Assembly: GCA_046598345.1 (NCBI GenBank)
Contig: JBKJIT010000001.1
Location: 108,251-172,250 of the forward strand
Origin: Minisyncoccia bacterium
Lineage (GTDB): Bacteria > Patescibacteriota > Minisyncoccia > Phycocordibacterales > UBA918
Reading direction: 5' to 3'
Length of the DNA stretch: 64,000 nt
Shown here: piece after piece, positions 1 through 64,000 of the stretch
Layout of the letters: the number at the start of each line of letters is the position of its first letter
Numbering within the stretch: the stretch's first letter is position 1
Notes under the pieces: generated by a model
Databases searched by the model: none
What the model saw: only the letters and a program-made list of their open reading frames with translations
Told to the model about the DNA's origin: nothing
Made by a program: the position numbers and the translations under genes

Positions 1-255
1 CGTGACTCCTTGGATACCAAACACCGTCATAAAAATATTGATAATTCCCCAGAATCCAATGATGATGACAAACGCAAGAATTCCCCAGAGTGCAAACGAC
101 TTTGCTTTTTTTTGAGAGTCCTCATCACCACCGTGAAGTATGAAATATTGGAACGTATTCCACATGAAAAAGAGGAATGCGAGTAGGAGAACAAAGGGAA
201 TGATCCGATTGTTCAAGAATGTAAAAAAAAGTTGGAGGTATTGCTGAATATCCAT
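1..255 (-). CDS. small integral membrane protein, C-terminus beyond window edge (two predicted TM helices; VirB2/TrbC-pilin-like architecture is only a guess)
   Basis: Reverse-strand ORF starting at the ATG complementary to 253-255. Translation begins MDIQQYLQLFFTFLNNRIIPFVLLLAFLFFMW and ends inside GFWGIINIFMTVFGIQGVT. It runs off the window start, so it is absent from the ORF track. Confidence 0.35.
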   Translation of the reverse strand, partial: MDIQQYLQLFFTFLNNRIIPFVLLLAFLFFMWNTFQYFILHGGDEDSQKKAKSFALWGILAFVIIIGFWGIINIFMTVFGIQGVT

Positions 256-303
256 ATCCACATAATACCCCAAATACGGCTTATTTTTTGACTCTTTTCA
301 CAT

Positions 304-330
304 TGACAAAATATCTAGTTATGGTATAAT
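304..330 (+). promoter_or_regulatory. sigma70-like promoter (TTGACA, 15 nt spacer, extended -10 TGgTATAAT)
   Basis: ttgacaaaatatctagttatggtataat lies directly upstream of the 381 start. It sits inside the track ORF 330..569, which argues that the real start is M381. Confidence 0.5.
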
Positions 331-380
331 TGACATTGGTAAAAATTCGATGTCCAACCGTTGAGACTCAAGGAGATGTC

Positions 381-569
381 ATGAAAACATCGCAATTGTT
401 TCTGGCAGGACTAGCAGCGGGAGTCATCATCTTTTCGGAGATGGTGTTCCCGTCAGAACCAATGACTTCCAGTGTGAATGATGAAGTGCATACGGGACAA
501 TGTCTCACAGTCGAAAAGGACGGCAAACCTTTGCCTTGTCAGTTCGTTTCGAAAATCGCAGACGAGTAG
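381..569 (+). CDS. small secreted/membrane protein (62 aa), hypothetical
   Basis: In-frame ATG at 381 preceded by AAGGAG (ctcaaggagatgtcATG). N-terminal hydrophobic segment MKTSQLFLAGLAAGVIIFS. Confidence 0.45.
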   Translation: MKTSQLFLAGLAAGVIIFSEMVFPSEPMTSSVNDEVHTGQCLTVEKDGKPLPCQFVSKIADE

Positions 570-591
570 TTCCTAAATCCAGGGAGAGAAA

Positions 592-750
592 GTGTTAAGA
601 ATTCTCGGATGGCTTCTTGTTGCGCTGGGTCTCGGAGTAATTGCTGAGATTCCAGGTTTGAAGTACCTCCCTCTTGCCCCGGTTCTTTTCGCTGGAGTGC
701 TGATTGCCGGGGTTGGTCTCGCACTCGCACTCCGAGGGAAGGGATGGTTT
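592..750 (+). CDS. very small membrane protein (52 aa), GTG start
   Basis: GGGAGAGAAA then GTG. Translation VLRILGWLLVALGLGVIAEIPGLKYLPLAPVLFAGVLIAGVGLALALRGKGWF is entirely hydrophobic. A GC-rich palindromic hairpin follows. Below the 60-aa track cutoff. Confidence 0.3.
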
Positions 751-908
751 TAGCACGGCAGGATGTGTCCAACAAAAGCCGGTTTGCGTTTACGCGGCCG
801 GCCTTTTTTAATGGTCCTCCGGATGTCTATCTCTTGCATACTCCTTTTTAACATGCTTTATTTGCAGTTAGATAGGATCGCTCACGTATCCTTAATTGGA
901 GGTTAAAA

Positions 909-1136
909 TTGAAGAAAATATTTCCTATAGTTCAGTGCGTCATTCAGTTCTTTGGGAATGCCTTCCTTATCATAGGAATGGCTCTGTATCTTTTTTCCTT
1001 CGAACCGTTTTTAGAACCTCCTACACTAGGGGTTGTAGACCTAGGTATCATAGGTGCTTCGTTGTTCTTGATCGGAGACCTTTTTAGGATTTTTGGAGGA
1101 GGAGGATCGATTTTTCACCCACGTATCAAATCGTAA
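909..1136 (+). CDS. small membrane protein (75 aa), TTG start
   Basis: GGAGG sits 6 nt upstream of TTG at 909. Two hydrophobic helices. Followed by terminator 1141..1174. Confidence 0.5.
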   Translation: MKKIFPIVQCVIQFFGNAFLIIGMALYLFSFEPFLEPPTLGVVDLGIIGASLFLIGDLFRIFGGGGSIFHPRIKS

Positions 1137-1140
1137 ACGA

Positions 1141-1174
1141 AGGCCGAGAGGTGTTTCACCCCTCGGCCTTTTTA
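1141..1174 (+). terminator. rho-independent terminator
   Basis: aggccgagagg tgtttcac ccctcggcc followed by ttttt. Confidence 0.6.
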
Positions 1175-1240
1175 CTTGTATGTAAAATGTTAAAGGCCAG
1201 ACGCGAAACTTCGCGTCTGGCCTCTGTGGGGGTTCGTGGA

Positions 1241-1432
1241 TCAACCAAGCAAAATGGGCTCCTGCTCATAGAACCGATGCTTGACCCTAAATTGCTTCGA
1301 AAGCCGCTTCCGGAGTTTCTTCTCCTTGGGCCGGTGACTTTTCTTGGTCTTTTTTTCCGGCCTCGCGCCATTGAGGCTCTTGCTTCTGGGTACACGCCGG
1401 GAACACGGTTTCGAACAATGACGTTTGGACAT
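1241..1432 (-). CDS. small highly basic protein (63 aa, K/R-rich), possible nucleic-acid-binding protein
   Basis: Reverse-strand ORF with a near-perfect SD: AAGAGGAGG, 6 nt, ATG (complement of 1430-1432). Protein MSKRHCSKPCSRRVPRSKSLNGARPEKKTKKSHRPKEKKLRKRLSKQ. The overlapping + ORF 1151..1456 spans two hairpins and is less plausible. Confidence 0.45.
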   Translation of the reverse strand: MSKRHCSKPCSRRVPRSKSLNGARPEKKTKKSHRPKEKKLRKRLSKQFRVKHRFYEQEPILLG

Positions 1433-1808
1433 CTACTGCCTCCTCTTCTTGATTGAACTACGGGAACTGCTCCTGAGCTGTGGGCTAGAGTACTCCCGAC
1501 TTATCTTTTTAGCAAGGTGTCAAAAGTTTATATTAATTGCTCAAATCCCCTTATTTTGCTAGTATCTCTGGGTCTTTGTAGGCCTCTCGTGAGGCTGTGG
1601 CTATAAAATGCAAACAGTTTTACGTTTTATCCGGTTCCGAGTGCGCGAGGAAATTCCTAATATCGAGTGGCAGCGAGACAAGGGAATAGGAATGGTTAGA
1701 GCGGTACAAATACAATTTAAAAACTTAGTGCGGCAGTGGCTATGAAGAGCAATGGGATTGCTTTTCATCCGTAGGGTGGTTCTTCAAAAATTAAATAGTA
1801 TAGTGTGC

Positions 1809-1833
1809 GGCCGTAGCTCAGGTGGTTAGAGTG
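1809..1833 (+). other. duplicated 5' fragment of a tRNA (acceptor stem + D-arm only), tRNA pseudogene remnant
   Basis: gcggccgtagctcaggtggttagag closely matches the 5' 25 nt of the downstream tRNA-Ile (gcggctgtagctcagatggttagag). It is then followed by a 12-bp AT-rich hairpin and has no anticodon or T arm. Confidence 0.35.
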
Positions 1834-1885
1834 GTAAAATAGAATAAAGATTCTATTTTACCTGATAACTCTTTGACAATTTCGT

Positions 1886-1959
1886 GCGGCTGTAGCTCAG
1901 ATGGTTAGAGCGCGTCACTGATAATGACGAGGTCCTAGGTTCGATTCCTAGCAGCCGCA
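1886..1959 (+). tRNA. tRNA-Ile (anticodon GAT)
   Basis: Hand-folded cloverleaf. Acceptor gcggctg/cagccgc, D-arm gctcagatggttagagc, anticodon stem cgtca/tgacg with loop ctGATaa, T-arm cctag-gttcgattc-ctagg (note: stem-loop string as written), discriminator A. No encoded CCA. Confidence 0.85.
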
Positions 1960-2350
1960 CAAAGCAGTCAAAGAGACAGACGAGGCCGTAGGCTAAATTA
2001 GTTCGGGGAACTAATTTAGGAGGTTGCCAGATATTTTGTGAGTGAAGCGAGACAAAATAGCGACAACCTGTACTGAACATGTAATGTTCGAGTCCTTACA
2101 GGACCTGTACACTTTTCGCAGAAACTGCTCAAAGTCTTAAAAATGACATTGAGTCATTTTTAACCTTCCGGCCGCACACTGAATGGTATTTAATTTTTGA
2201 AGAATACTCAGTTTAGAGATACCCTTTCGAAAGGTCTTGTTAGGAAGGTAAAATTACATTCATTGAATCCTCATACAAAGGAGTGTATATTCTGAGTTGG
2301 TTTTTTGTTTGTCTTTATTTCAATGTAGTTCTTTCTTAAAGGGAGTGGAA

Positions 2351-2695
2351 ATGTTGCCTCAACTGATACGTATGGACGAGCCACAGCGGAAATTGGGTGA
2401 ACTCGCAATGTACATGCCCCATGCCCCCACACAGGTGGTACTGTTTGGGGGAATTCTTGCTCAATATCTGCGGCTACCACTCCTTTCACCTGATGGCTTT
2501 GTCTTTGGCTGCGACATGGCTATTCTCGCTCTTATGAGGAGTGCACCGAGAGACGCCTCAGGAAACGCCACGGAGGGAATCGGTTTCTTGGAAAGCCAGA
2601 TCCCTGCAATCGCCGACGTGATTTTCGAAAAGGAAGACGCTGAACGAGTGCGTGCGAGCTTTGAACGGAGTCGTAACTCGCTAGCTGTGGCCTGA
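2351..2695 (+). CDS. hypothetical protein (114 aa)
   Basis: ATG at 2351 preceded by AAAGGGAGTGG. Followed by terminator 2728..2758. Confidence 0.5.
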   Translation: MLPQLIRMDEPQRKLGELAMYMPHAPTQVVLFGGILAQYLRLPLLSPDGFVFGCDMAILALMRSAPRDASGNATEGIGFLESQIPAIADVIFEKEDAERVRASFERSRNSLAVA

Positions 2696-2727
2696 ACAGG
2701 GGAGTGATTTCTGGAACGAATAACGCA

Positions 2728-2758
2728 CAGCGCACTCGAGGAGAGTGCGCTGTTTTTG
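2728..2758 (+). terminator. rho-independent terminator
   Basis: cagcgcactc gagga gagtgcgctg tttttg. Confidence 0.7.
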
Positions 2759-3087
2759 TACTGAGTAATTCTAGTTATGCAACGAAGATCGTAGCTCCAC
2801 GTACGCAATACCACTTAGATTGATGTCACCATGACAAGATCCTCAGCTATTTCTTGCGCGCGAATAGTGAAGGCAATAACAAACATGGAAAAGGCAATAA
2901 CTAAAAACCATGCGATGTAGGGAAACGGCTTGAATTCTTCGAGCTTTCTCATTGAGGTATCATACTATTTTTCATCATAAGCGATGCTGTTTCCCGGGGA
3001 TAATTAAAAAAGCATGTATTGACTAATAGAAAAAACGATGTATAGTTCTAAATAGAAATCAGTCATTCGGCTGATAGGGAGAACTAT

Positions 3088-3459
3088 ATGCTCTGGTTTA
3101 AAAGCTTGGGTCTTGGATTGTTATTCTGGTGTGTGGTAGTTGTAGTTGCAGCTGTCGGTGATTTGCTCGCGGTCATGGGGAACCCTGACATGTCTGATCG
3201 GGAAATGATGGTTCAGCTTGTCATAAACATACTCTTCGTGTGGATGGCTGCGGTAGGCTCATTCCTCCTCATCCACATCAAGAAAATCAAGCTCGGCTGG
3301 CGACCCTTTCTTGTACGCTCCGTGTTTATCTGGGTACCCATCTCGATTGGCTGGTGGGCAATGTCAAAAACAGGCGCTGTCGGCTGGTTTACACTGGGCG
3401 GCATGTTTTCGTCCGTCTTCTTTGCGTATGAAATGCTCGTACTTCGTACACGTACATAA
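3088..3459 (+). CDS. hypothetical integral membrane protein (123 aa, 4 TM)
   Basis: RBS GGGAGAACTAT then ATG. Translation is hydrophobic throughout. Terminator follows. Confidence 0.6.
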   Translation: MLWFKSLGLGLLFWCVVVVVAAVGDLLAVMGNPDMSDREMMVQLVINILFVWMAAVGSFLLIHIKKIKLGWRPFLVRSVFIWVPISIGWWAMSKTGAVGWFTLGGMFSSVFFAYEMLVLRTRT

Positions 3460-3491
3460 GGGGTCGGTGGTGTAGCTATACATATTGTTCC

Positions 3492-3525
3492 AGCGCCCGT
3501 AGTTGTATCTGCGGGCGCTTTTTTA
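3492..3525 (+). terminator. rho-independent terminator
   Basis: agcgcccg tagttgtatct gcgggcgct tttttt. Confidence 0.7.
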
Positions 3526-3546
3526 TACTCATGGTAAAATGCCCGA

Positions 3547-4893
3547 ATGAGCGATTTTGCTGCCTACTTTAAAGGGAAGAAGATAACTGTCATGCGAATT
3601 GGGCTCCTTGGCCGGGGTGTGGGGGACGCCGCCTTTTTGGCAGAATCTGGAGCAGTTGTTCTTGTAGTAGACGATGCTTCTCAGGAGGTTATGCAACCCT
3701 CAGTAGATGCTCTCAAAAAATATCCAAACATATCATTTAAATTTGGCCCTTACGATGTGACTGATTTTACTGAGGCTGATATGGTGCTCGTTGGAGCAGG
3801 GGCACCATTTGATTTGCCATGTCTTATTGCAGCAAAAAACGCAGGTGTACCACTTACAATGAGCGGAACACTTTTTGCAAAACTTTCGGGAGTTCCTATT
3901 ATTGGAATTACGGGTACGAGAGGAAAATCAACCGTGACGCACATGATTCACCATGTGCTTTCTGAAGCAACGGAGGGGGCCCCGGTGCTTCTTGGTGGAA
4001 ATGTCCGAGGTATCTCCAATTTGCAGCTTTTTAAAGATGTGGAGGAAGGATCGCTTGCGGTCATGGAACTCGATTCATGGCAACTCCAAGGATTTGGCTG
4101 GGCAGAAATAAGCCCGCACGTTGCGGTTTTTACCAACTTTATGGAGGATCATTTAAATTATTATCGGAAGAGCATGGCACTCTATTTCAGAGATAAGGCG
4201 AACATATTTAGATACCAGGAACCGGGGAGTACACTCGTGACTACGCAGGAAGTATTTGATCGGGCGAAAGCATTTGCTAAAGCGGAAGGATTCGAAATGG
4301 GCCAGGAGATTTCATTAGTAGATACTTCTATTTTGCCTCAGGACTGTCTTCTCGCGATGCCCGGAGAACACAATCGGTTAAATGCAGCGCTTGCGTATGA
4401 GGCACTTAAAGCGACAGGACTAGAGGACGAAGTGATTTTTGAAGGGCTCACCACATTCCCCGGAGTTCCGGGACGCCTAGAGTATTTGGGCGAAAAAGAC
4501 GGTGTGAAAATGTACAATGACAACAACGCAACAACCCCGACTGCGACACGAGCGGGACTAAAAGCGGTGGGGAATCCGGCAAACGAAGGAATGAACGTCG
4601 TTCTCATTATGGGCGGAGCAGGAAAGGATCTTGATCCGTCACCGCTTCTTGAAATCATTCCCGAATACTGCAAGAAAGTGATTCTGCTTCCGGGAACTGG
4701 AACGGATACGATTAAGGAAAAGATTGAGGCTGTGGAGGTTCCGTCACTGAAGGAAGCCGTGGAGGCCGCGCTCGGCGTAGCCGAGCGCGGCGATGTGATT
4801 CTTTTTAGTCCCGCGTTCGCATCATTTGGCCTCTTTAAAAATGAATATGACCGCGGTGACCAGTTCGTCGATCTTATAAAAAGTCGACTCTGA
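3547..4893 (+). CDS. murD: UDP-N-acetylmuramoyl-L-alanine--D-glutamate ligase
   Basis: N-terminal Rossmann-like KKITVMRIGLLGRGVG. Mur ligase P-loop GITGTRGKSTVTHMI. Central and C-terminal Mur ligase domains, 448 aa. Confidence 0.88.
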   Translation: MSDFAAYFKGKKITVMRIGLLGRGVGDAAFLAESGAVVLVVDDASQEVMQPSVDALKKYPNISFKFGPYDVTDFTEADMVLVGAGAPFDLPCLIAAKNAGVPLTMSGTLFAKLSGVPIIGITGTRGKSTVTHMIHHVLSEATEGAPVLLGGNVRGISNLQLFKDVEEGSLAVMELDSWQLQGFGWAEISPHVAVFTNFMEDHLNYYRKSMALYFRDKANIFRYQEPGSTLVTTQEVFDRAKAFAKAEGFEMGQEISLVDTSILPQDCLLAMPGEHNRLNAALAYEALKATGLEDEVIFEGLTTFPGVPGRLEYLGEKDGVKMYNDNNATTPTATRAGLKAVGNPANEGMNVVLIMGGAGKDLDPSPLLEIIPEYCKKVILLPGTGTDTIKEKIEAVEVPSLKEAVEAALGVAERGDVILFSPAFASFGLFKNEYDRGDQFVDLIKSRL

Positions 4894-5065
4894 TAACGCG
4901 GCCAGATTGTCGTGCTAGAGAAGTTGGGCGATACCCATCCATATTGGTACTGACAGGATTACGCTGATGATGATTGAGCGCGCTGCACCTAAACCTCTGC
5001 CTTCTATCTCGTCTTGAATCATGTTGCTCTCCCGGTGAAGGTCCATTAGATATTTTACCAGTTCA

Positions 5066-6427
5066 GTGTGGTCTTCAAAGGCGCATTCCACATTTCTTCA
5101 TTTGATAGTATATTCATTTATTATGGTACACACGGACATTCTCCAGCTTTCAAAAGTATCAAGCATCCATTTTATTGGTATTGGCGGTATTGGGATGTCC
5201 GGGCTTGCGAGGCTCTTTCTTCACGAAGGAAAGACAGTGAGCGGATCAGACCGCGCATCGTCCCAAATCACTGACGCTCTTCTAAAAGAAGGAGCTACTT
5301 TTTTCCCTTCACAAGAATCTAAAAATATTACGGGAGACATAGAAATGATTGTGTATACGGAGGCGATGTCGCCGGATCATGAGGAAATGGTGGCTGCGCG
5401 TGAGCTAGGAGTCCCGATGATGAATTACTTTGAAGCCCTGGGAATTGTGGCGAATGCGTATTATCTTATTGCAATTGCCGGTGCGCACGGAAAGACAACG
5501 ACAACTGCGATGCTCATTGATATTTTCGAAGAGGCTGGACTTGATCCATCTGGGATTGTTGGTTCACTCCGCGCGAAGACGAAAAGCAATTATCGCCCGG
5601 GAAAGAGCAAATATTTTATTGCAGAGGCGTGTGAGTACAAACGAGACTTTCTCTCCCTCCGGCCTGATGTGCTCGTGATTACCAATATTGAGCACGAACA
5701 TGTCGATTACTATAAAAATCTAGAAGCAGTGCAAGTGGCATTTCGCGAATTTGCACTACAGGTGCGTGAAGGAGGGACCGTGATTGTTAATTTTAGCGAT
5801 AAAAATATTGCTCCTATTCTTCAGGGAGTTACTGTGAGCGTAATTGACTACGGGGAGTATGTAGATCCACTTCGTGTACTTAAGGTGCCGGGTCTCCATA
5901 ACCAAATGAATGCAGCGGCGGCCGCAGCCGCCGCTGCCTGTGTCGGTATTGAAAAAGCAGTAGCACATACAGCACTCCAGAACTTTACCGGAACATGGCG
6001 TCGATTTGAATATAAGGGGGAAGTAAACGGCGCTAAAGTATACGATGACTACGGCCATCATCCCACTGAAATTAAAGCGACGATGCAGGGGGCACGGGAA
6101 TTATATCCCGATAGAAAAATAACGCTGGTGTACGAACCACATACCTACTCCCGTACGGAGGAACTGTTTACTGATTTTGTTTCAGTCTTGAGTCAGGCTG
6201 ATACGCTTTATTTACTTCCCATTTACGCTGCACGAGAAATAGATACGAAAGAAGTGTCGAGCGAAATGCTTATAACAGCGATTGCTCCCCATAATCCTCG
6301 GGCATTTATAGTTCCTGATTTTGATACAGTTATTGAAGAGATCCGAAGAACCGCAACACCCGGGGATCTCATCCTGGTGGAAGGAGCTGGAGGTATAACC
6401 CGGGTTGCAAGTGAGTTGACAAAGTAA
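5066..6427 (+). CDS. murC: UDP-N-acetylmuramate--L-alanine ligase (true start may be the ATG near 5123)
   Basis: Classic MurC N-terminus IHFIGIGGIGMSGLARLFLHEGKTVSGSD. Mur ligase P-loop IAIAGAHGKTTTTAM. 453 aa. Confidence 0.9.
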   Translation: MWSSKAHSTFLHLIVYSFIMVHTDILQLSKVSSIHFIGIGGIGMSGLARLFLHEGKTVSGSDRASSQITDALLKEGATFFPSQESKNITGDIEMIVYTEAMSPDHEEMVAARELGVPMMNYFEALGIVANAYYLIAIAGAHGKTTTTAMLIDIFEEAGLDPSGIVGSLRAKTKSNYRPGKSKYFIAEACEYKRDFLSLRPDVLVITNIEHEHVDYYKNLEAVQVAFREFALQVREGGTVIVNFSDKNIAPILQGVTVSVIDYGEYVDPLRVLKVPGLHNQMNAAAAAAAAACVGIEKAVAHTALQNFTGTWRRFEYKGEVNGAKVYDDYGHHPTEIKATMQGARELYPDRKITLVYEPHTYSRTEELFTDFVSVLSQADTLYLLPIYAAREIDTKEVSSEMLITAIAPHNPRAFIVPDFDTVIEEIRRTATPGDLILVEGAGGITRVASELTK

Positions 6428-6495
6428 ATTTTTCATACATAATTTCACTTGGACGAGTCTTGTACTCGATAGATAGCTTCTTGCAACGAGGAGGA

Positions 6496-7065
6496 ATGAT
6501 GGTAACTGAATGCGTGGTTGTATTGGGGCATGGACCTAAGAGTCCAGAACTTGACAAGCACTGTCGGATTCGACTCTCGAGAGCGCTTGCGGCAGTATGT
6601 GACTTTTTGCAGATGGGGAAGAAAGTTGTACTTATCCTTCCCACAGGGTCGCATCTGGACGCGGGAGAGACCATGGCCACACAGATGTACGACCATCTCA
6701 TCCAAATTGGCGGTGAGTGGTTGATGAAGCCAGAAATCCAGGTCATTATCAATCGGACTGAACGGCGGGTGTGGAGCACGCGCCTTGAAATGCAGTACGC
6801 TCAACGCGTTACCGAAAGGTTGGAAGGTGAGGTTCATTACCACTTTGTCACCAACGAGGTGCATGCGATACGCGTTATCTGCACCAACGATCTGATAGGG
6901 CTTCCTAACTGTCTGTTGATTCTGAGTAATGACGATCCACCACCGCGATTTCACGAGGCGCTCGCGTACATTAAATTACACCTCCAGAAGTTTGCTCCCT
7001 TTGAATACCTGAGTACTGCTATCGAAAATCGGAGGAGGGGAGCGCAGAAATACGTACGAGGGTAA
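6496..7065 (+). CDS. DUF218/YdcF-like (ElyC/SanA family) domain protein
   Basis: RBS GAGGAGGAATG-ATG. The VVLGHGP... core resembles the DUF218 fold. Family assignment from motif memory only. Confidence 0.45.
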   Translation: MMVTECVVVLGHGPKSPELDKHCRIRLSRALAAVCDFLQMGKKVVLILPTGSHLDAGETMATQMYDHLIQIGGEWLMKPEIQVIINRTERRVWSTRLEMQYAQRVTERLEGEVHYHFVTNEVHAIRVICTNDLIGLPNCLLILSNDDPPPRFHEALAYIKLHLQKFAPFEYLSTAIENRRRGAQKYVRG

Positions 7066-7085
7066 TGTGACTCTGAACAACTGGA

Positions 7086-7110
7086 AAGGCGGTGCATGCA
7101 CCGCCTTTTG
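7086..7110 (+). terminator. rho-independent terminator
   Basis: aaggcggtgca tgcaccgcc tttt. Confidence 0.65.
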
Positions 7111-7161
7111 TTATGTGTGGTACATTGAAAATTGGAATATTCCAAAGTCAGGAGCATTGGT

Positions 7162-7395
7162 ATGCGATCATGTTGTGAATGCAATGAACCAATTGAAGGT
7201 TGCATGGGGAGTGTGAATCCCACAGATTTCCTCGAACTCGAACAGGGTGACCGACATACATGTCGCGAACTGTGTGGGCGGTGCACACTCTTTTACCAGT
7301 CGAGGAACATGCGACCTCTTTGGACTCGTCAGCAAGTCCCTGTTTGGTCACCGGAAATCGTTAACCGCTACCCGGTCCTTGAAGCCACTTCATAG
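7162..7395 (+). CDS. small cysteine-rich protein (77 aa), putative zinc-ribbon
   Basis: MRSCCECNEPIEGCMG...HTCRELCGRCTLF has 9 Cys in CxC/CxxC spacings. RBS-like AGGAGCATTGGT then ATG. Confidence 0.4.
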   Translation: MRSCCECNEPIEGCMGSVNPTDFLELEQGDRHTCRELCGRCTLFYQSRNMRPLWTRQQVPVWSPEIVNRYPVLEATS

Positions 7396-7432
7396 TGGCT
7401 TTTTCTTTTGACTATGTTAGGTTGTATCGATT

Positions 7433-8149
7433 ATGGGGACACTTTTTGTTGTGGCGACGCCAATTGGGAATCTTGAAGACATCACGCTTCGGGCAATTCG
7501 TATTTTGAAAGAAGTTGACTATATACTCTGCGAGGATACACGGGTCACAGGAAAACTCCTCAAATACTACAACATTGAAACTAAGATGAAGCGCTATGAC
7601 GCGCATGCGTCGGAAAAAGTGCATGAGAGTATTTTGAAAGATTTAGAAGAAGGGAAGCACATCGCGCTCGTGTCTGACGCTGGGACACCTGGCGTGAGTG
7701 ACCCTGGGGTGCTTTTAGTTGCGCGCGCGCGCGAAGCTGGCGCGCGCATCGATGCGATTCCTGGACCTTCAGCACTTACCGCTGCGTTTTCGATCGCGGG
7801 ACTTACTGGAAATAACTTCGTGTTCTTAGGCTTCGCTCCTCAAAAGAAAGGTCGGCAGACTTTTTTTAAAAGTCTGCCGGGGTATGAAATCCCTGTCATT
7901 TTTTATGAAGCGCCCCACCGCATCATGAAGACTCTTGAATCGCTTGCTATGCATCTTGAAAATACTCCCACAATAGAAGACACTGAGGAAACGACTATTC
8001 CGGTTAACCGGAAGGTGGTGATCGCTCGCGAGCTTACTAAAATGTTTGAAGAGGTAGTTACGGGTTCGCCCAAGGAAGTTCTTCAGTACTTCTTGGAGTA
8101 TCCCGACCATATTCGGGGAGAATTTGTTGTTCTTGTGGAGGGACGGTAA
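7433..8149 (+). CDS. rsmI: 16S rRNA (cytidine1402-2'-O)-methyltransferase
   Basis: Tetrapyrrole-methylase fold N-terminus GTLFVVATPIGNLEDITLRAIRILKEVDYILCEDTR is typical of RsmI. Confidence 0.85.
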   Translation: MGTLFVVATPIGNLEDITLRAIRILKEVDYILCEDTRVTGKLLKYYNIETKMKRYDAHASEKVHESILKDLEEGKHIALVSDAGTPGVSDPGVLLVARAREAGARIDAIPGPSALTAAFSIAGLTGNNFVFLGFAPQKKGRQTFFKSLPGYEIPVIFYEAPHRIMKTLESLAMHLENTPTIEDTEETTIPVNRKVVIARELTKMFEEVVTGSPKEVLQYFLEYPDHIRGEFVVLVEGR

Positions 8150-8157
8150 GATAAGGT

Positions 8158-8400
8158 ATGTCACGTGAATCGTTTGTCTTTCTAGCAGGATTTGTTGTTT
8201 TCTTTGTTTCGTTCTTAGGCATCCCTATGGAATGGGAAAAATATATTCTTATTGGATCAGGTGTATTTCTTATGATTCTCGGGTACAGCCTTCGGCGCTC
8301 GTCGTTCCTCCGTTCTCTTAAAGCACACGATGGAGAGAGGAAGAGTGAGATGTTTGTGGAACAGGTTGCTCTGCGGGAGACTGAAGAAGAGAAAGAATGA
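8158..8400 (+). CDS. small membrane protein (80 aa), hypothetical
   Basis: Two TM helices then a charged tail. Tightly spaced after rsmI. Confidence 0.45.
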   Translation: MSRESFVFLAGFVVFFVSFLGIPMEWEKYILIGSGVFLMILGYSLRRSSFLRSLKAHDGERKSEMFVEQVALRETEEEKE

Positions 8401-8407
8401 TTCGTAT

Positions 8408-9712
8408 ATGTATCGTTATGGAGTAATTGGAATAGTTACACTCGGAACGCTTTTTGTCCTGCATGCGGGGCTCACGCGGATGACGACATACGAGTATGTA
8501 GCGGGCGAAACATCTGCAGAAGCTATCGCAGTGAACTCTGATGAAGCAAAGCACGTTGAAGCGATTCCCGTGGACACGAGAGAAGTAGTTACGCATGTAC
8601 CACTTCCAGCACAAGTAAAAAATATTTACATGACATCCTGTGTCGTCGGCACCACTGATTTCAGGAATCGGTTAGTGGCACTCATAGATGAGACTGAAAT
8701 CAATTCGGTCATTATTGATATCAAGGATTTTTCGGGAACGATTTCATTCCCTCCAAAATCAGCCGCCTGGCAACCTGCGTGGACTGATGCGAGATGCGGT
8801 ACCAGGGACATGAAAGAATTTATTGCAACTCTTCACGAAAAAGGGATATTCGTCATTGCGCGTATGACGGTGTTTCAAGATCCGTTCTACGCTCCGAAGC
8901 ATCCAGAACTCGCAGTCCTCAAGGCCTCTGACGGCAGTGTGTGGCGTGACGGGAAAGGACTCGCATTTATAGATGTTGCCGCAAAGGAGTATTGGGATCA
9001 CATCATTGAACTTTCCAAGGAAGTGTACAACATGGGCTATGACGAAATTAATTATGATTACGTGCGGTATCCTTCTGATGGAAATATGAAAGACATTGCG
9101 TTTCCCAGAAGTATGGCAGGAGAGTACGGTGCTGATAAGCAAGCTAACCTCGAGGCGTTTTTTAAATACTTAAACGAAAAGCTCGACGATCCGGAACTCT
9201 TTAATGAAGTTCGTCATGAAAATACTGGACGCGCGACCGCAACCCCGTATACCTCAGCTGATCTCTTCGGTATGACGACGACAAACACCGACGACCTTTC
9301 TATTGGGCAAGTACAGGAGCGCGCTGCGCCATACTTCGATTTTATCGCCCCTATGGTGTACCCATCTCATTATCCGAAAGCATTCCTTGGTCTTGGGAAT
9401 CCAAATGACTATCCGTACAAGGTGGTACATTACGCAATGAGTGGCGGTGTGGCCCGCATGATTGCATCGACAACCGTGGTACAAGGATTCCTCCATGAAC
9501 GCATTGGCACCTCAACACCGGCGGTGTATACAAAGCCTGTCTATACAGCCGATAAGTTTAGAACTTGGATTCAGGATTTTGATTACGGAGGAGACTACGA
9601 TGCTGCGGATGTGCGCGCTCAGATTCAGGCTAGCTATGATGCTGGAGTAAATAGTTTTATGATTTGGGCGCCTTCAAATATTTACACACGCGGGGCACTC
9701 CTCAATGAGTAA
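8408..9712 (+). CDS. putative glycoside hydrolase-like TIM-barrel protein (COG1306/DUF4015 type), N-terminal membrane anchor
   Basis: ATG at 8408 chosen because the track start 8330 overlaps the upstream gene. N-terminal TM. Motifs SVIIDIKDFSGTISF, FVIARMTVFQDP and GYDEINYDYVRYP resemble the uncharacterised putative-GH family. Confidence 0.55.
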   Translation: MYRYGVIGIVTLGTLFVLHAGLTRMTTYEYVAGETSAEAIAVNSDEAKHVEAIPVDTREVVTHVPLPAQVKNIYMTSCVVGTTDFRNRLVALIDETEINSVIIDIKDFSGTISFPPKSAAWQPAWTDARCGTRDMKEFIATLHEKGIFVIARMTVFQDPFYAPKHPELAVLKASDGSVWRDGKGLAFIDVAAKEYWDHIIELSKEVYNMGYDEINYDYVRYPSDGNMKDIAFPRSMAGEYGADKQANLEAFFKYLNEKLDDPELFNEVRHENTGRATATPYTSADLFGMTTTNTDDLSIGQVQERAAPYFDFIAPMVYPSHYPKAFLGLGNPNDYPYKVVHYAMSGGVARMIASTTVVQGFLHERIGTSTPAVYTKPVYTADKFRTWIQDFDYGGDYDAADVRAQIQASYDAGVNSFMIWAPSNIYTRGALLNE

Positions 9713-9769
9713 TTGCGGGGGAGTGAGTTTTGGTATACGCTTAAATTTGGATTAACAGGGGAGGAGAGT

Positions 9770-9994
9770 ATGGAACCAGCAACAGTGCACGGCATTGCGC
9801 ATGAAGCTGCAGTGAGCCTGAATGACATCGAGCTGATTCAGTTGTGGTCCACAATGACTGCAACTCGATCACCTGACGCGGTGCAAAAGGTGCTTCGGGG
9901 AGAGCCTGGTTCGGCAATCTCGGACGCGCGGCTCCGTGAAGTCGCTGATGCGATGAGTGAGCGAAATCTGTTCTCGTCGATGTGTCTCCTGTAA
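9770..9994 (+). CDS. small hypothetical protein (74 aa)
   Basis: Strong RBS GGGGAGGAGAGT then ATG at 9770. Followed by terminator 10008..10040. Confidence 0.45.
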   Translation: MEPATVHGIAHEAAVSLNDIELIQLWSTMTATRSPDAVQKVLRGEPGSAISDARLREVADAMSERNLFSSMCLL

Positions 9995-10007
9995 AGGAAC
10001 ACCAATA

Positions 10008-10040
10008 CGCCCCGCGGCCTTCAGGCAGCGGGGCGGTTTC
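10008..10040 (+). terminator. rho-independent terminator
   Basis: cgccccgc ggccttcaggca gcggggcg gtttctg. A TATACT -10-like hexamer follows, ahead of the 10056 start. Confidence 0.6.
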
Positions 10041-10055
10041 TGTTATACTTTCAAT

Positions 10056-11966
10056 ATGTCATTTGATCCAAACAAGATCACGTTCTTTGCGCAAACCGAT
10101 GCGCGCGGTAAAAACGTGAAGTTTGGTATTAAAGCGAAGGATAGGCAGCGGCACGTGTACGTCATTGGAAAGACGGGAATGGGGAAGTCGACCATGTTGG
10201 AAAACATGGCGGCGCAGGATATTCAAAATGGAGAGGGTTTGGCATTCATCGATCCACACGGGTCCTCGGCTGAAAGTCTTCTTAATTACGTACCTGAACA
10301 TCGAGTAAATGATGTGCTCTATTTTGCGCCATTTGATACCGACCACCCAATTTCGTTTAACGTCATGGAGGATGTGGGGGCAGACAAGCGGCACCTTGTT
10401 GTGTCTGGACTCATGTCGGTGTTTAAGAAAATATTCGTCGATCAGTGGTCGGCGCGTATGGAGTATATTCTTTCGAATACGCTCCTTGCGCTTCTTGAGT
10501 TTCCAGACTCGACGCTTCTTGGAGTTAACCGCATGCTTTCCGATAAGGACTACCGTAAGAAAGTAATTGATAACATCACCGACCCATCCGTAAAGTCTTT
10601 TTGGGTGGATGAGTTTTTGAAATACAACGAACGATACATGCAGGAGGCGGGTGATGCGATCAAGAATAAGATTGGGCAATTTACTGCAAATCCGGTTATT
10701 CGCAATATTATCGGACAACCGAAGTCGTCGTTTGATATTCGGAAGATCATGGATGAAAAAAAGATCATCATTATGAATCTTTCCAAGGGTCTTATTGGTG
10801 AAACCAATGCGAATCTCTTGGGGTCTATGCTGACGACGCGTATTTATCTTGCGGCGATGAGTCGTGCTGACCTTAGCCCTGAGAAGATGCGCGATATGCC
10901 CAATTTCTATTTTTACGTAGATGAGTTCCAGTCGTTTGCAAACGCAACCTTCGCGAATATTCTTTCTGAGGCTCGTAAGTACCATCTCAATCTCACGATT
11001 GCACACCAATACATCGAGCAAATGGAAGAGGATGTGCGCAATGCTGTTTTCGGTAACGTAGGCACGACGATTGCGTTTCGAGTGGGGCCATTTGACGCTG
11101 AAGTCCTTGAGACCATTTTTACCCCACAGTTTCTTGCCGCCGATATTGTTAATTTAGGGTTTGCACAAGTCTATCTCACCTTAATGATCGACGGTATTGG
11201 TTCTCAGCCATTTTCTGCGACAACGCTACCTCCGATTGAGCCTCCTCTCATTTCCCATAAAAATATGGTGGTTGCGGCGAGTCGCAGACAATTTTCTCGT
11301 CTTCGGCCAGAAGTTGAAGCTCAAATTTTAAAATTCCATGAGCCGGTTGTTTTTGTAAAGAAGTTAGAAGAAAAGCCTGCCCTTCCTAAGCCTTCACCTG
11401 TGGAGGAAAAGAAGCTCCCCTACGTTACCTTACAACCTAAAACGGCAAGTACTCCAACAGTCTCCCGTCCACCGGCCGGTGTTCTGCACCATGAAGAAAC
11501 CCCTCATCGCGAATCTTCTTCGCACGGAGAATTTCTAAAACGGGAAGAGCGAAGGCAGGCTGAACGTCGGCTAAGCGAGCGGCCATCTCCAGCTTCTCTG
11601 CCACATAAACCCAAGGAACATAATCTAAATGAACTCAGATCTGTGCTTAAAAATATTGTGAGAGTGGACACAGAAAAAAATACAGAGGAAAACAAGATCC
11701 CCCACAAAGCGGAAAAATTTGAGGAGTCGCGAGGCGAACTGAAGAATCTTCTCAGTTCTGTCCTTAAGACAGCTCCGCCTCCGACTGCGCCTATCCCCTC
11801 ACCAGCTGCAGCTATATCTCCACCCACACCCACACCCACACCGTCACAGCCTCCTCAGGTAGAGGAGCGCATACCACCCCAGCCACCGACACCAGAAAGT
11901 GCGGTAACTCCTAAAGAACTTGAACGGATGATGCGGGTGACGACTAGTGATACTTCGCCGCTCTAG
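10056..11966 (+). CDS. HerA/DUF87-like (FtsK-HerA superfamily) P-loop ATPase with low-complexity Pro/Thr-rich C-terminal tail
   Basis: Walker A VIGKTGMGKST, then FIDPHG about 17 aa later (HerA/DUF87-style DPHGEY-like motif). IIMNLSKG and a Walker-B-like FYFYVDEFQSF. C-terminal 150 aa is disordered: PTAPIPSPAAAISPPTPTPTPSQPPQ. Confidence 0.6.
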   Translation: MSFDPNKITFFAQTDARGKNVKFGIKAKDRQRHVYVIGKTGMGKSTMLENMAAQDIQNGEGLAFIDPHGSSAESLLNYVPEHRVNDVLYFAPFDTDHPISFNVMEDVGADKRHLVVSGLMSVFKKIFVDQWSARMEYILSNTLLALLEFPDSTLLGVNRMLSDKDYRKKVIDNITDPSVKSFWVDEFLKYNERYMQEAGDAIKNKIGQFTANPVIRNIIGQPKSSFDIRKIMDEKKIIIMNLSKGLIGETNANLLGSMLTTRIYLAAMSRADLSPEKMRDMPNFYFYVDEFQSFANATFANILSEARKYHLNLTIAHQYIEQMEEDVRNAVFGNVGTTIAFRVGPFDAEVLETIFTPQFLAADIVNLGFAQVYLTLMIDGIGSQPFSATTLPPIEPPLISHKNMVVAASRRQFSRLRPEVEAQILKFHEPVVFVKKLEEKPALPKPSPVEEKKLPYVTLQPKTASTPTVSRPPAGVLHHEETPHRESSSHGEFLKREERRQAERRLSERPSPASLPHKPKEHNLNELRSVLKNIVRVDTEKNTEENKIPHKAEKFEESRGELKNLLSSVLKTAPPPTAPIPSPAAAISPPTPTPTPSQPPQVEERIPPQPPTPESAVTPKELERMMRVTTSDTSPL

Positions 11967-12148
11967 AACTCATTCTAAACCCCCATCTAGATGCACGGGG
12001 TTGCGTTAAACAGAGCAAAAGAGCGTTGTTCTCTGTCCGTCTTTAATTTCTCTGTGAGGAGGAACCAAAGAAGCAGGGAGATGTATAGGCGATGCGCTTG
12101 GTCAATCTCCGTCACCTTTTCTTCATGAATTTGGTACTATAAGCGATT

Positions 12149-13015
12149 ATGGCTTCAGAAAAAACAGTGCTCATTACAGGAGGTGCGGGTTTCATTGGGT
12201 CCCATCTTTCGGAGCGACTATTAAAAGATGGGTACCGTGTCATCTCACTTGATAATTATTCCACTGGATCAAAGTCCAATCATATTGAGGGGGTCGAGTA
12301 TCGAGAAGGAGATACAAATGATATTGAGACTCTTGTATCTGAAACACCGGACCTAGTATTTCATCTGGGTGAATATGCGCGCGTCGAGCAAAGCTTCGGT
12401 GCGATTGAAAGAGTTCTTAAAAGTAATGTGATTGGGACAAAGCAGGTACTTGAATTTTGCAGAAAGCGGAAATGCAAATTAGTGTACGCAGGGTCGAGCA
12501 CAAAATTTGCCGACGGAGGTATTGGACGTGATCAGAGCCCGTATGCGTGGACAAAGGCAACGAACACAGAACTTGTACGCAACTATGGCGAATGGTTTGG
12601 TCTCAAATATGCTATTACCTATTTTTATAATGTGTACGGTGACAGAGAACGGAGTGATAGTGGCTCCGGAACAGTAATTGGAATATTCAAAGAACAGTAT
12701 GAGGCGGGAAAATCACTCACCGTACGCGCGCCAGGAACTCAGCGCAGAAATTTCACTCACGTTCACGACATTGTCGATGGGATTGTGCTCGTCGGGGAGC
12801 GCGGTGAGGGAGATGAATACGGTCTCGGACACAAGCATTCGTATTCTGTCCTTGAAGTGGCAGGAATGTTTGGGAGTGAAATTGAAATGCTCCCCGAGCG
12901 TCCCGGGAATCGCATGAATTCGTCAGTTGATTATAGCCGTGCCCGACTTGAACTTGGCTGGAAGCCTAAGCGCGATCTTCCGGATTACATCGCCTCCATC
13001 ACACACAATGGTTAA
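12149..13015 (+). CDS. NAD-dependent epimerase/dehydratase (short extended-SDR, 288 aa)
   Basis: TGGAGFIGSHL Rossmann motif. SDR fold. Confidence 0.8.
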   Translation: MASEKTVLITGGAGFIGSHLSERLLKDGYRVISLDNYSTGSKSNHIEGVEYREGDTNDIETLVSETPDLVFHLGEYARVEQSFGAIERVLKSNVIGTKQVLEFCRKRKCKLVYAGSSTKFADGGIGRDQSPYAWTKATNTELVRNYGEWFGLKYAITYFYNVYGDRERSDSGSGTVIGIFKEQYEAGKSLTVRAPGTQRRNFTHVHDIVDGIVLVGERGEGDEYGLGHKHSYSVLEVAGMFGSEIEMLPERPGNRMNSSVDYSRARLELGWKPKRDLPDYIASITHNG

Positions 13016-14177
13016 ACGCGTACTCGTTTTTTCTACTGACGATCATCTCTATCCTGCAGGAGGAGCAGAGCAGGCGTTTGGAAATATTAGTGAACGCATG
13101 CCCGACGTGGAATTTGATCTCATTTGTGCAAAGCTCCGAAAAGGAGTAAAAGGGTTTGAGCGCGTAAAAAACGTTAACATCTACCGCATGGGATTTGGTA
13201 TGCCCATAATCGACAGCATCGTTCTCGCTCTCTTTGGACACTTTTGTGCCTACAAACTTATGCGCACGCATACGTATGATCTCATATGGTCAATCATGGC
13301 ATCCTATGGAGCATTTGCTGCAGTGCGTGTAAAAAAGAAAACACACATTCCATTTTTGCTCACCCTCCAAGAGGGAGATGCATTCGAACATATTTATGCC
13401 CGCGTAAAATATGTTCGAAAGTCATTTAATGAAATTTTTCAATTGGCTGACGGGTTACAGGCCATTTCAAAGTATTTGCTTACGTGGGGTAAGGAGATGG
13501 GGTTTCGTGGCGCGGATGCAAAAGTAATTCCGAATGGAGTTGACGTTGACGTGTACCTTCGAGAGTACTCTCTCGAAGAGATTGCACGTGTACGCAATGC
13601 ATTTGGGTTCGAGGCCGGTTCAACGATTCTCATTACGAGCTCTCGCCTTGAAAAGAAAAATGGGGTTGCTGATGTAATTACAGCACTCTCAAAACTTCCA
13701 CCCAAGGTATGTTTTGTAATTTGCGGGAGCGGTTCACTCGAATCAGAACTGAAAGCGCAGGTGAAGCAACTCGACCTCTCCTCTCGAGTAACATTCTTAG
13801 GTTTTGTAGACCCAAGCGAGCTACCACTTCTCATGAAAGCTTCCGATATTTTTATTCGTCCATCGCTAACCGAAGGTTTGGGCATAGCATTTTTAGAGGG
13901 AATGGCCGCGATTGGAATTATTGTTGGAACACCGGTGGGTGGTATACCTGATTTCCTTACAGATGGAAAGACGGGATTTATGGTTACTGTAGAAGATCCA
14001 GACAGTATTAAAATGGTGATAGAAAAGATTATGAGCTTAAGCGAGTCAGAGAAGGGTCTGGTTCGCAGGGAAGCGCAGTCCGTAATTCGTGAGGTATATA
14101 ATTGGGACATTGTGACACGTCACATGCAAGAGCTTTTTGATGATATAACTAGGTCTCATGAGCGCACTCATTCTTGA
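13008..14177 (+). CDS. glycosyltransferase family 4 (GT-B)
   Basis: Start ATGGTTAA overlaps the upstream stop. C-terminal GT4 signature SLTEGLGIAFLEGMAAIGIIVGTPVGGIPDFLTDGKTGFMV. Confidence 0.8.
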   Translation: MVKRVLVFSTDDHLYPAGGAEQAFGNISERMPDVEFDLICAKLRKGVKGFERVKNVNIYRMGFGMPIIDSIVLALFGHFCAYKLMRTHTYDLIWSIMASYGAFAAVRVKKKTHIPFLLTLQEGDAFEHIYARVKYVRKSFNEIFQLADGLQAISKYLLTWGKEMGFRGADAKVIPNGVDVDVYLREYSLEEIARVRNAFGFEAGSTILITSSRLEKKNGVADVITALSKLPPKVCFVICGSGSLESELKAQVKQLDLSSRVTFLGFVDPSELPLLMKASDIFIRPSLTEGLGIAFLEGMAAIGIIVGTPVGGIPDFLTDGKTGFMVTVEDPDSIKMVIEKIMSLSESEKGLVRREAQSVIREVYNWDIVTRHMQELFDDITRSHERTHS

Positions 14178-15354
14178 CGGAGAACTTAAAAGCGCACTTT
14201 CTGCAATTCGCTCGCTTGGAAAGCGTGGCATTACCGTGGTATCGGGTTCGCTCCGCGAAAGCGCAATGGGACTCCATTCAAAATGTACGAATGAGTCTTT
14301 CGTGTATCCGTCACCATATGTAGATCAAGAGGGATTTGTGGCCTCGGTGCGTGAAGCTGCCCGACGTATTGGTGATACACCAGTTGTATTCGCGTTCAGT
14401 GACGCAACGTGGCTATCACTCTACGCACATCGCGAGGTGCTGAAGGAGGACATGACGCTTGTATTTCCGAATGATGACGCGGTTGCTATTGCATTCGATA
14501 AGGCTGCGACGTATTCTCTCGCTCGCGTTTCTGGTGTCCCTACCATAACCTCGCACACCGCGGAACTTCCGAGCGAAGTTCCGTATCTCGCTGATACGCT
14601 CACGTTCCCGCTTGTGGTAAAGCCAAGACGAAGTGTTGTGTGGCGGGAAGGTCGCGGTGTCTTCGGGAGTGCCAGCTTTGTGCATGACAAAGGCGAATTA
14701 GTCAGAAAATTTTCAGAACTCAAAGATGCTTGGGGTGAAGCACCGCTCATTCAAGACCTCCTTGTGGGTGAAGAGTACGGAGTTGAGATGATTGCGTCTG
14801 AAGGTAAACCACTTGCTATCGTGACACACCACCGACTTCGGTCACTCTCACCTACGGGCGGCGCATCGGTGCTCAAGGAAACGCTGGGGCAGGGGATTCT
14901 TCGGGAAACACTTGAGGCGCATGCGTTAACACTCATTCAAAAGATCTCGTGGAGTGGACCTATTATGGTTGAGTTTAAAGTTAATAGCGATACGAGAGAG
15001 CCGAAACTCATGGAAATAAATGGACGTTTCTGGGGCTCCCTTCCACTTTCGATAGCGGCGGGAGTTGATATGCCGTACATCTACTATGCACTTGCGGAGG
15101 GGACACATAGTGATACGGAAGTAATTCGCGGTAAAGACGGGGTGACCACGCGACATTTCTTGGGAGATGTCATGCACCTCACGAGAGTACTCTGTACGCG
15201 AGATAAGTTGCGCCATCTACTCTACCCAGAGCGAAGCAAAGCAATCCGTGATTTCTGTATACTTCCGAAAGGAACGAAAAGTGATGTATGGTCGCTTCAG
15301 GATCCAAAACCCGCTATCATGGAGTTCATTGATGCAGTTAAAAAACGAACATGA
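14158..15354 (+). CDS. ATP-grasp domain ligase
   Basis: FPLVVKP, EYGVEM, MVEFKVNSDTREPKLMEINGRFWGS match ATP-grasp motifs of the CPSase/D-Ala-D-Ala ligase type. Confidence 0.7.
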   Translation: MSALILDGELKSALSAIRSLGKRGITVVSGSLRESAMGLHSKCTNESFVYPSPYVDQEGFVASVREAARRIGDTPVVFAFSDATWLSLYAHREVLKEDMTLVFPNDDAVAIAFDKAATYSLARVSGVPTITSHTAELPSEVPYLADTLTFPLVVKPRRSVVWREGRGVFGSASFVHDKGELVRKFSELKDAWGEAPLIQDLLVGEEYGVEMIASEGKPLAIVTHHRLRSLSPTGGASVLKETLGQGILRETLEAHALTLIQKISWSGPIMVEFKVNSDTREPKLMEINGRFWGSLPLSIAAGVDMPYIYYALAEGTHSDTEVIRGKDGVTTRHFLGDVMHLTRVLCTRDKLRHLLYPERSKAIRDFCILPKGTKSDVWSLQDPKPAIMEFIDAVKKRT

Positions 15355-16154
15355 CCGTCACCGCAATTCTACATACTCATTCAACGTATTCGTACGATGC
15401 GAAGCTTTCGCTTAGGGATCTTAAAGCTCTCCTCGTCACGCGTGGGGTACAGGTTGCGTGCATGACTGAACACACGGATGAAATGACGCATGAGAGCGCG
15501 GCGGCGTTTGTGCGGGAATGCGAAATATTATCCGACGATTCGTTTTTATTCATTCCTGGTTTTGAGGTGCCGACATATAACCATGCGCACATTCTTATGA
15601 TTGGTATGCGAGAATTTCTTGGAAACTATGCAAGGAATTTGGAGGAACTCCGACCTTGGGCAGAACGAGCTGCGTTTGTTGTCCTTGCGCACCCGGTGCG
15701 AAATGATTTCTTGGTTGACGACGGACTCCTTAGAATGATTGATGGGCTTGAGGTATGGAACCAACAGTATGACGGCAAACGTGTGCCGCGCACCCATTCA
15801 CTTACGCTCTACGAAAAACTTCGCGCAAGAAAGCCAGAACTTCACGCAACGGGTGGCGTTGATTTACATAGGAAGGAGCACGCTGGGGCGCCCCACATTA
15901 CGCTTGAAGTTGAAAGTCTTAGAGAGTCGCACGTGCTTGAGAAACTAAAGGTAGGTGCATATACGGTGAATTCAAAGGAGACTTCGTTTTTTGGTACGCT
16001 TCCTAATCCTGGAATGTTGAAACGCGCTCACCGAGTGGAGAGTTTCATTTCAGTAACTATTATCGTGCTTGGCAAAACGGTAAACAAAACGCTGGCCGTC
16101 GTTGGAATTACGTTACCTAAATCACTGAAGGAGCTTGTTCGGAGGCGAGTGTAG
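15351..16154 (+). CDS. PHP-domain metal-dependent phosphoesterase
   Basis: N-terminal LHTHSTYSYDAK and downstream MTEHTD / FIPGFEV histidine/aspartate motifs of the PHP fold. Confidence 0.65.
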   Translation: MTVTAILHTHSTYSYDAKLSLRDLKALLVTRGVQVACMTEHTDEMTHESAAAFVRECEILSDDSFLFIPGFEVPTYNHAHILMIGMREFLGNYARNLEELRPWAERAAFVVLAHPVRNDFLVDDGLLRMIDGLEVWNQQYDGKRVPRTHSLTLYEKLRARKPELHATGGVDLHRKEHAGAPHITLEVESLRESHVLEKLKVGAYTVNSKETSFFGTLPNPGMLKRAHRVESFISVTIIVLGKTVNKTLAVVGITLPKSLKELVRRRV

Positions 16155-17130
16155 TGATGTCTTTCATTGATGCGCTCCCCATGCCATATTTTTCTTTGAG
16201 CATTTCAAAGTGTTCAAGAATTTCTTCAAGGTTTCTAAAATTTTCTTTTTGGTTTGTGCCCACATTGTGTGGATGCCACCAGAGGTGAAATATTTCACCG
16301 CACTTTGCTGCGTGCGTCATGCTGTCTTTTATTCGTTTCATACGCAGAGATTCAAAAGGTGAGAGAAATTTATTCCAGGGTCGCAAAAAACGGCTCGCTT
16401 TAATGTCGACAGGAAACGGAGGTGATTCTTCTGGAAGTGCATATGTGTGATGTCCACTTATATTTAGGTAGTGGTCGAGAAGACGAAGACCCCGAATAAA
16501 AAGAGTTTGCTCACTATCTTTCCTCGGGGCGTACAGAAAATGTGTTTCGTTTCCACGATACGCATGGATTCCATTTCTTTTGCACGTGCGCAGTGCCTCG
16601 TCGCTCGGCTGATTGCGCGGGAAGACCATTGATTCGGTTGTGACACCGTATGTCTCAGAGATTTTTTTGTGAGCCTCTAAATCCGCTTCAAAGACGTTCG
16701 GTGGGTTGTCGTGTCCGTCCATGCAGTAAAAATGCGAGAAGGTATGGTTGGCAATTTCTTGTCCCGGAGTCGCTAAGATTTTTTCAACAAGGGAAGATCC
16801 AAAATGATATGGATCAGATTTTTCATCGTCGCCAATTTCAGTCGTGTCGAGATGGTGGTAGGCGGAAACACGCTCGTCTTCATATGTTGGCCAGAGTTCA
16901 TGCGGGGGAAGCACGCCATACAGCTCTTCCTTATTTCGTGCCATGAGCATGCCGAGGGTTGCCCACGTGGCGTGGATGTTGTGTGATTTAAAAAGTTCGA
17001 GCATCCGGGGAATTGCCGTCTGTTCTCCGAGTACATGTGGGCCGTATTCCTTAAGTGAGACCTTATCAAACATGCCCCAGAAAAGCTCAAAATCGAGCGA
17101 TATGACGAGATATCCCGGTTTGTGATCCAT
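16117..17130 (-). CDS. polysaccharide deacetylase family protein (CE4/NodB-like)
   Basis: LVISLDFELFWG N-terminus and ANHTFSHF histidine motif. Convergent with the PHP gene. Confidence 0.6.
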   Translation of the reverse strand: MDHKPGYLVISLDFELFWGMFDKVSLKEYGPHVLGEQTAIPRMLELFKSHNIHATWATLGMLMARNKEELYGVLPPHELWPTYEDERVSAYHHLDTTEIGDDEKSDPYHFGSSLVEKILATPGQEIANHTFSHFYCMDGHDNPPNVFEADLEAHKKISETYGVTTESMVFPRNQPSDEALRTCKRNGIHAYRGNETHFLYAPRKDSEQTLFIRGLRLLDHYLNISGHHTYALPEESPPFPVDIKASRFLRPWNKFLSPFESLRMKRIKDSMTHAAKCGEIFHLWWHPHNVGTNQKENFRNLEEILEHFEMLKEKYGMGSASMKDITTLASEQAPSVI

Positions 17131-17155
17131 ATCTTCAACTATAGCCCAGCAATTT

Positions 17156-17204
17156 AAATCCTAAAAGTTTTAAGAAAGAAGCTTTTAGGGATTTCTGTTA
17201 TAAT
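17156..17204. promoter_or_regulatory. 13-bp inverted repeat (aaatcctaaaag / cttttagggattt) abutting a TTATAAT -10 element in a divergent intergenic region; candidate operator
   Basis: Near-perfect palindrome with a 14-nt spacer, 3 nt upstream of ttataat. Lies between the divergent genes 16117..17130(-) and 17239..(+). Confidence 0.4.
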
Positions 17205-17238
17205 TTAAGAGAATTAATAAATTATAATCTATTCTATT

Positions 17239-17601
17239 ATGACATTCGAAGGTCCCAGCCCATCTTCGTCTGAGAAAAAGATGTCAGCGGAGGAATTAGG
17301 GGTTCTTGAAAAAGAATTTGATACACAATTATCTAAAATCCTGTCTGGACAATCGGATATCGTAGCACGTGTAAGGGAATTTTTTAGTTATCCAAAGGCA
17401 GTTGAGAAAAAGCAGTTAGCGCTATCTTCAGCTTATGGCCCGCAGCCCTTCAGTGGCAACATGGAAAATGTGGTAGGACAAGAAACACTCGAGGGTCTTA
17501 TCCGGGATAGTGCTGGCACTGAAAAGCAAAAAGAATATCTTGCAATAAGAACAGAAATAGAAAAGTTACGGGAACAGTATCGATATAACGCGAACATTTA
17601 A
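17239..17601 (+). CDS. hypothetical protein (120 aa)
   Basis: Clean ORF in the intergenic gap. Predicted helical. No recognisable motif. Confidence 0.5.
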   Translation: MTFEGPSPSSSEKKMSAEELGVLEKEFDTQLSKILSGQSDIVARVREFFSYPKAVEKKQLALSSAYGPQPFSGNMENVVGQETLEGLIRDSAGTEKQKEYLAIRTEIEKLREQYRYNANI

Positions 17602-17715
17602 ATTAGCGGAATTATTTCCGACCATTCAGTGATGGTGTAAACATTTTGGAGAAATAAATAAATCCTAAGGTAAAAAAGCATTCATGCTTAAGTCTGCCAA
17701 TTGTAGCGTTTGTAT

Positions 17716-18828
17716 ATGAAAATCCTTATCGCGACAGGTTTATATCCTCCCGACATCGGAGGTCCTGCAACGCATACACTCTTTCTTGAAAAAAATCTTC
17801 CGACGCATGGCATTTCGTACGCTGTGGTTCCCTTTGGTTCCGTACGGAAATATCCTCCGCTCATTCGTCATCTCGTATATGCAGTAAAACTCCTTCGAGC
17901 GGGACGCTCATGTGATGCGCTCTATGCGCTCGATACGGTTTCAGTGGGTTTTCCTTGCATGCTCGCTGCAATACTCCTCCGCAAACCGTTCTATCTTCGT
18001 GTTCCGGGTGATTATGCGTGGGAGCAGGGCCAGCAGCGATGGGGACTTATGGAAACGCTCGATGCGTACCTTGAGGAACGAAAGCACGCGCCGTTTTTTG
18101 TTCGACTTTTTGCATTCATCCAAACGCGTGTGGCGCGTAGAGCGACGCATGTCATTGTGCCAAGTGACTACATGAAACGTGTGGTGACATCATGGGGTAT
18201 TGATGCTCATCGCATTACACGCGTCTACAGTGCTCTTCAATCTCTTGAAGTCCGTGAACCCAAAGAAGTGCTTCGGAAGCAATTTGGTTTAAAAGGATTT
18301 GTGGTCATGACCGCTGCGCGCCTCGTGCCGTGGAAGGGGGTGAGCGCGCTCATTGATGCAATTGCGTCCCTCAGAAAAGAAGGATTCGATGTATCGCTCC
18401 AGGTCGTGGGTGATGGTCCACTCCGAGAGACGCTGAGGAAACGTGCTTGGGAAAAGGGGATTGCAGAGTGTGTGTACTTTCAGGGCGCGGTGTCCCATGA
18501 CCTCCTTGCAAAGTATCTCAAAGCGTCTGATGCGTTTGTGCTTAACACCTCCTATGAGGGAATGTCACATCAACTTCTCGAAGTCATGAGTCTCGGGATT
18601 CCCGTTATTACGACGCCTGTGGGGGGAAACGAAGAACTCATTACCCATATGCAGGAGGGAATTCTTGTACCCTTTAATGATACAGAAAAAATTAAAGAAG
18701 CACTTAAGGAACTATGCGAAAGTGAACAACTTCGGAGCGCACTCGTGGCCCACGCGCGACTCCGACTCTCTGCTTTTTCTGAAGACACGAGCATACGAGA
18801 GATTGTGTCCGTCTTAAAAAACGGATAA
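17716..18828 (+). CDS. glycosyltransferase family 4
   Basis: MKILIATGLYPPDIGGPATH N-terminus. C-terminal EGMSHQLLEVMSLGIPVITTPVGGNEE. Confidence 0.8.
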   Translation: MKILIATGLYPPDIGGPATHTLFLEKNLPTHGISYAVVPFGSVRKYPPLIRHLVYAVKLLRAGRSCDALYALDTVSVGFPCMLAAILLRKPFYLRVPGDYAWEQGQQRWGLMETLDAYLEERKHAPFFVRLFAFIQTRVARRATHVIVPSDYMKRVVTSWGIDAHRITRVYSALQSLEVREPKEVLRKQFGLKGFVVMTAARLVPWKGVSALIDAIASLRKEGFDVSLQVVGDGPLRETLRKRAWEKGIAECVYFQGAVSHDLLAKYLKASDAFVLNTSYEGMSHQLLEVMSLGIPVITTPVGGNEELITHMQEGILVPFNDTEKIKEALKELCESEQLRSALVAHARLRLSAFSEDTSIREIVSVLKNG

Positions 18829-18887
18829 TTTTTAAAATGCGTTCAGGCTTGTAAAGATGCTGTAATAAGATATCGTACTCTCTATCT

Positions 18888-20030
18888 ATGCATGTTGTAA
18901 GCTTAGCGCTTGATCCAAAAACACTCGACCCTGAAAGCGTCGTGGCGTTTCGAAACCGTGCGTACGGGAGACTCACCGAGCACTATTCGATTGTTGTTCC
19001 ATCTCCCGCTACGATGGTGGTGCATCTTTCAGATAAGACTACGGTGTACGGCGTGGGTGGTTTTCATAAAGTGGTGCAGCTTATTTCTATGTACCGGCGC
19101 GCGAGGGCCCTCATTCGTGCAGGGAAGTGTGATGTGATTACCAGCCAGGATATGTACTTCCTCGGTCTCCTCGGTCTTTTCCTCGCGCGCCGGTACCACC
19201 TCGGCTTAGAAGTGCAGGTGCTTGGCATTGAAAAACTCACGCCGTTCCGAAAACGGATTGCGCTCTTTGTGCTACATCGCGCCGGAGTGGTGCGCGCACT
19301 CAGTGATCGTCTTAAAGATCGCCTCATTACTGAGTTTAATGTCCCTGAGAAACTCATTAACGTGGTCACGATCTATGTGGACGTACAGAAGCTTGGTCTT
19401 GATGTGCGATCCTTGAAAGGTAAAGACACAGAGGAGTTTGAACGTCTCACGCGTGCATTCCGCGAACAGTATGGAAGCCGGATGAATTTCCTCTCCGTTT
19501 CAAGGCTCGTGCCGATTAAGCGAATTGAGCTTCAGCTCGAAGCCATCGCTGCACTCAAACAGCGATTTCCGCAGGTAATGCTCCACATTGTAGGGGATGG
19601 TCCAGATGAAGTACGCATCAAGACACTCGTCTCAAACCTTGGACTCGAAAAGGAAGTACTATTCCATGGGTATCAAACCGGATACGCGCTCGGTATGTTC
19701 TACATTGAGTGTGATTGTTTTCTTCTTACTTCCGATTACGAAGGATGGGGGATGGTCATTATTGAGGCTGCGACAGCAGGACTTCCTATCATCATGACTG
19801 ATGTCGGGTGTGCACGTGAATTCATTCGGGATGAGAAAAGCGGGCTCGTCATTCCACCTCAGGATGGGCAGGCGCTCATAGGCGCAATGGAGCGAGTTAT
19901 TACAGACCCGGAATTGAGACAGAAACTCTCGGTCGGCGCAATACAGGCGCTTGCGCAACTACCGAGCTTTGATACGATTCTCATGCGTTATAAAGAAAAT
20001 TGGGAGGTTGCCTTGTCCAGACGGATGTAA
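18888..20030 (+). CDS. glycosyltransferase family 4
   Basis: EGWGMVIIEAATAGLPIIMTDVGCAREFI E-x7-E region. Confidence 0.8.
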   Translation: MHVVSLALDPKTLDPESVVAFRNRAYGRLTEHYSIVVPSPATMVVHLSDKTTVYGVGGFHKVVQLISMYRRARALIRAGKCDVITSQDMYFLGLLGLFLARRYHLGLEVQVLGIEKLTPFRKRIALFVLHRAGVVRALSDRLKDRLITEFNVPEKLINVVTIYVDVQKLGLDVRSLKGKDTEEFERLTRAFREQYGSRMNFLSVSRLVPIKRIELQLEAIAALKQRFPQVMLHIVGDGPDEVRIKTLVSNLGLEKEVLFHGYQTGYALGMFYIECDCFLLTSDYEGWGMVIIEAATAGLPIIMTDVGCAREFIRDEKSGLVIPPQDGQALIGAMERVITDPELRQKLSVGAIQALAQLPSFDTILMRYKENWEVALSRRM

Positions 20031-20039
20031 TTATTTTTT

Positions 20040-20975
20040 ATGAATATACTTATCACAGGAGGAGCAGGGTTTCAGGGAAGCCATCTCGCAGAACGCATGC
20101 TCGCAAAGGGACATTCAGTAACTATCCTCAATACCTTTTCTGATGAGAAAAAGCGCAACATCGCTTCATTCCAGGATAAGCTTAATGTCGTCTTTGGATC
20201 TATCACTGATCCAGTTCTCATTGAAAAGACCGTCCGTGGTCACGATGTGGTATTTCACCTCGCTGCGAATGTGAACGTTGATCACTCACTCTCTGATCCA
20301 AAGAGTTTTCTCGATGTGAACGTTATGGGAACGTTTAATATTTTGGAGCAGGTGCGGGCGCATGGCATCCGTATGATTCATGCATCAACGTGTGAAGTAT
20401 ACGGCGATGGGCATGACCTAAAGGACGGGGAACTGCTCGATGAGACCGCAGAGCTTAAGCCGAAGAGTCCATACGCGGCATCGAAGGCTGCAGCTGACCG
20501 TCTCTGCTACGCGTATCACGCGTCATTTGGGGTAAATGTAACTATCGTGCGCCCGTTTAATATTTTTGGGGAACGACAAAAGAGCGGAACGTTCGGAGCG
20601 CTCATTCCAATTCTCGTACGTAAGGCGATGTCGGGAGAAAAGCTTACGGTTTTTGGCGATGGTACTGCAACGCGTGATTATCTGCACGTCAGTGATCTCG
20701 TGAGTGCGTATGAGCTCGTAATGGATACATCAGGACTCGAAGGAAAAAGTATTAACTTTGCGAGCGGAAAGAACACATCCGTAAAAGAAATTGCAGAATA
20801 TATTGGAAAGAAGTTTAGTGCAGAAGTGAAGCATGGTCCTGCGCGTCCCGGAGAGGTGACGCGTTTCCCTGCAGATATTTCGTACGCAGAGAGTATTGGA
20901 TTTGCTCCACAAATTTCAATATGGAATGGCATCGACCGGTACATTGAATGGGCGAAAAAAGAAGCTCAAGTGTAA
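20040..20975 (+). CDS. NAD-dependent epimerase/dehydratase (dTDP-glucose 4,6-dehydratase / UDP-sugar epimerase family)
   Basis: ITGGAGFQGSHL. Catalytic YAASK (YxxxK) motif. 311 aa. Confidence 0.85.
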   Translation: MNILITGGAGFQGSHLAERMLAKGHSVTILNTFSDEKKRNIASFQDKLNVVFGSITDPVLIEKTVRGHDVVFHLAANVNVDHSLSDPKSFLDVNVMGTFNILEQVRAHGIRMIHASTCEVYGDGHDLKDGELLDETAELKPKSPYAASKAAADRLCYAYHASFGVNVTIVRPFNIFGERQKSGTFGALIPILVRKAMSGEKLTVFGDGTATRDYLHVSDLVSAYELVMDTSGLEGKSINFASGKNTSVKEIAEYIGKKFSAEVKHGPARPGEVTRFPADISYAESIGFAPQISIWNGIDRYIEWAKKEAQV

Positions 20976-21007
20976 GTAGGGTGAGTGGGTAGCTTTGAAT
21001 AGTCGCC

Positions 21008-22402
21008 TTGAACAGACGGTATACTATCTGTGTGCCAAAACGAGATCTCTCACAATTCATTCCACCTATTGATCCTGCAAAACATGCAGCGGGTGTTTTA
21101 AATTCAGTGTTAGAAAAAACGGGAACACAATCTCAATCGCCAGCGAGTGAAGACACTCTGGCACGTATGGAGAATGCATGGGGTCATATTGAGGCAGGAA
21201 AGGCGCTGACGGGAGGATCAGTTTTGGAGCGAAGTGCTTCCGGCCGTTCGCTCCGACTTCTCATTCTTTCGCGCGATCTTGCGCTCTTTGAAGGAGGAAG
21301 TCTTGCTCAGAATCAGCTTCTCGAACTTGCCGAGCGTTTTTCAGAAGTTCATGTCATCGTACTCTCAGTGACCGGGACGGGATCCAAAGTCCCTCTGCGC
21401 ATTCAGAATCAAGTATGGGTGTACCCGACGTACTCAAAGTACTGGTGGAAAACAGGCTTCGATGCGTATCGCATCGCGGAGGAGCAGCTATCATTTGCGC
21501 AGGGTTTTCGAGCAGATCTCGTCATTGCACACGATCCGTTTGAATCTGGAGTGGCCGCGCATTTCATTGCAAAAAAGTACGAGCGGCCACTCCAGATTCA
21601 TGTGCGCGAAGATTTTTACGATCCGCATTTTAAGCTTCTGGATGAACACAACAGTCTAAGGGTGTTTGTGGCGTCCTATGCACTCAGTCACGCAGAATCG
21701 ATTCGGACAAAGACAGCGTATATTCGTGAACGCTTGATCTCGGAGGATCCTCACCTGGAAAAGCGCACAGAAGTACTTCCAAACTATATTAATTTAAAAG
21801 CTTGGCGAGATGCCGTCCCAGCGTTCAGTCTGGAGATGCGCTATCCTCAATTTAAATTCATCATCGTTCATATTTCACAGATGACTAAAGCATCGCACAC
21901 GCAAGAGGTTATTAACGGTACGCTTCGACTCCTCAGTCAGTACCCTATGATGGGACTCGTCATTGTTGGCTCGGGGCCACTTCGTGCTACGTACGAGAAA
22001 TATGTTACTGAACTCAAGATGACGCGTCAGATTATTTTTGAACCCATGCCTGACGAAGTGCTCTCGCATTTAAAAACGGCGCACGTATGTATCCACCTCT
22101 CCATTGACGACGCGGAATCACACATCCCACTCATGGCGGCTGCGGCAAAGATCCCCATGATCATCAATGCAGAAGCAGGTAAGGAAATATTTAAAGACAA
22201 TGAATCTGCATTTCTCTGCGGAGCGACAGACGTAGAGTGTGTGGGGGCAAGGCTTAATACATTTCTTAATCAAAATGCGCTTCGGACAAGTTTTGGTGAT
22301 GAGGCAGAAAATGCTATCTTTACCCATATTGAGCAAGATTTTGAGTCATATATGGACGCCTATGCGGGAAGCATAGAACGTTCCTTTGCGCAGGCGAGTT
22401 AG
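21008..22402 (+). CDS. GT-B fold glycosyltransferase (GT4-like, divergent); start uncertain
   Basis: Two Rossmann-like halves (LRLLILSRDLALFEGGS ... GLVIVGSGP ... IPMIINAEAGKE). Low similarity to the canonical motif. Confidence 0.5.
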   Translation: MNRRYTICVPKRDLSQFIPPIDPAKHAAGVLNSVLEKTGTQSQSPASEDTLARMENAWGHIEAGKALTGGSVLERSASGRSLRLLILSRDLALFEGGSLAQNQLLELAERFSEVHVIVLSVTGTGSKVPLRIQNQVWVYPTYSKYWWKTGFDAYRIAEEQLSFAQGFRADLVIAHDPFESGVAAHFIAKKYERPLQIHVREDFYDPHFKLLDEHNSLRVFVASYALSHAESIRTKTAYIRERLISEDPHLEKRTEVLPNYINLKAWRDAVPAFSLEMRYPQFKFIIVHISQMTKASHTQEVINGTLRLLSQYPMMGLVIVGSGPLRATYEKYVTELKMTRQIIFEPMPDEVLSHLKTAHVCIHLSIDDAESHIPLMAAAAKIPMIINAEAGKEIFKDNESAFLCGATDVECVGARLNTFLNQNALRTSFGDEAENAIFTHIEQDFESYMDAYAGSIERSFAQAS

Positions 22403-22428
22403 GGTAAAGGCAGTAATGAGAATTTTGG

Positions 22429-23439
22429 ATGCGACTACTCATCACCACTCAGACAGTTGATACAGAAGACCCTATTCTTGGTTTTTTTCATGGGTGGCTG
22501 ATTGAACTCTCTAAGCATGTTGAACATATTCATGTGGTGTGTCTTCGTAAAGGAGCCTACACCCTTCCGCAAAACATCACCGTTCACTCGTTGGGAAAAG
22601 AAGATCGACAAAATCGGCTCGCGTACGTTCTTACCTTTTATAAAAATGTGTGGAAGCTCCGCAACGAATACGACATTGTGTTTTCTCATATGAATCCCCA
22701 CTACATTGTTCTTGCAGGATTATTTTGGCTCATAACCGGCAAACGAATCTTTCTCTGGAGAAATCATGCGAAGATGAACATGAAGAGTCGTATCGCGGCG
22801 TGGTTTTCAAGACGTGTGTTTTACACTTCTCCGTATGCATGTATGCGGCGATTCCGGCATTCTATGCAGATGCCGGTGGGAATTGATACGGAATTATTTA
22901 AGCCACAGCCAGAAATCGTGCGCGAAGAGGGAACAGTCCTTTTTCTCGGCCGTCTTTCTCCAGTGAAGCGTCCTGAACTCATGATGGAAAGCACAAAGCA
23001 TGTGCCGGAGCTTCGTATACATGTGTACGGGGACGAGCCCGGCGGCTCGCATACGTATGGTGACGCACTGAGGGCACAGAGTGGGGAAAACACTTCCTTT
23101 TTTCCTTCGCTTCCAAATTATAAAACTCCGAAAGTGTACGCTGCTCACGATATCTATGTAAATCTTACTCCAGAAGGAAGTATGGATAAAACGGTTCTTG
23201 AGGCCGCAGCATGCGGCACACTCGTGCTCGTTTCAAATCGCTCGTTCCAGGATGTATTACCACCGGAATGTACTCTCGCCCATGACCGACCGGAAGATAT
23301 TGGAGCAGCACTTCGAACACTCATACATCTTGCCCCAGAGAAAAAAAATAGCTATCGTGTAACCTTAAACCAAATGGTTCTTGAGTCCCATTCTCTAAAG
23401 AAACTTGTGAACACCCTCATTAGTCAGTTTGCATCATGA
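22429..23439 (+). CDS. glycosyltransferase (GT4/GT1-like)
   Basis: TVLFLGRLSPVKRPELMM and LEAAACGTLVLVSN GT-B C-terminal half. Confidence 0.6.
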   Translation: MRLLITTQTVDTEDPILGFFHGWLIELSKHVEHIHVVCLRKGAYTLPQNITVHSLGKEDRQNRLAYVLTFYKNVWKLRNEYDIVFSHMNPHYIVLAGLFWLITGKRIFLWRNHAKMNMKSRIAAWFSRRVFYTSPYACMRRFRHSMQMPVGIDTELFKPQPEIVREEGTVLFLGRLSPVKRPELMMESTKHVPELRIHVYGDEPGGSHTYGDALRAQSGENTSFFPSLPNYKTPKVYAAHDIYVNLTPEGSMDKTVLEAAACGTLVLVSNRSFQDVLPPECTLAHDRPEDIGAALRTLIHLAPEKKNSYRVTLNQMVLESHSLKKLVNTLISQFAS

Positions 23440-24278
23440 CACATATCGATTTCATAGGTATCGGAGCGCAAAAATCAGCCACATCGTGGGTGTATGCCTG
23501 TCTCTACGAACATCCGCAGATTTGTGCACCGATTAAGGAAATACACTTCTTTAGTCGCCCTCGCTTTAGCGAGGGAAAAGAGTGGTATGAAGATCATTTT
23601 AAACGCTGTGGAGAAGGAAAACTGTGTGGGGAATTTTCGACCTCGTATCTGTATTCGAAAGACGCGCCCCTGCGCATTCATTCTTTGTACCCGAACGCTA
23701 AACTTATTGCCATCCTTAGGAATCCTATTGATCGCGCATACTCGCACTATCGAAATGCAATCAAGGCGGGAGAAATCAAGGAATCAGAATCGTTTGAATC
23801 GTTCAGCGCACGGGAAGTGAGTGTGCTGGAGCAGGGTCTCTTCACACAGCAGCTCACGCGGTATTTCGAACTTTTCCCGCGCGAGCAAGTCCTCATTCTT
23901 ATTCAGGAAGATATTGAAAAAAGTCCGGAGGCATTTATGGAACGGATTTTTACGTTTCTAGGAGTCGACTCTACTTTTGTGCCAACTATGCTCCATACGC
24001 AAGTAAATGTTGGACGCATCCCAAAACGTGTGTTTATTGACCGCATGATGACGCACACTGCAGAATTTCTCCGAAAGATTGGATTTGATCGCTTTGTGTG
24101 GATTATTCGGAAACTTGGAATGCCCGACTTTGTGCGTTCATTTAATACTAAGGAGGGCAAGAAAGAAGGTAAGCCTCCCTATGATCGCGGAGCACTCGCA
24201 GCGTATTTTCGAGATGATGTGCGCGGCCTCACAGAATTTTTGGGGCGTGATATGGTAAAGGAATGGAACCTCGAGTAA
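23436..24278 (+). CDS. sulfotransferase family protein (PAPS-dependent)
   Basis: 5'-PSB motif GAQKSATSW near the N-terminus and 3'-PB-like ILRNPIDRAYSHY. 280 aa. Confidence 0.7.
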   Translation: MTHIDFIGIGAQKSATSWVYACLYEHPQICAPIKEIHFFSRPRFSEGKEWYEDHFKRCGEGKLCGEFSTSYLYSKDAPLRIHSLYPNAKLIAILRNPIDRAYSHYRNAIKAGEIKESESFESFSAREVSVLEQGLFTQQLTRYFELFPREQVLILIQEDIEKSPEAFMERIFTFLGVDSTFVPTMLHTQVNVGRIPKRVFIDRMMTHTAEFLRKIGFDRFVWIIRKLGMPDFVRSFNTKEGKKEGKPPYDRGALAAYFRDDVRGLTEFLGRDMVKEWNLE

Positions 24279-25087
24279 CACATACGCTACGCGATACCCT
24301 CGTAAGTCTCCTGGGGATTTTGGGTATTACAACTCTCTATAACCTGAGAGAAAAACGCCGCGGACCCCTCGTGCGTGTCCTCGTCTTTCATGATGTTACC
24401 GACGCCGTTTGGTTTGATTCTGTCATGAAGGAACTCAGTCTGCATGTTCATTTTCTCAGCCCGAGCGCCTTTGAAGCGGGTAATTTTATGTCGGATCGTG
24501 TAAATGTACTCGTAACCTTCGATGATGGGTACGCATCATGGGTAGAGATCTGTCTTTCGATTCTTGCTAAGTATAAATGCACTGCGGTATTTCTTGTAAA
24601 TTCAGGACTCCTCGATTCAAAAGACAAGAATACGAAAGCGACGTACGTACGTGAGCGCCTCCTCCTTTCCACAATGCGAGAGGTACTGACGTGGGATGGG
24701 CTGAGGGCGCTCGCTCACGAGGGACATACGATTGGGGGACACACGAGAACGCATGCGCGGCTCGGAGAGTTACAGGATGATGTGGCACTAGAAGAAATTC
24801 GAGGTGATAAAGCACGCGTTGAAGCAGAGCTTGACTCAACGCTCACCTGGTTTGCGTATCCCTTTGGAAATCCGGGAGACTACACGAAGCGTACCGCCGC
24901 GCTCGTTAGGGAATCGGGGTACCAGTATGCGTGCACAACTGAGGCGGCATTTGTGTCACCGGGAGGAGAGAGGATGGTGATCCCGCGTCTCTGTTTGCCA
25001 GACGGCCTTTCTCCACGCGCCGTTCGCTCGTGGGTGAGTGGAGGATATGATGTGCTTCGTAAACTAAAAAAACTATGTGTGGAATAA
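24263..25087 (+). CDS. polysaccharide deacetylase (CE4/NodB homology domain)
   Basis: VLVTFDDGYASW (TFDDG motif) and HTRTH histidine motif. Confidence 0.75.
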   Translation: MEPRVTHTLRDTLVSLLGILGITTLYNLREKRRGPLVRVLVFHDVTDAVWFDSVMKELSLHVHFLSPSAFEAGNFMSDRVNVLVTFDDGYASWVEICLSILAKYKCTAVFLVNSGLLDSKDKNTKATYVRERLLLSTMREVLTWDGLRALAHEGHTIGGHTRTHARLGELQDDVALEEIRGDKARVEAELDSTLTWFAYPFGNPGDYTKRTAALVRESGYQYACTTEAAFVSPGGERMVIPRLCLPDGLSPRAVRSWVSGGYDVLRKLKKLCVE

Positions 25088-26907
25088 ACGGTATTACGAC
25101 AAACGACCCGGCTCGCGTAGATCGAATGAACCAAGCAATTATTCATCGTGGTCCAGACGGTTCGCGGATTTGGGAAGGGAACGGGATTACTCTCGGCCAC
25201 AATCGACTTGCGATTATTGATCTTTCCGACCTTGCAATTCAGCCCATGGCAGGAATTGATGGTCGATACGAGATCGTTTTTAACGGAGAAATCTATAATT
25301 ATCGTGAACTCCGTGCACAGCTTGCATCTAAATACACTTTCAAAACGGAAAGTGATACGGAAGTGCTCATCACTGCGTACCACGAGTGGGGCGAAGCGAT
25401 GTTTGCACGCCTTCGGGGTATGTTCGCGTTTGGTCTCTGGGATAATCGGGAGAAGACGCTTACACTTGTGCGCGACCATATGGGCATTAAACCCCTCTAT
25501 TACACTCAAAAAGAGGGTGTGCTTGCGTTTTCGTCTGAAATACCTGGGTTGCTACAGGGGATAGAAAATCGTGTCCTCAATCGGCGGCGGGTTGGAATGT
25601 ACCTCTCAATGGAATATGTGCCAGGTCCCAAAACGCTCATTGAAGGAGTGTATAAGCTTCAACCCGGACATCTACTCGTGTATGCGCGCGGAGCATATAC
25701 AGTTCGCTCGTATCTTGACGCACTTCCAAAAAAACGTGTGGTCACGGAGGAGGAGATCTACCGTACGATTGATGAAGGAGTGCACCGGCAAATGGTGTCC
25801 GATCGTCCTATCGGCGCATACCTCTCTGGAGGGTTTGATTCTAGTATCGTGGTGCATCACATGGCGAAGCATTCACCGCACACTAAAACGTATTCCGTCG
25901 ATTTTGAAGCAGTGCGGGGTGAGGAGGAGGACAGTGTCAAATTTAATGCCGATGCAGCTCTTGCGAAGCAGACTGCCGCCTTTTATGGCACTGACCATAA
26001 GACTCTTACAATCGGGCTTCAAGACGTGCGCGAGAACATGGAACGTGTGCTTTCGTCCATGAATGAACCGGTCGCAAATTCCACTGCGATCACACAATTT
26101 CTCCTCAGTGATTTTGTACGAAAGGACGGTGTCATTGTTGTCTTAGGCGGCGATGGAGGAGATGAGCTCTTTGCTGGTTACACGCGACACCGACTTGCGA
26201 TGGGTGCGTATATGTACCAGCAACTGCCACACTTCCTTCAACGACTCGGTGGAAGCCTAAGTGCACGTGTTGGAAAGCTTTCCACGCCGTTCTACACGCC
26301 GCTTCACCGCACACTAATGATTAAGGACGAAAAGAAAATTGCTCCCTTTCTTACGAGTGGACTTTCCATTAATCATGAGGTGGAGACTTACTTCAATGCG
26401 CTCTACGAGGACCCGCAGTTTAATGGAGTGCACCCCCTTGATGTATTTATGAATGTCGATCGGAGAACGTGGCTCGCTGATGAGTGTTTCGTGCGTTCCG
26501 ATTACACATCTATGGCGCACGGCATTGAACTCCGAGTGCCACTCCTTGATCTTGATATTATCAAGCTCGCGGACCAACTCTCAATCTGGAAGAAGGTGCT
26601 ACCGCATGAGGGAAAGCGGATTATTCGGAGTACGTATAAACCGTATTTACCAGCCCATCTCTACAACCAACCTAAACGTGGTTGGCTCAGCCCAGCGGCA
26701 AAATGGTTTCGGGACCCCGAGATAAGTTCGTTTGCTCGCGAAGTATTTTCATCGGAGTATTACTCAGGTCTTGACGGTCTATTCAACTGGGAAAGTGTAC
26801 AGTCTATGCTGAATACACATATTGAAAAGAGAGGATATTATCTGTATCCACTTTGGAATATTCTTGTCCTGCAGGTCTGGGCACGGAAGCACAACATATT
26901 TACATGA
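25075..26907 (+). CDS. asparagine synthase (glutamine-hydrolysing) family amidotransferase
   Basis: N-terminal MCGI nucleophile. SGGFDSS PP-loop. 610 aa. Confidence 0.85.
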   Translation: MCGINGITTNDPARVDRMNQAIIHRGPDGSRIWEGNGITLGHNRLAIIDLSDLAIQPMAGIDGRYEIVFNGEIYNYRELRAQLASKYTFKTESDTEVLITAYHEWGEAMFARLRGMFAFGLWDNREKTLTLVRDHMGIKPLYYTQKEGVLAFSSEIPGLLQGIENRVLNRRRVGMYLSMEYVPGPKTLIEGVYKLQPGHLLVYARGAYTVRSYLDALPKKRVVTEEEIYRTIDEGVHRQMVSDRPIGAYLSGGFDSSIVVHHMAKHSPHTKTYSVDFEAVRGEEEDSVKFNADAALAKQTAAFYGTDHKTLTIGLQDVRENMERVLSSMNEPVANSTAITQFLLSDFVRKDGVIVVLGGDGGDELFAGYTRHRLAMGAYMYQQLPHFLQRLGGSLSARVGKLSTPFYTPLHRTLMIKDEKKIAPFLTSGLSINHEVETYFNALYEDPQFNGVHPLDVFMNVDRRTWLADECFVRSDYTSMAHGIELRVPLLDLDIIKLADQLSIWKKVLPHEGKRIIRSTYKPYLPAHLYNQPKRGWLSPAAKWFRDPEISSFAREVFSSEYYSGLDGLFNWESVQSMLNTHIEKRGYYLYPLWNILVLQVWARKHNIFT

Positions 26908-26937
26908 AGCTTTTATAAAAATAAATAGCTTACCCTC

Positions 26938-28056
26938 ATGTTCTCTTTTTTCAAAGACAAACAGATTGCCCTCATTTTACTCGCAGTGGTGAGCGTGATA
27001 ATCGCATTTACGTATGTCGACAGTCATGCCATAAACGCGATAGGAAGCCCGCGGGTATGGAGTCCGGATACACAAACCTATATAGAAGCAATGAAATTCA
27101 TAGAGGGAAGCAGCACAGGGCCTCTCGAGCCTGTTGTGGCGACCCGGCTCCTCACTTCACCGTTATTGCTCACCTCGGCGCTGGGAATAAAATACATAGT
27201 AGGGGACTACGGATACGGCATTTTGTTTCTAAATTTTGTGCTGTATTTAGTGTCCGTTATTCTTTTTTATCAGTTAGCCCTTCAAATATACAAACAGGAA
27301 AGAATAGCTTTCATCGCTGCTTTTTTATATATCACCAATTGGTGTCTGTTTTCATTTGGCACTACCTATCTTTCAGATATGGGTGGTTGGTTTTTCTTCT
27401 TGCTCACCTCACTCCTCAGTGTTCTGTACTATCTTAAAAATAGAAGCGTATATTTGTATGCCGCAATAGCTGCCGCATGTATTGGCGTGCTCTTTAAAGA
27501 ATACGGCGCGCTCGGGATTATCAGTTTAGGAATGCTTATCATACTAGGCGCTCGTACATGGGGGCAGAAGATTCGAGATATTTTAGTTGCAGGGGTTTCT
27601 TTTCTATTGGTCTTAGTGGCCTACCACGCATGGTTTTATTTCCAGTTTGACTGGAGCTATGTAGATTGGTACCAGTATAATCACCAGCAATATCGAGAGA
27701 ATACCTACAAAACACTTGGTGCTGCCATTAGTACACTTATAAAAGTTATCGGGTGGGTGTTTCTCGCAGGATGGCCTTTTTTCGCGATGGGAGTATGGTA
27801 TGAGATCAAAGATGTCCTAGGACGAAATTACAGTCGCGCTATTCTACTTCTAGGACTCTTGCCTGCCTCGCTCTTTTTCCTTGTGTGGCCTGCTTTTACT
27901 CAGCGTGTTGCATTCACACTCGTTCCGTGGGTTGCATTAATAGCGGCGTATGGTCTCTCAAAAATACAAAAAACATGGTTTCTTGTAGTGCTACTCCTCA
28001 TCTATGCACTCATAAACTATCACGTGGACATACTTATGATAGTAATTAATATATAA
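26938..28056 (+). CDS. polytopic integral membrane protein, putative GT-C-like glycosyltransferase / polymerase
   Basis: About 10 TM helices with one larger loop near the N-terminus. No soluble domain. Located inside the glycan cluster. Confidence 0.5.
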   Translation: MFSFFKDKQIALILLAVVSVIIAFTYVDSHAINAIGSPRVWSPDTQTYIEAMKFIEGSSTGPLEPVVATRLLTSPLLLTSALGIKYIVGDYGYGILFLNFVLYLVSVILFYQLALQIYKQERIAFIAAFLYITNWCLFSFGTTYLSDMGGWFFFLLTSLLSVLYYLKNRSVYLYAAIAAACIGVLFKEYGALGIISLGMLIILGARTWGQKIRDILVAGVSFLLVLVAYHAWFYFQFDWSYVDWYQYNHQQYRENTYKTLGAAISTLIKVIGWVFLAGWPFFAMGVWYEIKDVLGRNYSRAILLLGLLPASLFFLVWPAFTQRVAFTLVPWVALIAAYGLSKIQKTWFLVVLLLIYALINYHVDILMIVINI

Positions 28057-28061
28057 ATTGC

Positions 28062-29533
28062 TTAGTTGGTAGTTGTAACCTTATCTTTTAAATCTCCCTT
28101 TTCATAATATTCCTTTTCGCCTCCTATCGCATCGAAATCTGCTTTTTTGCCAGTTATGATACTTTCTGCTGCTGCAATTCCCATTTCGAGTGAATGATCC
28201 TGATTGTTGTAACGAAAACGGCCGGGACGCCCAATGTAAAACAGATTGCTGAAACGATCGAGAAAACCTTTGATGTGTCCGAGATTGGATTCGTAGTGTA
28301 GATCATAAATGGGGTACACGTCTTTTTGAGTGATGCGGTAATAAGTTCTCACCTCCTCTTTTTTCAAGAAGCCGGCTTTTTCGAGATGGGGAAGTATGTA
28401 CGCAAACAGTTCATCCTTATTCATAGACCAGACTGGCTCATCTTCAAAGCAGAAAAACTCAAGGAAGAGGGATGTTGTACCAGAGGGAGACATCCATGAA
28501 CTAAAATTTTTCATTTCTGACATTCGTGCGACAGGCACTTCTTTCTTGGGGAAATATATCCATTGATCTCTGGTCACGGATTCTTTGTTGAGCGTAATGA
28601 AGAGATATACTTGGTGCCGATATCGTAAATTTTTGAGGGCAGGCGGAACTTCTGGTGGAAGGGTAGTATCGAGAAGGTTTACAAAATTCACGATTGGTAT
28701 TGATTCAACTAGGTACTCACATTCAATCTCCAGCTCTTCTTCGCCGGCTCGTGCAATTACTTTGGTAATGCGGTTTTCTTCTATGCATATCTTTTGCACT
28801 TCGACATTGAACATAAAGAATACCCCTTTTGTTCCAGATTTTCTTGTATCGTCCGGTAAATAAGTCCCGTACCCTTACGAGGATAATAAAAGGTATCCAC
28901 AAGTGATTTTGGCTTATTTCGTGCCTTACTGGAGAATATTTTCAGTATCATGTCCTGCGCAATAGTACGGAGACTCAATCCTTTAATGCGTTGACCGGCC
29001 CAGTCGGGGTGAATGGTTGATGCGGGAATACCCCAGATCTTTTCTGTGTAGTTAATCATGTTGAACTCCCCCAATGTCCGACCAAAATTAGCGATCACAT
29101 AATCTTCAAAGTTTTTAATTTTCTTACCGAGAATGCCGTACTGCATCTTTGCTAGTGCGTAGTCGGTAAGGATGCGTATTGATGTAAAGAGTCCGATATT
29201 GCGCAGTGCCTGAATAGGATTCACCGGATAGTCATAAAATTTGCCATCAATGAACTGGCGAGTGTACCGATTAACGGTTATCCAGTCATCGTGGAGCACT
29301 TCTTCGATCATTTCGTACAGGTATGGATTTTTTGAAAAAAACCGATGGGGACCGTTGTCTGTATAAAAGGTTCCAACGTCTTCTTTGAAAGCATACGTTT
29401 TTGAAAGGCCTCCAACTTCAGAAGTCTTTTCCAGGACTAGGAATTTTTTACCAGCCTTTGCAAGCTCAAGTGCAGCGGCCATGCCTGCGGGCCCAGCGCC
29501 TATTATGAGCGTTTCTATCTTAATCCTGCGCAT
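28062..29533 (-). pseudogene. FAD-dependent oxidoreductase (amine-oxidase / phytoene-desaturase-like) split by a frameshift into two 250-aa ORFs (28781..29533 N-terminal half, 28062..28814 C-terminal half)
   Basis: The upstream ORF has the FAD dinucleotide motif IIGAGPAGMAAALELAKAG. The downstream ORF reads as the C-terminal substrate/FAD domain. The two ORFs overlap by 34 nt in different frames. Confidence 0.55.
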
Positions 29534-29701
29534 TATGTGTTTTTATAAAAAATGATGAGCTGTACATTATTCAAGCCTTCAATCTTCATGAATCGTTTCA
29601 TATGGTACTACGCAGCCAACACATTATCAATTTAAAACCTTTGTTTCGAATACATCTCGCAAAGAATATATGCGAATAGACATTTCCTTTCTGTTACATA
29701 C

Positions 29702-30151
29702 TTATTCTGCTGGAGTGGCGTGGGTATCTCGAAAAATCAAATACTTGTATATAAAAAAACTCCAAACAGCAATGGTCATCATGCAGGACATTTGGGCATA
29801 GATATCATACATCCCGAGTCGTTCCACAAAAACCACCATCAGTATGGTATTCATGTTGAGGTTTATCAGTGCCAGGACAAAGAAAAGACTGAATTGACCT
29901 GAGATGTTCTTGTCCCGATTCTCAAAGGTGACGTATTTTTGAAGTAAAAAGCTCACAATAACCGCTAATGTAAATGAAATCCCAGAAGCGAGAAGGTATT
30001 GAATATCAAAAATGCGCGACAGGATGTAGTAAACGATGAGTTGAAAAGTAGCCGCTGACCCTCCTGCAATAAGAAAAAGGATCAACCGTCGGAACTTCTT
30101 GATATTCCCAGTTATGAAATTACATATATTACCTGCATCCACACACAACAT
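29702..30151 (-). CDS. GtrA-like family membrane protein
   Basis: About 130-150 aa with 4 TM and GtrA-like hydrophobic pattern. Located in a glycan cluster. Start uncertain. Confidence 0.55.
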   Translation of the reverse strand: MLCVDAGNICNFITGNIKKFRRLILFLIAGGSAATFQLIVYYILSRIFDIQYLLASGISFTLAVIVSFLLQKYVTFENRDKNISGQFSLFFVLALINLNMNTILMVVFVERLGMYDIYAQMSCMMTIAVWSFFIYKYLIFRDTHATPAE

Positions 30152-30289
30152 TCTACTACAACTTCTACGCAGATGTTTTAATTATGTATGAATGGGGATG
30201 TGGGACTTTCGACGAGAGAACCTAATCTTTACTCACCGAGTTAAAGGTGGTAGTCTTCGTTCATAAACGTGACAAAATAAGGCTAAAAT

Positions 30290-31126
30290 ATGAAAATTGG
30301 ATTCATCGGACAAGGGTACGTTGGTAAAAACATAGCGAACGATTTTGAAGCACGTGGCCATGAAGTAGTCAGGTACTCTCTGGAGCCGGAATATATTTTG
30401 AATATGGATAAAATCCAGACGTGCGATATTGTCTTTATTGCTGTTCCCACACCCACAACCCCGGATGGTTTTGATTATTCAATAATTGAACAATCACTTC
30501 CGCTATGTAGGGAAGGGGCCAAAGTTGTTCTCAAATCAACACTGCTTCCAGGTACAACGGAAAAACTACAAAAGCTGTTTCCCCAGCTTTGCATACTTTT
30601 TTCGCCTGAATTTTTGTGTGAAGCGACGGCTGCTCATGATGCGGCAAACCCAGTCTTCAATATCATTGGGAGTCCTACGAACACAGCACTTCACGAAGAT
30701 GCTGCCAAAGAAATTATGAGCATTCTTCCTAAAGCTCAGCATTCCTTTCAAACGACCGCAACAGCAGCGGAGCTTTTTAAATATGTACACAACATTCAGG
30801 GGTATATGCGGGTCATTCTTTCGAACCTTTTTTATGACACCGCCACAACACTTGGCGTTGAGTGGGAAGACGTCCGTCGTATGATGGATGTGGACCCTAT
30901 GATGTCGCCGTACTACAACTCCCCGCTCCATAAGAGTGGTCGTGGCGCAGGAGGGCATTGTTTTATTAAAGACATGGCAGCATTTAGGATGCTCTATGAA
31001 AAGGCACTCCCTGAGGATGCTCTCGGTATTGAGGTATTCAAAGCCCTTGAAAGTAAGAACCTGGAGCTTTTAGCCTCCACTAACAAGGACCAGGGTCTTG
31101 TGAACGGGGTGTATGGACAAGATTAA
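30290..31126 (+). CDS. UDP-glucose/GDP-mannose dehydrogenase-family protein, short form (278 aa) lacking the C-terminal UDP-binding domain
   Basis: N-terminal MKIGFIGQGYVG Rossmann. Catalytic-Cys motif GGHCFIKD near residue 230. The ORF stops about 45 aa later, whereas full-length Ugd is about 430 aa. Confidence 0.65.
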   Translation: MKIGFIGQGYVGKNIANDFEARGHEVVRYSLEPEYILNMDKIQTCDIVFIAVPTPTTPDGFDYSIIEQSLPLCREGAKVVLKSTLLPGTTEKLQKLFPQLCILFSPEFLCEATAAHDAANPVFNIIGSPTNTALHEDAAKEIMSILPKAQHSFQTTATAAELFKYVHNIQGYMRVILSNLFYDTATTLGVEWEDVRRMMDVDPMMSPYYNSPLHKSGRGAGGHCFIKDMAAFRMLYEKALPEDALGIEVFKALESKNLELLASTNKDQGLVNGVYGQD

Positions 31127-31193
31127 GATTGAATAGAATATTTTCTGAAAGGAATGTGTTATAAAGAGAGTGCTATTAAAATAAAATTAACTC

Positions 31194-31778
31194 ATGCCGA
31201 AGATTGATTGGGAGGTGAATACAGTAAAAAATATATTTACAAGGAATGACCTATGGCCATGGAAGGATGACGAACTAGATTCTGTGTTGGATGTTGCTTG
31301 TGGTTTGTCATTTAAATCCAAGTTTATCCCTGCGAAAATTCGAGTGGGAGTTGATATATTTGAAAAATATTTCGATCATATTGAAACTGATGTGCCTTAT
31401 GTCGTTATAAAACACGACGTTCGTCGACTGAGTGAAATTTTTCTGCCTAAAAGCTTTGATCTCGTCATTGCTTTGGATATCATTGAACATCTCGAAAAGG
31501 AGGAGTCACTTGCTATGATCAGAGAGTGTGAGAAAATTGCTCGTAAGGCAGTAATTCTTGAAACACCGAAAGGATATGTACCACAAAATCTTGATATACA
31601 GGGTCATGGAGGTCATGAATTCCAGACACACCGATGCGGATGGGAAAAGGAAGAGTTAGAATCTTTGGGGTATAAGGTAATAGTAAGAGATTATGTCATG
31701 AGCAATGTTCAAAGACATACGGAACTAGATGTGGATCCTCATATCCAACTCATGGACGGCATTAAATTTATTCAATGA
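31194..31778 (+). CDS. class I SAM-dependent methyltransferase
   Basis: Motif I VLDVACG and post-I LVIALDIIEHL. Confidence 0.6.
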   Translation: MPKIDWEVNTVKNIFTRNDLWPWKDDELDSVLDVACGLSFKSKFIPAKIRVGVDIFEKYFDHIETDVPYVVIKHDVRRLSEIFLPKSFDLVIALDIIEHLEKEESLAMIRECEKIARKAVILETPKGYVPQNLDIQGHGGHEFQTHRCGWEKEELESLGYKVIVRDYVMSNVQRHTELDVDPHIQLMDGIKFIQ

Positions 31779-31782
31779 ACTC

Positions 31783-32736
31783 ATGGCACGAATTCTGATT
31801 ACTGGATCTAAGGGCGTAATAGGCACCTTTCTCACTGATTTCTTAACAAAGAGGGGGCATAGTATTTTCGGTATTGATCTTACTCATGGATTTGGAGAGG
31901 TGGGGTGGGAACATGCTATGGCAAAGAATGAGTTTACTTATTCTCGCTGTGATGTGAGCGACTTTCGACAACTCGAGCGTGTCTTTGAAGAAGCGGGGCC
32001 TTTTGATTTTGTGTATCACACCGCAGCAGAATTTGGTAGGTGGAATGGGGAAGATTTTTATGAACAACTCTGGCGAAGTAACGCAATTGGTACTAAAAAT
32101 ATTATTCGCCTTCAAGAAAAATTGAAGTTTAAATTAATTCACTTTTCTTCTTCGGAAGTATATGGAGATTTCCCTGGAATTATGGAGGAATCGGTAATGG
32201 ATACTGTAGAAATTAAACAAATGAATGATTACGCATTAACTAAATGGGTTAATGAACAACAAATTCGAAATTCTGTAATTAAAAATCAAACGGATAGTGT
32301 TATCGTCCGACTTTTCAACACGTATGGTCCGGGAGAGTGGTATCACCCGTACCGCAGCGTAAATTGTAAATTTACCTACCATGCTCTTCATGGTCTTCCG
32401 GTCACCGTCTATAAGAACCATACACGCACCTCTACCTACCTTGAGGATACATGTAATACACTCTCAAACATCGTTGATAACTTTATACCCAATTCAGTTT
32501 ATAATATTGGAGGCCGAGAATTGCATAACATGGAAACTCTAGTGGAGCTGATCTGGAAATACACTGGTGCTAATGTTGACCTCATAACTTACGCGGAATC
32601 AGAGATCCTTACAACAAAAGACAAAGTAGTGGACGTAAGCAAATCTGAACGTGATCTGCAGCATAAGAACAGTGTTACCTTAGAAGAAGGTGTCAAAAGG
32701 ACGGTGGACTGGATGCGTACGTTTTATGGCATGTAG
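31783..32736 (+). CDS. NAD-dependent epimerase/dehydratase
   Basis: MARILITGSKGVIG Rossmann. SDR fold. Track ORF 31729 trimmed to the first ATG after the upstream stop. Confidence 0.7.
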   Translation: MARILITGSKGVIGTFLTDFLTKRGHSIFGIDLTHGFGEVGWEHAMAKNEFTYSRCDVSDFRQLERVFEEAGPFDFVYHTAAEFGRWNGEDFYEQLWRSNAIGTKNIIRLQEKLKFKLIHFSSSEVYGDFPGIMEESVMDTVEIKQMNDYALTKWVNEQQIRNSVIKNQTDSVIVRLFNTYGPGEWYHPYRSVNCKFTYHALHGLPVTVYKNHTRTSTYLEDTCNTLSNIVDNFIPNSVYNIGGRELHNMETLVELIWKYTGANVDLITYAESEILTTKDKVVDVSKSERDLQHKNSVTLEEGVKRTVDWMRTFYGM

Positions 32737-32763
32737 CTATTAAAAGGTGGTTCGTCGCAATCT

Positions 32764-33885
32764 ATGCATATAGTTTACGTTGCTAACAGTCGCTTCCCAA
32801 GTGAACGGGCGCATATGACGCAGATAGTGCATATGTGTAATGCATTTGCTGAGAATGGGCACGAGGTCACTCTACTTGTAACTGATCGAAAGACTAATAT
32901 TGTTGAAGATCCGGAGACTTTTTTTGGTGTTCCCCTTACATTTTCGATAGAGCGGATCCAAGTTCCAGATATTGCAGGCCGCGCAAAAGACATACCTATA
33001 TTTCTGAGACCTCTTGCGTTCATGATTCAACGTCTCGTATTTACATTAAGGGCAAAAAAATACATAGAAAGAGAATCGTTTGATCTTATTTATGGACGCG
33101 ACGAATGGATTTTGTATTCCTTGAGCATACTTCAGAGTGTAAAAATAATTTGGGAATCTCACGAAGCGAAATATTCATTTCCTGCTCGTCTGCTTATTCC
33201 TCATGTTAAAAAACTAGTAGTTATCTCTGAGGGTATTTATACATTTTATATCAGTAAAGGAGTCTCAAACCAGAAAATGATTGTTGCGCATGATGCGGTG
33301 GATGCCCGTTTTTTTGACCCGCATATACCAAAAGATGAAGCCCGAAAAATGCTTGGCATTGCCACGACCAAGCCCGTCGTTATGTACATCGGAGGACTCG
33401 AGTCCTGGAAGGGAGTCGAAACACTTCTGAAAGCAGGGGATCAGTCAGATGCCTTTGAAGTCCATATTGTGGGTGGTAAAGAAAACGAGCTTTTGAAATA
33501 TCGTAAAATATATCCAAACGCTCACTTTCATGGCCCTTGGTTCTATCGAGAACTTCCAAAAATCCAACAGGCAGCTGATATTCTCGTGATTCCAAATACT
33601 GCAAAAGTGGCTCTCTCTGCAGAATATACATCACCCCTCAAGCTTTTTACATACATGACTTCAGGAAAGCCTATTGTTGCATCAAAAATTCCAAGTATTG
33701 CAAACATCCTGTCGGAGGAAGAAGTTTTTTTCTTTGAGCCTGATGATCCTGAGTCACTCTTTACAATCATACTTTCAGCAATCCAAAACAGCAGAGATGC
33801 TAAGGAGAGAACGGAGAGAGCCTACAGCAAGAGTTTCAAGTATACTTGGATACGACGTGCGGAAGAAATTACTAAATCCCTATAG
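32764..33885 (+). CDS. glycosyltransferase family 4
   Basis: GT-B architecture with VMYIGGLESWKG and C-terminal lysine/glutamate motifs. Confidence 0.7.
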   Translation: MHIVYVANSRFPSERAHMTQIVHMCNAFAENGHEVTLLVTDRKTNIVEDPETFFGVPLTFSIERIQVPDIAGRAKDIPIFLRPLAFMIQRLVFTLRAKKYIERESFDLIYGRDEWILYSLSILQSVKIIWESHEAKYSFPARLLIPHVKKLVVISEGIYTFYISKGVSNQKMIVAHDAVDARFFDPHIPKDEARKMLGIATTKPVVMYIGGLESWKGVETLLKAGDQSDAFEVHIVGGKENELLKYRKIYPNAHFHGPWFYRELPKIQQAADILVIPNTAKVALSAEYTSPLKLFTYMTSGKPIVASKIPSIANILSEEEVFFFEPDDPESLFTIILSAIQNSRDAKERTERAYSKSFKYTWIRRAEEITKSL

Positions 33886-34702
33886 TATGTTTCATATAAA
33901 TCTTGTCTTTAAAATACTCCCCAGACTTTCTGAGCGGTTAAGTAACTCGTTTTTTCAAACTGTGCGTCTGTACCTAAAATTTTTACTATTTTTAATCTCT
34001 AAGAAACTGCATAAGAAAGCTTCTCCATGGAGATTCGAATTTTATTTTGAAGGCAAAGAACTTAGAATAAAATTATTTGAAGGCAGTCCTGACATCGCTG
34101 CACTTGCTGAAATCTTTTTAGACGGAGAGTACGATTGGGATAGTATTAAAGAACCACAGATTATTATTGATCTTGGAGCACATACAGGAAACACTGCACT
34201 CTATTTTCACGCAAAATATCCGAATGCAGTAATTTATGCAGTTGAAGCATCGCCTCAAACCTTTTCGCATCTATTAGAAAATGTGCATGGTATAGCACAA
34301 ATAAAGCCCATCTTCGGAGCCATCTCAGACAGGAACGGAAAGATAACTTTTTATGAGTCGGAGAGTAGTTTAGGAAGTTCAATTTATAAACGAGCTAACA
34401 GTGTCGGGGTCGAGGTTCCCACATTCACATTAGACAGTCTCTTTTTGAAAGAAGGCTTAGGAAGAGCGGATTTTATAAAAATTGATATTGAAGGGGGCGA
34501 AGGGGATATCTTTCTCAGGGATTTACCTGAGAAATACGCTGAATGGTATATAGTCGAGGTTCACTCAGACCTTATGACAGAGCGTGTTGATTTCATACAG
34601 AGATTTTTCGCGAAATATGAGACCTTAACTAAATCTCTTGCCACCAAAGATCGCTATTTGCTGTATGCAAAGGCGACAATAACGAATGAAATAACCATGT
34701 AA
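33886..34702 (+). CDS. FkbM-family methyltransferase
   Basis: IIIDLGAHTGNTALYF and FIKIDIEGGEGDIF are FkbM-domain hallmarks. Start set at the ATG immediately after the upstream stop. Confidence 0.7.
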
Positions 34703-34737
34703 CTTTAGAGGAATGGGGTGTGTTATTATTGGAACCC

Positions 34738-35784
34738 ATGCAGCATATACTTATTACAGGAGGGGCAGGTTTTATCGGAGTGAACGCTACTCGGCGTTTT
34801 TTAAGAGACGGGTGGAAGGTTACTATTTTTGACAATTTGTCTCGAAAAGGCTCTGACATTAACTTAAGGCATTTGGAAATGGAAAATCACAAAAATCTTT
34901 TTGTGATGATTAATGATATTCGTACCGACAGAGAGGCGCTGAATCAGATTGCATCAGAATGTGATGTAATCCTACATCTTGCTGCACAGGTTGCGGTCAC
35001 CACCTCGATCATCGACCCTCAAACTGACTTCGACATTAACATATTAGGTACATTCAATGTCCTTGAAGCAGCGCGCAAAAGTGAGCGCAAGCCGCTCGTG
35101 ATTTATGCGTCAACGAACAAGGTCTTTGGAGCACTTGAAAATTATCCAGTGCGAGAAATGGAGACACGCTTTGAGTTTGAGCACGACCACTTCCATACGC
35201 ATGGAGTTCCTGGTGATCATCCACTCGATTTCCATTCTCCCTATGGCTGTTCGAAAGGCGCAGCTGATCAGTACGTGGTCGATTATGCACGCATCTATGG
35301 TCTAAACACTGTAGTTTTTCGGCAATCATGCATTTATGGTACCAATCAATTTGGAGTTGAAGATCAGGGATGGTTAGCATGGTTTGCTATTGCAACCATG
35401 TTGGGTAGACCTCTTACCCTCTACGGAACGGGCAAGCAGGTTCGTGACGCGCTCTTTGTCGATGATCTTGTTGATTTGTATGTCCATGCAGTTACAAATC
35501 GTGTTTCCATGAATGGAAATGCCTATGTGGTAGGTGGAGGTCCGAACAATACGCTCTCGCTACTAGAACTTTTGGATATGATTGAGAAAAAACTTCAAAA
35601 GAGGCCAGTTACAACTCTCGCTGCGATTCGCGCCGGCGATCAACCTATATTTGTGGCGGATGTACGAGCGCTTGAAAAAGATTTTAATTGGAAACCGCAG
35701 ATCACTGTGCACGAAGGTGTAGATCGCATGATTGAATGGATGCACGAACATGAGGCTGATATTAGAAAACTTTTTCAGGCTTAA
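34738..35784 (+). CDS. NAD-dependent epimerase/dehydratase (CDP-paratose 2-epimerase-like)
   Basis: ILITGGAGFIGVNA. SDR catalytic YGCSK. Confidence 0.8.
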   Translation: MQHILITGGAGFIGVNATRRFLRDGWKVTIFDNLSRKGSDINLRHLEMENHKNLFVMINDIRTDREALNQIASECDVILHLAAQVAVTTSIIDPQTDFDINILGTFNVLEAARKSERKPLVIYASTNKVFGALENYPVREMETRFEFEHDHFHTHGVPGDHPLDFHSPYGCSKGAADQYVVDYARIYGLNTVVFRQSCIYGTNQFGVEDQGWLAWFAIATMLGRPLTLYGTGKQVRDALFVDDLVDLYVHAVTNRVSMNGNAYVVGGGPNNTLSLLELLDMIEKKLQKRPVTTLAAIRAGDQPIFVADVRALEKDFNWKPQITVHEGVDRMIEWMHEHEADIRKLFQA

Positions 35785-35799
35785 TTTTCTCCCTAACGC

Positions 35800-36972
35800 A
35801 TGAACGTACTCCTGAGCTCGTCAACTATTGATCGTTCAAATGGGTATGGAAATATAACATATGAATTTTCTCGTTCTCTTGTTGAAAAGGGAGTCAGTGT
35901 AACTCTTCTGCTTCCTCGAGATACAAGGGACGAAATACCTGTGATTTCGGGTCTCAAAATTGAGAGAATATTACCACCGTACCTATTTCAGGCAATTCGC
36001 CCCAAGCTGTTTGAATACCTCCTATGGAAGTATGACAATAAGAGTAAATTTGATATTGTACATTCTCTTTTTGAAACCCCGTATGCTCCACTCATGGCCC
36101 GTGAGTCAAGGCGCCGTAAGATACCATTTGTAATGGGGGCACAGGGAACCTACGGAGTAAAACCCCTTACTGAGCAGCCTGAACGCTTCCTTCTGAAATA
36201 CGCGTATAGGACGGCAAAAACAATTATTGTACCGAGCGCGTATACTAAAAAGACTATCCTGAAGGAATCTGGTGAAAATTACGACATCACAGTGATTCAT
36301 AACGGTGTTGACTTTGACCGCTTCAACACCGCTACGGAAACCGGTGTAGAAATCAGAAAGCAATATCCGGGCAAGCAACTATTACTTACCGTTGGTCAGC
36401 TTAAAAATAGAAAGGGACAAGACATGGTGATAAAGGCACTTCCGGCAATTTTGAAACAGCACCCCGATACGATGTATCTTCTCGTGGGTGACGATGGTTG
36501 GAATGGGTATCTAAATCGTCTTGCGCAAGAGGTGGGTGTCTCTGACCATGTGGTATTTGTGGGCTCGGTAGCTGGGAAAGATGTACCAAAATACTTTCAT
36601 GGATGTGATGTCTATGTGCACACTGCACGCATTTCGGGAAAATATTATTTCGAGGGTTTTGGCATCGTGTATCTTGAGGCAGCTGCGTGTGGCAAGCCAT
36701 CCGTTGGTACCGACGCAGGAGGTATTACAGATGCCCTTCTTCATGAAAAAACTGGTTTTGTTGCAGAAAATGAGAATATTGAACAAGTAGCAGATTACAT
36801 AAATAAACTTCTGAGTGATCAGTACTTGCGTAAAAAGATGGGAAACGAGGCACAAGAGTATGCACGTCTTCATAGGTGGAGTCACATCACAGAGCAATAC
36901 CTAAAAGTATATGAAGATATTCTTAAAAAGGATCCTGTTCGAAAGACTATGAGTTATGGTAATTTAGTATAG
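35800..36972 (+). CDS. glycosyltransferase family 4
   Basis: EGFGIVYLEAAACGKPSVGTDAGGITDALLHEKTGFV. Confidence 0.8.
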   Translation: MNVLLSSSTIDRSNGYGNITYEFSRSLVEKGVSVTLLLPRDTRDEIPVISGLKIERILPPYLFQAIRPKLFEYLLWKYDNKSKFDIVHSLFETPYAPLMARESRRRKIPFVMGAQGTYGVKPLTEQPERFLLKYAYRTAKTIIVPSAYTKKTILKESGENYDITVIHNGVDFDRFNTATETGVEIRKQYPGKQLLLTVGQLKNRKGQDMVIKALPAILKQHPDTMYLLVGDDGWNGYLNRLAQEVGVSDHVVFVGSVAGKDVPKYFHGCDVYVHTARISGKYYFEGFGIVYLEAAACGKPSVGTDAGGITDALLHEKTGFVAENENIEQVADYINKLLSDQYLRKKMGNEAQEYARLHRWSHITEQYLKVYEDILKKDPVRKTMSYGNLV

Positions 36973-36975
36973 TCT

Positions 36976-37638
36976 ATGAGAATTCCCGAAAATATTAAAC
37001 GTTCACTTAGGCCTCTGTATGTCCCGATTACTAGTTGGTATTACAATACTTTCAAAGCTCCAAAGCGATATCATCATCTTTATGACACGATTCGTGCAAT
37101 TTCTGCAAAGAGTATTCTCGAAGTAGGGGTATGGAATGGCGGACGTGCGGTGAGAATGATCGAAGTTGCCAAAGAGCAGACTTCTCAGGTTTCGTACTTC
37201 GGTTATGATCTTTTCGAAGACTTAGGAGAAGTTGGGTACATCGCAGAGCTTTCAAAACGACCACCTACAGAACGTGAAGTTGCTGCACTTCTAAAAGCAA
37301 CTGGAGCAGAAGTCAAGCTTTTTCGTGGAAATACACTGGAGACGCTCTGTGTCTCAGTCGAGACACTTCCAAAGATTGACTTCGTCTTTATTGATGGGGG
37401 ACACAGTGTAAAAACGATTGCGAGTGACTGGAGCTATATAGAAAAAGTATTGCATAATAACTCAGTGGTTATTTTTGATGATTACTGGCGCAATCGCAGC
37501 GATGCCGGCTGTAAAGCCATTGTTGATGCTATCGATCGGTCTCAATACAATGTGGAGATCTTACCGGAAATAGATTCTTTTAATAATCCCGATTTCGGCA
37601 GATTAGAAATTAGTTTTGCTAAAGTAACCAAAAAATAG
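36976..37638 (+). CDS. class I SAM-dependent O-methyltransferase (TylF/MycF / Methyltransf_24-like)
   Basis: ILEVGVWNGGRAV and FVFIDGGHSVKTIASD / VVIFDDY motifs. Confidence 0.65.
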   Translation: MRIPENIKRSLRPLYVPITSWYYNTFKAPKRYHHLYDTIRAISAKSILEVGVWNGGRAVRMIEVAKEQTSQVSYFGYDLFEDLGEVGYIAELSKRPPTEREVAALLKATGAEVKLFRGNTLETLCVSVETLPKIDFVFIDGGHSVKTIASDWSYIEKVLHNNSVVIFDDYWRNRSDAGCKAIVDAIDRSQYNVEILPEIDSFNNPDFGRLEISFAKVTKK

Positions 37639-38385
37639 TTACGGTTTACGAATTACAAATTGGTCATTTTTCACCTCAAGTCTATTTTTCAAACCCTTCC
37701 TTTCCACGAATTCATACAATGCTTTCTGTACATCTGGGAGCCGATAATCGTCGCCACTAAGAATGCCGCCTGATTTTGTTTTCTCGTAGTATATCTTTAT
37801 ATCATTGAGCACATACTCGTAGTCATGATTGCCATCAATGTAGACAAAATCAAAATAGTTATCCGGGAAATGCACGGCTGCCTCTGTTGAGGTCTCACGG
37901 CGTATCTTTACTTTTTGGGTATTTATTTCATTTTGAAACATATTTATGACTTGCTTATATCGAGAATCTTGTGCTTCTTGAGTATATTTACCGATTTTCT
38001 TTTTATCAAAGTAGTTTTCCTTAGTGAAATAGAACCAGGGATCAATAAGTACAAGTTCTGATGGATTGCATATCTCATAGATACGTTTAGAAAAATCGCC
38101 TGTCCAAACCCCCACTTCGCAGCATTTTCCATTTTTAGGTACTCGCTTTAAGATGAAATCTCTGGGATAAGGTAAGAAGGAATTTATGTAACGGTATATT
38201 CCTCTGAAATATGGCTTAATGTAGGTTTTAATAAAGTGGTTTTCATTTGCATACGTGAGCAAAATTGCGCGCAATTTGTAATCATTGCGATATACCGCAT
38301 TGTTTTTGCTAGTTTTTTTGTCCATACATACATTATATATTATTATGTAAAGATTGAGTTTTCCATTGAAACAATTATGAATCAC
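37639..38385 (-). CDS. class I SAM-dependent methyltransferase (Methyltransf_24-like paralog); start possibly the internal Met (MDKKTS, about 38325)
   Basis: CCEVGVWTGDFS, FVYIDGNHDYEY, GGILSGDDY. Confidence 0.6.
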   Translation of the reverse strand: MIHNCFNGKLNLYIIIYNVCMDKKTSKNNAVYRNDYKLRAILLTYANENHFIKTYIKPYFRGIYRYINSFLPYPRDFILKRVPKNGKCCEVGVWTGDFSKRIYEICNPSELVLIDPWFYFTKENYFDKKKIGKYTQEAQDSRYKQVINMFQNEINTQKVKIRRETSTEAAVHFPDNYFDFVYIDGNHDYEYVLNDIKIYYEKTKSGGILSGDDYRLPDVQKALYEFVERKGLKNRLEVKNDQFVIRKP

Positions 38386-39354
38386 ATTTTCAAAAAATTA
38401 GGTTTAAGGATCCTACAACGGAAGCCGCATATGTACTCAAAGTCACTGATCTTTAATGTGCTAGGGATGCAAGTATATAGGACTGTAGTGTTTTATCTCT
38501 GGCGCGTACTACGAATACCAATACGCATTGATCCAAAATTTAAACCTCACCTCGAAAGCTTATTTGTAAACGGCTATATTGCGATTCCAAACTTCTTCGG
38601 ATCCAGCGAGTACAAAAAGATCTATGATGAATACTTCGCACTTCTGCCCCAGTTTGAAAAGAGCGGTAGTCCCGTTGATCTACCGCATGTTGACCGGATG
38701 GATATTTTGGATAACCGAGTTAGTGAGTTTTTCAGAAATTCTTTTTGTAGGAATGCTCTCATTCGTGGACTTGTAGCTGCGTATCTTAATCGTAATTTCA
38801 ATATGCCATATGAAGTTGATCTTACGCGCATATATCTTAAGAATCTTGAGGAAATGAAATTACCGCAAAACGGTGGCACTAACAATTGGCATTTCGATGC
38901 ACCGCTCCGTACGTTAAAGGCATTTTATTACGTAACTGATACTGCAAAGGAGAACGCTGCACTCCAATACTGTGTCGGTTCGAATAAGCGCAATACCCTA
39001 CGTCGTCTTTGGCTCGAATACAAATTGAGCATCCGATATGCTTATAATAAAAGAAATCCCAGCCATGGTGGAGAATACAAGGACGGCGAGCCGTGGGTAG
39101 TGCTTACCGATGCAGAAATGAAGGGCCATGATCTGAAGGAAATGTGTATGGAAGTTGAGGCAAATACCTTAGTCATTGTTGATATCGGTGGCTTTCATAA
39201 GCGCGGCGAATTCAGCTCAATTAAACCGCGAGATACCGTAGAACTTAACTTTCGTAACATTGATACCATTCGGAATGAACTCTATCCCATTGAAAGACAG
39301 TTTCGTAAGAAGTTACCCAAGTTTGACCATAAAGTCAGGACGAATGTTGCCTAG
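38377..39354 (+). CDS. putative 2OG-Fe(II) oxygenase of the phytanoyl-CoA dioxygenase (PhyH) family
   Basis: WHFDAP (His-x-Asp) and distal GFHKRGE His suggest the 2-His-1-carboxylate facial triad. Weak assignment. Confidence 0.45.
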   Translation: MNHIFKKLGLRILQRKPHMYSKSLIFNVLGMQVYRTVVFYLWRVLRIPIRIDPKFKPHLESLFVNGYIAIPNFFGSSEYKKIYDEYFALLPQFEKSGSPVDLPHVDRMDILDNRVSEFFRNSFCRNALIRGLVAAYLNRNFNMPYEVDLTRIYLKNLEEMKLPQNGGTNNWHFDAPLRTLKAFYYVTDTAKENAALQYCVGSNKRNTLRRLWLEYKLSIRYAYNKRNPSHGGEYKDGEPWVVLTDAEMKGHDLKEMCMEVEANTLVIVDIGGFHKRGEFSSIKPRDTVELNFRNIDTIRNELYPIERQFRKKLPKFDHKVRTNVA

Positions 39355-40149
39355 CCCGATTTCTTTTTTGATATCGGATTCATTTACGACTCCATCTTTT
39401 AAAGCTTTTTTCACAACGTCAAAGAAAAGGTTTTCAATCTGTCTATTAGGGTGGGGAGCATAATGTGTCGGGTACCTTCCTAGGAGCTTGTATATTGGCT
39501 CACGAGGAATGATACCTAGTATGGTCTTCATCTTATTTCGGGTGAAATCAATAGGTAGACCAGTCTTCCAGGGCTGAGTGAGTCTTCCTGTCATATGAAT
39601 CATTTTTGTTTCTTCCGTGTATTCATCGAGGTGATTCCAGATGCGGGGAAGCGGAGTGATTGATGTTTCTTTACGTAAGTCCATTAACTCCCGATATGTT
39701 AGGGCACGGTCATGAAGTGCAGCGAGGAAAGTCCGAATATTCCAATGTGTTAGTTTCGCACAATTAAGCAGCATCACACTCGTATCCCATGCATCTTTCT
39801 TAGGACATGCCGCTATTGCATGACCCTTTAGATCAAAAGAAAAAAGTTCCTCGATATTGGTGAGTGCAAAGATGTCTGGATCAATAACCACGGCAATTCC
39901 TTCGTACCCCATAAGTTCGGGCGTCATAAAGCGGGAAAGGGTAAAAGACTGCAAATCAGTGTTGGTATATATTCGCTCGTCACCCTCCACATACGTGTAT
40001 ACAGTACCTATAAAATTCTTGAAAATATCAATTTCATCCACGTTCATTATTTCAACATTGGATCCGGCCTTTGATTCGATGGCATACTTTGCTATACGAG
40101 CGCCAAAAAGCTGTTTATTGTTTGTTTGAATAAATACAGTAGGTTGCAT
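39313..40149 (-). CDS. GT-A fold glycosyltransferase, GT8-like
   Basis: DxD-like VVIDPDIF and C-terminal HMTGRLTQPW resembling the GT8 H-x-G-x-x-KPW motif. Confidence 0.45.
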   Translation of the reverse strand: MQPTVFIQTNNKQLFGARIAKYAIESKAGSNVEIMNVDEIDIFKNFIGTVYTYVEGDERIYTNTDLQSFTLSRFMTPELMGYEGIAVVIDPDIFALTNIEELFSFDLKGHAIAACPKKDAWDTSVMLLNCAKLTHWNIRTFLAALHDRALTYRELMDLRKETSITPLPRIWNHLDEYTEETKMIHMTGRLTQPWKTGLPIDFTRNKMKTILGIIPREPIYKLLGRYPTHYAPHPNRQIENLFFDVVKKALKDGVVNESDIKKEIGLGNIRPDFMVKLG

Positions 40150-40159
40150 AAGCCATATT

Positions 40160-41962
40160 CTACACTAACTCATACTCATGCATGAGTATTGCAAGGGAGA
40201 GATAGAAATGTAGTGCCTTACCGGGCCATTTTTCATCACGTTCGACAACCTGTTTGATTTTCTTCCAGTCAATAATTTCATTTTTGTGCTCCACTGCACT
40301 CAATATATCTAAGAAATGTTCTTTGTAGGTATCGTCGTACCACGCTTTTACAGGAGCACGCCAGCCGGTTTTTTCTTTCCTTTTAGAAATATACTGTGGA
40401 AGTTTTTGGTCATATATTTCACGTAGAAATATTTTATTTGAATCTGCGGAAATATACTGCTTCGATGAGATGTGTGTATCCATGTATGTTCGAAGGGGAG
40501 TGTAGGCAAGTGGACAGCGCATTTCCATCGACTGGCTCATATACAGTTTGTCTGAGCGTATAAAATTTTCTGACGCGAGCCAAAAGAAACGATCGAGAAG
40601 CATTGCTCGATATACGTCATCCGTTTTTTTGCTATAGATTGGCAAAAGCAGGTCTGTCGTTTCTTTAAGGTATTTCCGTACATTTGATTTTGTATTTTTC
40701 GTTGAAAAAGTTGAAGGTAGACCTCGAAAGTGTAAGAAAATATCCGAGATTTCACTGTAATCTGTATCATCATTATTACGAACACTTTTTATTACGTTTA
40801 CTCCGTATGATGTAAGCAGTCTTTTGTAGTTCTCAACCCTTTGTATGAGTCTGTAGTGAGGATATCCTCCAAACAGCTCGTCCCCACCGTCTCCGGAGAG
40901 TACAACGCGTAATCCTTGGCCATGTATTCCCTCAATGCATGCTGTCTGATAATAAATAGGAACAGAAATGTTATAGTTGGGCTCCTCAATTGCCTTGTAT
41001 GCGTTTATAAAGTTTCTTAGATATGACTCTTTCGTGATCTGAATGGGAGTAAATTCCTGATTAAAATCTTTAGCTAATTTCTCTGCAAGAAATGCATCAG
41101 CGTTATGAGATTCATCCCCGCCTTCAAATGTGGTACTGAAGGCATGTATGGTTCGCCCAGCTCGAACACTTTCATAGAAAATGAGTGAAGAGTCCAGGCC
41201 ACCACTTAGATTTATAGAAATTTCACGCTTACTCTGAAGATGGTCTACTATTGTTTGTGATATAGCCTCTCCTGGACTGAGACGGTCGTACTCGGATTCA
41301 CCGCTCGAAATAAACAATTCAGACGAAAGAAGGGATGTGTTCATGTCGAAAGTCATGACTTCAGACGGGTGTAGTTTACGAACATCAGAAATAAACGTTC
41401 TATTTCCTGGGACGTAACCGATACTTGTAGCAACTTCAATGGCTAAAAGATCAAGATCTCGCTTAATAAAGGGAAATTTTAGTATTGCCTTTAATTCCGA
41501 AGCAAAAACAAACTTCCCATTTACGAAGGCATAGTACAAGTTTTTTTGACCTGACTGATCACGGTAAAGACGTAGAACCTTTTCAGCCTTATTGTACAGG
41601 GCAATCGCAAACATTCCGTGAATATGCCTAGCAAAATCCCATCCATGCTTCTTTATAAGTCTAAAGAGGAGTAGCGTATCGACGGTCGTTGCAACCCCGG
41701 TAACTCCTAGATCACGTTGGATAGCTGCAGTGTTGTAAAGTTGTCCATTAAATGCGAGTACCCATGGACTCTCTTCATTCATTACAGGTTGAATAGACTC
41801 ACGAATGTCACCACGGATTGCTAGGAGGAGATGACTAATGAGGACATTCTGATCTTCAAAAGTTCCTATGTAGTCTGGTCCTCGATGATGTTGCGTTTCG
41901 CGGGCAGCATTAAAATCCCTTATTTCTAGCCCCCCTTTAGTAGCGCCGATGATGCCGCACAT
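40160..41962 (-). CDS. asparagine synthase (glutamine-hydrolysing) family amidotransferase, second paralog
   Basis: MCGIIG N-terminal nucleophile. SGGLDSS PP-loop. 600 aa. Confidence 0.85.
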   Translation of the reverse strand: MCGIIGATKGGLEIRDFNAARETQHHRGPDYIGTFEDQNVLISHLLLAIRGDIRESIQPVMNEESPWVLAFNGQLYNTAAIQRDLGVTGVATTVDTLLLFRLIKKHGWDFARHIHGMFAIALYNKAEKVLRLYRDQSGQKNLYYAFVNGKFVFASELKAILKFPFIKRDLDLLAIEVATSIGYVPGNRTFISDVRKLHPSEVMTFDMNTSLLSSELFISSGESEYDRLSPGEAISQTIVDHLQSKREISINLSGGLDSSLIFYESVRAGRTIHAFSTTFEGGDESHNADAFLAEKLAKDFNQEFTPIQITKESYLRNFINAYKAIEEPNYNISVPIYYQTACIEGIHGQGLRVVLSGDGGDELFGGYPHYRLIQRVENYKRLLTSYGVNVIKSVRNNDDTDYSEISDIFLHFRGLPSTFSTKNTKSNVRKYLKETTDLLLPIYSKKTDDVYRAMLLDRFFWLASENFIRSDKLYMSQSMEMRCPLAYTPLRTYMDTHISSKQYISADSNKIFLREIYDQKLPQYISKRKEKTGWRAPVKAWYDDTYKEHFLDILSAVEHKNEIIDWKKIKQVVERDEKWPGKALHFYLSLAILMHEYELV

Positions 41963-42015
41963 ATTTCATGTATTATATATTAAACTTTCTAAAAGGAGGT
42001 TTGGTTAAAGAAAAT

Positions 42016-42975
42016 ATGGATATTGATGCATCTGCTAGGTCAAGGAAGGTTATACGTGAAGCGATTAATTCCCTCAAGGAATTTCAGAATCTCGATGAGA
42101 GATTTTGGAACGAGTTGTGTTCCCGTGTTCAGAATCGCAAGGGTAAGCTTGTGCTTACGGGAGTGGGGAAGTCAGGTTACATCGCTATGAAAGTTGCTGC
42201 CACACTCACAAGTCTTGGAAATTTTGCGACGTTTATACATCCTGTTGAAGCAATGCATGGAGATTCCGGTGGGGTAACTGAGGGGGATACGGTAATTGCT
42301 TTCTCGTATTCTGGAAACACAAAAGAACTGATTCAGTTTATGCGTCACATCAAGGAAAGAATGGAAGTGTCTTTGATTGGTGTTACAGGTGCGAGGGATT
42401 CACAACTCGGCAAACTTTCAGATATGGTGATCCTTATTACAATTCAGGAAGAGGGTAGTCCGTATAACCTTGCTCCTATGGCATCCACCACAGCAATGCT
42501 TGTTGCCGGGGATGCACTTGCAGCGGGTCTAACTTCTCCACAGACTTTCACAAAAAATGATTTCGCTCGTTATCACCCAAGTGGTACACTCGGCTTTTCA
42601 CTCACCTCAGTGAAAGAAAGAATGTTACCTCATACTCCTGACGATATGGTTGGTGAAGATACTGAACTGCAAGAAGTGTTACTCCATATGAGCAACATTG
42701 GAAAGGGGATAATTGGGGTCATTTCCCCGAATGGCGCACTTACGGGAGCAATAACCGATGGTGACATACGGAGATTCCTATGCACAAATATTTCAATCGA
42801 AGGTGCACATGCAAAAGATGCAATGAATGTGACGCCAAAGTATGTTCAGCATAACCACACACTTAAAGATGCACTTGAGATGATGGAATCTTTTAAGATC
42901 ACAAATGTCTTTGTTATCAACGAGGAAAGCATACCAATTGGCATCCTTCACATGCATGATATTTTAAGCTCATGA
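42016..42975 (+). CDS. kpsF: arabinose-5-phosphate isomerase (KpsF/GutQ family: SIS + tandem CBS)
   Basis: RBS AAAAGGAGG. SIS domain LVLTGVGKSGYIAMKVAATLTSLG. Two C-terminal CBS-like repeats. Confidence 0.75.
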   Translation: MDIDASARSRKVIREAINSLKEFQNLDERFWNELCSRVQNRKGKLVLTGVGKSGYIAMKVAATLTSLGNFATFIHPVEAMHGDSGGVTEGDTVIAFSYSGNTKELIQFMRHIKERMEVSLIGVTGARDSQLGKLSDMVILITIQEEGSPYNLAPMASTTAMLVAGDALAAGLTSPQTFTKNDFARYHPSGTLGFSLTSVKERMLPHTPDDMVGEDTELQEVLLHMSNIGKGIIGVISPNGALTGAITDGDIRRFLCTNISIEGAHAKDAMNVTPKYVQHNHTLKDALEMMESFKITNVFVINEESIPIGILHMHDILSS

Positions 42976-44441
42976 GAGAAGAGATAGATTTTAGTTACGC
43001 CCTCGAATTTTATAATCGATTGGAAGCTGTCCACATGGACAATCTCCCCCTCACGAAATATTTTGAATGTGAAGGGTCTGACTATTGGCAATTTTACAAA
43101 CAGAGGATTTTTGAAGAAATTAAGACTTTTAGTCGAACAAAGCACATAGTGCGACCAAGGGCGAATCGTTTTAGTAAGACGGTAGATTTTTGCGTGTATG
43201 TCGGGGTCGTTCTCTCAACTGTGTTTTCTTTAATGCGTAAAAGAAAGGCGCTAGTGTATGCAATTGATAAAGTAGACCCAGTGCACAAGAGTGATTTTAG
43301 GCTTTCTACCGTGTATGCATTTCTTAAGAGAGCACAGATATCTTATCTAGAAATCTTCCATACCGTGATAGGGGGTGCGACCATCAAGCATTTCTTTCAG
43401 CGAAGGCGAATTGTTACCTACCTCGAAGCAGCCGATCGTCTCTATCCCATAGCAGTATGGCTCAAGCTCCATAAGCCTCTCGAGCTGGCTGTAGTTACAA
43501 ATATAGCCCTAGAAAATTTTAGTGAAAGAGAAAGAGAATTCGCCATTACTCTCATACAAAAATATCTACGTCAAATCGATATTTCTCGTTTTAAAATTAT
43601 GTTTTTTTCCTTTCTTATGCGAAAAAGCAAATGCAAAATATTTCTTGCAATTGACGATGCTCGTTATTATTACGAACTCTTAAGAGCGGCAAAACTTGCC
43701 AAGGTTCCAAGCTATGCCTTCCAGCATGGACACTTTACGAAATACCATGTTGGATGGCTTAGATCTAATAATCAGTATGGCGAGTCGACCTATCCAGATC
43801 ATTTTTTAGTTTCGAGTGAATATTGGAAACAGGAACTAACTAGGTTGGGTGGGATTATGCCATCACATACTATTCTTGTCTCTGGAGACAAGACGCCTAC
43901 ACCAGACACTGCGTTTAGGGACATGCGTGAGGAAAGTAAGATACATATTCTTATCCCTTACGAAACAGCGTGCCCAAAGCATGAAGTTGCAGTGTATATA
44001 CGCAGCTTTCTGAGTATAAAAAATGTTCATGTGATATTTAAGCTTCGCCCAGATATGTCTACAGCTGAACAATTGAAGGAGTACGGCCTACAAGAATTAA
44101 AGGACTCACGGTTTGAGACCGCGGTAGATATTGGGGAATGTATAGAAAGAGTAGATATAGTTGCTGGAGTCTATTCAACATTTCTATATGACATGATTTT
44201 ATATAAGAAGCGAGTTGTTATCCTTGACACCTCATCTGATTATGGTGAGGGCATGTACGAAAACGGCTTGGCGGATCTTTTGAAGCGAGGGCGTGATCTT
44301 GAGACTTTTATATGGCAAATTAAAAAATTGCCGGACTCACTAATTGTGGAAAGAAAAACAAAATTATTAGCTAATGGAATTACACTGGAACAGACATTGA
44401 AAGATATAGTTGAAAAACATATTCATGACCGATTACTTTAA
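42972..44441 (+). CDS. hypothetical protein, possibly a capsule-synthesis (KpsS/KpsC-like) or TagF-like glycosyl/phosphotransferase
   Basis: 489 aa with no clear motif. Placed by synteny between kpsF and a kdsB-like gene. A QHGHF motif is present. Confidence 0.35.
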   Translation: MREEIDFSYALEFYNRLEAVHMDNLPLTKYFECEGSDYWQFYKQRIFEEIKTFSRTKHIVRPRANRFSKTVDFCVYVGVVLSTVFSLMRKRKALVYAIDKVDPVHKSDFRLSTVYAFLKRAQISYLEIFHTVIGGATIKHFFQRRRIVTYLEAADRLYPIAVWLKLHKPLELAVVTNIALENFSEREREFAITLIQKYLRQIDISRFKIMFFSFLMRKSKCKIFLAIDDARYYYELLRAAKLAKVPSYAFQHGHFTKYHVGWLRSNNQYGESTYPDHFLVSSEYWKQELTRLGGIMPSHTILVSGDKTPTPDTAFRDMREESKIHILIPYETACPKHEVAVYIRSFLSIKNVHVIFKLRPDMSTAEQLKEYGLQELKDSRFETAVDIGECIERVDIVAGVYSTFLYDMILYKKRVVILDTSSDYGEGMYENGLADLLKRGRDLETFIWQIKKLPDSLIVERKTKLLANGITLEQTLKDIVEKHIHDRLL

Positions 44442-44558
44442 GGTAAGTCCTGTAAAAGATGTTTTCGACATTTTGTTTTCGTTATTTTTTCTAGATTGTT
44501 TTGATCGCGTGAGAAACCTTGCTCTGGAGACCAAATTGCTTTAACTAATCAGAGTAAT

Positions 44559-45818
44559 TTACTTAGGACGATACATTTTGAACAAAATATAGAGCATAAA
44601 ACAATGCACAATATAGAAAATTAGAAGGGAGAAGACAGCGCCCCATATACCATATATAGGTACTAAGATAATGAGCGGTATAATCCGAATCACTGGTTTT
44701 GTAATGTTGAGTATGTACAATTCTTTTTTACTTCCGAGTGAGGTTAGTGCTTGTGTATAAAGGGTAAGAGGAATAGTGAAGAGTGTAAGAGAAAGTACTT
44801 GGGAATATCTCACTGCTTCTTGATATTCAGGAAAAAAATGGATAAAGAGAAATTCAGCGAATGTAATATAAGAAAGAATAAGGACGATGCTAATAAGAAA
44901 AGTAATAAACATTTTATGTGGAAGCGCATCCCTCAGTTCTTCATAGGTGCGTGTACTAAATTTCGGCAATATAAGTGAACGAATGATCTTTGAAGTACCA
45001 TGAAGTTGCCGTATCGGAGCGAGAGCAATGGCATAGATAGCGAGAGAGGTTGCTCCTAGAAGCTGAAAAATAATGACTTTATCAATATATGTAGAAAAGT
45101 TAGAGAATGAATCCATGAGACTCAAGTGTTTTCCCAAAGAAAGAGATTTGTTGTCTACAAATGCATTTTTGTCGATCTTCCTGACCAAGAGAAAATAACG
45201 AACTGAAGAAATAATCATATTTGAAAGAAAGAGAGTGAGCACAGCATAAATGACATCTTCAGTGAGATAGGCAACCAGGATGACACTAGTTGTGATAGCA
45301 ATATTTTTGTATATGTTATCGTTAGCAATCTTAGTAAATTGTTTTTTGCCGTTAAAATATGATCCGTAGAGTGAGGATGCATATAAGAGAGGCGAGCAGA
45401 GCCCGATAATTAGGAGCGAGTATCCGAGAACATCATTATTCTTGTAAAGGTAGTATGATCCCCCCAGAAGTGTTAACAACGATACGGGAATGGTCCATTT
45501 AAGTTTAAGAAGGAAACCTTTTATTAGAGTACGCTCAGATCCACGGGCCACTGCTTGCGCTACTGAAATGTCCAATCCAGAGAGAGTAAATGCAGCAATC
45601 ATACTGGCGATTGAAAGAATATACGCATAAAATCCGTACTCAGCTGGATTAAAGATTCGTACCAGGCAAAGGGTAAGTACAAATCCAGAGATACCGGCAA
45701 AGATTTGACCAATAGTAAGTACCATAGTTCCTTTAGCCAAATACCGGACATCTGTCTTAAGGTAAGGCTGTAATCTACTTGCAAGACGATTAAGAATATA
45801 AATTGATCTTTTTTTCAT
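44559..45818 (-). CDS. Wzx-like oligosaccharide flippase (MOP/polysaccharide biosynthesis protein family)
   Basis: 419 aa, 12 to 14 TM. N-terminal LAKGTMVLTIGQIFAGISGF typical of Wzx/PST family. Confidence 0.7.
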   Translation of the reverse strand: MKKRSIYILNRLASRLQPYLKTDVRYLAKGTMVLTIGQIFAGISGFVLTLCLVRIFNPAEYGFYAYILSIASMIAAFTLSGLDISVAQAVARGSERTLIKGFLLKLKWTIPVSLLTLLGGSYYLYKNNDVLGYSLLIIGLCSPLLYASSLYGSYFNGKKQFTKIANDNIYKNIAITTSVILVAYLTEDVIYAVLTLFLSNMIISSVRYFLLVRKIDKNAFVDNKSLSLGKHLSLMDSFSNFSTYIDKVIIFQLLGATSLAIYAIALAPIRQLHGTSKIIRSLILPKFSTRTYEELRDALPHKMFITFLISIVLILSYITFAEFLFIHFFPEYQEAVRYSQVLSLTLFTIPLTLYTQALTSLGSKKELYILNITKPVIRIIPLIILVPIYGIWGAVFSLLIFYIVHCFMLYILFKMYRPK

Positions 45819-45908
45819 TGGTATATATAACGCTAGGTAGCTTCGCTTTGTTCTATATATTTAACCTTAAATATAGTATAGTTTTGAAGAAAAATATCAT
45901 ACATTAAC

Positions 45909-47015
45909 GTGGAACAAGAAAGAAAACTTAAAGTCTTATCAGTTTTTCGGTCGCATCTCCTTGAAAACCGCGGGACGCCACTTCGCGTTAAATCACTTAT
46001 TAGTCACTTTAGGGGGGATGTCGACCTAGAATGGCATACGTGCACCCTGGATAGGGAGAGTCCGCTCGGTTTGCCGCATATCTCAATAATGCATGATCAT
46101 TTATATGATATTCGGAAGATCGCTTCGTATGCCGAAAAAAACAATATCAATGTTTTGATCTTCCACAGTGTCGCTGCAGCATTCTATCTTCCTTTTTTAA
46201 AACTGCTAATGCCCCGGAAAAAATTTGTGCTTGAGATGCACGGGTTTCGTGAAGAGGAAAGTCTTCTCTATGGAAGTATTTCAAAATTTACGTATAATCG
46301 CGATCGTCTCTTTTATAGCGTGATCTACAGGCTCGCCAATCTCATTACTACGTGCAGCGAAACTGCAAGTCAACGAATGAGGAAATATAATAAGAATGTT
46401 GTAACCGTTTATGGTGGTTTTGATCCAGTTTTATTTAATTCACATGTTTCTTCCGGAAACTTTATACAAAGAAATGCCGAAGATATTATCGTTGGATATG
46501 CGGGCGATGGTCGGAAATGGCAAGGTCTACCTTTTCTATTGGATGCGTTTGATAAGCTAGTTCAACTACATCCGAAGTTTAAGCTAGCACTGCTTTTAAG
46601 TGAAAACCGTAAGATTCCTGAGCGACCATACATTCAAGTCTTAGGGGCACTACCACATGATATGGTAGCCAGGTTTACTGTTGATTGTGACATCTTAGTC
46701 ATCCCCCGTATTCATTCACCTGTAAATGAACTTGGGTATCCCTCTAAATTAATGGAATACATGGCGATGGGAAAACCTGTGGTAGGAAGTAGAACAAGTG
46801 ATATTCACAAAATAATTCGTTCAGGGGAAAATGGAGTTCTTTTTAATCCTGAAGATGTAGAAGGCTTCATTGAAGCAACAAGTAGTTTGACAGAGAAGGA
46901 AGTGCGTAAAACAATTGGGAAAAGAGCAGAAGAAACCGCCTTTGCCGGATTTACGTGGGAAATACAGGGTGCTCTTTTTAAAGATGCTATTTTTAAGATA
47001 GGAAGAAGATATTGA
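45909..47015 (+). CDS. glycosyltransferase family 4
   Basis: VGYAGDGRKWQG and GYPSKLMEYMAMGKPVVGSRTSDI. Confidence 0.75.
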   Translation: MEQERKLKVLSVFRSHLLENRGTPLRVKSLISHFRGDVDLEWHTCTLDRESPLGLPHISIMHDHLYDIRKIASYAEKNNINVLIFHSVAAAFYLPFLKLLMPRKKFVLEMHGFREEESLLYGSISKFTYNRDRLFYSVIYRLANLITTCSETASQRMRKYNKNVVTVYGGFDPVLFNSHVSSGNFIQRNAEDIIVGYAGDGRKWQGLPFLLDAFDKLVQLHPKFKLALLLSENRKIPERPYIQVLGALPHDMVARFTVDCDILVIPRIHSPVNELGYPSKLMEYMAMGKPVVGSRTSDIHKIIRSGENGVLFNPEDVEGFIEATSSLTEKEVRKTIGKRAEETAFAGFTWEIQGALFKDAIFKIGRRY

Positions 47016-47079
47016 TTTATTTCTATTTGTATTGTATAATATCTAGGTAAGTTCATTTCATCTTTAGAAAGGGGTTCAA

Positions 47080-47670
47080 ATGTCTGCTCAAAGACCGATG
47101 GAGCAAGTTGTTGATAGCGATTCAGTACAGTTGGTGGCAAACCAGAAATTTCACCACCTTGGCAAAAACGGGGTACCTTATTTTCGTTTGAGGGTGCAGA
47201 GGTTGCCGAATGGGGATGTGTATCCCATGATCTCCACACCGGATGCGGCAAGCGTGCTCCCCGTTGAATGTGACGCAGCGGGACTCATAGTTGGGGCTCA
47301 CTTCCTTTGTCAGGAAAGACCGGAGTCTGAAGGTGTGATTACCAAGGCGGTGGGTGGGTACTGCAACCTTGGTGAAACCCGGGAGGAAGCTGCAATTCGA
47401 ACACTTCGGGCTAAGATGGGGATTGTTACGGAAGTCAAAGATCTGATCCCCTGTGGTGAGGCATATGGCTATGGTGACCAATACAGATTTCCGGTCTCAT
47501 GCTATGTATCGAAGGCGTTCTTCGTTGATCAAGACGCGGTTTTAGGCTCGGGGTGTAAGCGTCGTTTCATGACGATTAAGGAGGTTGCGGACACCCATCG
47601 CAAGAATCGATTCTTCAGTGATGACACTGTGCACTTGATCGCTACGATCATGTTGCGAAATGCGATGTGA
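47080..47670 (+). CDS. NUDIX hydrolase
   Basis: Nudix box GGYCNLGETREEAAIRTLRAKMGI (Gx5Ex7REUxEExGU). Confidence 0.65.
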   Translation: MSAQRPMEQVVDSDSVQLVANQKFHHLGKNGVPYFRLRVQRLPNGDVYPMISTPDAASVLPVECDAAGLIVGAHFLCQERPESEGVITKAVGGYCNLGETREEAAIRTLRAKMGIVTEVKDLIPCGEAYGYGDQYRFPVSCYVSKAFFVDQDAVLGSGCKRRFMTIKEVADTHRKNRFFSDDTVHLIATIMLRNAM

Positions 47671-48853
47671 GATGCATACGAGTGGTAAATTGAATGGCCG
47701 GGGATCTCCCCGGTCTTTTTCTTATTCAGAATTAGCTTGCATATTCTTGCTGTGTGTGGAGAATGAATGGGTGTCAAAACGGTCATTTCTTGTTGTGTTG
47801 GGAGCGCGTCCGAATTTCGTAAAGGCAGCGCCCTTTTTTCGTCGTGCAAAAGAGTACCCAGAATTTGAATTTAAGCTGGTCCATACTGGACAACATTTTG
47901 ATGACAATATGTCTAAAATCTTTTTCGAGGAGATGCAAATCCCCAAACCGGATATCCATTTAGACATAAAGGGTGATTTTCACACAGAAAAAATAGGCAA
48001 AATGTTTACAGCTCTAAAAGAGGTGGTCCGCACTCACGGACAGGATGGTGTAATTGTTTTTGGAGACATTAACTCGACCCTCGCTGGGGCTGTTGCTGCT
48101 GCTACTGAACGAAAGCGGATCATTCATATAGAATCCGGTCTACGTAGCCACGACCGAAGAATGCCTGAGGAAATCAATAGAGCGATCGTTGATCACCTCA
48201 GTGACCTACTTTTTGTGACCGAAGAATCCGGGAAGGAGAATTTACTCAAGGAAGGTATATCTGAGGAAAGGATTCATGTTGTAGGAAACATTATGATTGA
48301 GAGTATTGAGCTTTTTAAAAACCATTTTCATAGTTCAAATGTGCACGAACAACTCTTAACCACTCCCCAAGATTATTATGTTGCCACTATACATCGTTCT
48401 GAAAATACTGATGATGTGCACATTTTAGAGAAGATTATGAATATTCTAGATGCACTTTCAAAAGAAAAGCCGATTGTTATGCCACTTCATCCAGGAACTC
48501 GTCAGAAATTACTGAATTTTGGACTTGAAAAAAAATTGCAAGGAATTAAAGTAATCGAACCATTGGGTTACATAGATTTTATGAAACTCGTTATCGATTC
48601 ATCCGGTGTAGTAACAGACTCGGGAGGTATTCAGGAAGAAACTTCTCATTTGGGCATTCCATGTAGTACGCTACGGGAGAACACCGAGCGCCCAATAACC
48701 GTATCTTTAGGATCTAATAAGTTGTTTAACATTGATGACATTTCTTTAGAGGCTCTCATTGCCCATTTGGGAAGGAAAGATTTTAAGTCGAATCATATTC
48801 CACTTTGGGATAAGGATGTCAGTAAAAGGATTTTAGATATTTTAAGAAAATGA
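47660..48853 (+). CDS. UDP-N-acetylglucosamine 2-epimerase (WecB/NeuC family); probable GTG start near 47771
   Basis: LGARPNFVK...HTGQHFD..MS..FF family signature. 397 aa in track. Confidence 0.8.
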   Translation: MRCEMHTSGKLNGRGSPRSFSYSELACIFLLCVENEWVSKRSFLVVLGARPNFVKAAPFFRRAKEYPEFEFKLVHTGQHFDDNMSKIFFEEMQIPKPDIHLDIKGDFHTEKIGKMFTALKEVVRTHGQDGVIVFGDINSTLAGAVAAATERKRIIHIESGLRSHDRRMPEEINRAIVDHLSDLLFVTEESGKENLLKEGISEERIHVVGNIMIESIELFKNHFHSSNVHEQLLTTPQDYYVATIHRSENTDDVHILEKIMNILDALSKEKPIVMPLHPGTRQKLLNFGLEKKLQGIKVIEPLGYIDFMKLVIDSSGVVTDSGGIQEETSHLGIPCSTLRENTERPITVSLGSNKLFNIDDISLEALIAHLGRKDFKSNHIPLWDKDVSKRILDILRK

Positions 48854-49602
48854 AACAAAAAAAAGTATTGGGAATTATACCAGCACGACTTAACTCAACA
48901 CGGCTTCCGCGCAAAATGCTGCAAGATATTTGTGGGAAGCCGATGATTCAGTGGACGTACGAGAGTGTAAAAAAGGCAAAAATTTTGGATGCTGTTGTTG
49001 TGGCAACTGACTCTATAGAAATCGCCGATGCGGTGAAAGCGGTTGGTGGTATGGTACTTATGACTTCTTCCAAACCCAAGAATGGGACAGAAAGGGTAGC
49101 TGAAGCTGCGCGACTATTTAACGGCTTTAAACCCGATATTGTTATCAACATCCAAGGAGATGAACCCATGATGCCTGTTTCTGCAATTACGAAAACGGTA
49201 GAACTACTGCTCGCAGATGGAAAAACAGTCATGTCTACAGTAGCCCGGCCATTTCCCAAAGGAGGTAACTTAGCGGAACCAGGGCAGGTAAAAGTAGTCC
49301 TTGATAAAGATAATTATGCGCTTTATTTCTCAAGGTCAAAGATTCCATATGAGAGAACGCCGTATGCCAAATTTTATAATCATATTGGAATTTATGGATA
49401 CCAGTATGAGTTTTTGCAAAAATTTGTAACCTTTAGGCAGACACCGTTAGAAAAAGCAGAACTTCTTGAGCAACTTCGTGCGCTTGAAAACGGATTCAAA
49501 ATCAAGGTGGGAATAGGAAAGTATGAAAGGCTTGAAGTAAATGAGCCGCATGAGTTAGAGGCTGTGCGTAAAATGATGGCAAGACGCTTGAAATCAAGGT
49601 AA
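48850..49602 (+). CDS. kdsB: 3-deoxy-manno-octulosonate cytidylyltransferase-like (CMP-Kdo synthetase family; CMP-sugar synthetase)
   Basis: IIPARLNSTRLPRKML and NIQGDEPMM. 250 aa, the expected KdsB length. Confidence 0.7.
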   Translation: MKQKKVLGIIPARLNSTRLPRKMLQDICGKPMIQWTYESVKKAKILDAVVVATDSIEIADAVKAVGGMVLMTSSKPKNGTERVAEAARLFNGFKPDIVINIQGDEPMMPVSAITKTVELLLADGKTVMSTVARPFPKGGNLAEPGQVKVVLDKDNYALYFSRSKIPYERTPYAKFYNHIGIYGYQYEFLQKFVTFRQTPLEKAELLEQLRALENGFKIKVGIGKYERLEVNEPHELEAVRKMMARRLKSR

Positions 49603-49674
49603 CTTTTTGGCTGAGAATCGGTTATACTCTCTGAGAAATTTAGCAGTATTTTTAATTGATCGAGGAAATAGCGT

Positions 49675-51321
49675 ATGCAGAATGAAGAGCAAAAAGAGGA
49701 TATTCTGAACCTTCCGCGCCTTAATGTTAAAGGTCGTCAACTTCACGATCTTGAGGTAATGCTCGTAGGTGGATTTTTCCCAGTTGAGGGCTTCATGGAT
49801 GAGGCAGACTACAATGCTGTCGTCGAGACTATGCACCTCGCAGATGGACAGATTTTTCCTATTCCTATTGTCCTCGACGTGCCACACGATAGCCCATATC
49901 ACGTAGGGGATCGAATCCTCCTCTGTGATCCGTTTGGAAATCCGCTTGCGATCATGAACGTGAGTTCGCGATTTACGCCAGATAAGCAAAACGAAGTACT
50001 AAAGGTCTATGGTACAGATGACCCAATGCATCCGGGTGTTCAGTATGTCCTCGATGAAATGCATGATACCTATATTGGTGGACCGGTAGCACATTTGGCA
50101 CTTCCAGTACGTCATGATTTTAAGCAGTGGAGACGGACACCGGCAGAACTCAAGGCACTTTTTAAAGAACGAGGTTGGGACAAGGTCGTTGGGTTCCAAA
50201 CACGTAACCCAATGCACCGCGCACATTTTGAGCTCGTGAAGCGTGCGTCAGAGACGGTTGGCGCACCAGTCCTCATTCATCCTGTAGTTGGTATGACGAA
50301 ACCGGGCGACATTGATTATGTCACTCGTGTGCGAACGTATAATGTTGTGCATTCAAAGTATGGAAAAGACTTTACAGAACTTTCGCTCTTACCGCTTGCA
50401 ATGCGAATGGCGGGACCGCGTGAGGCAGTGTGGCACTCGATCATTAGGCGAAACTACGGCTGCACGCACTTCATTGTGGGGCGCGATCATGCGGGGCCAG
50501 GAAAGGGAAGTGACGGCAAAGATTTTTACGGTCCGTATGAGGCCAGAGATCTTGCGCTTACTTGTGCGGACGAAGTAGGAATCACCATTGTGCCTTCGGA
50601 CGAACTCGCATATTCAAAGACACGCGATGCGTATGTTTCGACGAGTGAAGTAACTCCGGAGGACGAGATTGAGAATATTTCCGGCACTGAATTCCGACGC
50701 CGACTCTTTGCAGGAGAAGAAATTCCCGATTGGTTTTCATTTAAGGAAAGCATTGATATTTTACGCCAAAGTGTGAAGCGCGATACGCGCCCTGGAGTAG
50801 CTGTGTTTTTTACGGGTCTTTCATGTTCCGGAAAATCAACGCTTGCAAACCTTCTCCTTGCACGACTCCAGGAAATCCAAGACAGAGAGATTACACTCCT
50901 CGATGGCGATTTGATTCGGGCACACCTTTCAAAAGGACTTGGATTCTCAAAGGAGGATCGGGATGAAAATGTGAAGCGTGTCGGGTTTGTGGCGAGCGAA
51001 ATTGTGCGACACGGGGGTATTGTAATTTGCGCCCTTATTGCACCGTACAAGGATGCACGTCGCTACGTACGCAACCTGATCGAGCAGCACGGTGAATTCG
51101 TTGAAATTTTTGTCGAGACCTCGCTCGAAGAATGTGCTCGTCGCGATACAAAGGGTCTCTATGAAAAGGCGAAGCAGGGACTCATTAAAAATTTCACGGG
51201 CGTTGATGATCCGTATGAGATTCCTGAAAGCCCTGAACTTGTGGCCAAAACGGAGGAGGCGACTCCTGAGATGCTTGTCGAAGAAATCATTTCTAGCTTG
51301 AAAGACCGCAAGGTACTGTAA
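49675..51321 (+). CDS. bifunctional sulfate adenylyltransferase (Sat-type ATP sulfurylase) / adenylylsulfate kinase (CysC): PAPS synthase
   Basis: GFQTRNPMHRAHFEL and GRDHAG motifs of ATP sulfurylase. C-terminal APS kinase P-loop GLSCSGKSTLAN. Confidence 0.85.
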   Translation: MQNEEQKEDILNLPRLNVKGRQLHDLEVMLVGGFFPVEGFMDEADYNAVVETMHLADGQIFPIPIVLDVPHDSPYHVGDRILLCDPFGNPLAIMNVSSRFTPDKQNEVLKVYGTDDPMHPGVQYVLDEMHDTYIGGPVAHLALPVRHDFKQWRRTPAELKALFKERGWDKVVGFQTRNPMHRAHFELVKRASETVGAPVLIHPVVGMTKPGDIDYVTRVRTYNVVHSKYGKDFTELSLLPLAMRMAGPREAVWHSIIRRNYGCTHFIVGRDHAGPGKGSDGKDFYGPYEARDLALTCADEVGITIVPSDELAYSKTRDAYVSTSEVTPEDEIENISGTEFRRRLFAGEEIPDWFSFKESIDILRQSVKRDTRPGVAVFFTGLSCSGKSTLANLLLARLQEIQDREITLLDGDLIRAHLSKGLGFSKEDRDENVKRVGFVASEIVRHGGIVICALIAPYKDARRYVRNLIEQHGEFVEIFVETSLEECARRDTKGLYEKAKQGLIKNFTGVDDPYEIPESPELVAKTEEATPEMLVEEIISSLKDRKVL

Positions 51322-51515
51322 TACGCAAAGGGTGCGGGGTATTGAAGCCACTCGAAGATTCCACTTCGTGAATGCTGCCGTTGATACACTCATGAATCCC
51401 GTCTGCCCCCATTTTTACGTGGTTGCAAGGGCGAATCCTATCTTTGCGTATCCAGCTCGCCATATGAAGGAGCTCGAGGGGTATGTAGGCATGCGCGGGA
51501 ATATTGACACTAAGG

Positions 51516-51540
51516 TAAACCTGTAACCAGGTTTTGTCTC
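51516..51540 (+). terminator. hairpin aacctg-taac-caggtt followed by a T-rich stretch; weak terminator
   Basis: Sits about 200 bp downstream of the PAPS synthase stop. Confidence 0.35.
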
Positions 51541-51608
51541 TCTTTATACAGGGGAGGGTATCTCGTGGTATAGTCTTCGACACATGAATCCCATTAAGAG
51601 TAGAGGGA

Positions 51609-53843
51609 TTGCGCAAAGAGTTACTAACTTTTAATTTCACTCGGATGAAAGATATTGCAAAAGGAATAGTGTATTTGGGAGTTTTTGCCATCCCATTTAT
51701 TCCCCTCATTATTTCCAACACAATGTTTTTTCCCTTTATTACGGGAAAAAATTTCACCTTCCGCGTCATTGTTGAAATTATTTTTGCAGCATGGATACTA
51801 CTCGCTCTCTATGAACCTCTCTATAGGCCACGTTTTTCGTGGATAGTCGCTGGGTTTACATCGCTCCTCGTCGTAATGTTTTTTGCGAATCTTTTCGGGG
51901 CAAACCCGCTCCAGAGTTTTTGGAGCAATTTCGAACGTATGGAAGGGTATGTCACCTTGGTGCATATGTTCCTCTACTTTCTTGTGGCTGGGAGTGTACT
52001 TACTACTGATAAGCTTTGGAACCGTTTTTTCAACACAACACTTTTTGCAGCAGTACTCCTCTCGCTCTATGCATTTGCGCAGCTTTCTGGGAATATTGTT
52101 ATCAATCAGGGAGGATGGCGTCTCGATGGAACTCTGGGTAATTCAGCGTATATGGCAATCTATATGCTTTTCCACAGCTTCATAGCGCTCTTTATGCTTG
52201 TACGGACGCGTACTCGAGGACTTCAATACACGTATGGGGCGCTTTTAATTCTATTCATTTTTCTTCTCATACAGACAGCGACTCGCGGTTCAATAATCGG
52301 ATTTTTCGGGGGCCTCTTTGTGACAACGCTCTACATCACGCTATTTATCAAGGATCATCCACGAGTTCGTAAGGTAGCAATATCTTCACTCGTTGCTGTG
52401 GTTGCTCTTGTTGGACTCTTTGTTGCATTTAGGGACTCAGCACTTATTCAAAGCAACCCCTACCTCGGTCGAGTCGCGAACATAACGCTGAGTGAAGGAA
52501 ATGTACGTTTTAAAGTGTGGAATATGGCGATTGAAGGATTTAAGGAACGCCCAGTTCTTGGATGGGGACAGAGTAATTTCAACTACGTTTTCAATGAGCA
52601 CTATGATCCATCAATCTACTTTGCTGAATCATGGTATGACCGGGTGCACGATATTGCATTCGATTGGCTCATTGCAGGGGGTGTCTTAGGATTCATTGCG
52701 TACTTCTCGATTCTAGCTGCAGCACTCTACTACCTTTTCTTTAGACCACTCTTTAAGAAAGACGATGAGTCAATGACTGTGGTTGAGCGGGGTGTGCTCC
52801 TCGGTCTCCTTGCGGGATATGTCTTCCATAATATTTTCGTGTTCGACAACATCGTAAGTTATGTCTATTACGGAACCATCCTCGCATTTATTCATTCACG
52901 TGTTGCGTCGGCAATACCCAAGGTGGCAGCAGCAAAATTTGACACGCGTGTACTCGAACAGATTGCTACACCTGTTGTTGGGGTCGCACTCTTGTTTGTG
53001 ATCTACTTTGTGAATGCACCGGGTATTCGAGCTGCGAGTGACATTATTGATGCATTTTCAACACAGTCTCCAGACGCAGCCTTCCAACAGTTTGACGAAG
53101 CACTCTCGCGTAATTCATTTGGAAACCAGGAAATCCGGGAACAGCTCACGAGACAGGCACAAGCACTCATCCAGGATCCTAAAGCCGATGCAGCTCTTAA
53201 GGAAAAGGTGAAAGCACGTGTGGAAGAAGAGCTCATTAAGCAGATTGAGGAAAAGCCTAATGATGCACGTGTGCATGTATTCATTAGCTCCTTCTATCGA
53301 ATGACGGGGGATATTGATAAGGCAATCGAACAACTCGAAATAGCTCGTTCTCTTTCTCCACAAAAGCAGCAAATTATTTTTGAACAGGGGCTCGCGCATC
53401 TCCAGAAGGGTGAGAACGACATAGCACTCGCATACTTTAAAGAGGCGTATGATCTTGCACCTTCTTACTCGGAAGCCGCAGTATTCTATGCAGTTGCAGG
53501 ACTTTTCGCGGGGAAGCCAGAGATTATAGACGAAGTTCTTACCACCAAAGAGCTTAGAGATAGCTTCTCAGAAAATGATCTTGCCGTGCAAGCTGCGTAC
53601 AGCACGAAGCAATTTGATGTTCTCGAAAATATATTTAAGACTCGAATAGAACGGAAACCGGAAGATCCTCAGGCACGTACCAATCTTGCGTTTATCCTGA
53701 ATGAACAGGGTAAAACAACCGAGGCGATTGAAATTCTGAACCAAGCAGCGAAAGATATTCCGTCATTTGAAGGACAGTCACAGCAGTTTATTGCGAGTCT
53801 CCTTGCGGGAAACAGTCCAACGACGAGCCCTGTAGCACCGTAG
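51609..53843 (+). CDS. O-antigen ligase-domain (Wzy_C) membrane protein fused to C-terminal TPR repeats; putative O-oligosaccharyltransferase or polymerase
   Basis: About 12 TM N-terminal half with TATRGSIIGFFGGL (Wzy_C-like loop). The C-terminal 300 aa is soluble, helical and TPR-like. Confidence 0.65.
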   Translation: MRKELLTFNFTRMKDIAKGIVYLGVFAIPFIPLIISNTMFFPFITGKNFTFRVIVEIIFAAWILLALYEPLYRPRFSWIVAGFTSLLVVMFFANLFGANPLQSFWSNFERMEGYVTLVHMFLYFLVAGSVLTTDKLWNRFFNTTLFAAVLLSLYAFAQLSGNIVINQGGWRLDGTLGNSAYMAIYMLFHSFIALFMLVRTRTRGLQYTYGALLILFIFLLIQTATRGSIIGFFGGLFVTTLYITLFIKDHPRVRKVAISSLVAVVALVGLFVAFRDSALIQSNPYLGRVANITLSEGNVRFKVWNMAIEGFKERPVLGWGQSNFNYVFNEHYDPSIYFAESWYDRVHDIAFDWLIAGGVLGFIAYFSILAAALYYLFFRPLFKKDDESMTVVERGVLLGLLAGYVFHNIFVFDNIVSYVYYGTILAFIHSRVASAIPKVAAAKFDTRVLEQIATPVVGVALLFVIYFVNAPGIRAASDIIDAFSTQSPDAAFQQFDEALSRNSFGNQEIREQLTRQAQALIQDPKADAALKEKVKARVEEELIKQIEEKPNDARVHVFISSFYRMTGDIDKAIEQLEIARSLSPQKQQIIFEQGLAHLQKGENDIALAYFKEAYDLAPSYSEAAVFYAVAGLFAGKPEIIDEVLTTKELRDSFSENDLAVQAAYSTKQFDVLENIFKTRIERKPEDPQARTNLAFILNEQGKTTEAIEILNQAAKDIPSFEGQSQQFIASLLAGNSPTTSPVAP

Positions 53844-53902
53844 TGGATTGTGCGCTTGACGCAGGAAGTCTAGCAGCTATACTTACGCATGAGTCCACGT
53901 TG

Positions 53903-54190
53903 TGGAGCTCTAAATTTGAAAGTTTAACGTAAAGATCCCCGGGGTGGGGATTTTTGCGTTTTAGGGTGTGCCTCAACGTAGAAATCCTCACCCCGGGTGG
54001 GTGAGACAGTCTGGGGGAGTGTCGCAAGACTTTGAACTCTAATTTAGTCTCCCAGACTAAATTAGTATGAAAAGTTACAGCCGCTGTATGCGGTTTTTGC
54101 GTTTTAGGGATGGTATACTACGAGGAGCTCGTCTTTCGATATGGCTAGTAGCGGCGCTCACAATATTTAAACTTTCAATTAATTTGGAGT
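53903..54190. repeat. MITE-like non-coding element: imperfect terminal inverted repeats (ggagctctaaatttgaaagtttaa ... ttaaactttcaattaatttggagtcc) enclosing internal palindromes and a 16-nt direct repeat
   Basis: Internal perfect hairpin ctaatttagtct-ccc-agactaaattag. Palindrome atccccggggtggggat. tttttgcgttttaggg appears at about 53950 and about 54097. Confidence 0.4.
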
Positions 54191-54230
54191 CCTGCCCCTA
54201 CTGGCCATATTGGCAGATGAGTTTTATTGT

Positions 54231-55319
54231 ATGCCTTCTACTGTAAGAGAAAAGGTCCCCTTGGCCCCGTACACCACGCTTGGGATTGGTGGGGTTGCAG
54301 AATATTTTGTAGACCTGGAACATATATCGTTGTTTACAGATGTTGCAGAGTGGGCACGTGAGAAGAAACTCCCTATAACAATTCTCGGGGGAGGATCGAA
54401 TGTACTTATAGCTGATGAAGGAATTCAAGGACTCGTGATACACATGAGGACTACGGGCGTCAGGGTTCTCCATGAGGATGAGGATACCGTAGTGATTGCC
54501 GCTGCTGCAGGAGAATCGTGGGATACACTAGTGAATTTCGCAGCGGAATCGGGATACTGGGGTCTAGAAAATCTCTCGGGTATTCCGGGAAGCGTCGGCG
54601 CAGCTCCCATTCAAAATATCAATGCGTATGGAATAAGTGTAGGGGACTCTGTGTCTCACGTGCAGGCAGTCAATCTACTGACCTTAGAGGAAGTGAGTTT
54701 TTCAAAAGAAGAGTGTGCGTTTCAGTATCGCGATAGTTTTTTCAAATCAGAGAAAGGACGTGAGTTTCTTATAACCACTGTGAATGTTGTATTGCAAAAA
54801 AGACGAGGCGCAGTACTCAAGTATCGGAGTTCGTCACAGAGCATCGAACGACTTCTTTCGGAAGAAGGGATAACCGACCCAACTCCTCGTGATATACGAA
54901 GGGGAATTCTCCATATGCGACGAAACATTGGCATGCTTCTTGGGATGTATCAATCCGCAGGGTCATTCTTTAAAAATGTTCTCCTAAGTCAAGAGGAGTT
55001 TACGCGGCTCGCTGAAATAGTTGCAGCGAAGTACGGAGAAAAATCTGGAATACTTTCTCCCTGGCACTGGGAAGTGGAAGGGGGGCTTTATAAAGTGTCT
55101 ACAGCGTTTCTCATGGAGTGCACTGCATACAACAAAACGGATTTTAAAGAAAAAAGCTTTAGGGGTGTGGTGGGTATTTCACCAGGTCATACACTCTCGC
55201 TCGTTAATCAGGGCAGCGCACACGCAGCAGATGTTCGTGCGTTTGCAAAAGAGATACAGGAGACTGTACATGCAACATTTAATATTCTTATTGAACCTGA
55301 AGTACTTTTTCTTCCCTAG
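54231..55319 (+). CDS. murB: UDP-N-acetylenolpyruvoylglucosamine reductase
   Basis: LAPYTTLGIGGVAEYF and ILGGGSNVLI FAD-binding motifs. C-terminal MurB domain. Confidence 0.8.
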   Translation: MPSTVREKVPLAPYTTLGIGGVAEYFVDLEHISLFTDVAEWAREKKLPITILGGGSNVLIADEGIQGLVIHMRTTGVRVLHEDEDTVVIAAAAGESWDTLVNFAAESGYWGLENLSGIPGSVGAAPIQNINAYGISVGDSVSHVQAVNLLTLEEVSFSKEECAFQYRDSFFKSEKGREFLITTVNVVLQKRRGAVLKYRSSSQSIERLLSEEGITDPTPRDIRRGILHMRRNIGMLLGMYQSAGSFFKNVLLSQEEFTRLAEIVAAKYGEKSGILSPWHWEVEGGLYKVSTAFLMECTAYNKTDFKEKSFRGVVGISPGHTLSLVNQGSAHAADVRAFAKEIQETVHATFNILIEPEVLFLP

Positions 55320-55529
55320 TTTGCATTAAAAAACTTTTCAAAAAATATTTTATAAAAATTTTCAGTGCAGAAATTTTTTTACAAAATTATTTATCCACAT
55401 ATATTTTTTATTTTTTCTTGTATGAATTTTTTTTTAATAGATAATGTAATTAAGCAACGTTCTCTCAATGCTCTTTGAAAAGAGAACAATGCGGTCGAGT
55501 TGTTAAGACTAATTAATTCAAACTCAATC

Positions 55530-55622
55530 ATGGCAGCAAAAAAGAAGGCAGCTAAGAAGACAGCTAAGCGAAAGGCAGCTAAGAAGACCGCAAAGCGAAA
55601 GACAACTGCAAAGCGAAAATAA
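55530..55622 (+). CDS. 30-aa lysine/alanine-rich basic peptide (MAAKKKAAKKTAKRKAAKKTAKRKTTAKRK)
   Basis: ATG at 55530, TAA at 55620. Three tandem KAAKKTAKR-like repeats. Own terminator at 55643..55669. Preceded by a 200-bp AT-rich region. No obvious SD. Confidence 0.3.
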   Translation: MAAKKKAAKKTAKRKAAKKTAKRKTTAKRK

Positions 55623-55642
55623 TTTCGTTTACGCTAAACAAA

Positions 55643-55669
55643 AACACTCCCACAAGGGAGTGTTTTTGT
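55643..55669 (+). terminator. rho-independent terminator
   Basis: aacactccc acaa gggagtgtt tttg. Confidence 0.6.
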
Positions 55670-55732
55670 TTCTCTAGGACAGTTTTTTGGAGAGCATTTT
55701 TCATGCTATGCTGGGTACACTTTTAAATCCAT

Positions 55733-58267
55733 ATGTCATTTCTCGATAGATTTTTCGGCCCCACTTACGAAAAGGAGCTTAAGGAAATTAAGCCTATTGT
55801 GGCAAAAATTAATGAGCTGGGAGAAGTCATGAAAGCCCTCAGTGATGCAGATTTGTCTGCGAAAACTGATGCGTTTAAAGCACTTCTTACAGAAGGAAAG
55901 ACACTCGACGACATACTTCCTCAGGCATTTGCTGCGGTCCGCGAGGCTAGTACCCGAACGCTTGGGCAACGTCACTACGATGAGCAGCTCATCGGTGGAA
56001 TCATTCTTCATCGCGGCAAGATTACTGAGATGCGTACGGGAGAAGGAAAGACATTGGTAGGAACTTTGCCTGCGTACCTCAATGCACTCTCTGGAGAGGG
56101 TGTGCACGTGATCACCGTGAACGATTACCTCGCGCGTCGTGACGCGGTGTGGATGGGTCAAATTTATGCAAAACTTGGATTACGTGTCGGTATCATAAAT
56201 CAAAATGAATCGTATCTCTATGATCCAGAACATCAGAACAAGGATTCTGAACGTGATGCCGAAGGTTCGTTCAGGGTTGTGTATGAATTTCTTCGACCGA
56301 CATCACGTAAGGACGCATATGCTGCTGACATTACGTACGGAACAAACAATGAGTACGGTTTTGATTATCTCCGTGACAATATTGAATTTGATGCAGATCG
56401 ACTTCGACAGCGAGGACATCATTTTGCGATTATCGACGAAGTTGACTCTATTTTAATTGACGAAGCGAGAACCCCACTTATTATCTCCGCCCCCGCTGAA
56501 GACTCAGAGGATCTCTATACGGTTTTTGCTGGTATCGCAGGAAAGCTCATGCCAGAAACGCATTACAATATTGATGAGAAACTGAAAAGCGCGACTTTGA
56601 CCGACGAAGGGGTGGAGTTTGCGGAAAAGATTTTAGGCATTGGAAACATTTATACCGATAAAGGTATTAAGTACGTGCATCATCTTGAAACGGCCGTGCG
56701 CGCAAAGGCGCTCTACAGTCGTGACAAAGAATATGTCGTGAAGGATAACGAGGTCGTTATTGTGGATGAATTTACGGGACGGCTGCAACCTGGACGACGG
56801 TGGTCTGATGGACTACATCAGGCGGTTGAAGCAAAGGAAGGGGTCTCGATTCAGAAAGAGTCACGTACGTACGCTTCGATTACATTTCAAAACTATTTTA
56901 GAATGTACGAAAAGCTCGCTGGTATGACTGGTACAGCACTTACCTCACAGGAAGAATTTTACTCCGTGTACAAACTGGATGTAATTCCTGTACCAACGCA
57001 TCTTCCCGTAAAGCGCACCGACCGCAATGATCTTATCTTCCAGACGGAGCGCGGGAAGATAGAGGCGATCATTCGAAAGATCAAGGAGGTACACGAGACC
57101 GGGCAGCCAATGCTTATCGGTACCGCATCGATTGATAAAAACGAACTCCTCGCCACTCACTTAGCGAAAGCGGGGGTTCCATTCCAAATGCTTAATGCGA
57201 AGAACCACGAACGAGAAGGAGAGATAATTGCGGAAGCGGGTGAGAAGGGCCGCGTGACACTCGCAACGAATATGGCGGGTCGTGGTGTCGACATCAAGCT
57301 CGGCGGTGTGCATGCGACCAAGGAAGAGGCTGAGGAAGTCAAAGCACTAGGAGGACTTTTCGTCCTTGGTACTGAGCGTCACGAAGCAAGACGCATTGAT
57401 AATCAGCTCCGTGGTCGTGCAGGACGTCAGGGAGATTTCGGAGAGACACAGTTTTTTGTATCCATGGAGGATTCTTTGATGCGCGTGTTTGCAAGCGACA
57501 TGGTAAAAAATATGATGGGGCGCTTAGGTATTCCAGAGGATCAGCCTATCGAAAATACTATGATCACGAGGTCGCTTGAATCAGCGCAAAAAAAGATTGA
57601 AGGGTTTCACTTTGATGCAAGGAAGCAAGTCCTCGCCTACGACAATGTGCTTAACCAACAGCGACATATAATCTATGAACGACGGGAAAAGCTACTCTCG
57701 GGTCACGTAGAAGATGTCGAACGGTTGCTTGCTGAAGTTGTCGCATTTGCGCCAGGCGTGGAGCGTGCGATTGAATCTCGAAAACATGAGCTCGGAGAGA
57801 CTGCTTGGATGGAAGTGGTTCGTAGACTCATGCTTCAAGTAAACGATATCCTTTGGGTAGAGCACCTTGAAGTTATGCAACATACACGTTCGAGCGTGAG
57901 TCTACGTGCATACGGTCAGCAGGATCCATTAATTGAGTACCGCAAGGAGGCAATTCGTTTATTTCGAGAAATGGAAGAAGCTGCACTTCACCGGATTGCT
58001 GAGCTCATTCCTACCGTGCGTGTGGAGGCTGTAGAGAAAGAAGAAGAGGCCCTCCGAAAAGCACAGGCTCACGCACAAATTGCAGGGGGATCCCTCGCTG
58101 CAGTGGACGCGCAATCAGGAATTCCGGGAACGCCTGTACGCAAGGAAGATCGTACGGGACGCAATGAGTTTGTAACGATCACGAATGGTAACGAGACAAA
58201 GGAGATGAAATACAAGAAAGCCGAACCTCTCCTCCAAAGTGGGGAGTGGACACTCGTGACGAAATAG
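55733..58267 (+). CDS. secA: preprotein translocase ATPase SecA
   Basis: 844 aa. N-terminal MSFLDRFFG. DEAD-like motor motifs MRTGEGKT and DEVDSILIDEARTPLIIS. Confidence 0.92.
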   Translation: MSFLDRFFGPTYEKELKEIKPIVAKINELGEVMKALSDADLSAKTDAFKALLTEGKTLDDILPQAFAAVREASTRTLGQRHYDEQLIGGIILHRGKITEMRTGEGKTLVGTLPAYLNALSGEGVHVITVNDYLARRDAVWMGQIYAKLGLRVGIINQNESYLYDPEHQNKDSERDAEGSFRVVYEFLRPTSRKDAYAADITYGTNNEYGFDYLRDNIEFDADRLRQRGHHFAIIDEVDSILIDEARTPLIISAPAEDSEDLYTVFAGIAGKLMPETHYNIDEKLKSATLTDEGVEFAEKILGIGNIYTDKGIKYVHHLETAVRAKALYSRDKEYVVKDNEVVIVDEFTGRLQPGRRWSDGLHQAVEAKEGVSIQKESRTYASITFQNYFRMYEKLAGMTGTALTSQEEFYSVYKLDVIPVPTHLPVKRTDRNDLIFQTERGKIEAIIRKIKEVHETGQPMLIGTASIDKNELLATHLAKAGVPFQMLNAKNHEREGEIIAEAGEKGRVTLATNMAGRGVDIKLGGVHATKEEAEEVKALGGLFVLGTERHEARRIDNQLRGRAGRQGDFGETQFFVSMEDSLMRVFASDMVKNMMGRLGIPEDQPIENTMITRSLESAQKKIEGFHFDARKQVLAYDNVLNQQRHIIYERREKLLSGHVEDVERLLAEVVAFAPGVERAIESRKHELGETAWMEVVRRLMLQVNDILWVEHLEVMQHTRSSVSLRAYGQQDPLIEYRKEAIRLFREMEEAALHRIAELIPTVRVEAVEKEEEALRKAQAHAQIAGGSLAAVDAQSGIPGTPVRKEDRTGRNEFVTITNGNETKEMKYKKAEPLLQSGEWTLVTK

Positions 58268-58327
58268 TGCTGTCGAGCACAAAAAATCCTGAGCCTCCGC
58301 TCAGGATTTTTTGTGCTCGACAGCACT
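58267..58327. terminator. long perfect palindrome (about 28-bp stem) acting as bidirectional terminator after secA
   Basis: gtgctgtcgagcacaaaaaatcctgagc ctccg gctcaggattttttgtgctcgacagcac. Confidence 0.65.
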
Positions 58328-58350
58328 CTGAAAGGGAGTACTATGTACCC

Positions 58351-58686
58351 ATGCATTTTATTCTTCGCACCGTTGCCACCGCACTCGCACTCATCCTCGT
58401 TGCGTACCTGCTTCCAGGAATCGAGGTTACGGGCATATATCCTGCAATTATTGCAGCTCTTATTTTGGGCCTTCTCAATGCGATTGTTCGACCAATTCTT
58501 ATTTTTCTCACACTCCCAGTAACAATAGTAACTCTCGGCCTCTTTATTTTTGTGATTAACGCCGTACTGTTTTCCTGGGTTGCGACCTTTGTTGATGGAT
58601 TTGAAATTACGGGTGGTTTTCTCGCATCCCTCATAGGCTCCATCCTCGTGAGTATCGTGAGTTCGCTCATGAGTAAAATCGCTTAA
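58351..58686 (+). CDS. DUF360/YvlD-like small membrane protein (phage-holin-4 superfamily fold)
   Basis: 4 TM about 110 aa. Conserved GIEVTG and LPVTIVTLGLF patterns. Confidence 0.5.
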   Translation: MHFILRTVATALALILVAYLLPGIEVTGIYPAIIAALILGLLNAIVRPILIFLTLPVTIVTLGLFIFVINAVLFSWVATFVDGFEITGGFLASLIGSILVSIVSSLMSKIA

Positions 58687-58706
58687 GTATGAAGGAGGTT
58701 CGGCAC

Positions 58707-59342
58707 ATGGGTATTTTGGTGCTCATTGTATGCCTCATAGTCGTATCCCTTGTGGGCGTCATGTGGGACATTCCACTTGATCACATTGTTGCCTATGCAG
58801 AAACACACAGGCTCTTAGGAGCGTTCCTTTTTGCACTCCTCATGTTCGCTTCTACCGTGTTTGCTCCACTCACGACACTTCCTCTCGTTCCACTCCTTGC
58901 ACCCATCCTGGGTCCGTTCACTACAGCGATAGCAAGCATTATCGGATGGACTACGGGTGCCACAGTCGCATTTCTTATTGCGCGTCACGGGGGACGCCCG
59001 GCACTCCTTCGGCATGTTGATCTACAGAAGGTTGAGCGATACGAATCTCTGCTTCCCAAGGAAACACACTTCCTCGCACTCGTCATGCTTCGCATGCTTA
59101 TACCGGTTGATCTACTCAGCTACGCGCTCGGGTTTTTAAGTACCGTAAAACTCGGGGAGTACGTGCTCACAACGATTATTGGTGTGTCGTGGTTCTCGTT
59201 TGCCTTTGCGTACATGGGGGATGCCATCATGAGTCGGAACTATGTACTTTTGGGCGGGATCGGTGTAGCATCAATCCTCGTGCTCAGTATTGCGTACAGC
59301 TATCTACGGAAAGGAAAACGCAAAAACACTGATCCCACATAA
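58707..59342 (+). CDS. TVP38/TMEM64 (DedA-like) family membrane protein
   Basis: RBS GAAGGAGG then ATG at 58707. Multi-TM. Confidence 0.55.
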   Translation: MGILVLIVCLIVVSLVGVMWDIPLDHIVAYAETHRLLGAFLFALLMFASTVFAPLTTLPLVPLLAPILGPFTTAIASIIGWTTGATVAFLIARHGGRPALLRHVDLQKVERYESLLPKETHFLALVMLRMLIPVDLLSYALGFLSTVKLGEYVLTTIIGVSWFSFAFAYMGDAIMSRNYVLLGGIGVASILVLSIAYSYLRKGKRKNTDPT

Positions 59343-59345
59343 ACT

Positions 59346-60350
59346 ATGTTTGTTGATGAATTAGAAATTGCAGCCATCGCGGGAACGGGGGGGCCGGGAG
59401 TCGTCCGTTGGCGACGCGAAAAGTCTGAACCTCTCGGAGGGCCTAATGGTGGAAATGGAGGAAGGGGCGGCGACGTTTATATGCGTGCTGTCAGGGATCT
59501 AAGCCTGCTTTCCAAATATACAGGATCAAAGGAATTTGCGGCAGGAAACGGTGATGCCGGAGGCAATAGTAGTCAGCATGGGCATGACGGAAAGGATTAC
59601 ATCATAGATGTCCCGGTAGGCGCTACAGTGACCGATTTGGCTCGTGAACGCGTTTTTACATTTAATACAGTTGGTGAGACCCACAAGATACTCCAAGGTG
59701 GGCACGGTGGTCTCGGAAATGAGTATTTCAAATCGTCCACTAATCGGTCTCCCGATCGTGCGACTACTGGAAAAGCGGGGGAGACGGGAAGGTTCTTAAT
59801 TGAACTTTCGCTTATTGTTGATGTTGGACTTGTCGGTTTTCCAAATGCTGGAAAATCAACACTTATTAATGCGCTCACGAATACGAGGGCTAAAGTAGGT
59901 GCGTATCCCTTTACGACCTTAGAGCCTCATCTCGGGGATTTGTATGGATTTGTTATTGCAGACATCCCAGGGCTTATTGAGGGTGCCTCAGAAGGAAAAG
60001 GATTGGGACATAAATTTCTGCGTCATGTGAGCCGTACCAAGATGATCCTACATTTAATTTCACTTGAACAAGAGGATGTTCTAGATGCCTACCGCATAAT
60101 TCACGAAGAGCTCGAAAAACATGACCCTGCACTGCTTCAAAAAAATGAGTGGGTACTCCTTACAAAAAGTGATCTGGTTTCAGGAGATGATGCTGAGGCT
60201 GCAAAGAAACTTCTCGCTAAAATCAGCCCTAATGTATTTGTTGTCTCATCAGAAACAGGGGAGTCCATAAAAGAACTCTCTGACTCGCTCGTGCTGTACC
60301 TTCGAAATAGTGAAAAAGAGGATGAAAAAAGTGCGACCTCTCCAAAATAA
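59346..60350 (+). CDS. obg: GTPase Obg/CgtA
   Basis: Gly-rich N-terminal Obg fold GGPNGGNGGRGGDVY. G1 GFPNAGKST. G3 DIPG. Confidence 0.9.
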   Translation: MFVDELEIAAIAGTGGPGVVRWRREKSEPLGGPNGGNGGRGGDVYMRAVRDLSLLSKYTGSKEFAAGNGDAGGNSSQHGHDGKDYIIDVPVGATVTDLARERVFTFNTVGETHKILQGGHGGLGNEYFKSSTNRSPDRATTGKAGETGRFLIELSLIVDVGLVGFPNAGKSTLINALTNTRAKVGAYPFTTLEPHLGDLYGFVIADIPGLIEGASEGKGLGHKFLRHVSRTKMILHLISLEQEDVLDAYRIIHEELEKHDPALLQKNEWVLLTKSDLVSGDDAEAAKKLLAKISPNVFVVSSETGESIKELSDSLVLYLRNSEKEDEKSATSPK

Positions 60351-60501
60351 TTTCTGTACCAACCGCGACATTATTTTTATAAAAGAGGTTTTATTTATAT
60401 TTTAAGCCGTACAATTCTAGCCTGGAAACAGGATATTGACATAAATGAGAAACGTGTGATTTTAACTTGCCAAATAGCCCTGTAACGCTACTATACACAC
60501 C

Positions 60502-61935
60502 ATGCAAACGGAGGAAAAAACTACAGATACAGTCTACCGACCGACAATTGGAATTGAAGTTCATGCAGAACTGAAGACCAAAACAAAAATGTTTTGTGAT
60601 TCTGCTAATGCTCCACACACTGGGGAACCAAATACGCACATTTGTCCGGTCTGTCTCGCTCATCCGGGGACTCTTCCTGTCATTAATAAAGAGGCAGTAA
60701 AGCATGTGCTTAAAGTAGGACTAGCACTCGGTAGTGAGCTCGCCTCGTATACAGAGTTTGATCGCAAAAATTATTTTTATCCAGATATTCCGAAAGGGTA
60801 TCAAATTAGTCAGTACATCTATCCGTTGGTAAAAGGTGGTGTTCTTGAAGGAGTCGCGATTACCAGAGTTCATCTTGAGGAAGACACTGCACGTTCACAG
60901 CATGAATCGGGAGAAGGAAGTCTCATTGATTATAATCGGGCAGGAGTTCCGCTCATGGAACTGGTTACCGAACCAGTAATTCATTCTGCAAAAGATGCAG
61001 CAAACTTTGCACGTGAACTTCAGCTTCTTCTCCGGACTCTCGGGGTTTCAGACGCAAACATGGAACAGGGGGAAATGCGAGTTGAAGCAAATATCTCTAT
61101 AAGTAGTACGGATACATTTGGTACTAAAGTAGAAGTAAAAAACTTAAATTCATTCAAGTCCGTCGAAAGTGCGATTATCTATGAAATTGACCGCCAGAAA
61201 GAACTCCTTGAGAAGGGTGAAATGGTGGTTCAGGAAACAAGGGGATGGGACGAGATTAAATCGCGCACGTTCTCACAACGCCTAAAAGAAACCGCGCACG
61301 AGTACCGCTACTTCCCAGATCCTGATTTGCCTAAGTTGGATTTAACGTCGTATTCTGAATTTTCAGTATCTCGTCTACAGCAGGAAATACCACTTTTACC
61401 CTCAATTCTGCGCGAAAAATATAGTTATCTTGGATTGACGAGAGAACACATTGAAATAATTATTGCTGATACAGTCTTGCGAGTATTTTTTGCTGCAGTG
61501 CTTCTGCATACGAATGATAATCAGAAGCTCGCAACTCTTTCTGCGAATTATCTGACTTCTGATATTGGGCAACTTCGTATGAATGGATTGGTTCTTAATC
61601 CAAGTCGTTCAGAGGCCTTTGTTTCTTTGATGAAAATGGTGGAGGAAGGTAAAATCACCTCACGAGTTGCTAAAGATTTACTTTTGGAAGTATTGGAAAG
61701 TGAAGTAAATCCTCAGGATTTAGCTGAATCTCGTGGACTCTTACAAAATAATTCTAGTGATGCACTTCGGGTTGTGGTTTTGGAGGTTATTGCACTGAAC
61801 GAGAGTGTGGTTCTGGAATACCGAGCAGGGAAGATCACATCACTGCAATTTCTTGTTGGACAGGGTATGAAGGCAACTAAGGGATCTGCCAATCCAACAC
61901 TACTCGCAGAACTGTTTGTCGCGGAGCTTCAGTAA
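60502..61935 (+). CDS. gatB: Asp-tRNA(Asn)/Glu-tRNA(Gln) amidotransferase subunit B
   Basis: IGIEVHAEL, CPVCLAHPGTLPV, C-terminal YqeY-like tail. 477 aa. Confidence 0.9.
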   Translation: MQTEEKTTDTVYRPTIGIEVHAELKTKTKMFCDSANAPHTGEPNTHICPVCLAHPGTLPVINKEAVKHVLKVGLALGSELASYTEFDRKNYFYPDIPKGYQISQYIYPLVKGGVLEGVAITRVHLEEDTARSQHESGEGSLIDYNRAGVPLMELVTEPVIHSAKDAANFARELQLLLRTLGVSDANMEQGEMRVEANISISSTDTFGTKVEVKNLNSFKSVESAIIYEIDRQKELLEKGEMVVQETRGWDEIKSRTFSQRLKETAHEYRYFPDPDLPKLDLTSYSEFSVSRLQQEIPLLPSILREKYSYLGLTREHIEIIIADTVLRVFFAAVLLHTNDNQKLATLSANYLTSDIGQLRMNGLVLNPSRSEAFVSLMKMVEEGKITSRVAKDLLLEVLESEVNPQDLAESRGLLQNNSSDALRVVVLEVIALNESVVLEYRAGKITSLQFLVGQGMKATKGSANPTLLAELFVAELQ

Positions 61936-62035
61936 AATAAATCGTTATCTCGGATTGACGCTGTAAAGCTATCCACCATGTATTTGCATGATATCTCTGG
62001 TATTCCAGGGCGGTTCTTGTATACTTGTCGTGATG

Positions 62036-62983
62036 GATACACTCGTTCTTGATGGGAAGAGTTTTATGAAAGCGTCTAAGGCTGCGCGAGATCTCGGCTA
62101 CACTGCTGATTACGTTGGTCAACTTTGTAGAAGTGGAAAGGTCCCTGCACACCTTGTGGGAAGAACCTGGTACGTGGATGCAGCACACCTCGGTGAGCAT
62201 CGGGTTGAAAAGAAGCGTATGGCACGAGTTAAAGCTCGTGAGCAGGCACACAAAGCACTTGAGGAACACAGGTTACTTCGAATTCAGACGGAAACTGATC
62301 CAAAGCCAGGGCGGCGAATTGCCTATGCAGAAGATCGGAGTGAGCTGATTCCAAAGCCCCGTAAGCTTACTATTGCAAGTGAGTACGAGCCTCGAGAGCC
62401 TGTTGTTTTAGAGGAAACTGCTGATCCTTTTATTATCGAAAATAAGGGAGAGAAAATCCTCATGGAGGGCAAAATTAAGATTTTTGATGCAAATGATGAT
62501 GCGCTTACTGACCCAGACACAATAATTCTTCATCCAAAAATACAGAGAAAACATGGAAAACCTGAAGTAATAGAAGTGAGCGAGAAGAAAACACCAACAG
62601 CCCATGAGGTGCACTTAATTGTTTCCGAGGAAATAGGGGAAACTGAGGTTGATCTACCTATTCAGACCGATTCAGTACCTTCTAAGCCCGCCTTTGCAAG
62701 CTTTGCTGATCGTCTTGAGAGCATGGAAGACACAAAAGTTCCTGCAGTAAGTAGTAAGCCTATTCCAGATCAAGAACCAGTAGTTTCACCAGTTAAACCA
62801 CCTAGGAAATCGATCGCTGTTCCGCTAAGCGTCATCTTTCTAGCGGTTATCATTATCGTTCTATCATTCGGAGTTGGAAGTCTGTGGCAGGTTACGACAA
62901 GTCAGGATACCTCTGGACTACTCAGTATCTCGTACTACTTCGAAACACAGTCAACCATTAACTTTATATTAAGCAAAATATAG
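62036..62983 (+). CDS. membrane-anchored protein with N-terminal HTH-like domain, basic coiled linker and C-terminal TM
   Basis: KSFMKASKAARDLGYTADYVGQLCRSGKVPAHLVGRTWYV (HTH-like). KR-rich linker. TM IAVPLSVIFLAVIIIVLSF. Paralog of the 63428 gene. Confidence 0.5.
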   Translation, partial: DTLVLDGKSFMKASKAARDLGYTADYVGQLCRSGKVPAHLVGRTWYVDAAHLGEHRVEKKRMARVKAREQAHKALEEHRLLRIQTETDPKPGRRIAYAEDRSELIPKPRKLTIASEYEPREPVVLEETADPFIIENKGEKILMEGKIKIFDANDDALTDPDTIILHPKIQRKHGKPEVIEVSEKKTPTAHEVHLIVSEEIGETEVDLPIQTDSVPSKPAFASFADRLESMEDTKVPAVSSKPIPDQEPVVSPVKPPRKSIAVPLSVIFLAVIIIVLSFGVGSLWQVTTSQDTSGLLSISYYFETQSTINFILSKI

Positions 62984-63261
62984 GTATCTCGTCTAAACTA
63001 TATTAAAAATACTCATAACCTTTGCTTAGGTCACCAGCAAGTGGCGTGTTTCTGGAAGCTGGTGCGCTATTTTGAGATTGTCACTGAGGTGGCATATTTT
63101 CTTTGTAAGGTTACAGACCCTATTCGCCCGTGCTTTTCGAAAATGAACGCCAGCTAGGAAATGTATTCAAAAGTACTGAATGTATGCTGACCGAAGTAAA
63201 AGCGCTGGGTCTGTTTTTTGGATATGTTTCTGTACACATTTCTGTTTCAAAATTCTAATAG

Positions 63262-63285
63262 AAATCCCGTTCGGGATTTTTCTTG
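63262..63285 (+). terminator. rho-independent terminator in the intergenic region, about 280 bp after the nearest upstream stop
   Basis: aaatcccg ttcg ggattttt. Confidence 0.45.
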
Positions 63286-63427
63286 TTTTCGACTGATTTA
63301 TTCGGGTACTTTTTTAAACCTCTCGATTTATTTTTTCCTCCAAAATTCTATTTGGAAAATGTTAATAACTTTCGTATAGAACTAGGCAAAAAAGCTATAT
63401 AATTTATAGACATTTTGTTTTTTGTTC

Positions 63428-64000
63428 ATGTCTGAAACATTGTCACTTTCTGGTCAGGAATTCATCCCCGCAACTATTGCGGGGAAGCACTTTGGATACA
63501 CCGGTGATTACATTTCAAAACTAGCTCGCGAGGGTCAGGTGGAGGGTACGAAAATTGGTAATCAGTGGTTTGTGACGAATGCATCCGTTCAGGCATTTGT
63601 CGAGCATAAGACCATTGAGAAAACTGAACACTATGCGCGTGTACGTGAGGCGCGTAAACGAGAGCTTGTTGAGTACGCAACGAAAAATGAAGAAGCACAT
63701 GCGGAGAAATCGAGAACACACCGGATGTCTGCACTTATTCAAACACTCGTCATTTTAATCCTCGGACTTTCCGTAGGTGCGAGCGGGTACATCATCCGCA
63801 CGACACCTCTTCCGCAAAATGCATCACTCGCAAGCACTTCGTTTTCTGGTCTCGAACGTCTTGCGGTCATGGTCTATACGTTCGTGTCTGGCGAGAAAAA
63901 AACAGCGCCAGCAATCAATACGTTTACGGTTCCTACCGCAGATCTCGCTGCTACACCGGCGTATGCAACAACGACGCACACATCCCTTGTAGTTGCTCCT
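63428..64000 (+). CDS. paralogous HTH-like membrane protein, 3' end beyond the window
   Basis: QEFIPATIAGKHFGYTGDYISKLAREGQVEGTKIGNQWFV aligns with the N-terminus of the 62036 protein. Followed by a KR-rich segment and TM LIQTLVILILGLSVGASGYII. No stop before the window end, so it is absent from the track. Confidence 0.45.
   Translation, partial: MSETLSLSGQEFIPATIAGKHFGYTGDYISKLAREGQVEGTKIGNQWFVTNASVQAFVEHKTIEKTEHYARVREARKRELVEYATKNEEAHAEKSRTHRMSALIQTLVILILGLSVGASGYIIRTTPLPQNASLASTSFSGLERLAVMVYTFVSGEKKTAPAINTFTVPTADLAATPAYATTTHTSLVVAP

Follow-up and report, generated by a model that had tools for sequence, protein, structure and literature searches.

The window, i.e., the whole 64,000-nucleotide stretch of DNA that was analyzed, contains an open reading frame (ORF) of 744 codons with a TTG start, which spans exactly positions 51609 to 53843 of the plus strand. 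An identical (100%) database protein (P0001) has 732 amino acids and starts 12 codons inside this mechanically derived ORF, at an ATG at position 51645 whose methionine (M1) is invariant in a 48-sequence alignment. Because the relatives and the database protein begin at this methionine, the ATG is likely the true start, and the gene was assigned to positions 51645 to 53843 of the plus strand (732 amino acids).

The ORF had originally been predicted to encode a Wzy_C domain fused to a TPR domain, and Pfam searches confirmed this. The Wzy_C profile (PF04932) matched positions 52242 to 52706 on the plus strand (residues 212 to 366 of the 744-residue form) with an E value of 9.9e-16 and 58.3 bits, above the gathering score of 31.7. 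Several TPR families, including TPR_19 (7.9e-12) and TPR_16 (1.2e-11), matched approximately residues 530 to 720, all of them above gathering. More than 2,858 homologues agree with the protein in length and in this two-domain layout, which shows that the fusion is genuine and fixed rather than a chance match or a misassembly. A Pfam scan of the protein found neither PglL_A (PF15864) nor Wzy_C_2 (PF11846), even at an E value of ≤1. Searches of NCBIfam yielded a subthreshold match to the IctB family (39 bits, with a cutoff of 366) and generic TPR matches, and no curated equivalog.

Genetic surroundings of the Wzy_C-TPR gene

Upstream of the gene, Pfam scans recognized glycan biosynthesis genes from approximately 12.1 kb to 51.3 kb, so the 42-kb cluster proposed in the original prediction is real. 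An island at positions 12149 to 49602 (no strand assigned) presumably constitutes the donor pathway. It contains nine ORFs with GT4-type (Glycos_transf_1) matches and one weak, subthreshold GT8 match, together with epimerases/dehydratases, methyltransferases, deacetylases, two AsnB-like amidotransferases, and KpsF-like, NeuC-like, and CMP-sugar synthetase genes. Pfam matches also identified a sulfotransferase (23436 to 24278), a PMT_2-like GT-C protein (26938 to 28056), and a Wzx flippase (44559 to 45818, minus strand) in the island. The latter two and the Wzy_C-TPR protein are the three proteins of the island region with eight or more predicted TM segments. The GC content is down to 0.35 to 0.44 over approximately 27 to 49.6 kb. 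A bifunctional ATP sulfurylase/APS kinase (PAPS synthase; Pfam) is encoded at positions 49675 to 51321 of the plus strand and would supply the sulfotransferase. Of 85 related loci, 19 have this gene upstream of that for the ligase, in four of them (L001 to L004) directly next to it, with a median identity of 79%.

On the plus strand immediately upstream of the ligase gene (51517 to 51574), a terminator-like hairpin (51517 to 51534) precedes a sequence that resembles a promoter and has an extended −10 element (51545 to 51574). These elements, recognized by consensus scan only, tentatively suggest that the ligase gene is transcribed monocistronically in this window. Its conserved downstream neighbor, murB (54210 to 55319, plus strand), was assigned by Pfam and from related loci, in 51 of 62 of which it is the next same-strand gene. 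The median gap there is 14 bp, and the two genes are probably cotranscribed in those loci. SecA, Obg, and GatB come after murB in the same conserved order across related loci, and the island of the window sits between murD/murC and murB.

This setting would fit an enzyme that ligates the glycan to peptidoglycan or lipid II, or makes other use of lipid II, replacing or complementing LCP-type enzymes and docking through its TPR domain on the peptidoglycan synthesis machinery. We regard such a cell wall ligase as quite unlikely, and we know of no WaaL-family enzyme that ligates naturally to peptidoglycan, which counts against it. As the SecA-Obg-GatB order is equally conserved, adjacency to murB may reflect the general collinearity of a streamlined genome, and it was not accepted as proof of a cell wall role. 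In the window, moreover, 366 bp with terminator-like hairpins part the ligase gene from murB. On the other side, the abstract of PMC4296511 reports that one point mutation enables WaaL of Escherichia coli to link peptidoglycan to LPS, and the WaaL fold would therefore appear able to handle lipid II-type substrates. Ligation of capsule to peptidoglycan by GT121 enzymes of Gram-positive bacteria has also been raised as a speculation (PMC10920833).

A WaaL-like membrane core with an outward TPR domain

A full-length AlphaFold (AF2) model of the protein (pLDDT of 85.5 and pTM of 0.80) contains 13 TM helices. When this model was searched with Foldseek, WaaL (7TPG) was matched with a TM-score of 0.68 (on target) over 453 columns and was the sole membrane protein among the top 50 matches, TPR structures crowding the rest of the list. 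The TPR part of the model matched consensus-TPR structures and the OGT TPR superhelix. The Foldseek ranking rests on the full-length model; a model of just the membrane domain, built from six aligned sequences, reached a pLDDT of only 42. A sequence search of the PDB with the full-length query returned a weak match to 7TPG (E = 0.056), and the membrane domain alone, whether queried by itself or as a profile of six sequences, gave no match at an E value of ≤10.

TM helices 1 to 9 (residues 1 to 261; positions 51645 to 52427, plus strand) form the WaaL-like core, as delimited by AF2 helices, topology, and residue mapping. This section holds the invariant residues R159, in an outer loop, and R214, which corresponds to Arg-191 of WaaL. 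The same three sources delimit a large extracytoplasmic catalytic loop (residues 262 to 336; positions 52428 to 52652, plus strand), the most conserved part of the protein, with invariant R276, R288, E328, D332, R333, and H335. Mapping to 7TPG equates R288 with Arg-265 and H335 with His-313 of WaaL; the offset is constant for R214/R288 against Arg-191/Arg-265, and H335 lies no more than one residue away from the position of His-313. Each of R214, R288, and H335 is invariant in 78 of 78 relatives. In WaaL, the two arginines bind undecaprenyl diphosphate (Und-PP) and the histidine activates the acceptor (PMC10920833). The profile match, the 12-TM core, and the Arg/Arg/His triad place the protein in the Wzy_C/WaaL-like superfamily (PF04932, GT-C_B fold). 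The triad is common to WaaL ligases and PglL O-oligosaccharyltransferases (O-OTases) (PMC3643930) and therefore cannot separate the two.

AF2 secondary structure and K+R counts define TM helices 10 to 13 (residues 337 to 472; positions 52653 to 53060, plus strand). They include a hairpin (379 to 398 and 403 to 420) with the invariant D401 at its outer turn and an extra, 13th TM helix (residues 434 to 472) that returns the chain to the outside in the model. Inside loops carry 8 K+R in 41 residues versus 2 in 53 residues for outside loops. The 13th helix and the positive-inside rule thus give a topology with the N terminus inside and the TPR domain outside. This extracytoplasmic prediction, from 13 TM helices and loop charges, agrees with the original proposal that the TPR extension could mediate recognition of protein substrates.

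The extracytoplasmic, all-helical C-terminal domain (positions 53061 to 53804, plus strand), recognized from Pfam TPR matches, AF2, Foldseek, and residue invariance, consists of three linker helices (473 to 536) and then approximately five to six TPR-like helix pairs (537 to 720), with pLDDT values mostly between 86 and 95. Residues E496 and E499 in the linker and R542, P572, and K574 in the TPR part are invariant in 78 of 78 relatives.

A conserved family beside a variable island

The Wzy_C-TPR family, uniform in architecture, was found in at least 541 species genomes and comprises 2,273 clusters at 50% identity. Every named relative belongs to the Patescibacteria/Parcubacteria, as would be expected from the CPR host that the original prediction had assumed. 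Literature searches for O-antigen ligases in CPR bacteria, Parcubacteria, or Patescibacteria brought up no relevant study among the papers listed.

The automated database name of the protein, O-antigen ligase family protein, implies a genuine LPS ligase that transfers O antigen to lipid A-core. The WaaL fold and the catalytic triad would agree with this, as would the KpsF-like and CMP-sugar (possibly CMP-Kdo) synthetase genes of the island. Given that the named relatives are all Patescibacteria, that no lpx genes occur within the window, and that the 13th TM helix and the TPR domain have no counterpart in the matched 403-residue WaaL chain (7TPG), we consider this function highly improbable. 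Furthermore, lipid A/LPS genes are absent from a curated Parcubacterium genome, which lacks lpxC and kdsA (PMC5220378). If the host, like this Parcubacterium, is without lipid A, the acceptor must differ from that of WaaL.

The ligase gene forms the 3′ border of the glycan island in 5 of 5 contexts examined, and homologues of the glycan genes of the window lie upstream of it in 49 of 71 loci. A census of its upstream neighbors returned mainly sugar-modifying enzymes, Wzx, and glycosyltransferases. This conserved position supports a functional tie between the ligase gene and the island. Between genomes, the ligase is 54 to 74% identical, a degree of conservation that resembles that of a housekeeping gene, while Wzx is mostly 26 to 32% identical (54% in L004), the majority of island genes have no counterpart across the compared genomes, and glycosyltransferases are replaced. 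O-ligases show a conservation pattern of one acceptor and many donors (PMC10920833). The conservation of the ligase alongside a diverging Wzx likewise points to many donors and one conserved acceptor, that is, to a terminal ligase acting en bloc rather than to a Wzy polymerase.

A Wzy-type polymerase, which would build a long polysaccharide from the repeat units once they are flipped, is what one might look for in an island that encodes Wzx and no other polytopic Wzy candidate, and the Pfam Wzy_C model takes in some polymerases too. However, polymerase sequences covary with the structure of the repeat unit (PMC10920833), and here the protein is conserved independently of Wzx and the glycosyltransferases. 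Inverting polymerases (clan GT-C1, Wzy/BP-Pol) and SEDS proteins carry Asp or Glu at the position of the ligase histidine (PMC10920833), whereas all 78 relatives have His at this acceptor-activating position, a feature of ligases and O-OTases. WaaL is also the closest structural match. A polymerase is therefore very unlikely and was rejected on the grounds of the invariant histidine and the decoupled conservation.

Proposed function and acceptor

We are confident that the protein is a WaaL-type terminal ligase with an outward TPR domain. Considering the conservation of the family and its fixed place at the end of a variable island, its most likely role is to link surface glycans that are specific to the strain to an acceptor that is conserved and is not LPS, possibly to proteins. 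The mechanism that we infer, above all as regards the acceptor but also for the identity of the donor and transfer en bloc, would make this WaaL-fold (Wzy_C, GT-C) undecaprenyl-diphosphate-glycan transferase the conserved end step of a Wzx-dependent surface-glycan pathway in a CPR bacterium (Parcubacteria, Kaiserbacteria-like). Enzymes of the island would assemble an oligosaccharide, probably sulfated and with a nonulosonic or Kdo-type residue, on a polyprenyl diphosphate carrier, and Wzx would turn the carrier-linked oligosaccharide outward. At the outer side of the membrane, R214 and R288 would then hold the diphosphate, H335 would activate a hydroxyl of a conserved acceptor other than LPS, and this acceptor would receive the glycan en bloc in an inverting reaction. 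The 13th TM helix would put the TPR domain outside, beside the catalytic loop, where E496, E499, R542, and K574 may provide the site at which the acceptor, or a partner presenting it, docks. The hydroxyl that is glycosylated may belong to a Ser, Thr, or Tyr of a protein. Counting against this scheme, Pfam scans of the window recognized no priming phosphoglycosyltransferase.

As for the acceptor, we tentatively favor a protein, which would make the enzyme an O-OTase of the WsfB type that modifies S-layer, pilin, or other envelope proteins. The invariant polar residues of the extracytoplasmic TPR domain count in its favor. Genes for type IV pili and for several pilins have been described in Parcubacteria, which lack lipid A (PMC5220378). 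On the other hand, TPR domains also serve as polysaccharide export scaffolds, as judged from the reference list of PMC2943079. The candidates that the original prediction had envisaged, pilins or S-layer proteins with low-complexity Ser/Thr regions, did not turn up in the window, where no ORF was pilin-like, S-layer-like, or Ser/Thr rich. Nor did 1.2 Mb of sequence flanking the gene at 85 related loci contain a prepilin gene, and the 25 most frequent Pfam families of the upstream neighbors included no pilin or S-layer family. An O-OTase dedicated to pilins (TfpO type) was ruled out by this lack of pilin adjacency in the window and in the 85 loci.

The same lack of a protein acceptor candidate nearby, in the window and the 85 loci, would also fit a glycolipid ligase that works as TacL does, transferring an Und-PP-linked glycan to a membrane glycolipid anchor in the manner of a lipoglycan or LTA-like polymer, with the TPR domain as a scaffold to other envelope machinery instead of to the acceptor. 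Transfer to the sugar hydroxyl of a glycolipid is the native chemistry of the fold (WaaL), TacL is a monoderm Wzy_C protein needed for ligation to a glycolipid (PMC5727136), and GT121 ligases are reported to be common in Gram-positive bacteria (PMC10920833). Nevertheless, TacL has 397 amino acids and no extra domain, whereas an outward TPR domain of 260 residues with invariant charges is family-wide here, and such a fixed outward domain is not obviously needed for a lipid acceptor. Pfam scans recognized no teichoic acid-type genes in the island. The Parcubacterium of PMC5220378 is without fatty acid synthesis, although lipids acquired by scavenging could nonetheless be glycosylated. Overall, we judge a glycolipid acceptor to be unlikely, if worth serious consideration.

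The original reading as an O-OTase thus stands in part. The domain fusion, the CPR affiliation of every named relative together with the lack of lipid A genes in a curated Parcubacterium, the predicted outside location of the TPR domain, the WsfB precedent, and the link to the glycan island speak for it, and the absence of PglL_A and Wzy_C_2 and of a nearby pilin gene speaks against it. A general O-glycosylation system is a reasonable hypothesis, and it is plausible that a glycolipid, for which TacL is the precedent, or the cell wall fits as well as a protein acceptor.

The ultra-small CPR/Patescibacteria episymbionts rely on surface contact with host cells. How their envelope is structured and assembled is still regarded as unclear (PMC5220378). 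A conserved WaaL-type enzyme at a fixed site beside a rapidly changing island, in hundreds of species, offers a handle on the major surface glycoconjugate of these bacteria and on what it is attached to. If the acceptor is a protein, the family would be a large, phylogenetically deep O-OTase class with a built-in TPR module for acceptor recognition, and a donor-promiscuous enzyme with a modular acceptor domain would be of interest for glycoengineering. If it is a lipid or the cell wall, the family would represent a new way in which monoderms anchor envelope polymers. More speculative than a protein acceptor as such is a previously unrecognized, Parcubacteria-wide, murB-linked class of O-OTases apart from PglL, PglS, TfpO, and TfpM, in which the outside TPR domain selects S-layer or pilin envelope proteins for hypervariable, partly sulfated glycans. 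Glycosylated proteins would then belong to the core of the CPR cell surface almost universally, and they would probably help to determine how host cells are recognized. In a less conventional variant, the conserved acceptor could be peptidoglycan or lipid II, and the enzyme a WaaL-fold ligase for cell wall glycopolymers.

Comparison with known systems

The CPR protein shares Wzy_C, the twelve-TM core, and the long outer loop with WaaL of Cupriavidus metallidurans (7TPG; CAZy GT121, GT-C_B fold). The spacing of Arg/Arg/His is 74/47 versus 74/48 in WaaL, and both genes mark the conserved edge of a Wzx-type glycan locus that is otherwise variable. The two proteins are only approximately 15% identical, and the 13th TM helix and the outside TPR domain of approximately 260 residues are confined to the CPR protein.

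With PglL and PglS (Neisseria and Acinetobacter), it has in common the Wzy_C core, the Arg/Arg/His triad, and a conserved enzyme with donor promiscuity; like PglL, it is not linked to a substrate gene. Unlike PglL and PglS, which act in the diderm periplasm, it is devoid of PglL_A and Wzy_C_2, the domains that flank Wzy_C and mark the PglL/PglS class (PMC12645811, PMC3643930), and no comparable full TPR domain was found described for these enzymes in the literature examined. The genes of TfpO/PilO, TfpM, and PglS adjoin that of their cognate pilin or pilin-like substrate (PMC12645811), whereas the CPR gene has no pilin neighbor in the window or in the flanks of the 85 loci.

TacL, the lipoteichoic acid ligase of Streptococcus pneumoniae, is likewise a monoderm Wzy_C protein, and it is needed for the transfer of an Und-PP-linked polymer to a non-LPS acceptor. 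It differs from the 732-residue CPR protein in its length of 397 residues, its lack of TPRs, its glycolipid acceptor, and its teichoic acid donor. In eukaryotes, TMTC1-4 and OGT combine TPRs with a protein O-glycosyltransferase and select protein acceptors through them; their catalytic domains and donors are unrelated to those of the CPR protein, and the comparison is an analogy only.

WsfB of Paenibacillus alvei is a predicted S-layer tyrosine O-OTase of a monoderm, with Wzy_C and a C-terminal TPR motif; WsaB of Geobacillus stearothermophilus is TPR-less, and a TPR protein, WsaA, is encoded beside it (PMC2943079). Unlike these two systems, the CPR gene has no S-layer gene identified in the window, and its family is syntenic with murB and conserved in all Parcubacteria-type relatives sampled. 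The likeness to WsfB, as far as domain descriptions alone can tell, extends to a monoderm host, Wzy_C with C-terminal TPRs, and a surface-glycan locus, and wsfB is reported to be monocistronic, as the CPR gene appears to be here.

Ligase gene and domain architecture

The original prediction described a fusion of Wzy_C (O-antigen ligase) and TPR domains encoded at 51609-53843 on the forward strand. The ORF is present exactly there and comprises 744 aa counted from TTG. A database protein 100% identical to its product has 732 aa and begins at a Met 12 codons into the ORF, and so does an alignment of 48 sequences; ATG 51645 is therefore almost certainly the real start, and residue numbers refer to the 732-aa form. 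Wzy_C matched with an E value of 9.9e-16 (58.3 bits versus a Pfam gathering threshold of 31.7), and several TPR families scored above gathering across the last ~200 residues. The fusion is real rather than an artefact, since more than 2,858 homologues share its length (~725 to 750 aa) and both domains. No NCBIfam equivalog was found, the matches being a sub-threshold IctB-family model and generic TPR models. The ligase gene looks monocistronic in this genome, being preceded by a hairpin that resembles a terminator (51517-51534) and a site that resembles a promoter (51545-51574).

Predicted structure, topology, and active site

A confident AlphaFold2 model built from 48 homologues (mean pLDDT 85.5, pTM 0.80) contained nine N-terminal TM helices, a loop of 75 residues that includes short helices (residues 262-336), four further TM helices (337-370, 379-398, 403-420, and 434-472), and an all-helical C-terminal domain (476-720) in which three linker helices precede about 5-6 TPR-like pairs. 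Segment 403-420, ambiguous by hydropathy alone, formed the second arm of a helical hairpin. In the N-in orientation, K+R residues numbered 8 in 41 "inside" loop residues versus 2 in 53 "outside" residues, so that the large loop and the TPR domain are predicted to lie outside the cell. An extracytoplasmic TPR domain agrees with the candidate O-oligosaccharyltransferase role (O-OTase) first proposed for the protein. The predicted outside placement of the catalytic loop is also consistent with its biochemical need to meet the flipped Und-PP-glycan at the outer face.

Foldseek comparison of the model with the PDB returned TPR proteins (consensus TPRs and the OGT TPR superhelix). The sole membrane protein among the top 50 hits was the WaaL O-antigen ligase of Cupriavidus metallidurans (7TPG), with a TM-score of 0.68 on the target over 453 columns at 15% identity. 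A phmmer alignment paired residues 201-329 with chain residues 166-294 at a constant offset, by which R214 and R288 correspond to Arg-191 and Arg-265, and H335 falls within one residue of His-313. In WaaL, two arginines bind the Und-PP phosphates and a histidine activates the acceptor, whereas the position of this histidine is taken by Asp/Glu in the related inverting Wzy polymerases and SEDS enzymes (PMC10920833). In 78 full-length family members (40 to 79% identity), R159, R214, R276, R288, E328, D332, R333, H335, D340, and D401 in the membrane and loop part were invariant (78/78), as were E496, E499, R542, P572, and K574 in the outward C-terminal domain. Conservation peaked in the catalytic loop, where the commonest residue had a mean frequency of 0.69, versus 0.49 in the TPR part. 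Model and alignments together portray a WaaL-fold enzyme whose predicted site for Und-PP binding and acceptor activation is intact, and which has one more TM helix and a TPR domain facing outward.

Glycan island upstream of the ligase

By Pfam scans, a large glycan-biosynthesis island spans roughly 12.1 to 49.6 kb. In it, nine ORFs match GT4-type (Glycos_transf_1) models, and a single GT8 match is weak and sub-threshold; further members are NAD-dependent epimerases/dehydratases, several methyltransferases, two AsnB-like amidotransferases, two polysaccharide deacetylases, UDP-sugar dehydrogenase fragments, a KpsF-like SIS+CBS protein, a NeuC-like 2-epimerase, a CMP-sugar synthetase, and a Wzx-type flippase (44559-45818, minus strand). 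By hydropathy, only three proteins of the locus were polytopic, namely, Wzx, a PMT_2-like GT-C protein, and the ligase itself; the screen left no further candidate for Wzy, and no gene for a priming phosphoglycosyltransferase turned up in the window. Directly upstream of the ligase lies a bifunctional ATP sulfurylase/APS kinase (Sat/CysC; 49675-51321), which provides PAPS to the island sulfotransferase (23436-24278). This pair, one member of which adjoins the ligase, implies a sulfated surface glycan. Sat/CysC was the best-conserved gene of the neighborhood (median 79% identity in 19 loci), which is notable for genomes so reduced.

Genes between about 27 and 49.6 kb have a GC content of 0.35 to 0.44, versus 0.45 to 0.50 elsewhere in the window. 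The ligase gene (0.446) and Sat/CysC (0.486) resemble the core genome by GC. Glycan genes at 12 to 27 kb are also core-like, unlike those at ~26900-49600, so the locus looks like two sub-clusters, and the distal of these has probably been exchanged horizontally or is hypervariable. Positioned at the GC break is the PMT_2-like GT-C protein (26938-28056; 372 aa, nine predicted TM segments), for which no homologue was detected in 85 related loci. Its family acts outside the membrane, where polyprenyl-phosphate sugars serve to modify lipids, glycans, or proteins, so that this protein joins the ligase as a candidate for glycosylation outside the cytoplasm. A 489-aa protein (42972-44441) encoded between the KpsF-like gene and wzx has a single predicted TM segment, matches no Pfam family at E ≤ 0.01, and could be a glycan-modifying enzyme that has escaped recognition; large family-less proteins (562 to 593 aa) occupy similar positions in three related loci (L002, L003, and L004).

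On the far side of the island, murD and murC lie at 3.5 to 6.4 kb, followed by a 669-aa TrwB/VirD4-like ATPase (type IV secretion coupling protein/HerA-type; 9957-11966). The first 3,500 nt hold no ORF above 132 aa and a tRNA-Ile(GAT) at 1886-1960. Downstream of the ligase are murB, secA, a VTT-domain gene, obg, and gatB. A 331-aa protein without a Pfam match (61988-62983) is kept after gatB in 31 related loci; with an N-terminal helix-turn-helix look (by eye) and a hydrophobic segment near the C terminus, it may be a membrane-anchored DNA-binding protein.

Distribution and conservation of the locus

Named homologues all belonged to Candidatus Kaiserbacteria, part of the Parcubacteria group of the Patescibacteria, or Pacebacteria. 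In a scan of one genome per species, at least 541 genomes encoded a relative, matching full-length (residues ~1-725) down to 40% identity. The best 80 were all Patescibacteria, spanning Kaiser-, Campbell-, Taylor-, and Nomurabacteria, Paceibacteria, and records loosely labelled Saccharibacteria. Among about 15 billion proteins clustered at 50% identity, 2,273 clusters matched the membrane domain at E ≤ 1e-30, and 144 of the best 150 were at least 660 aa, long enough for the C-terminal extension. The family appears to be known only through automated names ("O-antigen ligase family protein" and "O-antigen ligase/TPR repeat protein"); a literature search found no paper tying it to the ultra-small Patescibacteria (CPR).

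Gene order was fixed in all five contexts with called genes (55 to 74% identity): a variable glycan island, usually Sat/CysC, the ligase, and then murB-secA-(holin-like)-obg-gatB. Of the 85 loci, 62 extended far enough downstream, and in 51 of these murB followed as the next gene on the same strand, at a median distance of 14 bp (32 gaps of ≤60 bp). This pairing suggests a ligase directed to the cell wall, a reading that we consider distinctly unlikely. Upstream sequence of 3 kb or more was available for 71 loci, and 49 of these had a detectable homologue of a window glycan gene there. Among the two upstream neighbors per locus (142 proteins), methyltransferases, GDP-mannose-dehydratase/epimerase-type enzymes, PAPS synthase, Wzx, GT4/GT2, and cytidylyltransferases predominated, and the 25 most frequent Pfam families included no pilin or S-layer family.

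The ligase thus keeps a constant place on the conserved side of the border of a variable, Wzx-dependent glycan island. Its identity to nearer relatives (54 to 74%) was similar to that of Obg and GatB and above that of MurB; Wzx identity in those loci was mostly 26 to 32% (54% in L004), and most island genes had no counterpart. Such conservation, with different donors and the same acceptor, is described for O-ligases and contrasted with polymerases (PMC10920833), and a polymerase is a very improbable identity for the target. Toxin-antitoxin pairs (RelB/YafQ-like and ParE-like) at 7338-7886 of L001 and 7590-8121 of L002 sit exactly where the island meets the Sat/CysC-ligase block, which fits a recombination or exchange boundary.

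Ligase-murB spacer

At 366 bp, the spacer (53844-54209) is of unusual length, the median gap in relatives being 14 bp. Its predicted fold is very stable (-92.5 kcal/mol over 226 nt, z = -7.0). Long inverted repeats occupy 53938-53997 and 54029-54075, and a 16-nt stretch, TTTTTGCGTTTTAGGG, at 53951 recurs exactly and in direct orientation at 54094. In eight relatives (L001, L006, L008, L012, L013, L014, L040, and L054), two blocks are nucleotide-conserved at an unchanged position. The conserved core, AAAGrTCCCyGGGGTGGGGrYTTTT, is a GC hairpin followed by a T-run and looks like an intrinsic terminator, for which some genomes seem to offer a second pairing partner farther downstream. The spacer could be a simple terminator, a murB attenuator, or a small RNA; no Rfam match rose above noise.

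Candidate acceptor

We infer that the target would be the terminal en-bloc transferase of the island's glycan pathway and that transfer would go to a conserved, non-LPS acceptor. Parcubacteria are reported to lack lipid A (PMC5220378), and a true LPS ligase is scarcely credible here. A protein acceptor is tentatively ranked first, at somewhat below an even chance, because invariant charged residues in a TPR domain facing outward suggest that it docks a macromolecule, because WsfB, the predicted S-layer O-OTase of the monoderm Paenibacillus alvei, shares Wzy_C and TPR, and because TPR-less WsaB of Geobacillus stearothermophilus is accompanied by a TPR protein from a neighboring gene (PMC2943079). 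That Parcubacteria encode type IV pili and more than one pilin (PMC5220378) adds to this ranking. Against a protein acceptor count the absence from the target of Pfam matches to PglL_A and Wzy_C_2, which serve as markers of PglL/PglS-class O-OTases (PMC12645811, PMC3643930), the failure to find a substrate-like gene near the ligase in the window or related loci, and a catalytic triad common to ligases and O-OTases (PMC3643930).

Comparison with known systems

The interest of the family lies in the near-universality of the ligase in one CPR radiation, in its housekeeping-like conservation beside hypervariable sulfated-glycan islands, and in making the CPR envelope question approachable by experiment. 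A TacL-like enzyme, as in Streptococcus pneumoniae, would instead attach the glycan to a glycolipid (PMC5727136); this is the less probable of the two leading readings and rather unlikely, and the target showed none of the tested features of TacL-type proteins. Those tested for PglL/PglS-class, pilin-linked TfpO-class, and Wzy-type proteins were likewise absent, whereas every tested defining feature of the Wzy_C/WaaL superfamily was present. Because the Wzy_C-TPR architecture has precedent and the family is already generically annotated, it is no new kind of system; what is new is a very large uncharacterised family within a known kind, resembling WaaL in fold and chemistry and WsfB in architecture.

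Follow-up and report, generated by a model that had tools for sequence, protein, structure and literature searches.

The spacer that separates a ligase gene from murB in this stretch of 64,000 nt (the whole stretch analysed, hereafter "the window") probably encodes a dedicated riboregulator pair, a reading to which we assign a probability of about 75%. The pair would consist of a small RNA, S, and the structured leader of the murB mRNA, H, and would most likely control murB post-transcriptionally in an antisense-like manner. When 80 Patescibacteria murB loci are compared, the spacer resolves into two conserved RNA units, S and H, and a variable middle part, X. In silico, the two conserved structures occur together, share a position upstream of murB, and carry complementarity that co-evolves. 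S appears to be an independent unit with its own promoter and intrinsic terminator, for which a transcript is predicted, and its complementarity to the murB leader appears to be maintained by compensatory change. The elements discussed below, all on the forward (+) strand, are the following:

53856..53883, +, predicted S promoter (-35 TTGACG, 16-nt spacer, -10 TATACT; 10/12 matches in a consensus scan)
53887..53964, +, predicted small RNA S, ~75 nt (covariance model R2, 77.2 bits, E = 4e-17; fold of 53890-53962; 34-copy alignment)
53904..53929, +, S region predicted to pair with H (the left "TIR"; seed core UUGAAAGUUUAA at 53916-53927)
53926..53966, +, predicted S terminator (14-15 bp stem AACGUAAAGAUCCCC / GGGGAUUUUUGCGUU, loop GGGGU, U-rich tail)
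53963..54109, +, X, insert specific to the clade, lying between S and H (duplicated pieces of S plus a second terminator)
54111..54119, +, probable murB-leader promoter (extended -10 TGgTATACT, read from sequence)
54124..54232, +, H, murB 5' leader hairpin (model R1, 108.5 bits on the + strand versus 31.3 on the -)
54165..54192, +, predicted S target site in H (the right "TIR"; apical loop and 3' strand of the inner stem; core UUAAACUUUCAA at 54167-54178)
54231..55319, +, murB, UDP-N-acetylenolpyruvoylglucosamine reductase (Pfam FAD_binding_4 and MurB_C)

Structural features of the spacer

Counted to the murB ATG at 54231, the spacer measures 387 nt rather than the 366 bp reported in a preliminary description of this DNA; this start is conserved, MurB beginning with MP... 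in relatives. That description had drawn attention to an inverted repeat, a hairpin, a GC palindrome and a repeated 16-mer, all of which were recovered at or near the places where it had put them. The inverted repeat, given as approximately 25 bp, is real, with a perfect 12/12 core (TTGAAAGTTTAA at 53916-53927 versus TTAAACTTTCAA at 54167-54178, a 12-mer pair that is unique within the 64-kb window) and a total of ~23 bp by hand alignment (53904-53929 / 54165-54192); as RNA, its arms form 21 bp with one 3-nt bulge, at -20.6 kcal/mol (RNAduplex). The 12-bp hairpin is indeed perfect, CTAATTTAGTCT-CCC-AGACTAAATTAG at 54039-54065, and the GC palindrome ATCCCCGGGGTGGGGAT at 53935-53951 is the upper portion of a stem of 14-15 bp (AACGTAAAGATCCCC / GGGGATTTTTGCGTT); the copy related to it that had been reported, CACCCCGGGTGGG, was found at ~53989-54002. 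The 16-mer TTTTTGCGTTTTAGGG has exactly two copies in the window, at 53951 and 54094, as claimed, but their spacing is 143 nt and not 147. Its use as a family marker was discarded after 81 exact matches in viral contigs all proved to be unrelated sequences; ~70% of the distinct matches sit just after a GC hairpin, and this location mostly just 3' of GC hairpins identifies the 16-mer as a generic T-rich terminator tail. Likewise, the motif ttttaggga, which had been noted as recurring in a distant operator-like inverted repeat, has its other copy, at ~17184, in an unrelated short inverted repeat where neither the S nor the H model finds a match.

The spacer folds as RNA at -160.6 kcal/mol on the + strand (z = -9.8) and at -117.5 kcal/mol on the - strand (z = -5.5), and is the most structured among ~19 spacer stretches tested in the window. 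The impression of a symmetry denser than in other spacers was thus well founded, but the origin from a miniature inverted-repeat transposable element (MITE) that was read into it was not. Folding and covariance, suggested as a check, both gave a positive answer, with the z-score just cited and with S and H stems that covary across homologues; within the window's helices, a hand count yielded seven G-U against one A-C. In the light of the comparison, the supposed terminal inverted repeats are the seed of S and the apical loop of H, while the 12-bp hairpin, the second GC palindrome and the second copy of the 16-mer are parts of the clade-specific insert X.

S comprises a 5' box, (A)UGAGU, a 5' hairpin (53891-53910), a single-stranded linker with the seed, and an intrinsic terminator that contains the GC palindrome and the first copy of the 16-mer (53951-53966). 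Its transcription start is predicted at ~53889-53891, which would give a 5' end of (A/G)UGUGAGUGC. The arrangement TTGAC/TTGCA, ~17 nt, (TGC)TATACT precedes nearly all of the 34 aligned copies, opposite-strand ones included, one truncated copy being the exception. Changes on both sides affect 8 of the 12 pairs of the terminator stem among the 34 homologues, and the 5' hairpin differs in sequence and is nonetheless kept in 6/6 seed sequences. S lies on the same strand as H and just upstream of it in 30/34 cases; in the other four (L089, L145, L124 and L161) it stands on the opposite strand, with an intact promoter.

In the middle part X, arm A2 (53975-53997) pairs back on the 3' strand of the S terminator, generating a 23-bp hairpin that spans 53938-53997. 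There follow a small hairpin (54005-54023), CGCAAGAC, a long hairpin (54028-54076) that encloses the perfect 12-bp stem, and a terminator, T2, at 54079-54095 with the second copy of the 16-mer (54094-54109). The 5' part of X has conserved counterparts in L093 and L105, for which a consensus hairpin of 27 pairs is predicted, and its 3' part aligns with L093 once a deletion in the window is allowed for. Most other loci lack X and have only 12-56 nt between S and H; X probably belongs to read-through transcripts.

H is an unbranched, rod-like hairpin of ~100 nt and ~45 bp in total, in which a basal stem leads through the helix AUGGCUAGUAG/CUACUGGCCAU and a conserved internal loop to an inner stem (CUC-A-CAA/UUG-GAG) capped by the apical loop. 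Among 41 homologues, 22 of the 24 consensus pairs have changed on both sides; paired cells amount to 86.8%, versus 40-45% in slid controls and a level that 0/500 shuffles reach, and the covariation score is 0.54 as opposed to 0.11-0.14 in slid controls. The internal loop and the apex (GCACUCACA ... UUUGGAGCU-CGCAC) are invariant; part of this conservation is accounted for by pairing with S, and these elements could also bind a ligand or a protein. A TATACT/TATAAT box is located a few nucleotides 5' of the hairpin base in most of the 41 H loci and is a probable promoter; in the window, no clear -35 element was found upstream of TGgTATACT. The base of H lies 0-25 nt from the murB start codon, so that ribosomes would land at, or within, the bottom of a highly stable helix.

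Distribution of S and H and the co-evolution of their complementarity

Searches with R1 detected H on the + strand and upstream of murB in 41 of 84 sources. The hairpin ends 0-25 nt before the murB start in ~27 of these 41, and more than 25 nt away (46-833 nt) in ~14; in L105 and L144 a further gene separates H from murB. R2 matches lie just upstream of H, and those with E < 0.001 were all found in H-bearing sources (21/21), with none in the 43 sources that are devoid of H (Fisher p = 8e-9); at 8 H loci, no S was detected within the fetched flanks. These matches indicate that the pair is conserved across the Paceibacteria (Parcubacteria) branch of Patescibacteria, within which approximately half of the loci, including most of the window's own clade, carry neither unit, implying that murB does not need them. 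In blastn searches against the 80 murB loci, the spacer aligned at 84% over 113 nt with L093, 90% over 73 nt with L089 and 75% over 96 nt with L105, in whose genomes SecA is 77-82% and the Wzy-TPR protein 57-74% identical; additional searches for relatives recovered no contigs beyond L093 and L089-like ones. High nucleotide identity next to low MurB identity had raised the possibility that the cassette was transferred horizontally; this was rejected, since ordering the genomes by SecA and Wzy-TPR identity gives the same ranking as ordering them by S/H similarity, making MurB simply a poor yardstick; such agreement fits vertical descent accompanied by losses. Viral contigs contained no match to the H core pattern or to the seed-plus-tail pattern.

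In 32 genomes the two units have remained complementary to each other, by way of at least 10 distinct compensatory seed/loop variants. These include GAAAGUCUA/UAGACUUUC, AAUGUCU/AGACAUU, GAAAAACU/AGUUUUUC, AUGUUCUA/UAGAACAU, AAGAUUUA/UAAAUCUU and AAAAAUCUA/UAGAUUUUU, the window's own variant being GAAAGUUUAA/UUAAACUUUC. Cognate S-H duplexes have a mean energy of -15.6 kcal/mol versus -9.7 kcal/mol for non-cognate ones, and 0/20000 permutations reach the cognate mean. In L168, L129 and L166 complementarity is kept only through G-U pairs, which points to RNA rather than DNA as the level at which it acts. In addition, S copies located on the opposite strand (L089, L145, L124, L161) are still complementary to H, an arrangement that excludes both transposon ends and a single folded transcript in those genomes.

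A second site involves the 5' box of S and H, with 5-12 contiguous pairs, typically 8-10. Its flanks also covary (GCC/GGC, GCAG/CUGC, GUAC/GUAC in L152 and AAGUG/CACUU in L132), and 15/20000 permutations reached the observed value. The two sites occur in permuted order and, by geometric reasoning rather than computation, it is impossible for both to be fully paired at once. It is of note that RNAcofold is unable to model loop-to-strand contacts, and that a crude estimate of the opening energy for S-H was unfavourable because RNAduplex over-extends the duplex into stable stems.

Alternative interpretations

The same spacer could be viewed as one long cis-acting murB leader, attenuator- or riboswitch-like, of which S, X and H would be domains, the complementarity a long-range intramolecular helix and the S terminator an attenuation point. 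Such an arrangement would agree with the position of S, upstream on the same strand in the 30/34 cases mentioned above and often only 12-56 nt before H, with its strong terminator directly 5' of the regulated gene, with an alternative 23-28 bp hairpin that competes with this terminator in the window, L093 and L105, and with the very good fold of the full 389-nt spacer as a single RNA. We nevertheless consider it unlikely, given the four genomes in which S has its own promoter on the opposite strand and complementarity is kept, as well as the conserved -10 box between S and H. Moreover, the arm of the alternative hairpin lies downstream of the S terminator and hence cannot prevent termination co-transcriptionally, the long-range helix has a probability of 0 in the single-RNA minimum-energy fold, and no aptamer-type multi-stem junction with conserved unpaired nucleotides was seen. 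Cis action may still take place in read-through transcripts where S is on the same strand (30/34). The idea that the boxes GTGAGTGC, with which S begins, and GCACTCAC, within H, are operators of a transcription factor controlling murB, with incidental RNA structures, draws on the near invariance of these two 8-bp boxes and on one of them covering +1 to +10 of the S promoter, where operators typically lie. This is quite improbable in view of the strong covariation of the H and S stems as RNA, the marked strand asymmetry of model scores and fold energies, the covariation of the box flanks as base pairs, G-U included, and a variable seed/loop complementarity for which a DNA site offers no explanation.

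The preliminary description had left the choice between a MITE and a structured non-coding RNA; the latter part holds, albeit for two separate RNAs instead of one element, and the former does not. Insertion of a MITE or other small mobile element upstream of murB would account for imperfect inverted repeats of ~25 bp set ~240 bp apart, for internal repetition, for a patchy distribution within the window's clade, and for the 97-nt spacer that is left when 53903-54192 is cut out, relatives L001 and L003 having 54 and 121 nt. It is made very improbable by the units themselves, which lie upstream of murB in 41 genomes with a similarity that tracks SecA and Wzy-TPR, and by the arms, which lie within two separate conserved units, are oriented as direct DNA repeats in L089, L145, L124 and L161, and vary among genomes yet stay mutually complementary, partly via G-U. 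The checks that had been proposed for mobility, multiple copies and a target-site duplication, found a single copy in the 64-kb window and no duplicated bases at the flanks (...CACGTTG/TGGAGCTC and GGAGTCC/TGCCCC, slashes marking the element's ends); the TIR-pair pattern retrieved only two unrelated matches in metagenome contigs, an AT-rich chance match (L087) and a palindromic contig (L088), and none in viral contigs. We give even less credence to H being coding, whether for a small protein (in L089 and L093, ATGGCTAGTAGC... = MASSGAHNIRLS...) or for a type I toxin to which S would be the antitoxin RNA. Here one may invoke an ATG-initiated frame of 31-37 codons that is open in L089 and L093, the weak ohsC_RNA match of S (23.4 bits), and the resemblance of a small RNA beside a structured 5' region to tisB/istR-1 and shoB/ohsC; yet the frame stops after 9 codons in the window, it is shifted by a 1-nt indel relative to L089 and by a 2-nt difference in L114, and its start is poorly kept, with ACGG, GTGG, ACAG and AAGA also present where the ATG would stand. 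Conservation follows the paired columns, Pfam has no match in the local ORFs, the ohsC_RNA score is far below the gathering score of 50, and no conserved small hydrophobic ORF, a trait of type I toxin-antitoxin systems, was found in H among the homologues.

Proposed mechanism, known counterparts and significance

If S and H do form a riboregulator pair, S would be made from its own sigma-70-type promoter and ended by its intrinsic terminator, while H would be transcribed from the -10 box directly before it, as the 5' leader of the murB mRNA. The linker and seed of S could then nucleate on the apical loop of H, over 7-12 perfectly complementary nucleotides, and pairing may spread along the 3' strand of the H inner stem (UUUGGAG...), melting the 5' hairpin of S and leading to an imperfect antisense duplex of 20-30 bp. 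A second, mostly invariant contact between the 5' box of S, GUGAGUGC, and GCACUCAC in H may clamp or remodel this complex. Control of murB would be exerted by remodelling the leader and/or by a double-strand-specific RNase cutting the duplex. We infer the transcripts and their ends, the H promoter, the spread of pairing and the effect on murB from sequence. S would bind the apex of H, ~25 bp from the start codon, and at that distance it is not evident how it would directly affect ribosome access; as to the direction of control, which sequence does not reveal, we lean slightly (~55:45) towards repression.

Searches for known families were negative. With Rfam 15, the whole window yielded only tRNA-Ile at gathering score, 18 homologous loci yielded one tRNA only, and no family reached gathering score in the spacer region, where the best match at E <= 10 was ohsC_RNA (23.4 bits versus the 50 needed). 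SRP, 6S, tmRNA and T-box RNAs were excluded by Rfam and ARAGORN. The seed of the window's clade, GAAAGUC, resembles the conserved RNase P box; an RNase P-like P4 pairing was discarded, as the general seed of the family is AAUGUCU, promoters and orientations are separate, and Rfam gives no match. Our literature search found no description of the S/H pair, nor of a conserved base-pairing small RNA in Patescibacteria.

Several well-known systems share features with this pair. IstR-1/tisB, OhsC/shoB and OrzO/zorO of E. coli involve short, terminated small RNAs that, like S, have their own promoter and lie beside the target, in tandem or divergently and with no overlap, and they resemble S/H in being dedicated pairs with limited leader complementarity (~10-25 nt). 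They differ in that the target of S would be a housekeeping cell-wall enzyme gene and not a toxin, that H lacks a conserved small ORF, and that the hosts are Patescibacteria; the sequences of S and OhsC are not related, the match between them (23 versus a gathering score of 50) being sub-threshold. CopA/CopT of plasmid R1, RNA I/RNA II of ColE1 and Sok/hok provide a precedent for the proposed course of events, namely loop contact on a long leader hairpin followed by duplex spreading, with a possible RNase III substrate, and their regulators are also small RNAs with a hairpin and a terminator. These RNAs, however, are cis-encoded and fully complementary, whereas S has a separate site and is partly complementary; the seed of S lies in a single-stranded linker, so there would be no loop-loop kiss, and the S/H locus is chromosomal and concerns murB, not replication or a toxin. 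The rpoS leader, targeted by DsrA, RprA and ArcZ, offers another long hairpin at a translation start with part of which small RNAs pair. Those RNAs open the ribosome site by pairing with the 5' strand at the hairpin base that masks it, as opposed to an apex ~25 bp away, and are Hfq-dependent with many targets and conserved seeds, unlike the seed of S, which drifts with its one target. Finally, Correia/NEMIS, ERIC, RUP and BOX elements are, like the spacer, small, non-coding, intergenic, rich in inverted repeats and well folding; in contrast, the spacer element is single-copy in 64 kb, without target-site duplication and fixed in position in 41 genomes, and its arms are not always inverted and co-evolve, rather than being conserved ends.

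These observations illustrate that symmetric, "MITE-like" intergenic DNA can be a small RNA/target pair, and that both partners can be defined purely from sequence, by drawing on dozens of genomes in which compensatory changes in trans have arisen independently many times. S/H would represent a natural one-regulator, one-target pair with a freely drifting seed, useful for the study of RNA-RNA co-evolution, and it gives a directly testable hypothesis, while R1 and R2 constitute two new covariance models for annotating these genomes. A more far-reaching, and in our opinion doubtful, proposal is that S/H is more than a plain antisense pair and acts as a two-site RNA-RNA switch, in which a variable, co-evolving seed/loop contact and an invariant 5'-box contact, set in permuted order, would create a defined junction recognised by a conserved protein or RNase, and that it serves as the principal control point of peptidoglycan-precursor synthesis in a large part of the Patescibacteria; if true, this mechanism would have no described counterpart, and would be the first conserved trans-acting RNA regulator in this radiation. 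The Patescibacteria (Candidate Phyla Radiation) are a very large and almost wholly uncultured group with tiny genomes, in which, to our knowledge, gene regulation is almost unstudied. MurB carries out a committed step of cell wall precursor synthesis, one that is plausibly critical for host-attached organisms that must tune their growth.

A structured RNA locus upstream of murB

The murB gene (54231-55319, ATG start) is separated from the upstream gene for a Wzy_C/TPR membrane protein (51609-53843), also on the + strand, by a spacer that the preliminary description had called MITE-like, with terminal inverted repeats of about 25 bp and a symmetry typical of MITEs or structured ncRNAs. All of the symmetries it listed are present: an inverted repeat with a perfect 12/12 core (53916-53927 / 54167-54178) that can be extended to ~23 bp, a perfect 12-bp hairpin stem at 54039-54065, and a GC palindrome (53935-53951) of which a related copy lies near 53990. 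The 16-mer direct repeat TTTTTGCGTTTTAGGG occurs in two exact copies, at a spacing of 143 nt and not the ~147 claimed, and neither the 12-mer pair nor the 16-mer pair recurs in the 64-kb window. Folded as RNA, the + strand reaches -160.6 kcal/mol (z = -9.8) and the - strand -117.5 (z = -5.5), and the main + strand helices contain, by hand count, 7 G-U pairs versus 1 A-C mismatch; this points to an RNA transcribed in the same sense as the flanking genes. Rfam assigns no family at the spacer, the top sub-threshold match being ohsC_RNA with 23 bits (50 required).

The MurB homologues, from Paceibacteria/Parcubacteria metagenome-assembled genomes, share at most 56% identity with that of the window. 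Two relatives, L001 and L003, keep the order sulfurylase / Wzy-TPR / murB / secA, but their spacers measure just 54 and 121 nt, which at first seemed to support an insertion. Eighty Patescibacteria murB loci were then fetched by an alignment-based scan, and the spacer was compared by blastn, which gave matches directly upstream of murB in L093 (84% identity over 113 nt and 78% over 128 nt) and L089 (90% over 73 nt), with weaker ones upstream of murB in L105 and L114. Reading of these homologous loci resolves two separately conserved units, S and H, with an insert, X, between them:

53856-53883, + strand: promoter of S, -35/-10 (consensus match)
53887-53964, + strand: S, predicted ~75-nt small RNA gene (homologue comparison)
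53963-54109, + strand: X, clade-specific insert between S and H
54124-54232, + strand: H, ~100-nt unbranched hairpin in the murB 5' leader

This S-X-H spacer is the most structured among ~19 spacer stretches tested in the window.

The leader hairpin and the predicted small RNA

A covariance model of H finds matches in 41 of 84 sources, on the murB strand in every case, and scores 108 bits on the + strand of the window as against 31 on the - strand. In ~27 of the 41, the 3' end of H lies 0-25 nt before the murB start codon; among the remaining sources, L105 and L144 carry an extra gene inserted between H and murB. In L144 (2705-3500) this ORF has an HFHLIV motif, may be transposase-like, and is bracketed by near-identical GCGCAAGGACCGTCCTT(G/A)CGCAA palindromes. 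In the alignment (n = 41), 22 of 24 consensus pairs of H have changed on both sides. Paired cells amount to 86.8% (40-45% with slid partners), double-change cells to 205 (42-69) and the covariation score to 0.54 (0.11-0.14), and these statistics were reached by none of 500 shuffles. The apex is highly conserved, reading GCACUCACA(U) - loop - UUUUGGAGCU - CGCAC, and a TATACT/TATAAT box stands a few nt before the base. An ORF within H (MASSGAHNI...) was rejected as not real, being broken in the window and frame-shifted in homologues, with an unconserved ATG.

Unit S opens with a 5' box, (A/G)UGUGAGUGC, of which the window has the shorter form AUGAGU. It further comprises a 5' hairpin that is retained among genomes despite differences in sequence, a single-stranded linker and seed, and a terminator with a 12-15 bp stem that includes an A-tract/U-tract and is followed by a U tail. 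Compensatory changes affect 8 of 12 terminator stem pairs in 34 copies, nearly all of which are preceded at a fixed distance by a TTGAC/TTGCA, ~17 nt, (TGC)TATACT promoter. Every one of the 21 confident S matches comes from a source with H, and the 43 sources that lack H give none (p = 8e-9). Locus L129 holds two S copies (1857-1940 and 3048-3119), the H-proximal one without the 5' GUGAGUGC box and promoter.

Complementarity between S and H

In the 32 genomes with both units, cognate duplexes of the S linker/seed with the H apex average -15.6 kcal/mol, versus -9.7 for non-cognate ones, and the cognate mean is reached in 0 of 20000 permutations. Seed and loop differ by lineage yet change jointly; in L168, L129 and L166 their pairing is kept only through G-U.

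Table. Seed of S and apical loop of H by lineage
Window clade: seed GAAAGUCUA, loop UAGACUUUC
Window itself: seed GAAAGUUUAA, loop UUAAACUUUC
Most genomes: seed AAUGUCU, loop AGACAUU
L152: seed AAUGACU, loop AGUCAUU
L135, L157: seed GAAAAACU, loop AGUUUUUC
L164, L159: seed AUGUUCUA, loop UAGAACAU
L147: seed AAGAUUUA, loop UAAAUCUU
L128: seed AAAAAUCUA, loop UAGAUUUUU
L162: seed GUUCAA, loop UUGAAC

From the loop, the duplex extends along the 3' strand of the H inner stem (UUUGGAG) and along that of the S 5' hairpin, totalling 20-30 imperfect base pairs, which is what had appeared as a ~25-bp repeat. A second site is formed by the invariant S 5' box GUGAGUGC and the invariant H GCACUCAC, with 5-12 contiguous pairs (typically 8-10) and covarying flanks (GCC/GGC, GCAG/CUGC, GCAA/UUGC, with GUAC/GUAC in L152 and AAGUG/CACUU in L132; permutation test, 15/20000). 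Compared with a plain antisense RNA, the two sites come in permuted order. According to geometric reasoning, not computation, both helices cannot be complete simultaneously; they may be sequential or alternative, or mark a protein site.

The supposed transposon ends are thus the seed of S and the apical loop of H, and a scan of metagenome and viral contigs for the paired pattern gave no related match. The scan did bring up the metagenome contig L088, because a near-perfect palindrome of ~450 bp as read (2420-2870, centre ~2645), probably an assembly artefact, holds the 12-mer pair by symmetry. In L089, L145, L124 and L161, S is encoded on the other strand and diverges from H, and it has an intact promoter and the same complementarity. 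As general explanations, transposon ends are thereby excluded, and so are DNA cruciforms and a long-range helix within a single transcript. SecA and Wzy-TPR are, respectively, 82% and 74% identical to their window counterparts in L093, 82% and 68% in L089, 77% and 57% in L105, and 63-68% and 38-55% in more distant genomes. This ranking equals that by S/H similarity and fits vertical inheritance with losses, for example in the L001/L003/L090-L092 group, rather than mobility; for such a ranking, MurB identity is a poor guide.

Because S and H are only 12-56 nt apart in most genomes, X is an insert specific to the clade. L093 and L105 conserve its first ~80 nt, a stretch that comprises an arm pairing back onto the 3' strand of the S terminator (a hairpin of 23 bp in the window and of 27 predicted pairs in the consensus of three genomes), a small hairpin, and also CGCAAGAC. 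Together, the arm and the next GC hairpin repeat the S terminator in tandem and in diverged form (direct repeats D5 and D6), and GAACTCTAATTT...TGAAAAGTTAC is, by hand alignment, a degenerate copy of the linker and seed. The 12-bp hairpin and a second terminator, T2, which bears the second 16-mer copy, align with a longer module in L093; the 16-mer itself represents the S terminator's 3' strand with its tail. These duplications explain the remaining symmetries as local products. X perhaps functions in read-through isoforms. In L105, an exact 47-nt direct repeat (2308-2354 and 2455-2501, 147 nt apart) consists of the S terminator 3' strand and pairing arm, paralleling the 16-mer repeat of the window.

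A fuller copy of the L093 module (S-H segment 3190-3300) directly follows tRNA-Ile at 1990-2105 (+), its three hairpins being ordered as a perfect 12-bp stem CUAAAUUAGUUC/GAACUAAUUUAG, then GGAGGUUGCCAG...GCGACAACCU, then a further hairpin; 54039-54109 looks like a truncated copy of it. A 36-nt inverted repeat (89% identity, 1780-1813 / 2169-2204) encloses tRNA-Ile and this module and could be a processing stem. Comparison with viral contigs identifies TTTTTGCGTTTTAGGG as a generic T-rich terminator tail: it recurs exactly 81 times among contigs L006-L086, in unrelated phages, immediately 3' of a GC-rich hairpin in ~70% of distinct sequence families. The motif ttttaggga, previously linked to an operator-like repeat, is shared with an inverted repeat between divergent genes (17150-17195, ATCCTAAAAG-N16-CTTTTAGGGAT) that is unrelated to S and H, neither covariance model matching there. 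Elsewhere, the murB-secA spacer holds a 30-codon ORF (55530-55622, +) for the peptide MAAKKKAAKKTAKRKAAKKTAKRKTTAKRK, rich in Lys and Ala; next comes a hairpin with a T tail (terminator ~55640-55670), and relatives have ORFs of 31-48 aa at this place (L003 5330-5476, L004 5336-5437, L172 2817-2912, L173 2850-2957). A Cys-rich small ORF of ~80 codons, read by eye (7163-7400, +), sits between two terminator-like hairpins in the structured 7066-7432 spacer.

A putative riboregulator of murB

The analysis shows in silico that two structured RNAs are conserved, that they are linked to one another as well as to murB, and that their complementarity co-evolves. We infer that S acts in trans on the murB leader as a regulator of the antisense type. 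H would hold the region of the murB start at the base of a very stable helix, an arrangement expected to be inhibitory, with the S binding site ~25 bp away. Pairing would nucleate at the H loop and extend at the cost of the S 5' hairpin and H inner stem, and the long duplex or remodelled leader could alter mRNA stability or translation, in a direction not readable from sequence. That seed and loop co-drift freely argues that S has no important target other than H. The pair would work like the neighbour-encoded sRNA/leader pairs IstR-1/tisB and OhsC/shoB, and like the loop-initiated antisense control of CopA/CopT.

We class the pair among base-pairing riboregulators. Neither S nor H belongs by sequence to any Rfam 15 family, as scanned in the window and homologous loci, and full-text literature searches returned no description of the pair or of a conserved sRNA in Patescibacteria. 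What is unusual is that the two form a dedicated co-evolving pair, that their two sites are permuted, and that they occur in the Candidate Phyla Radiation.
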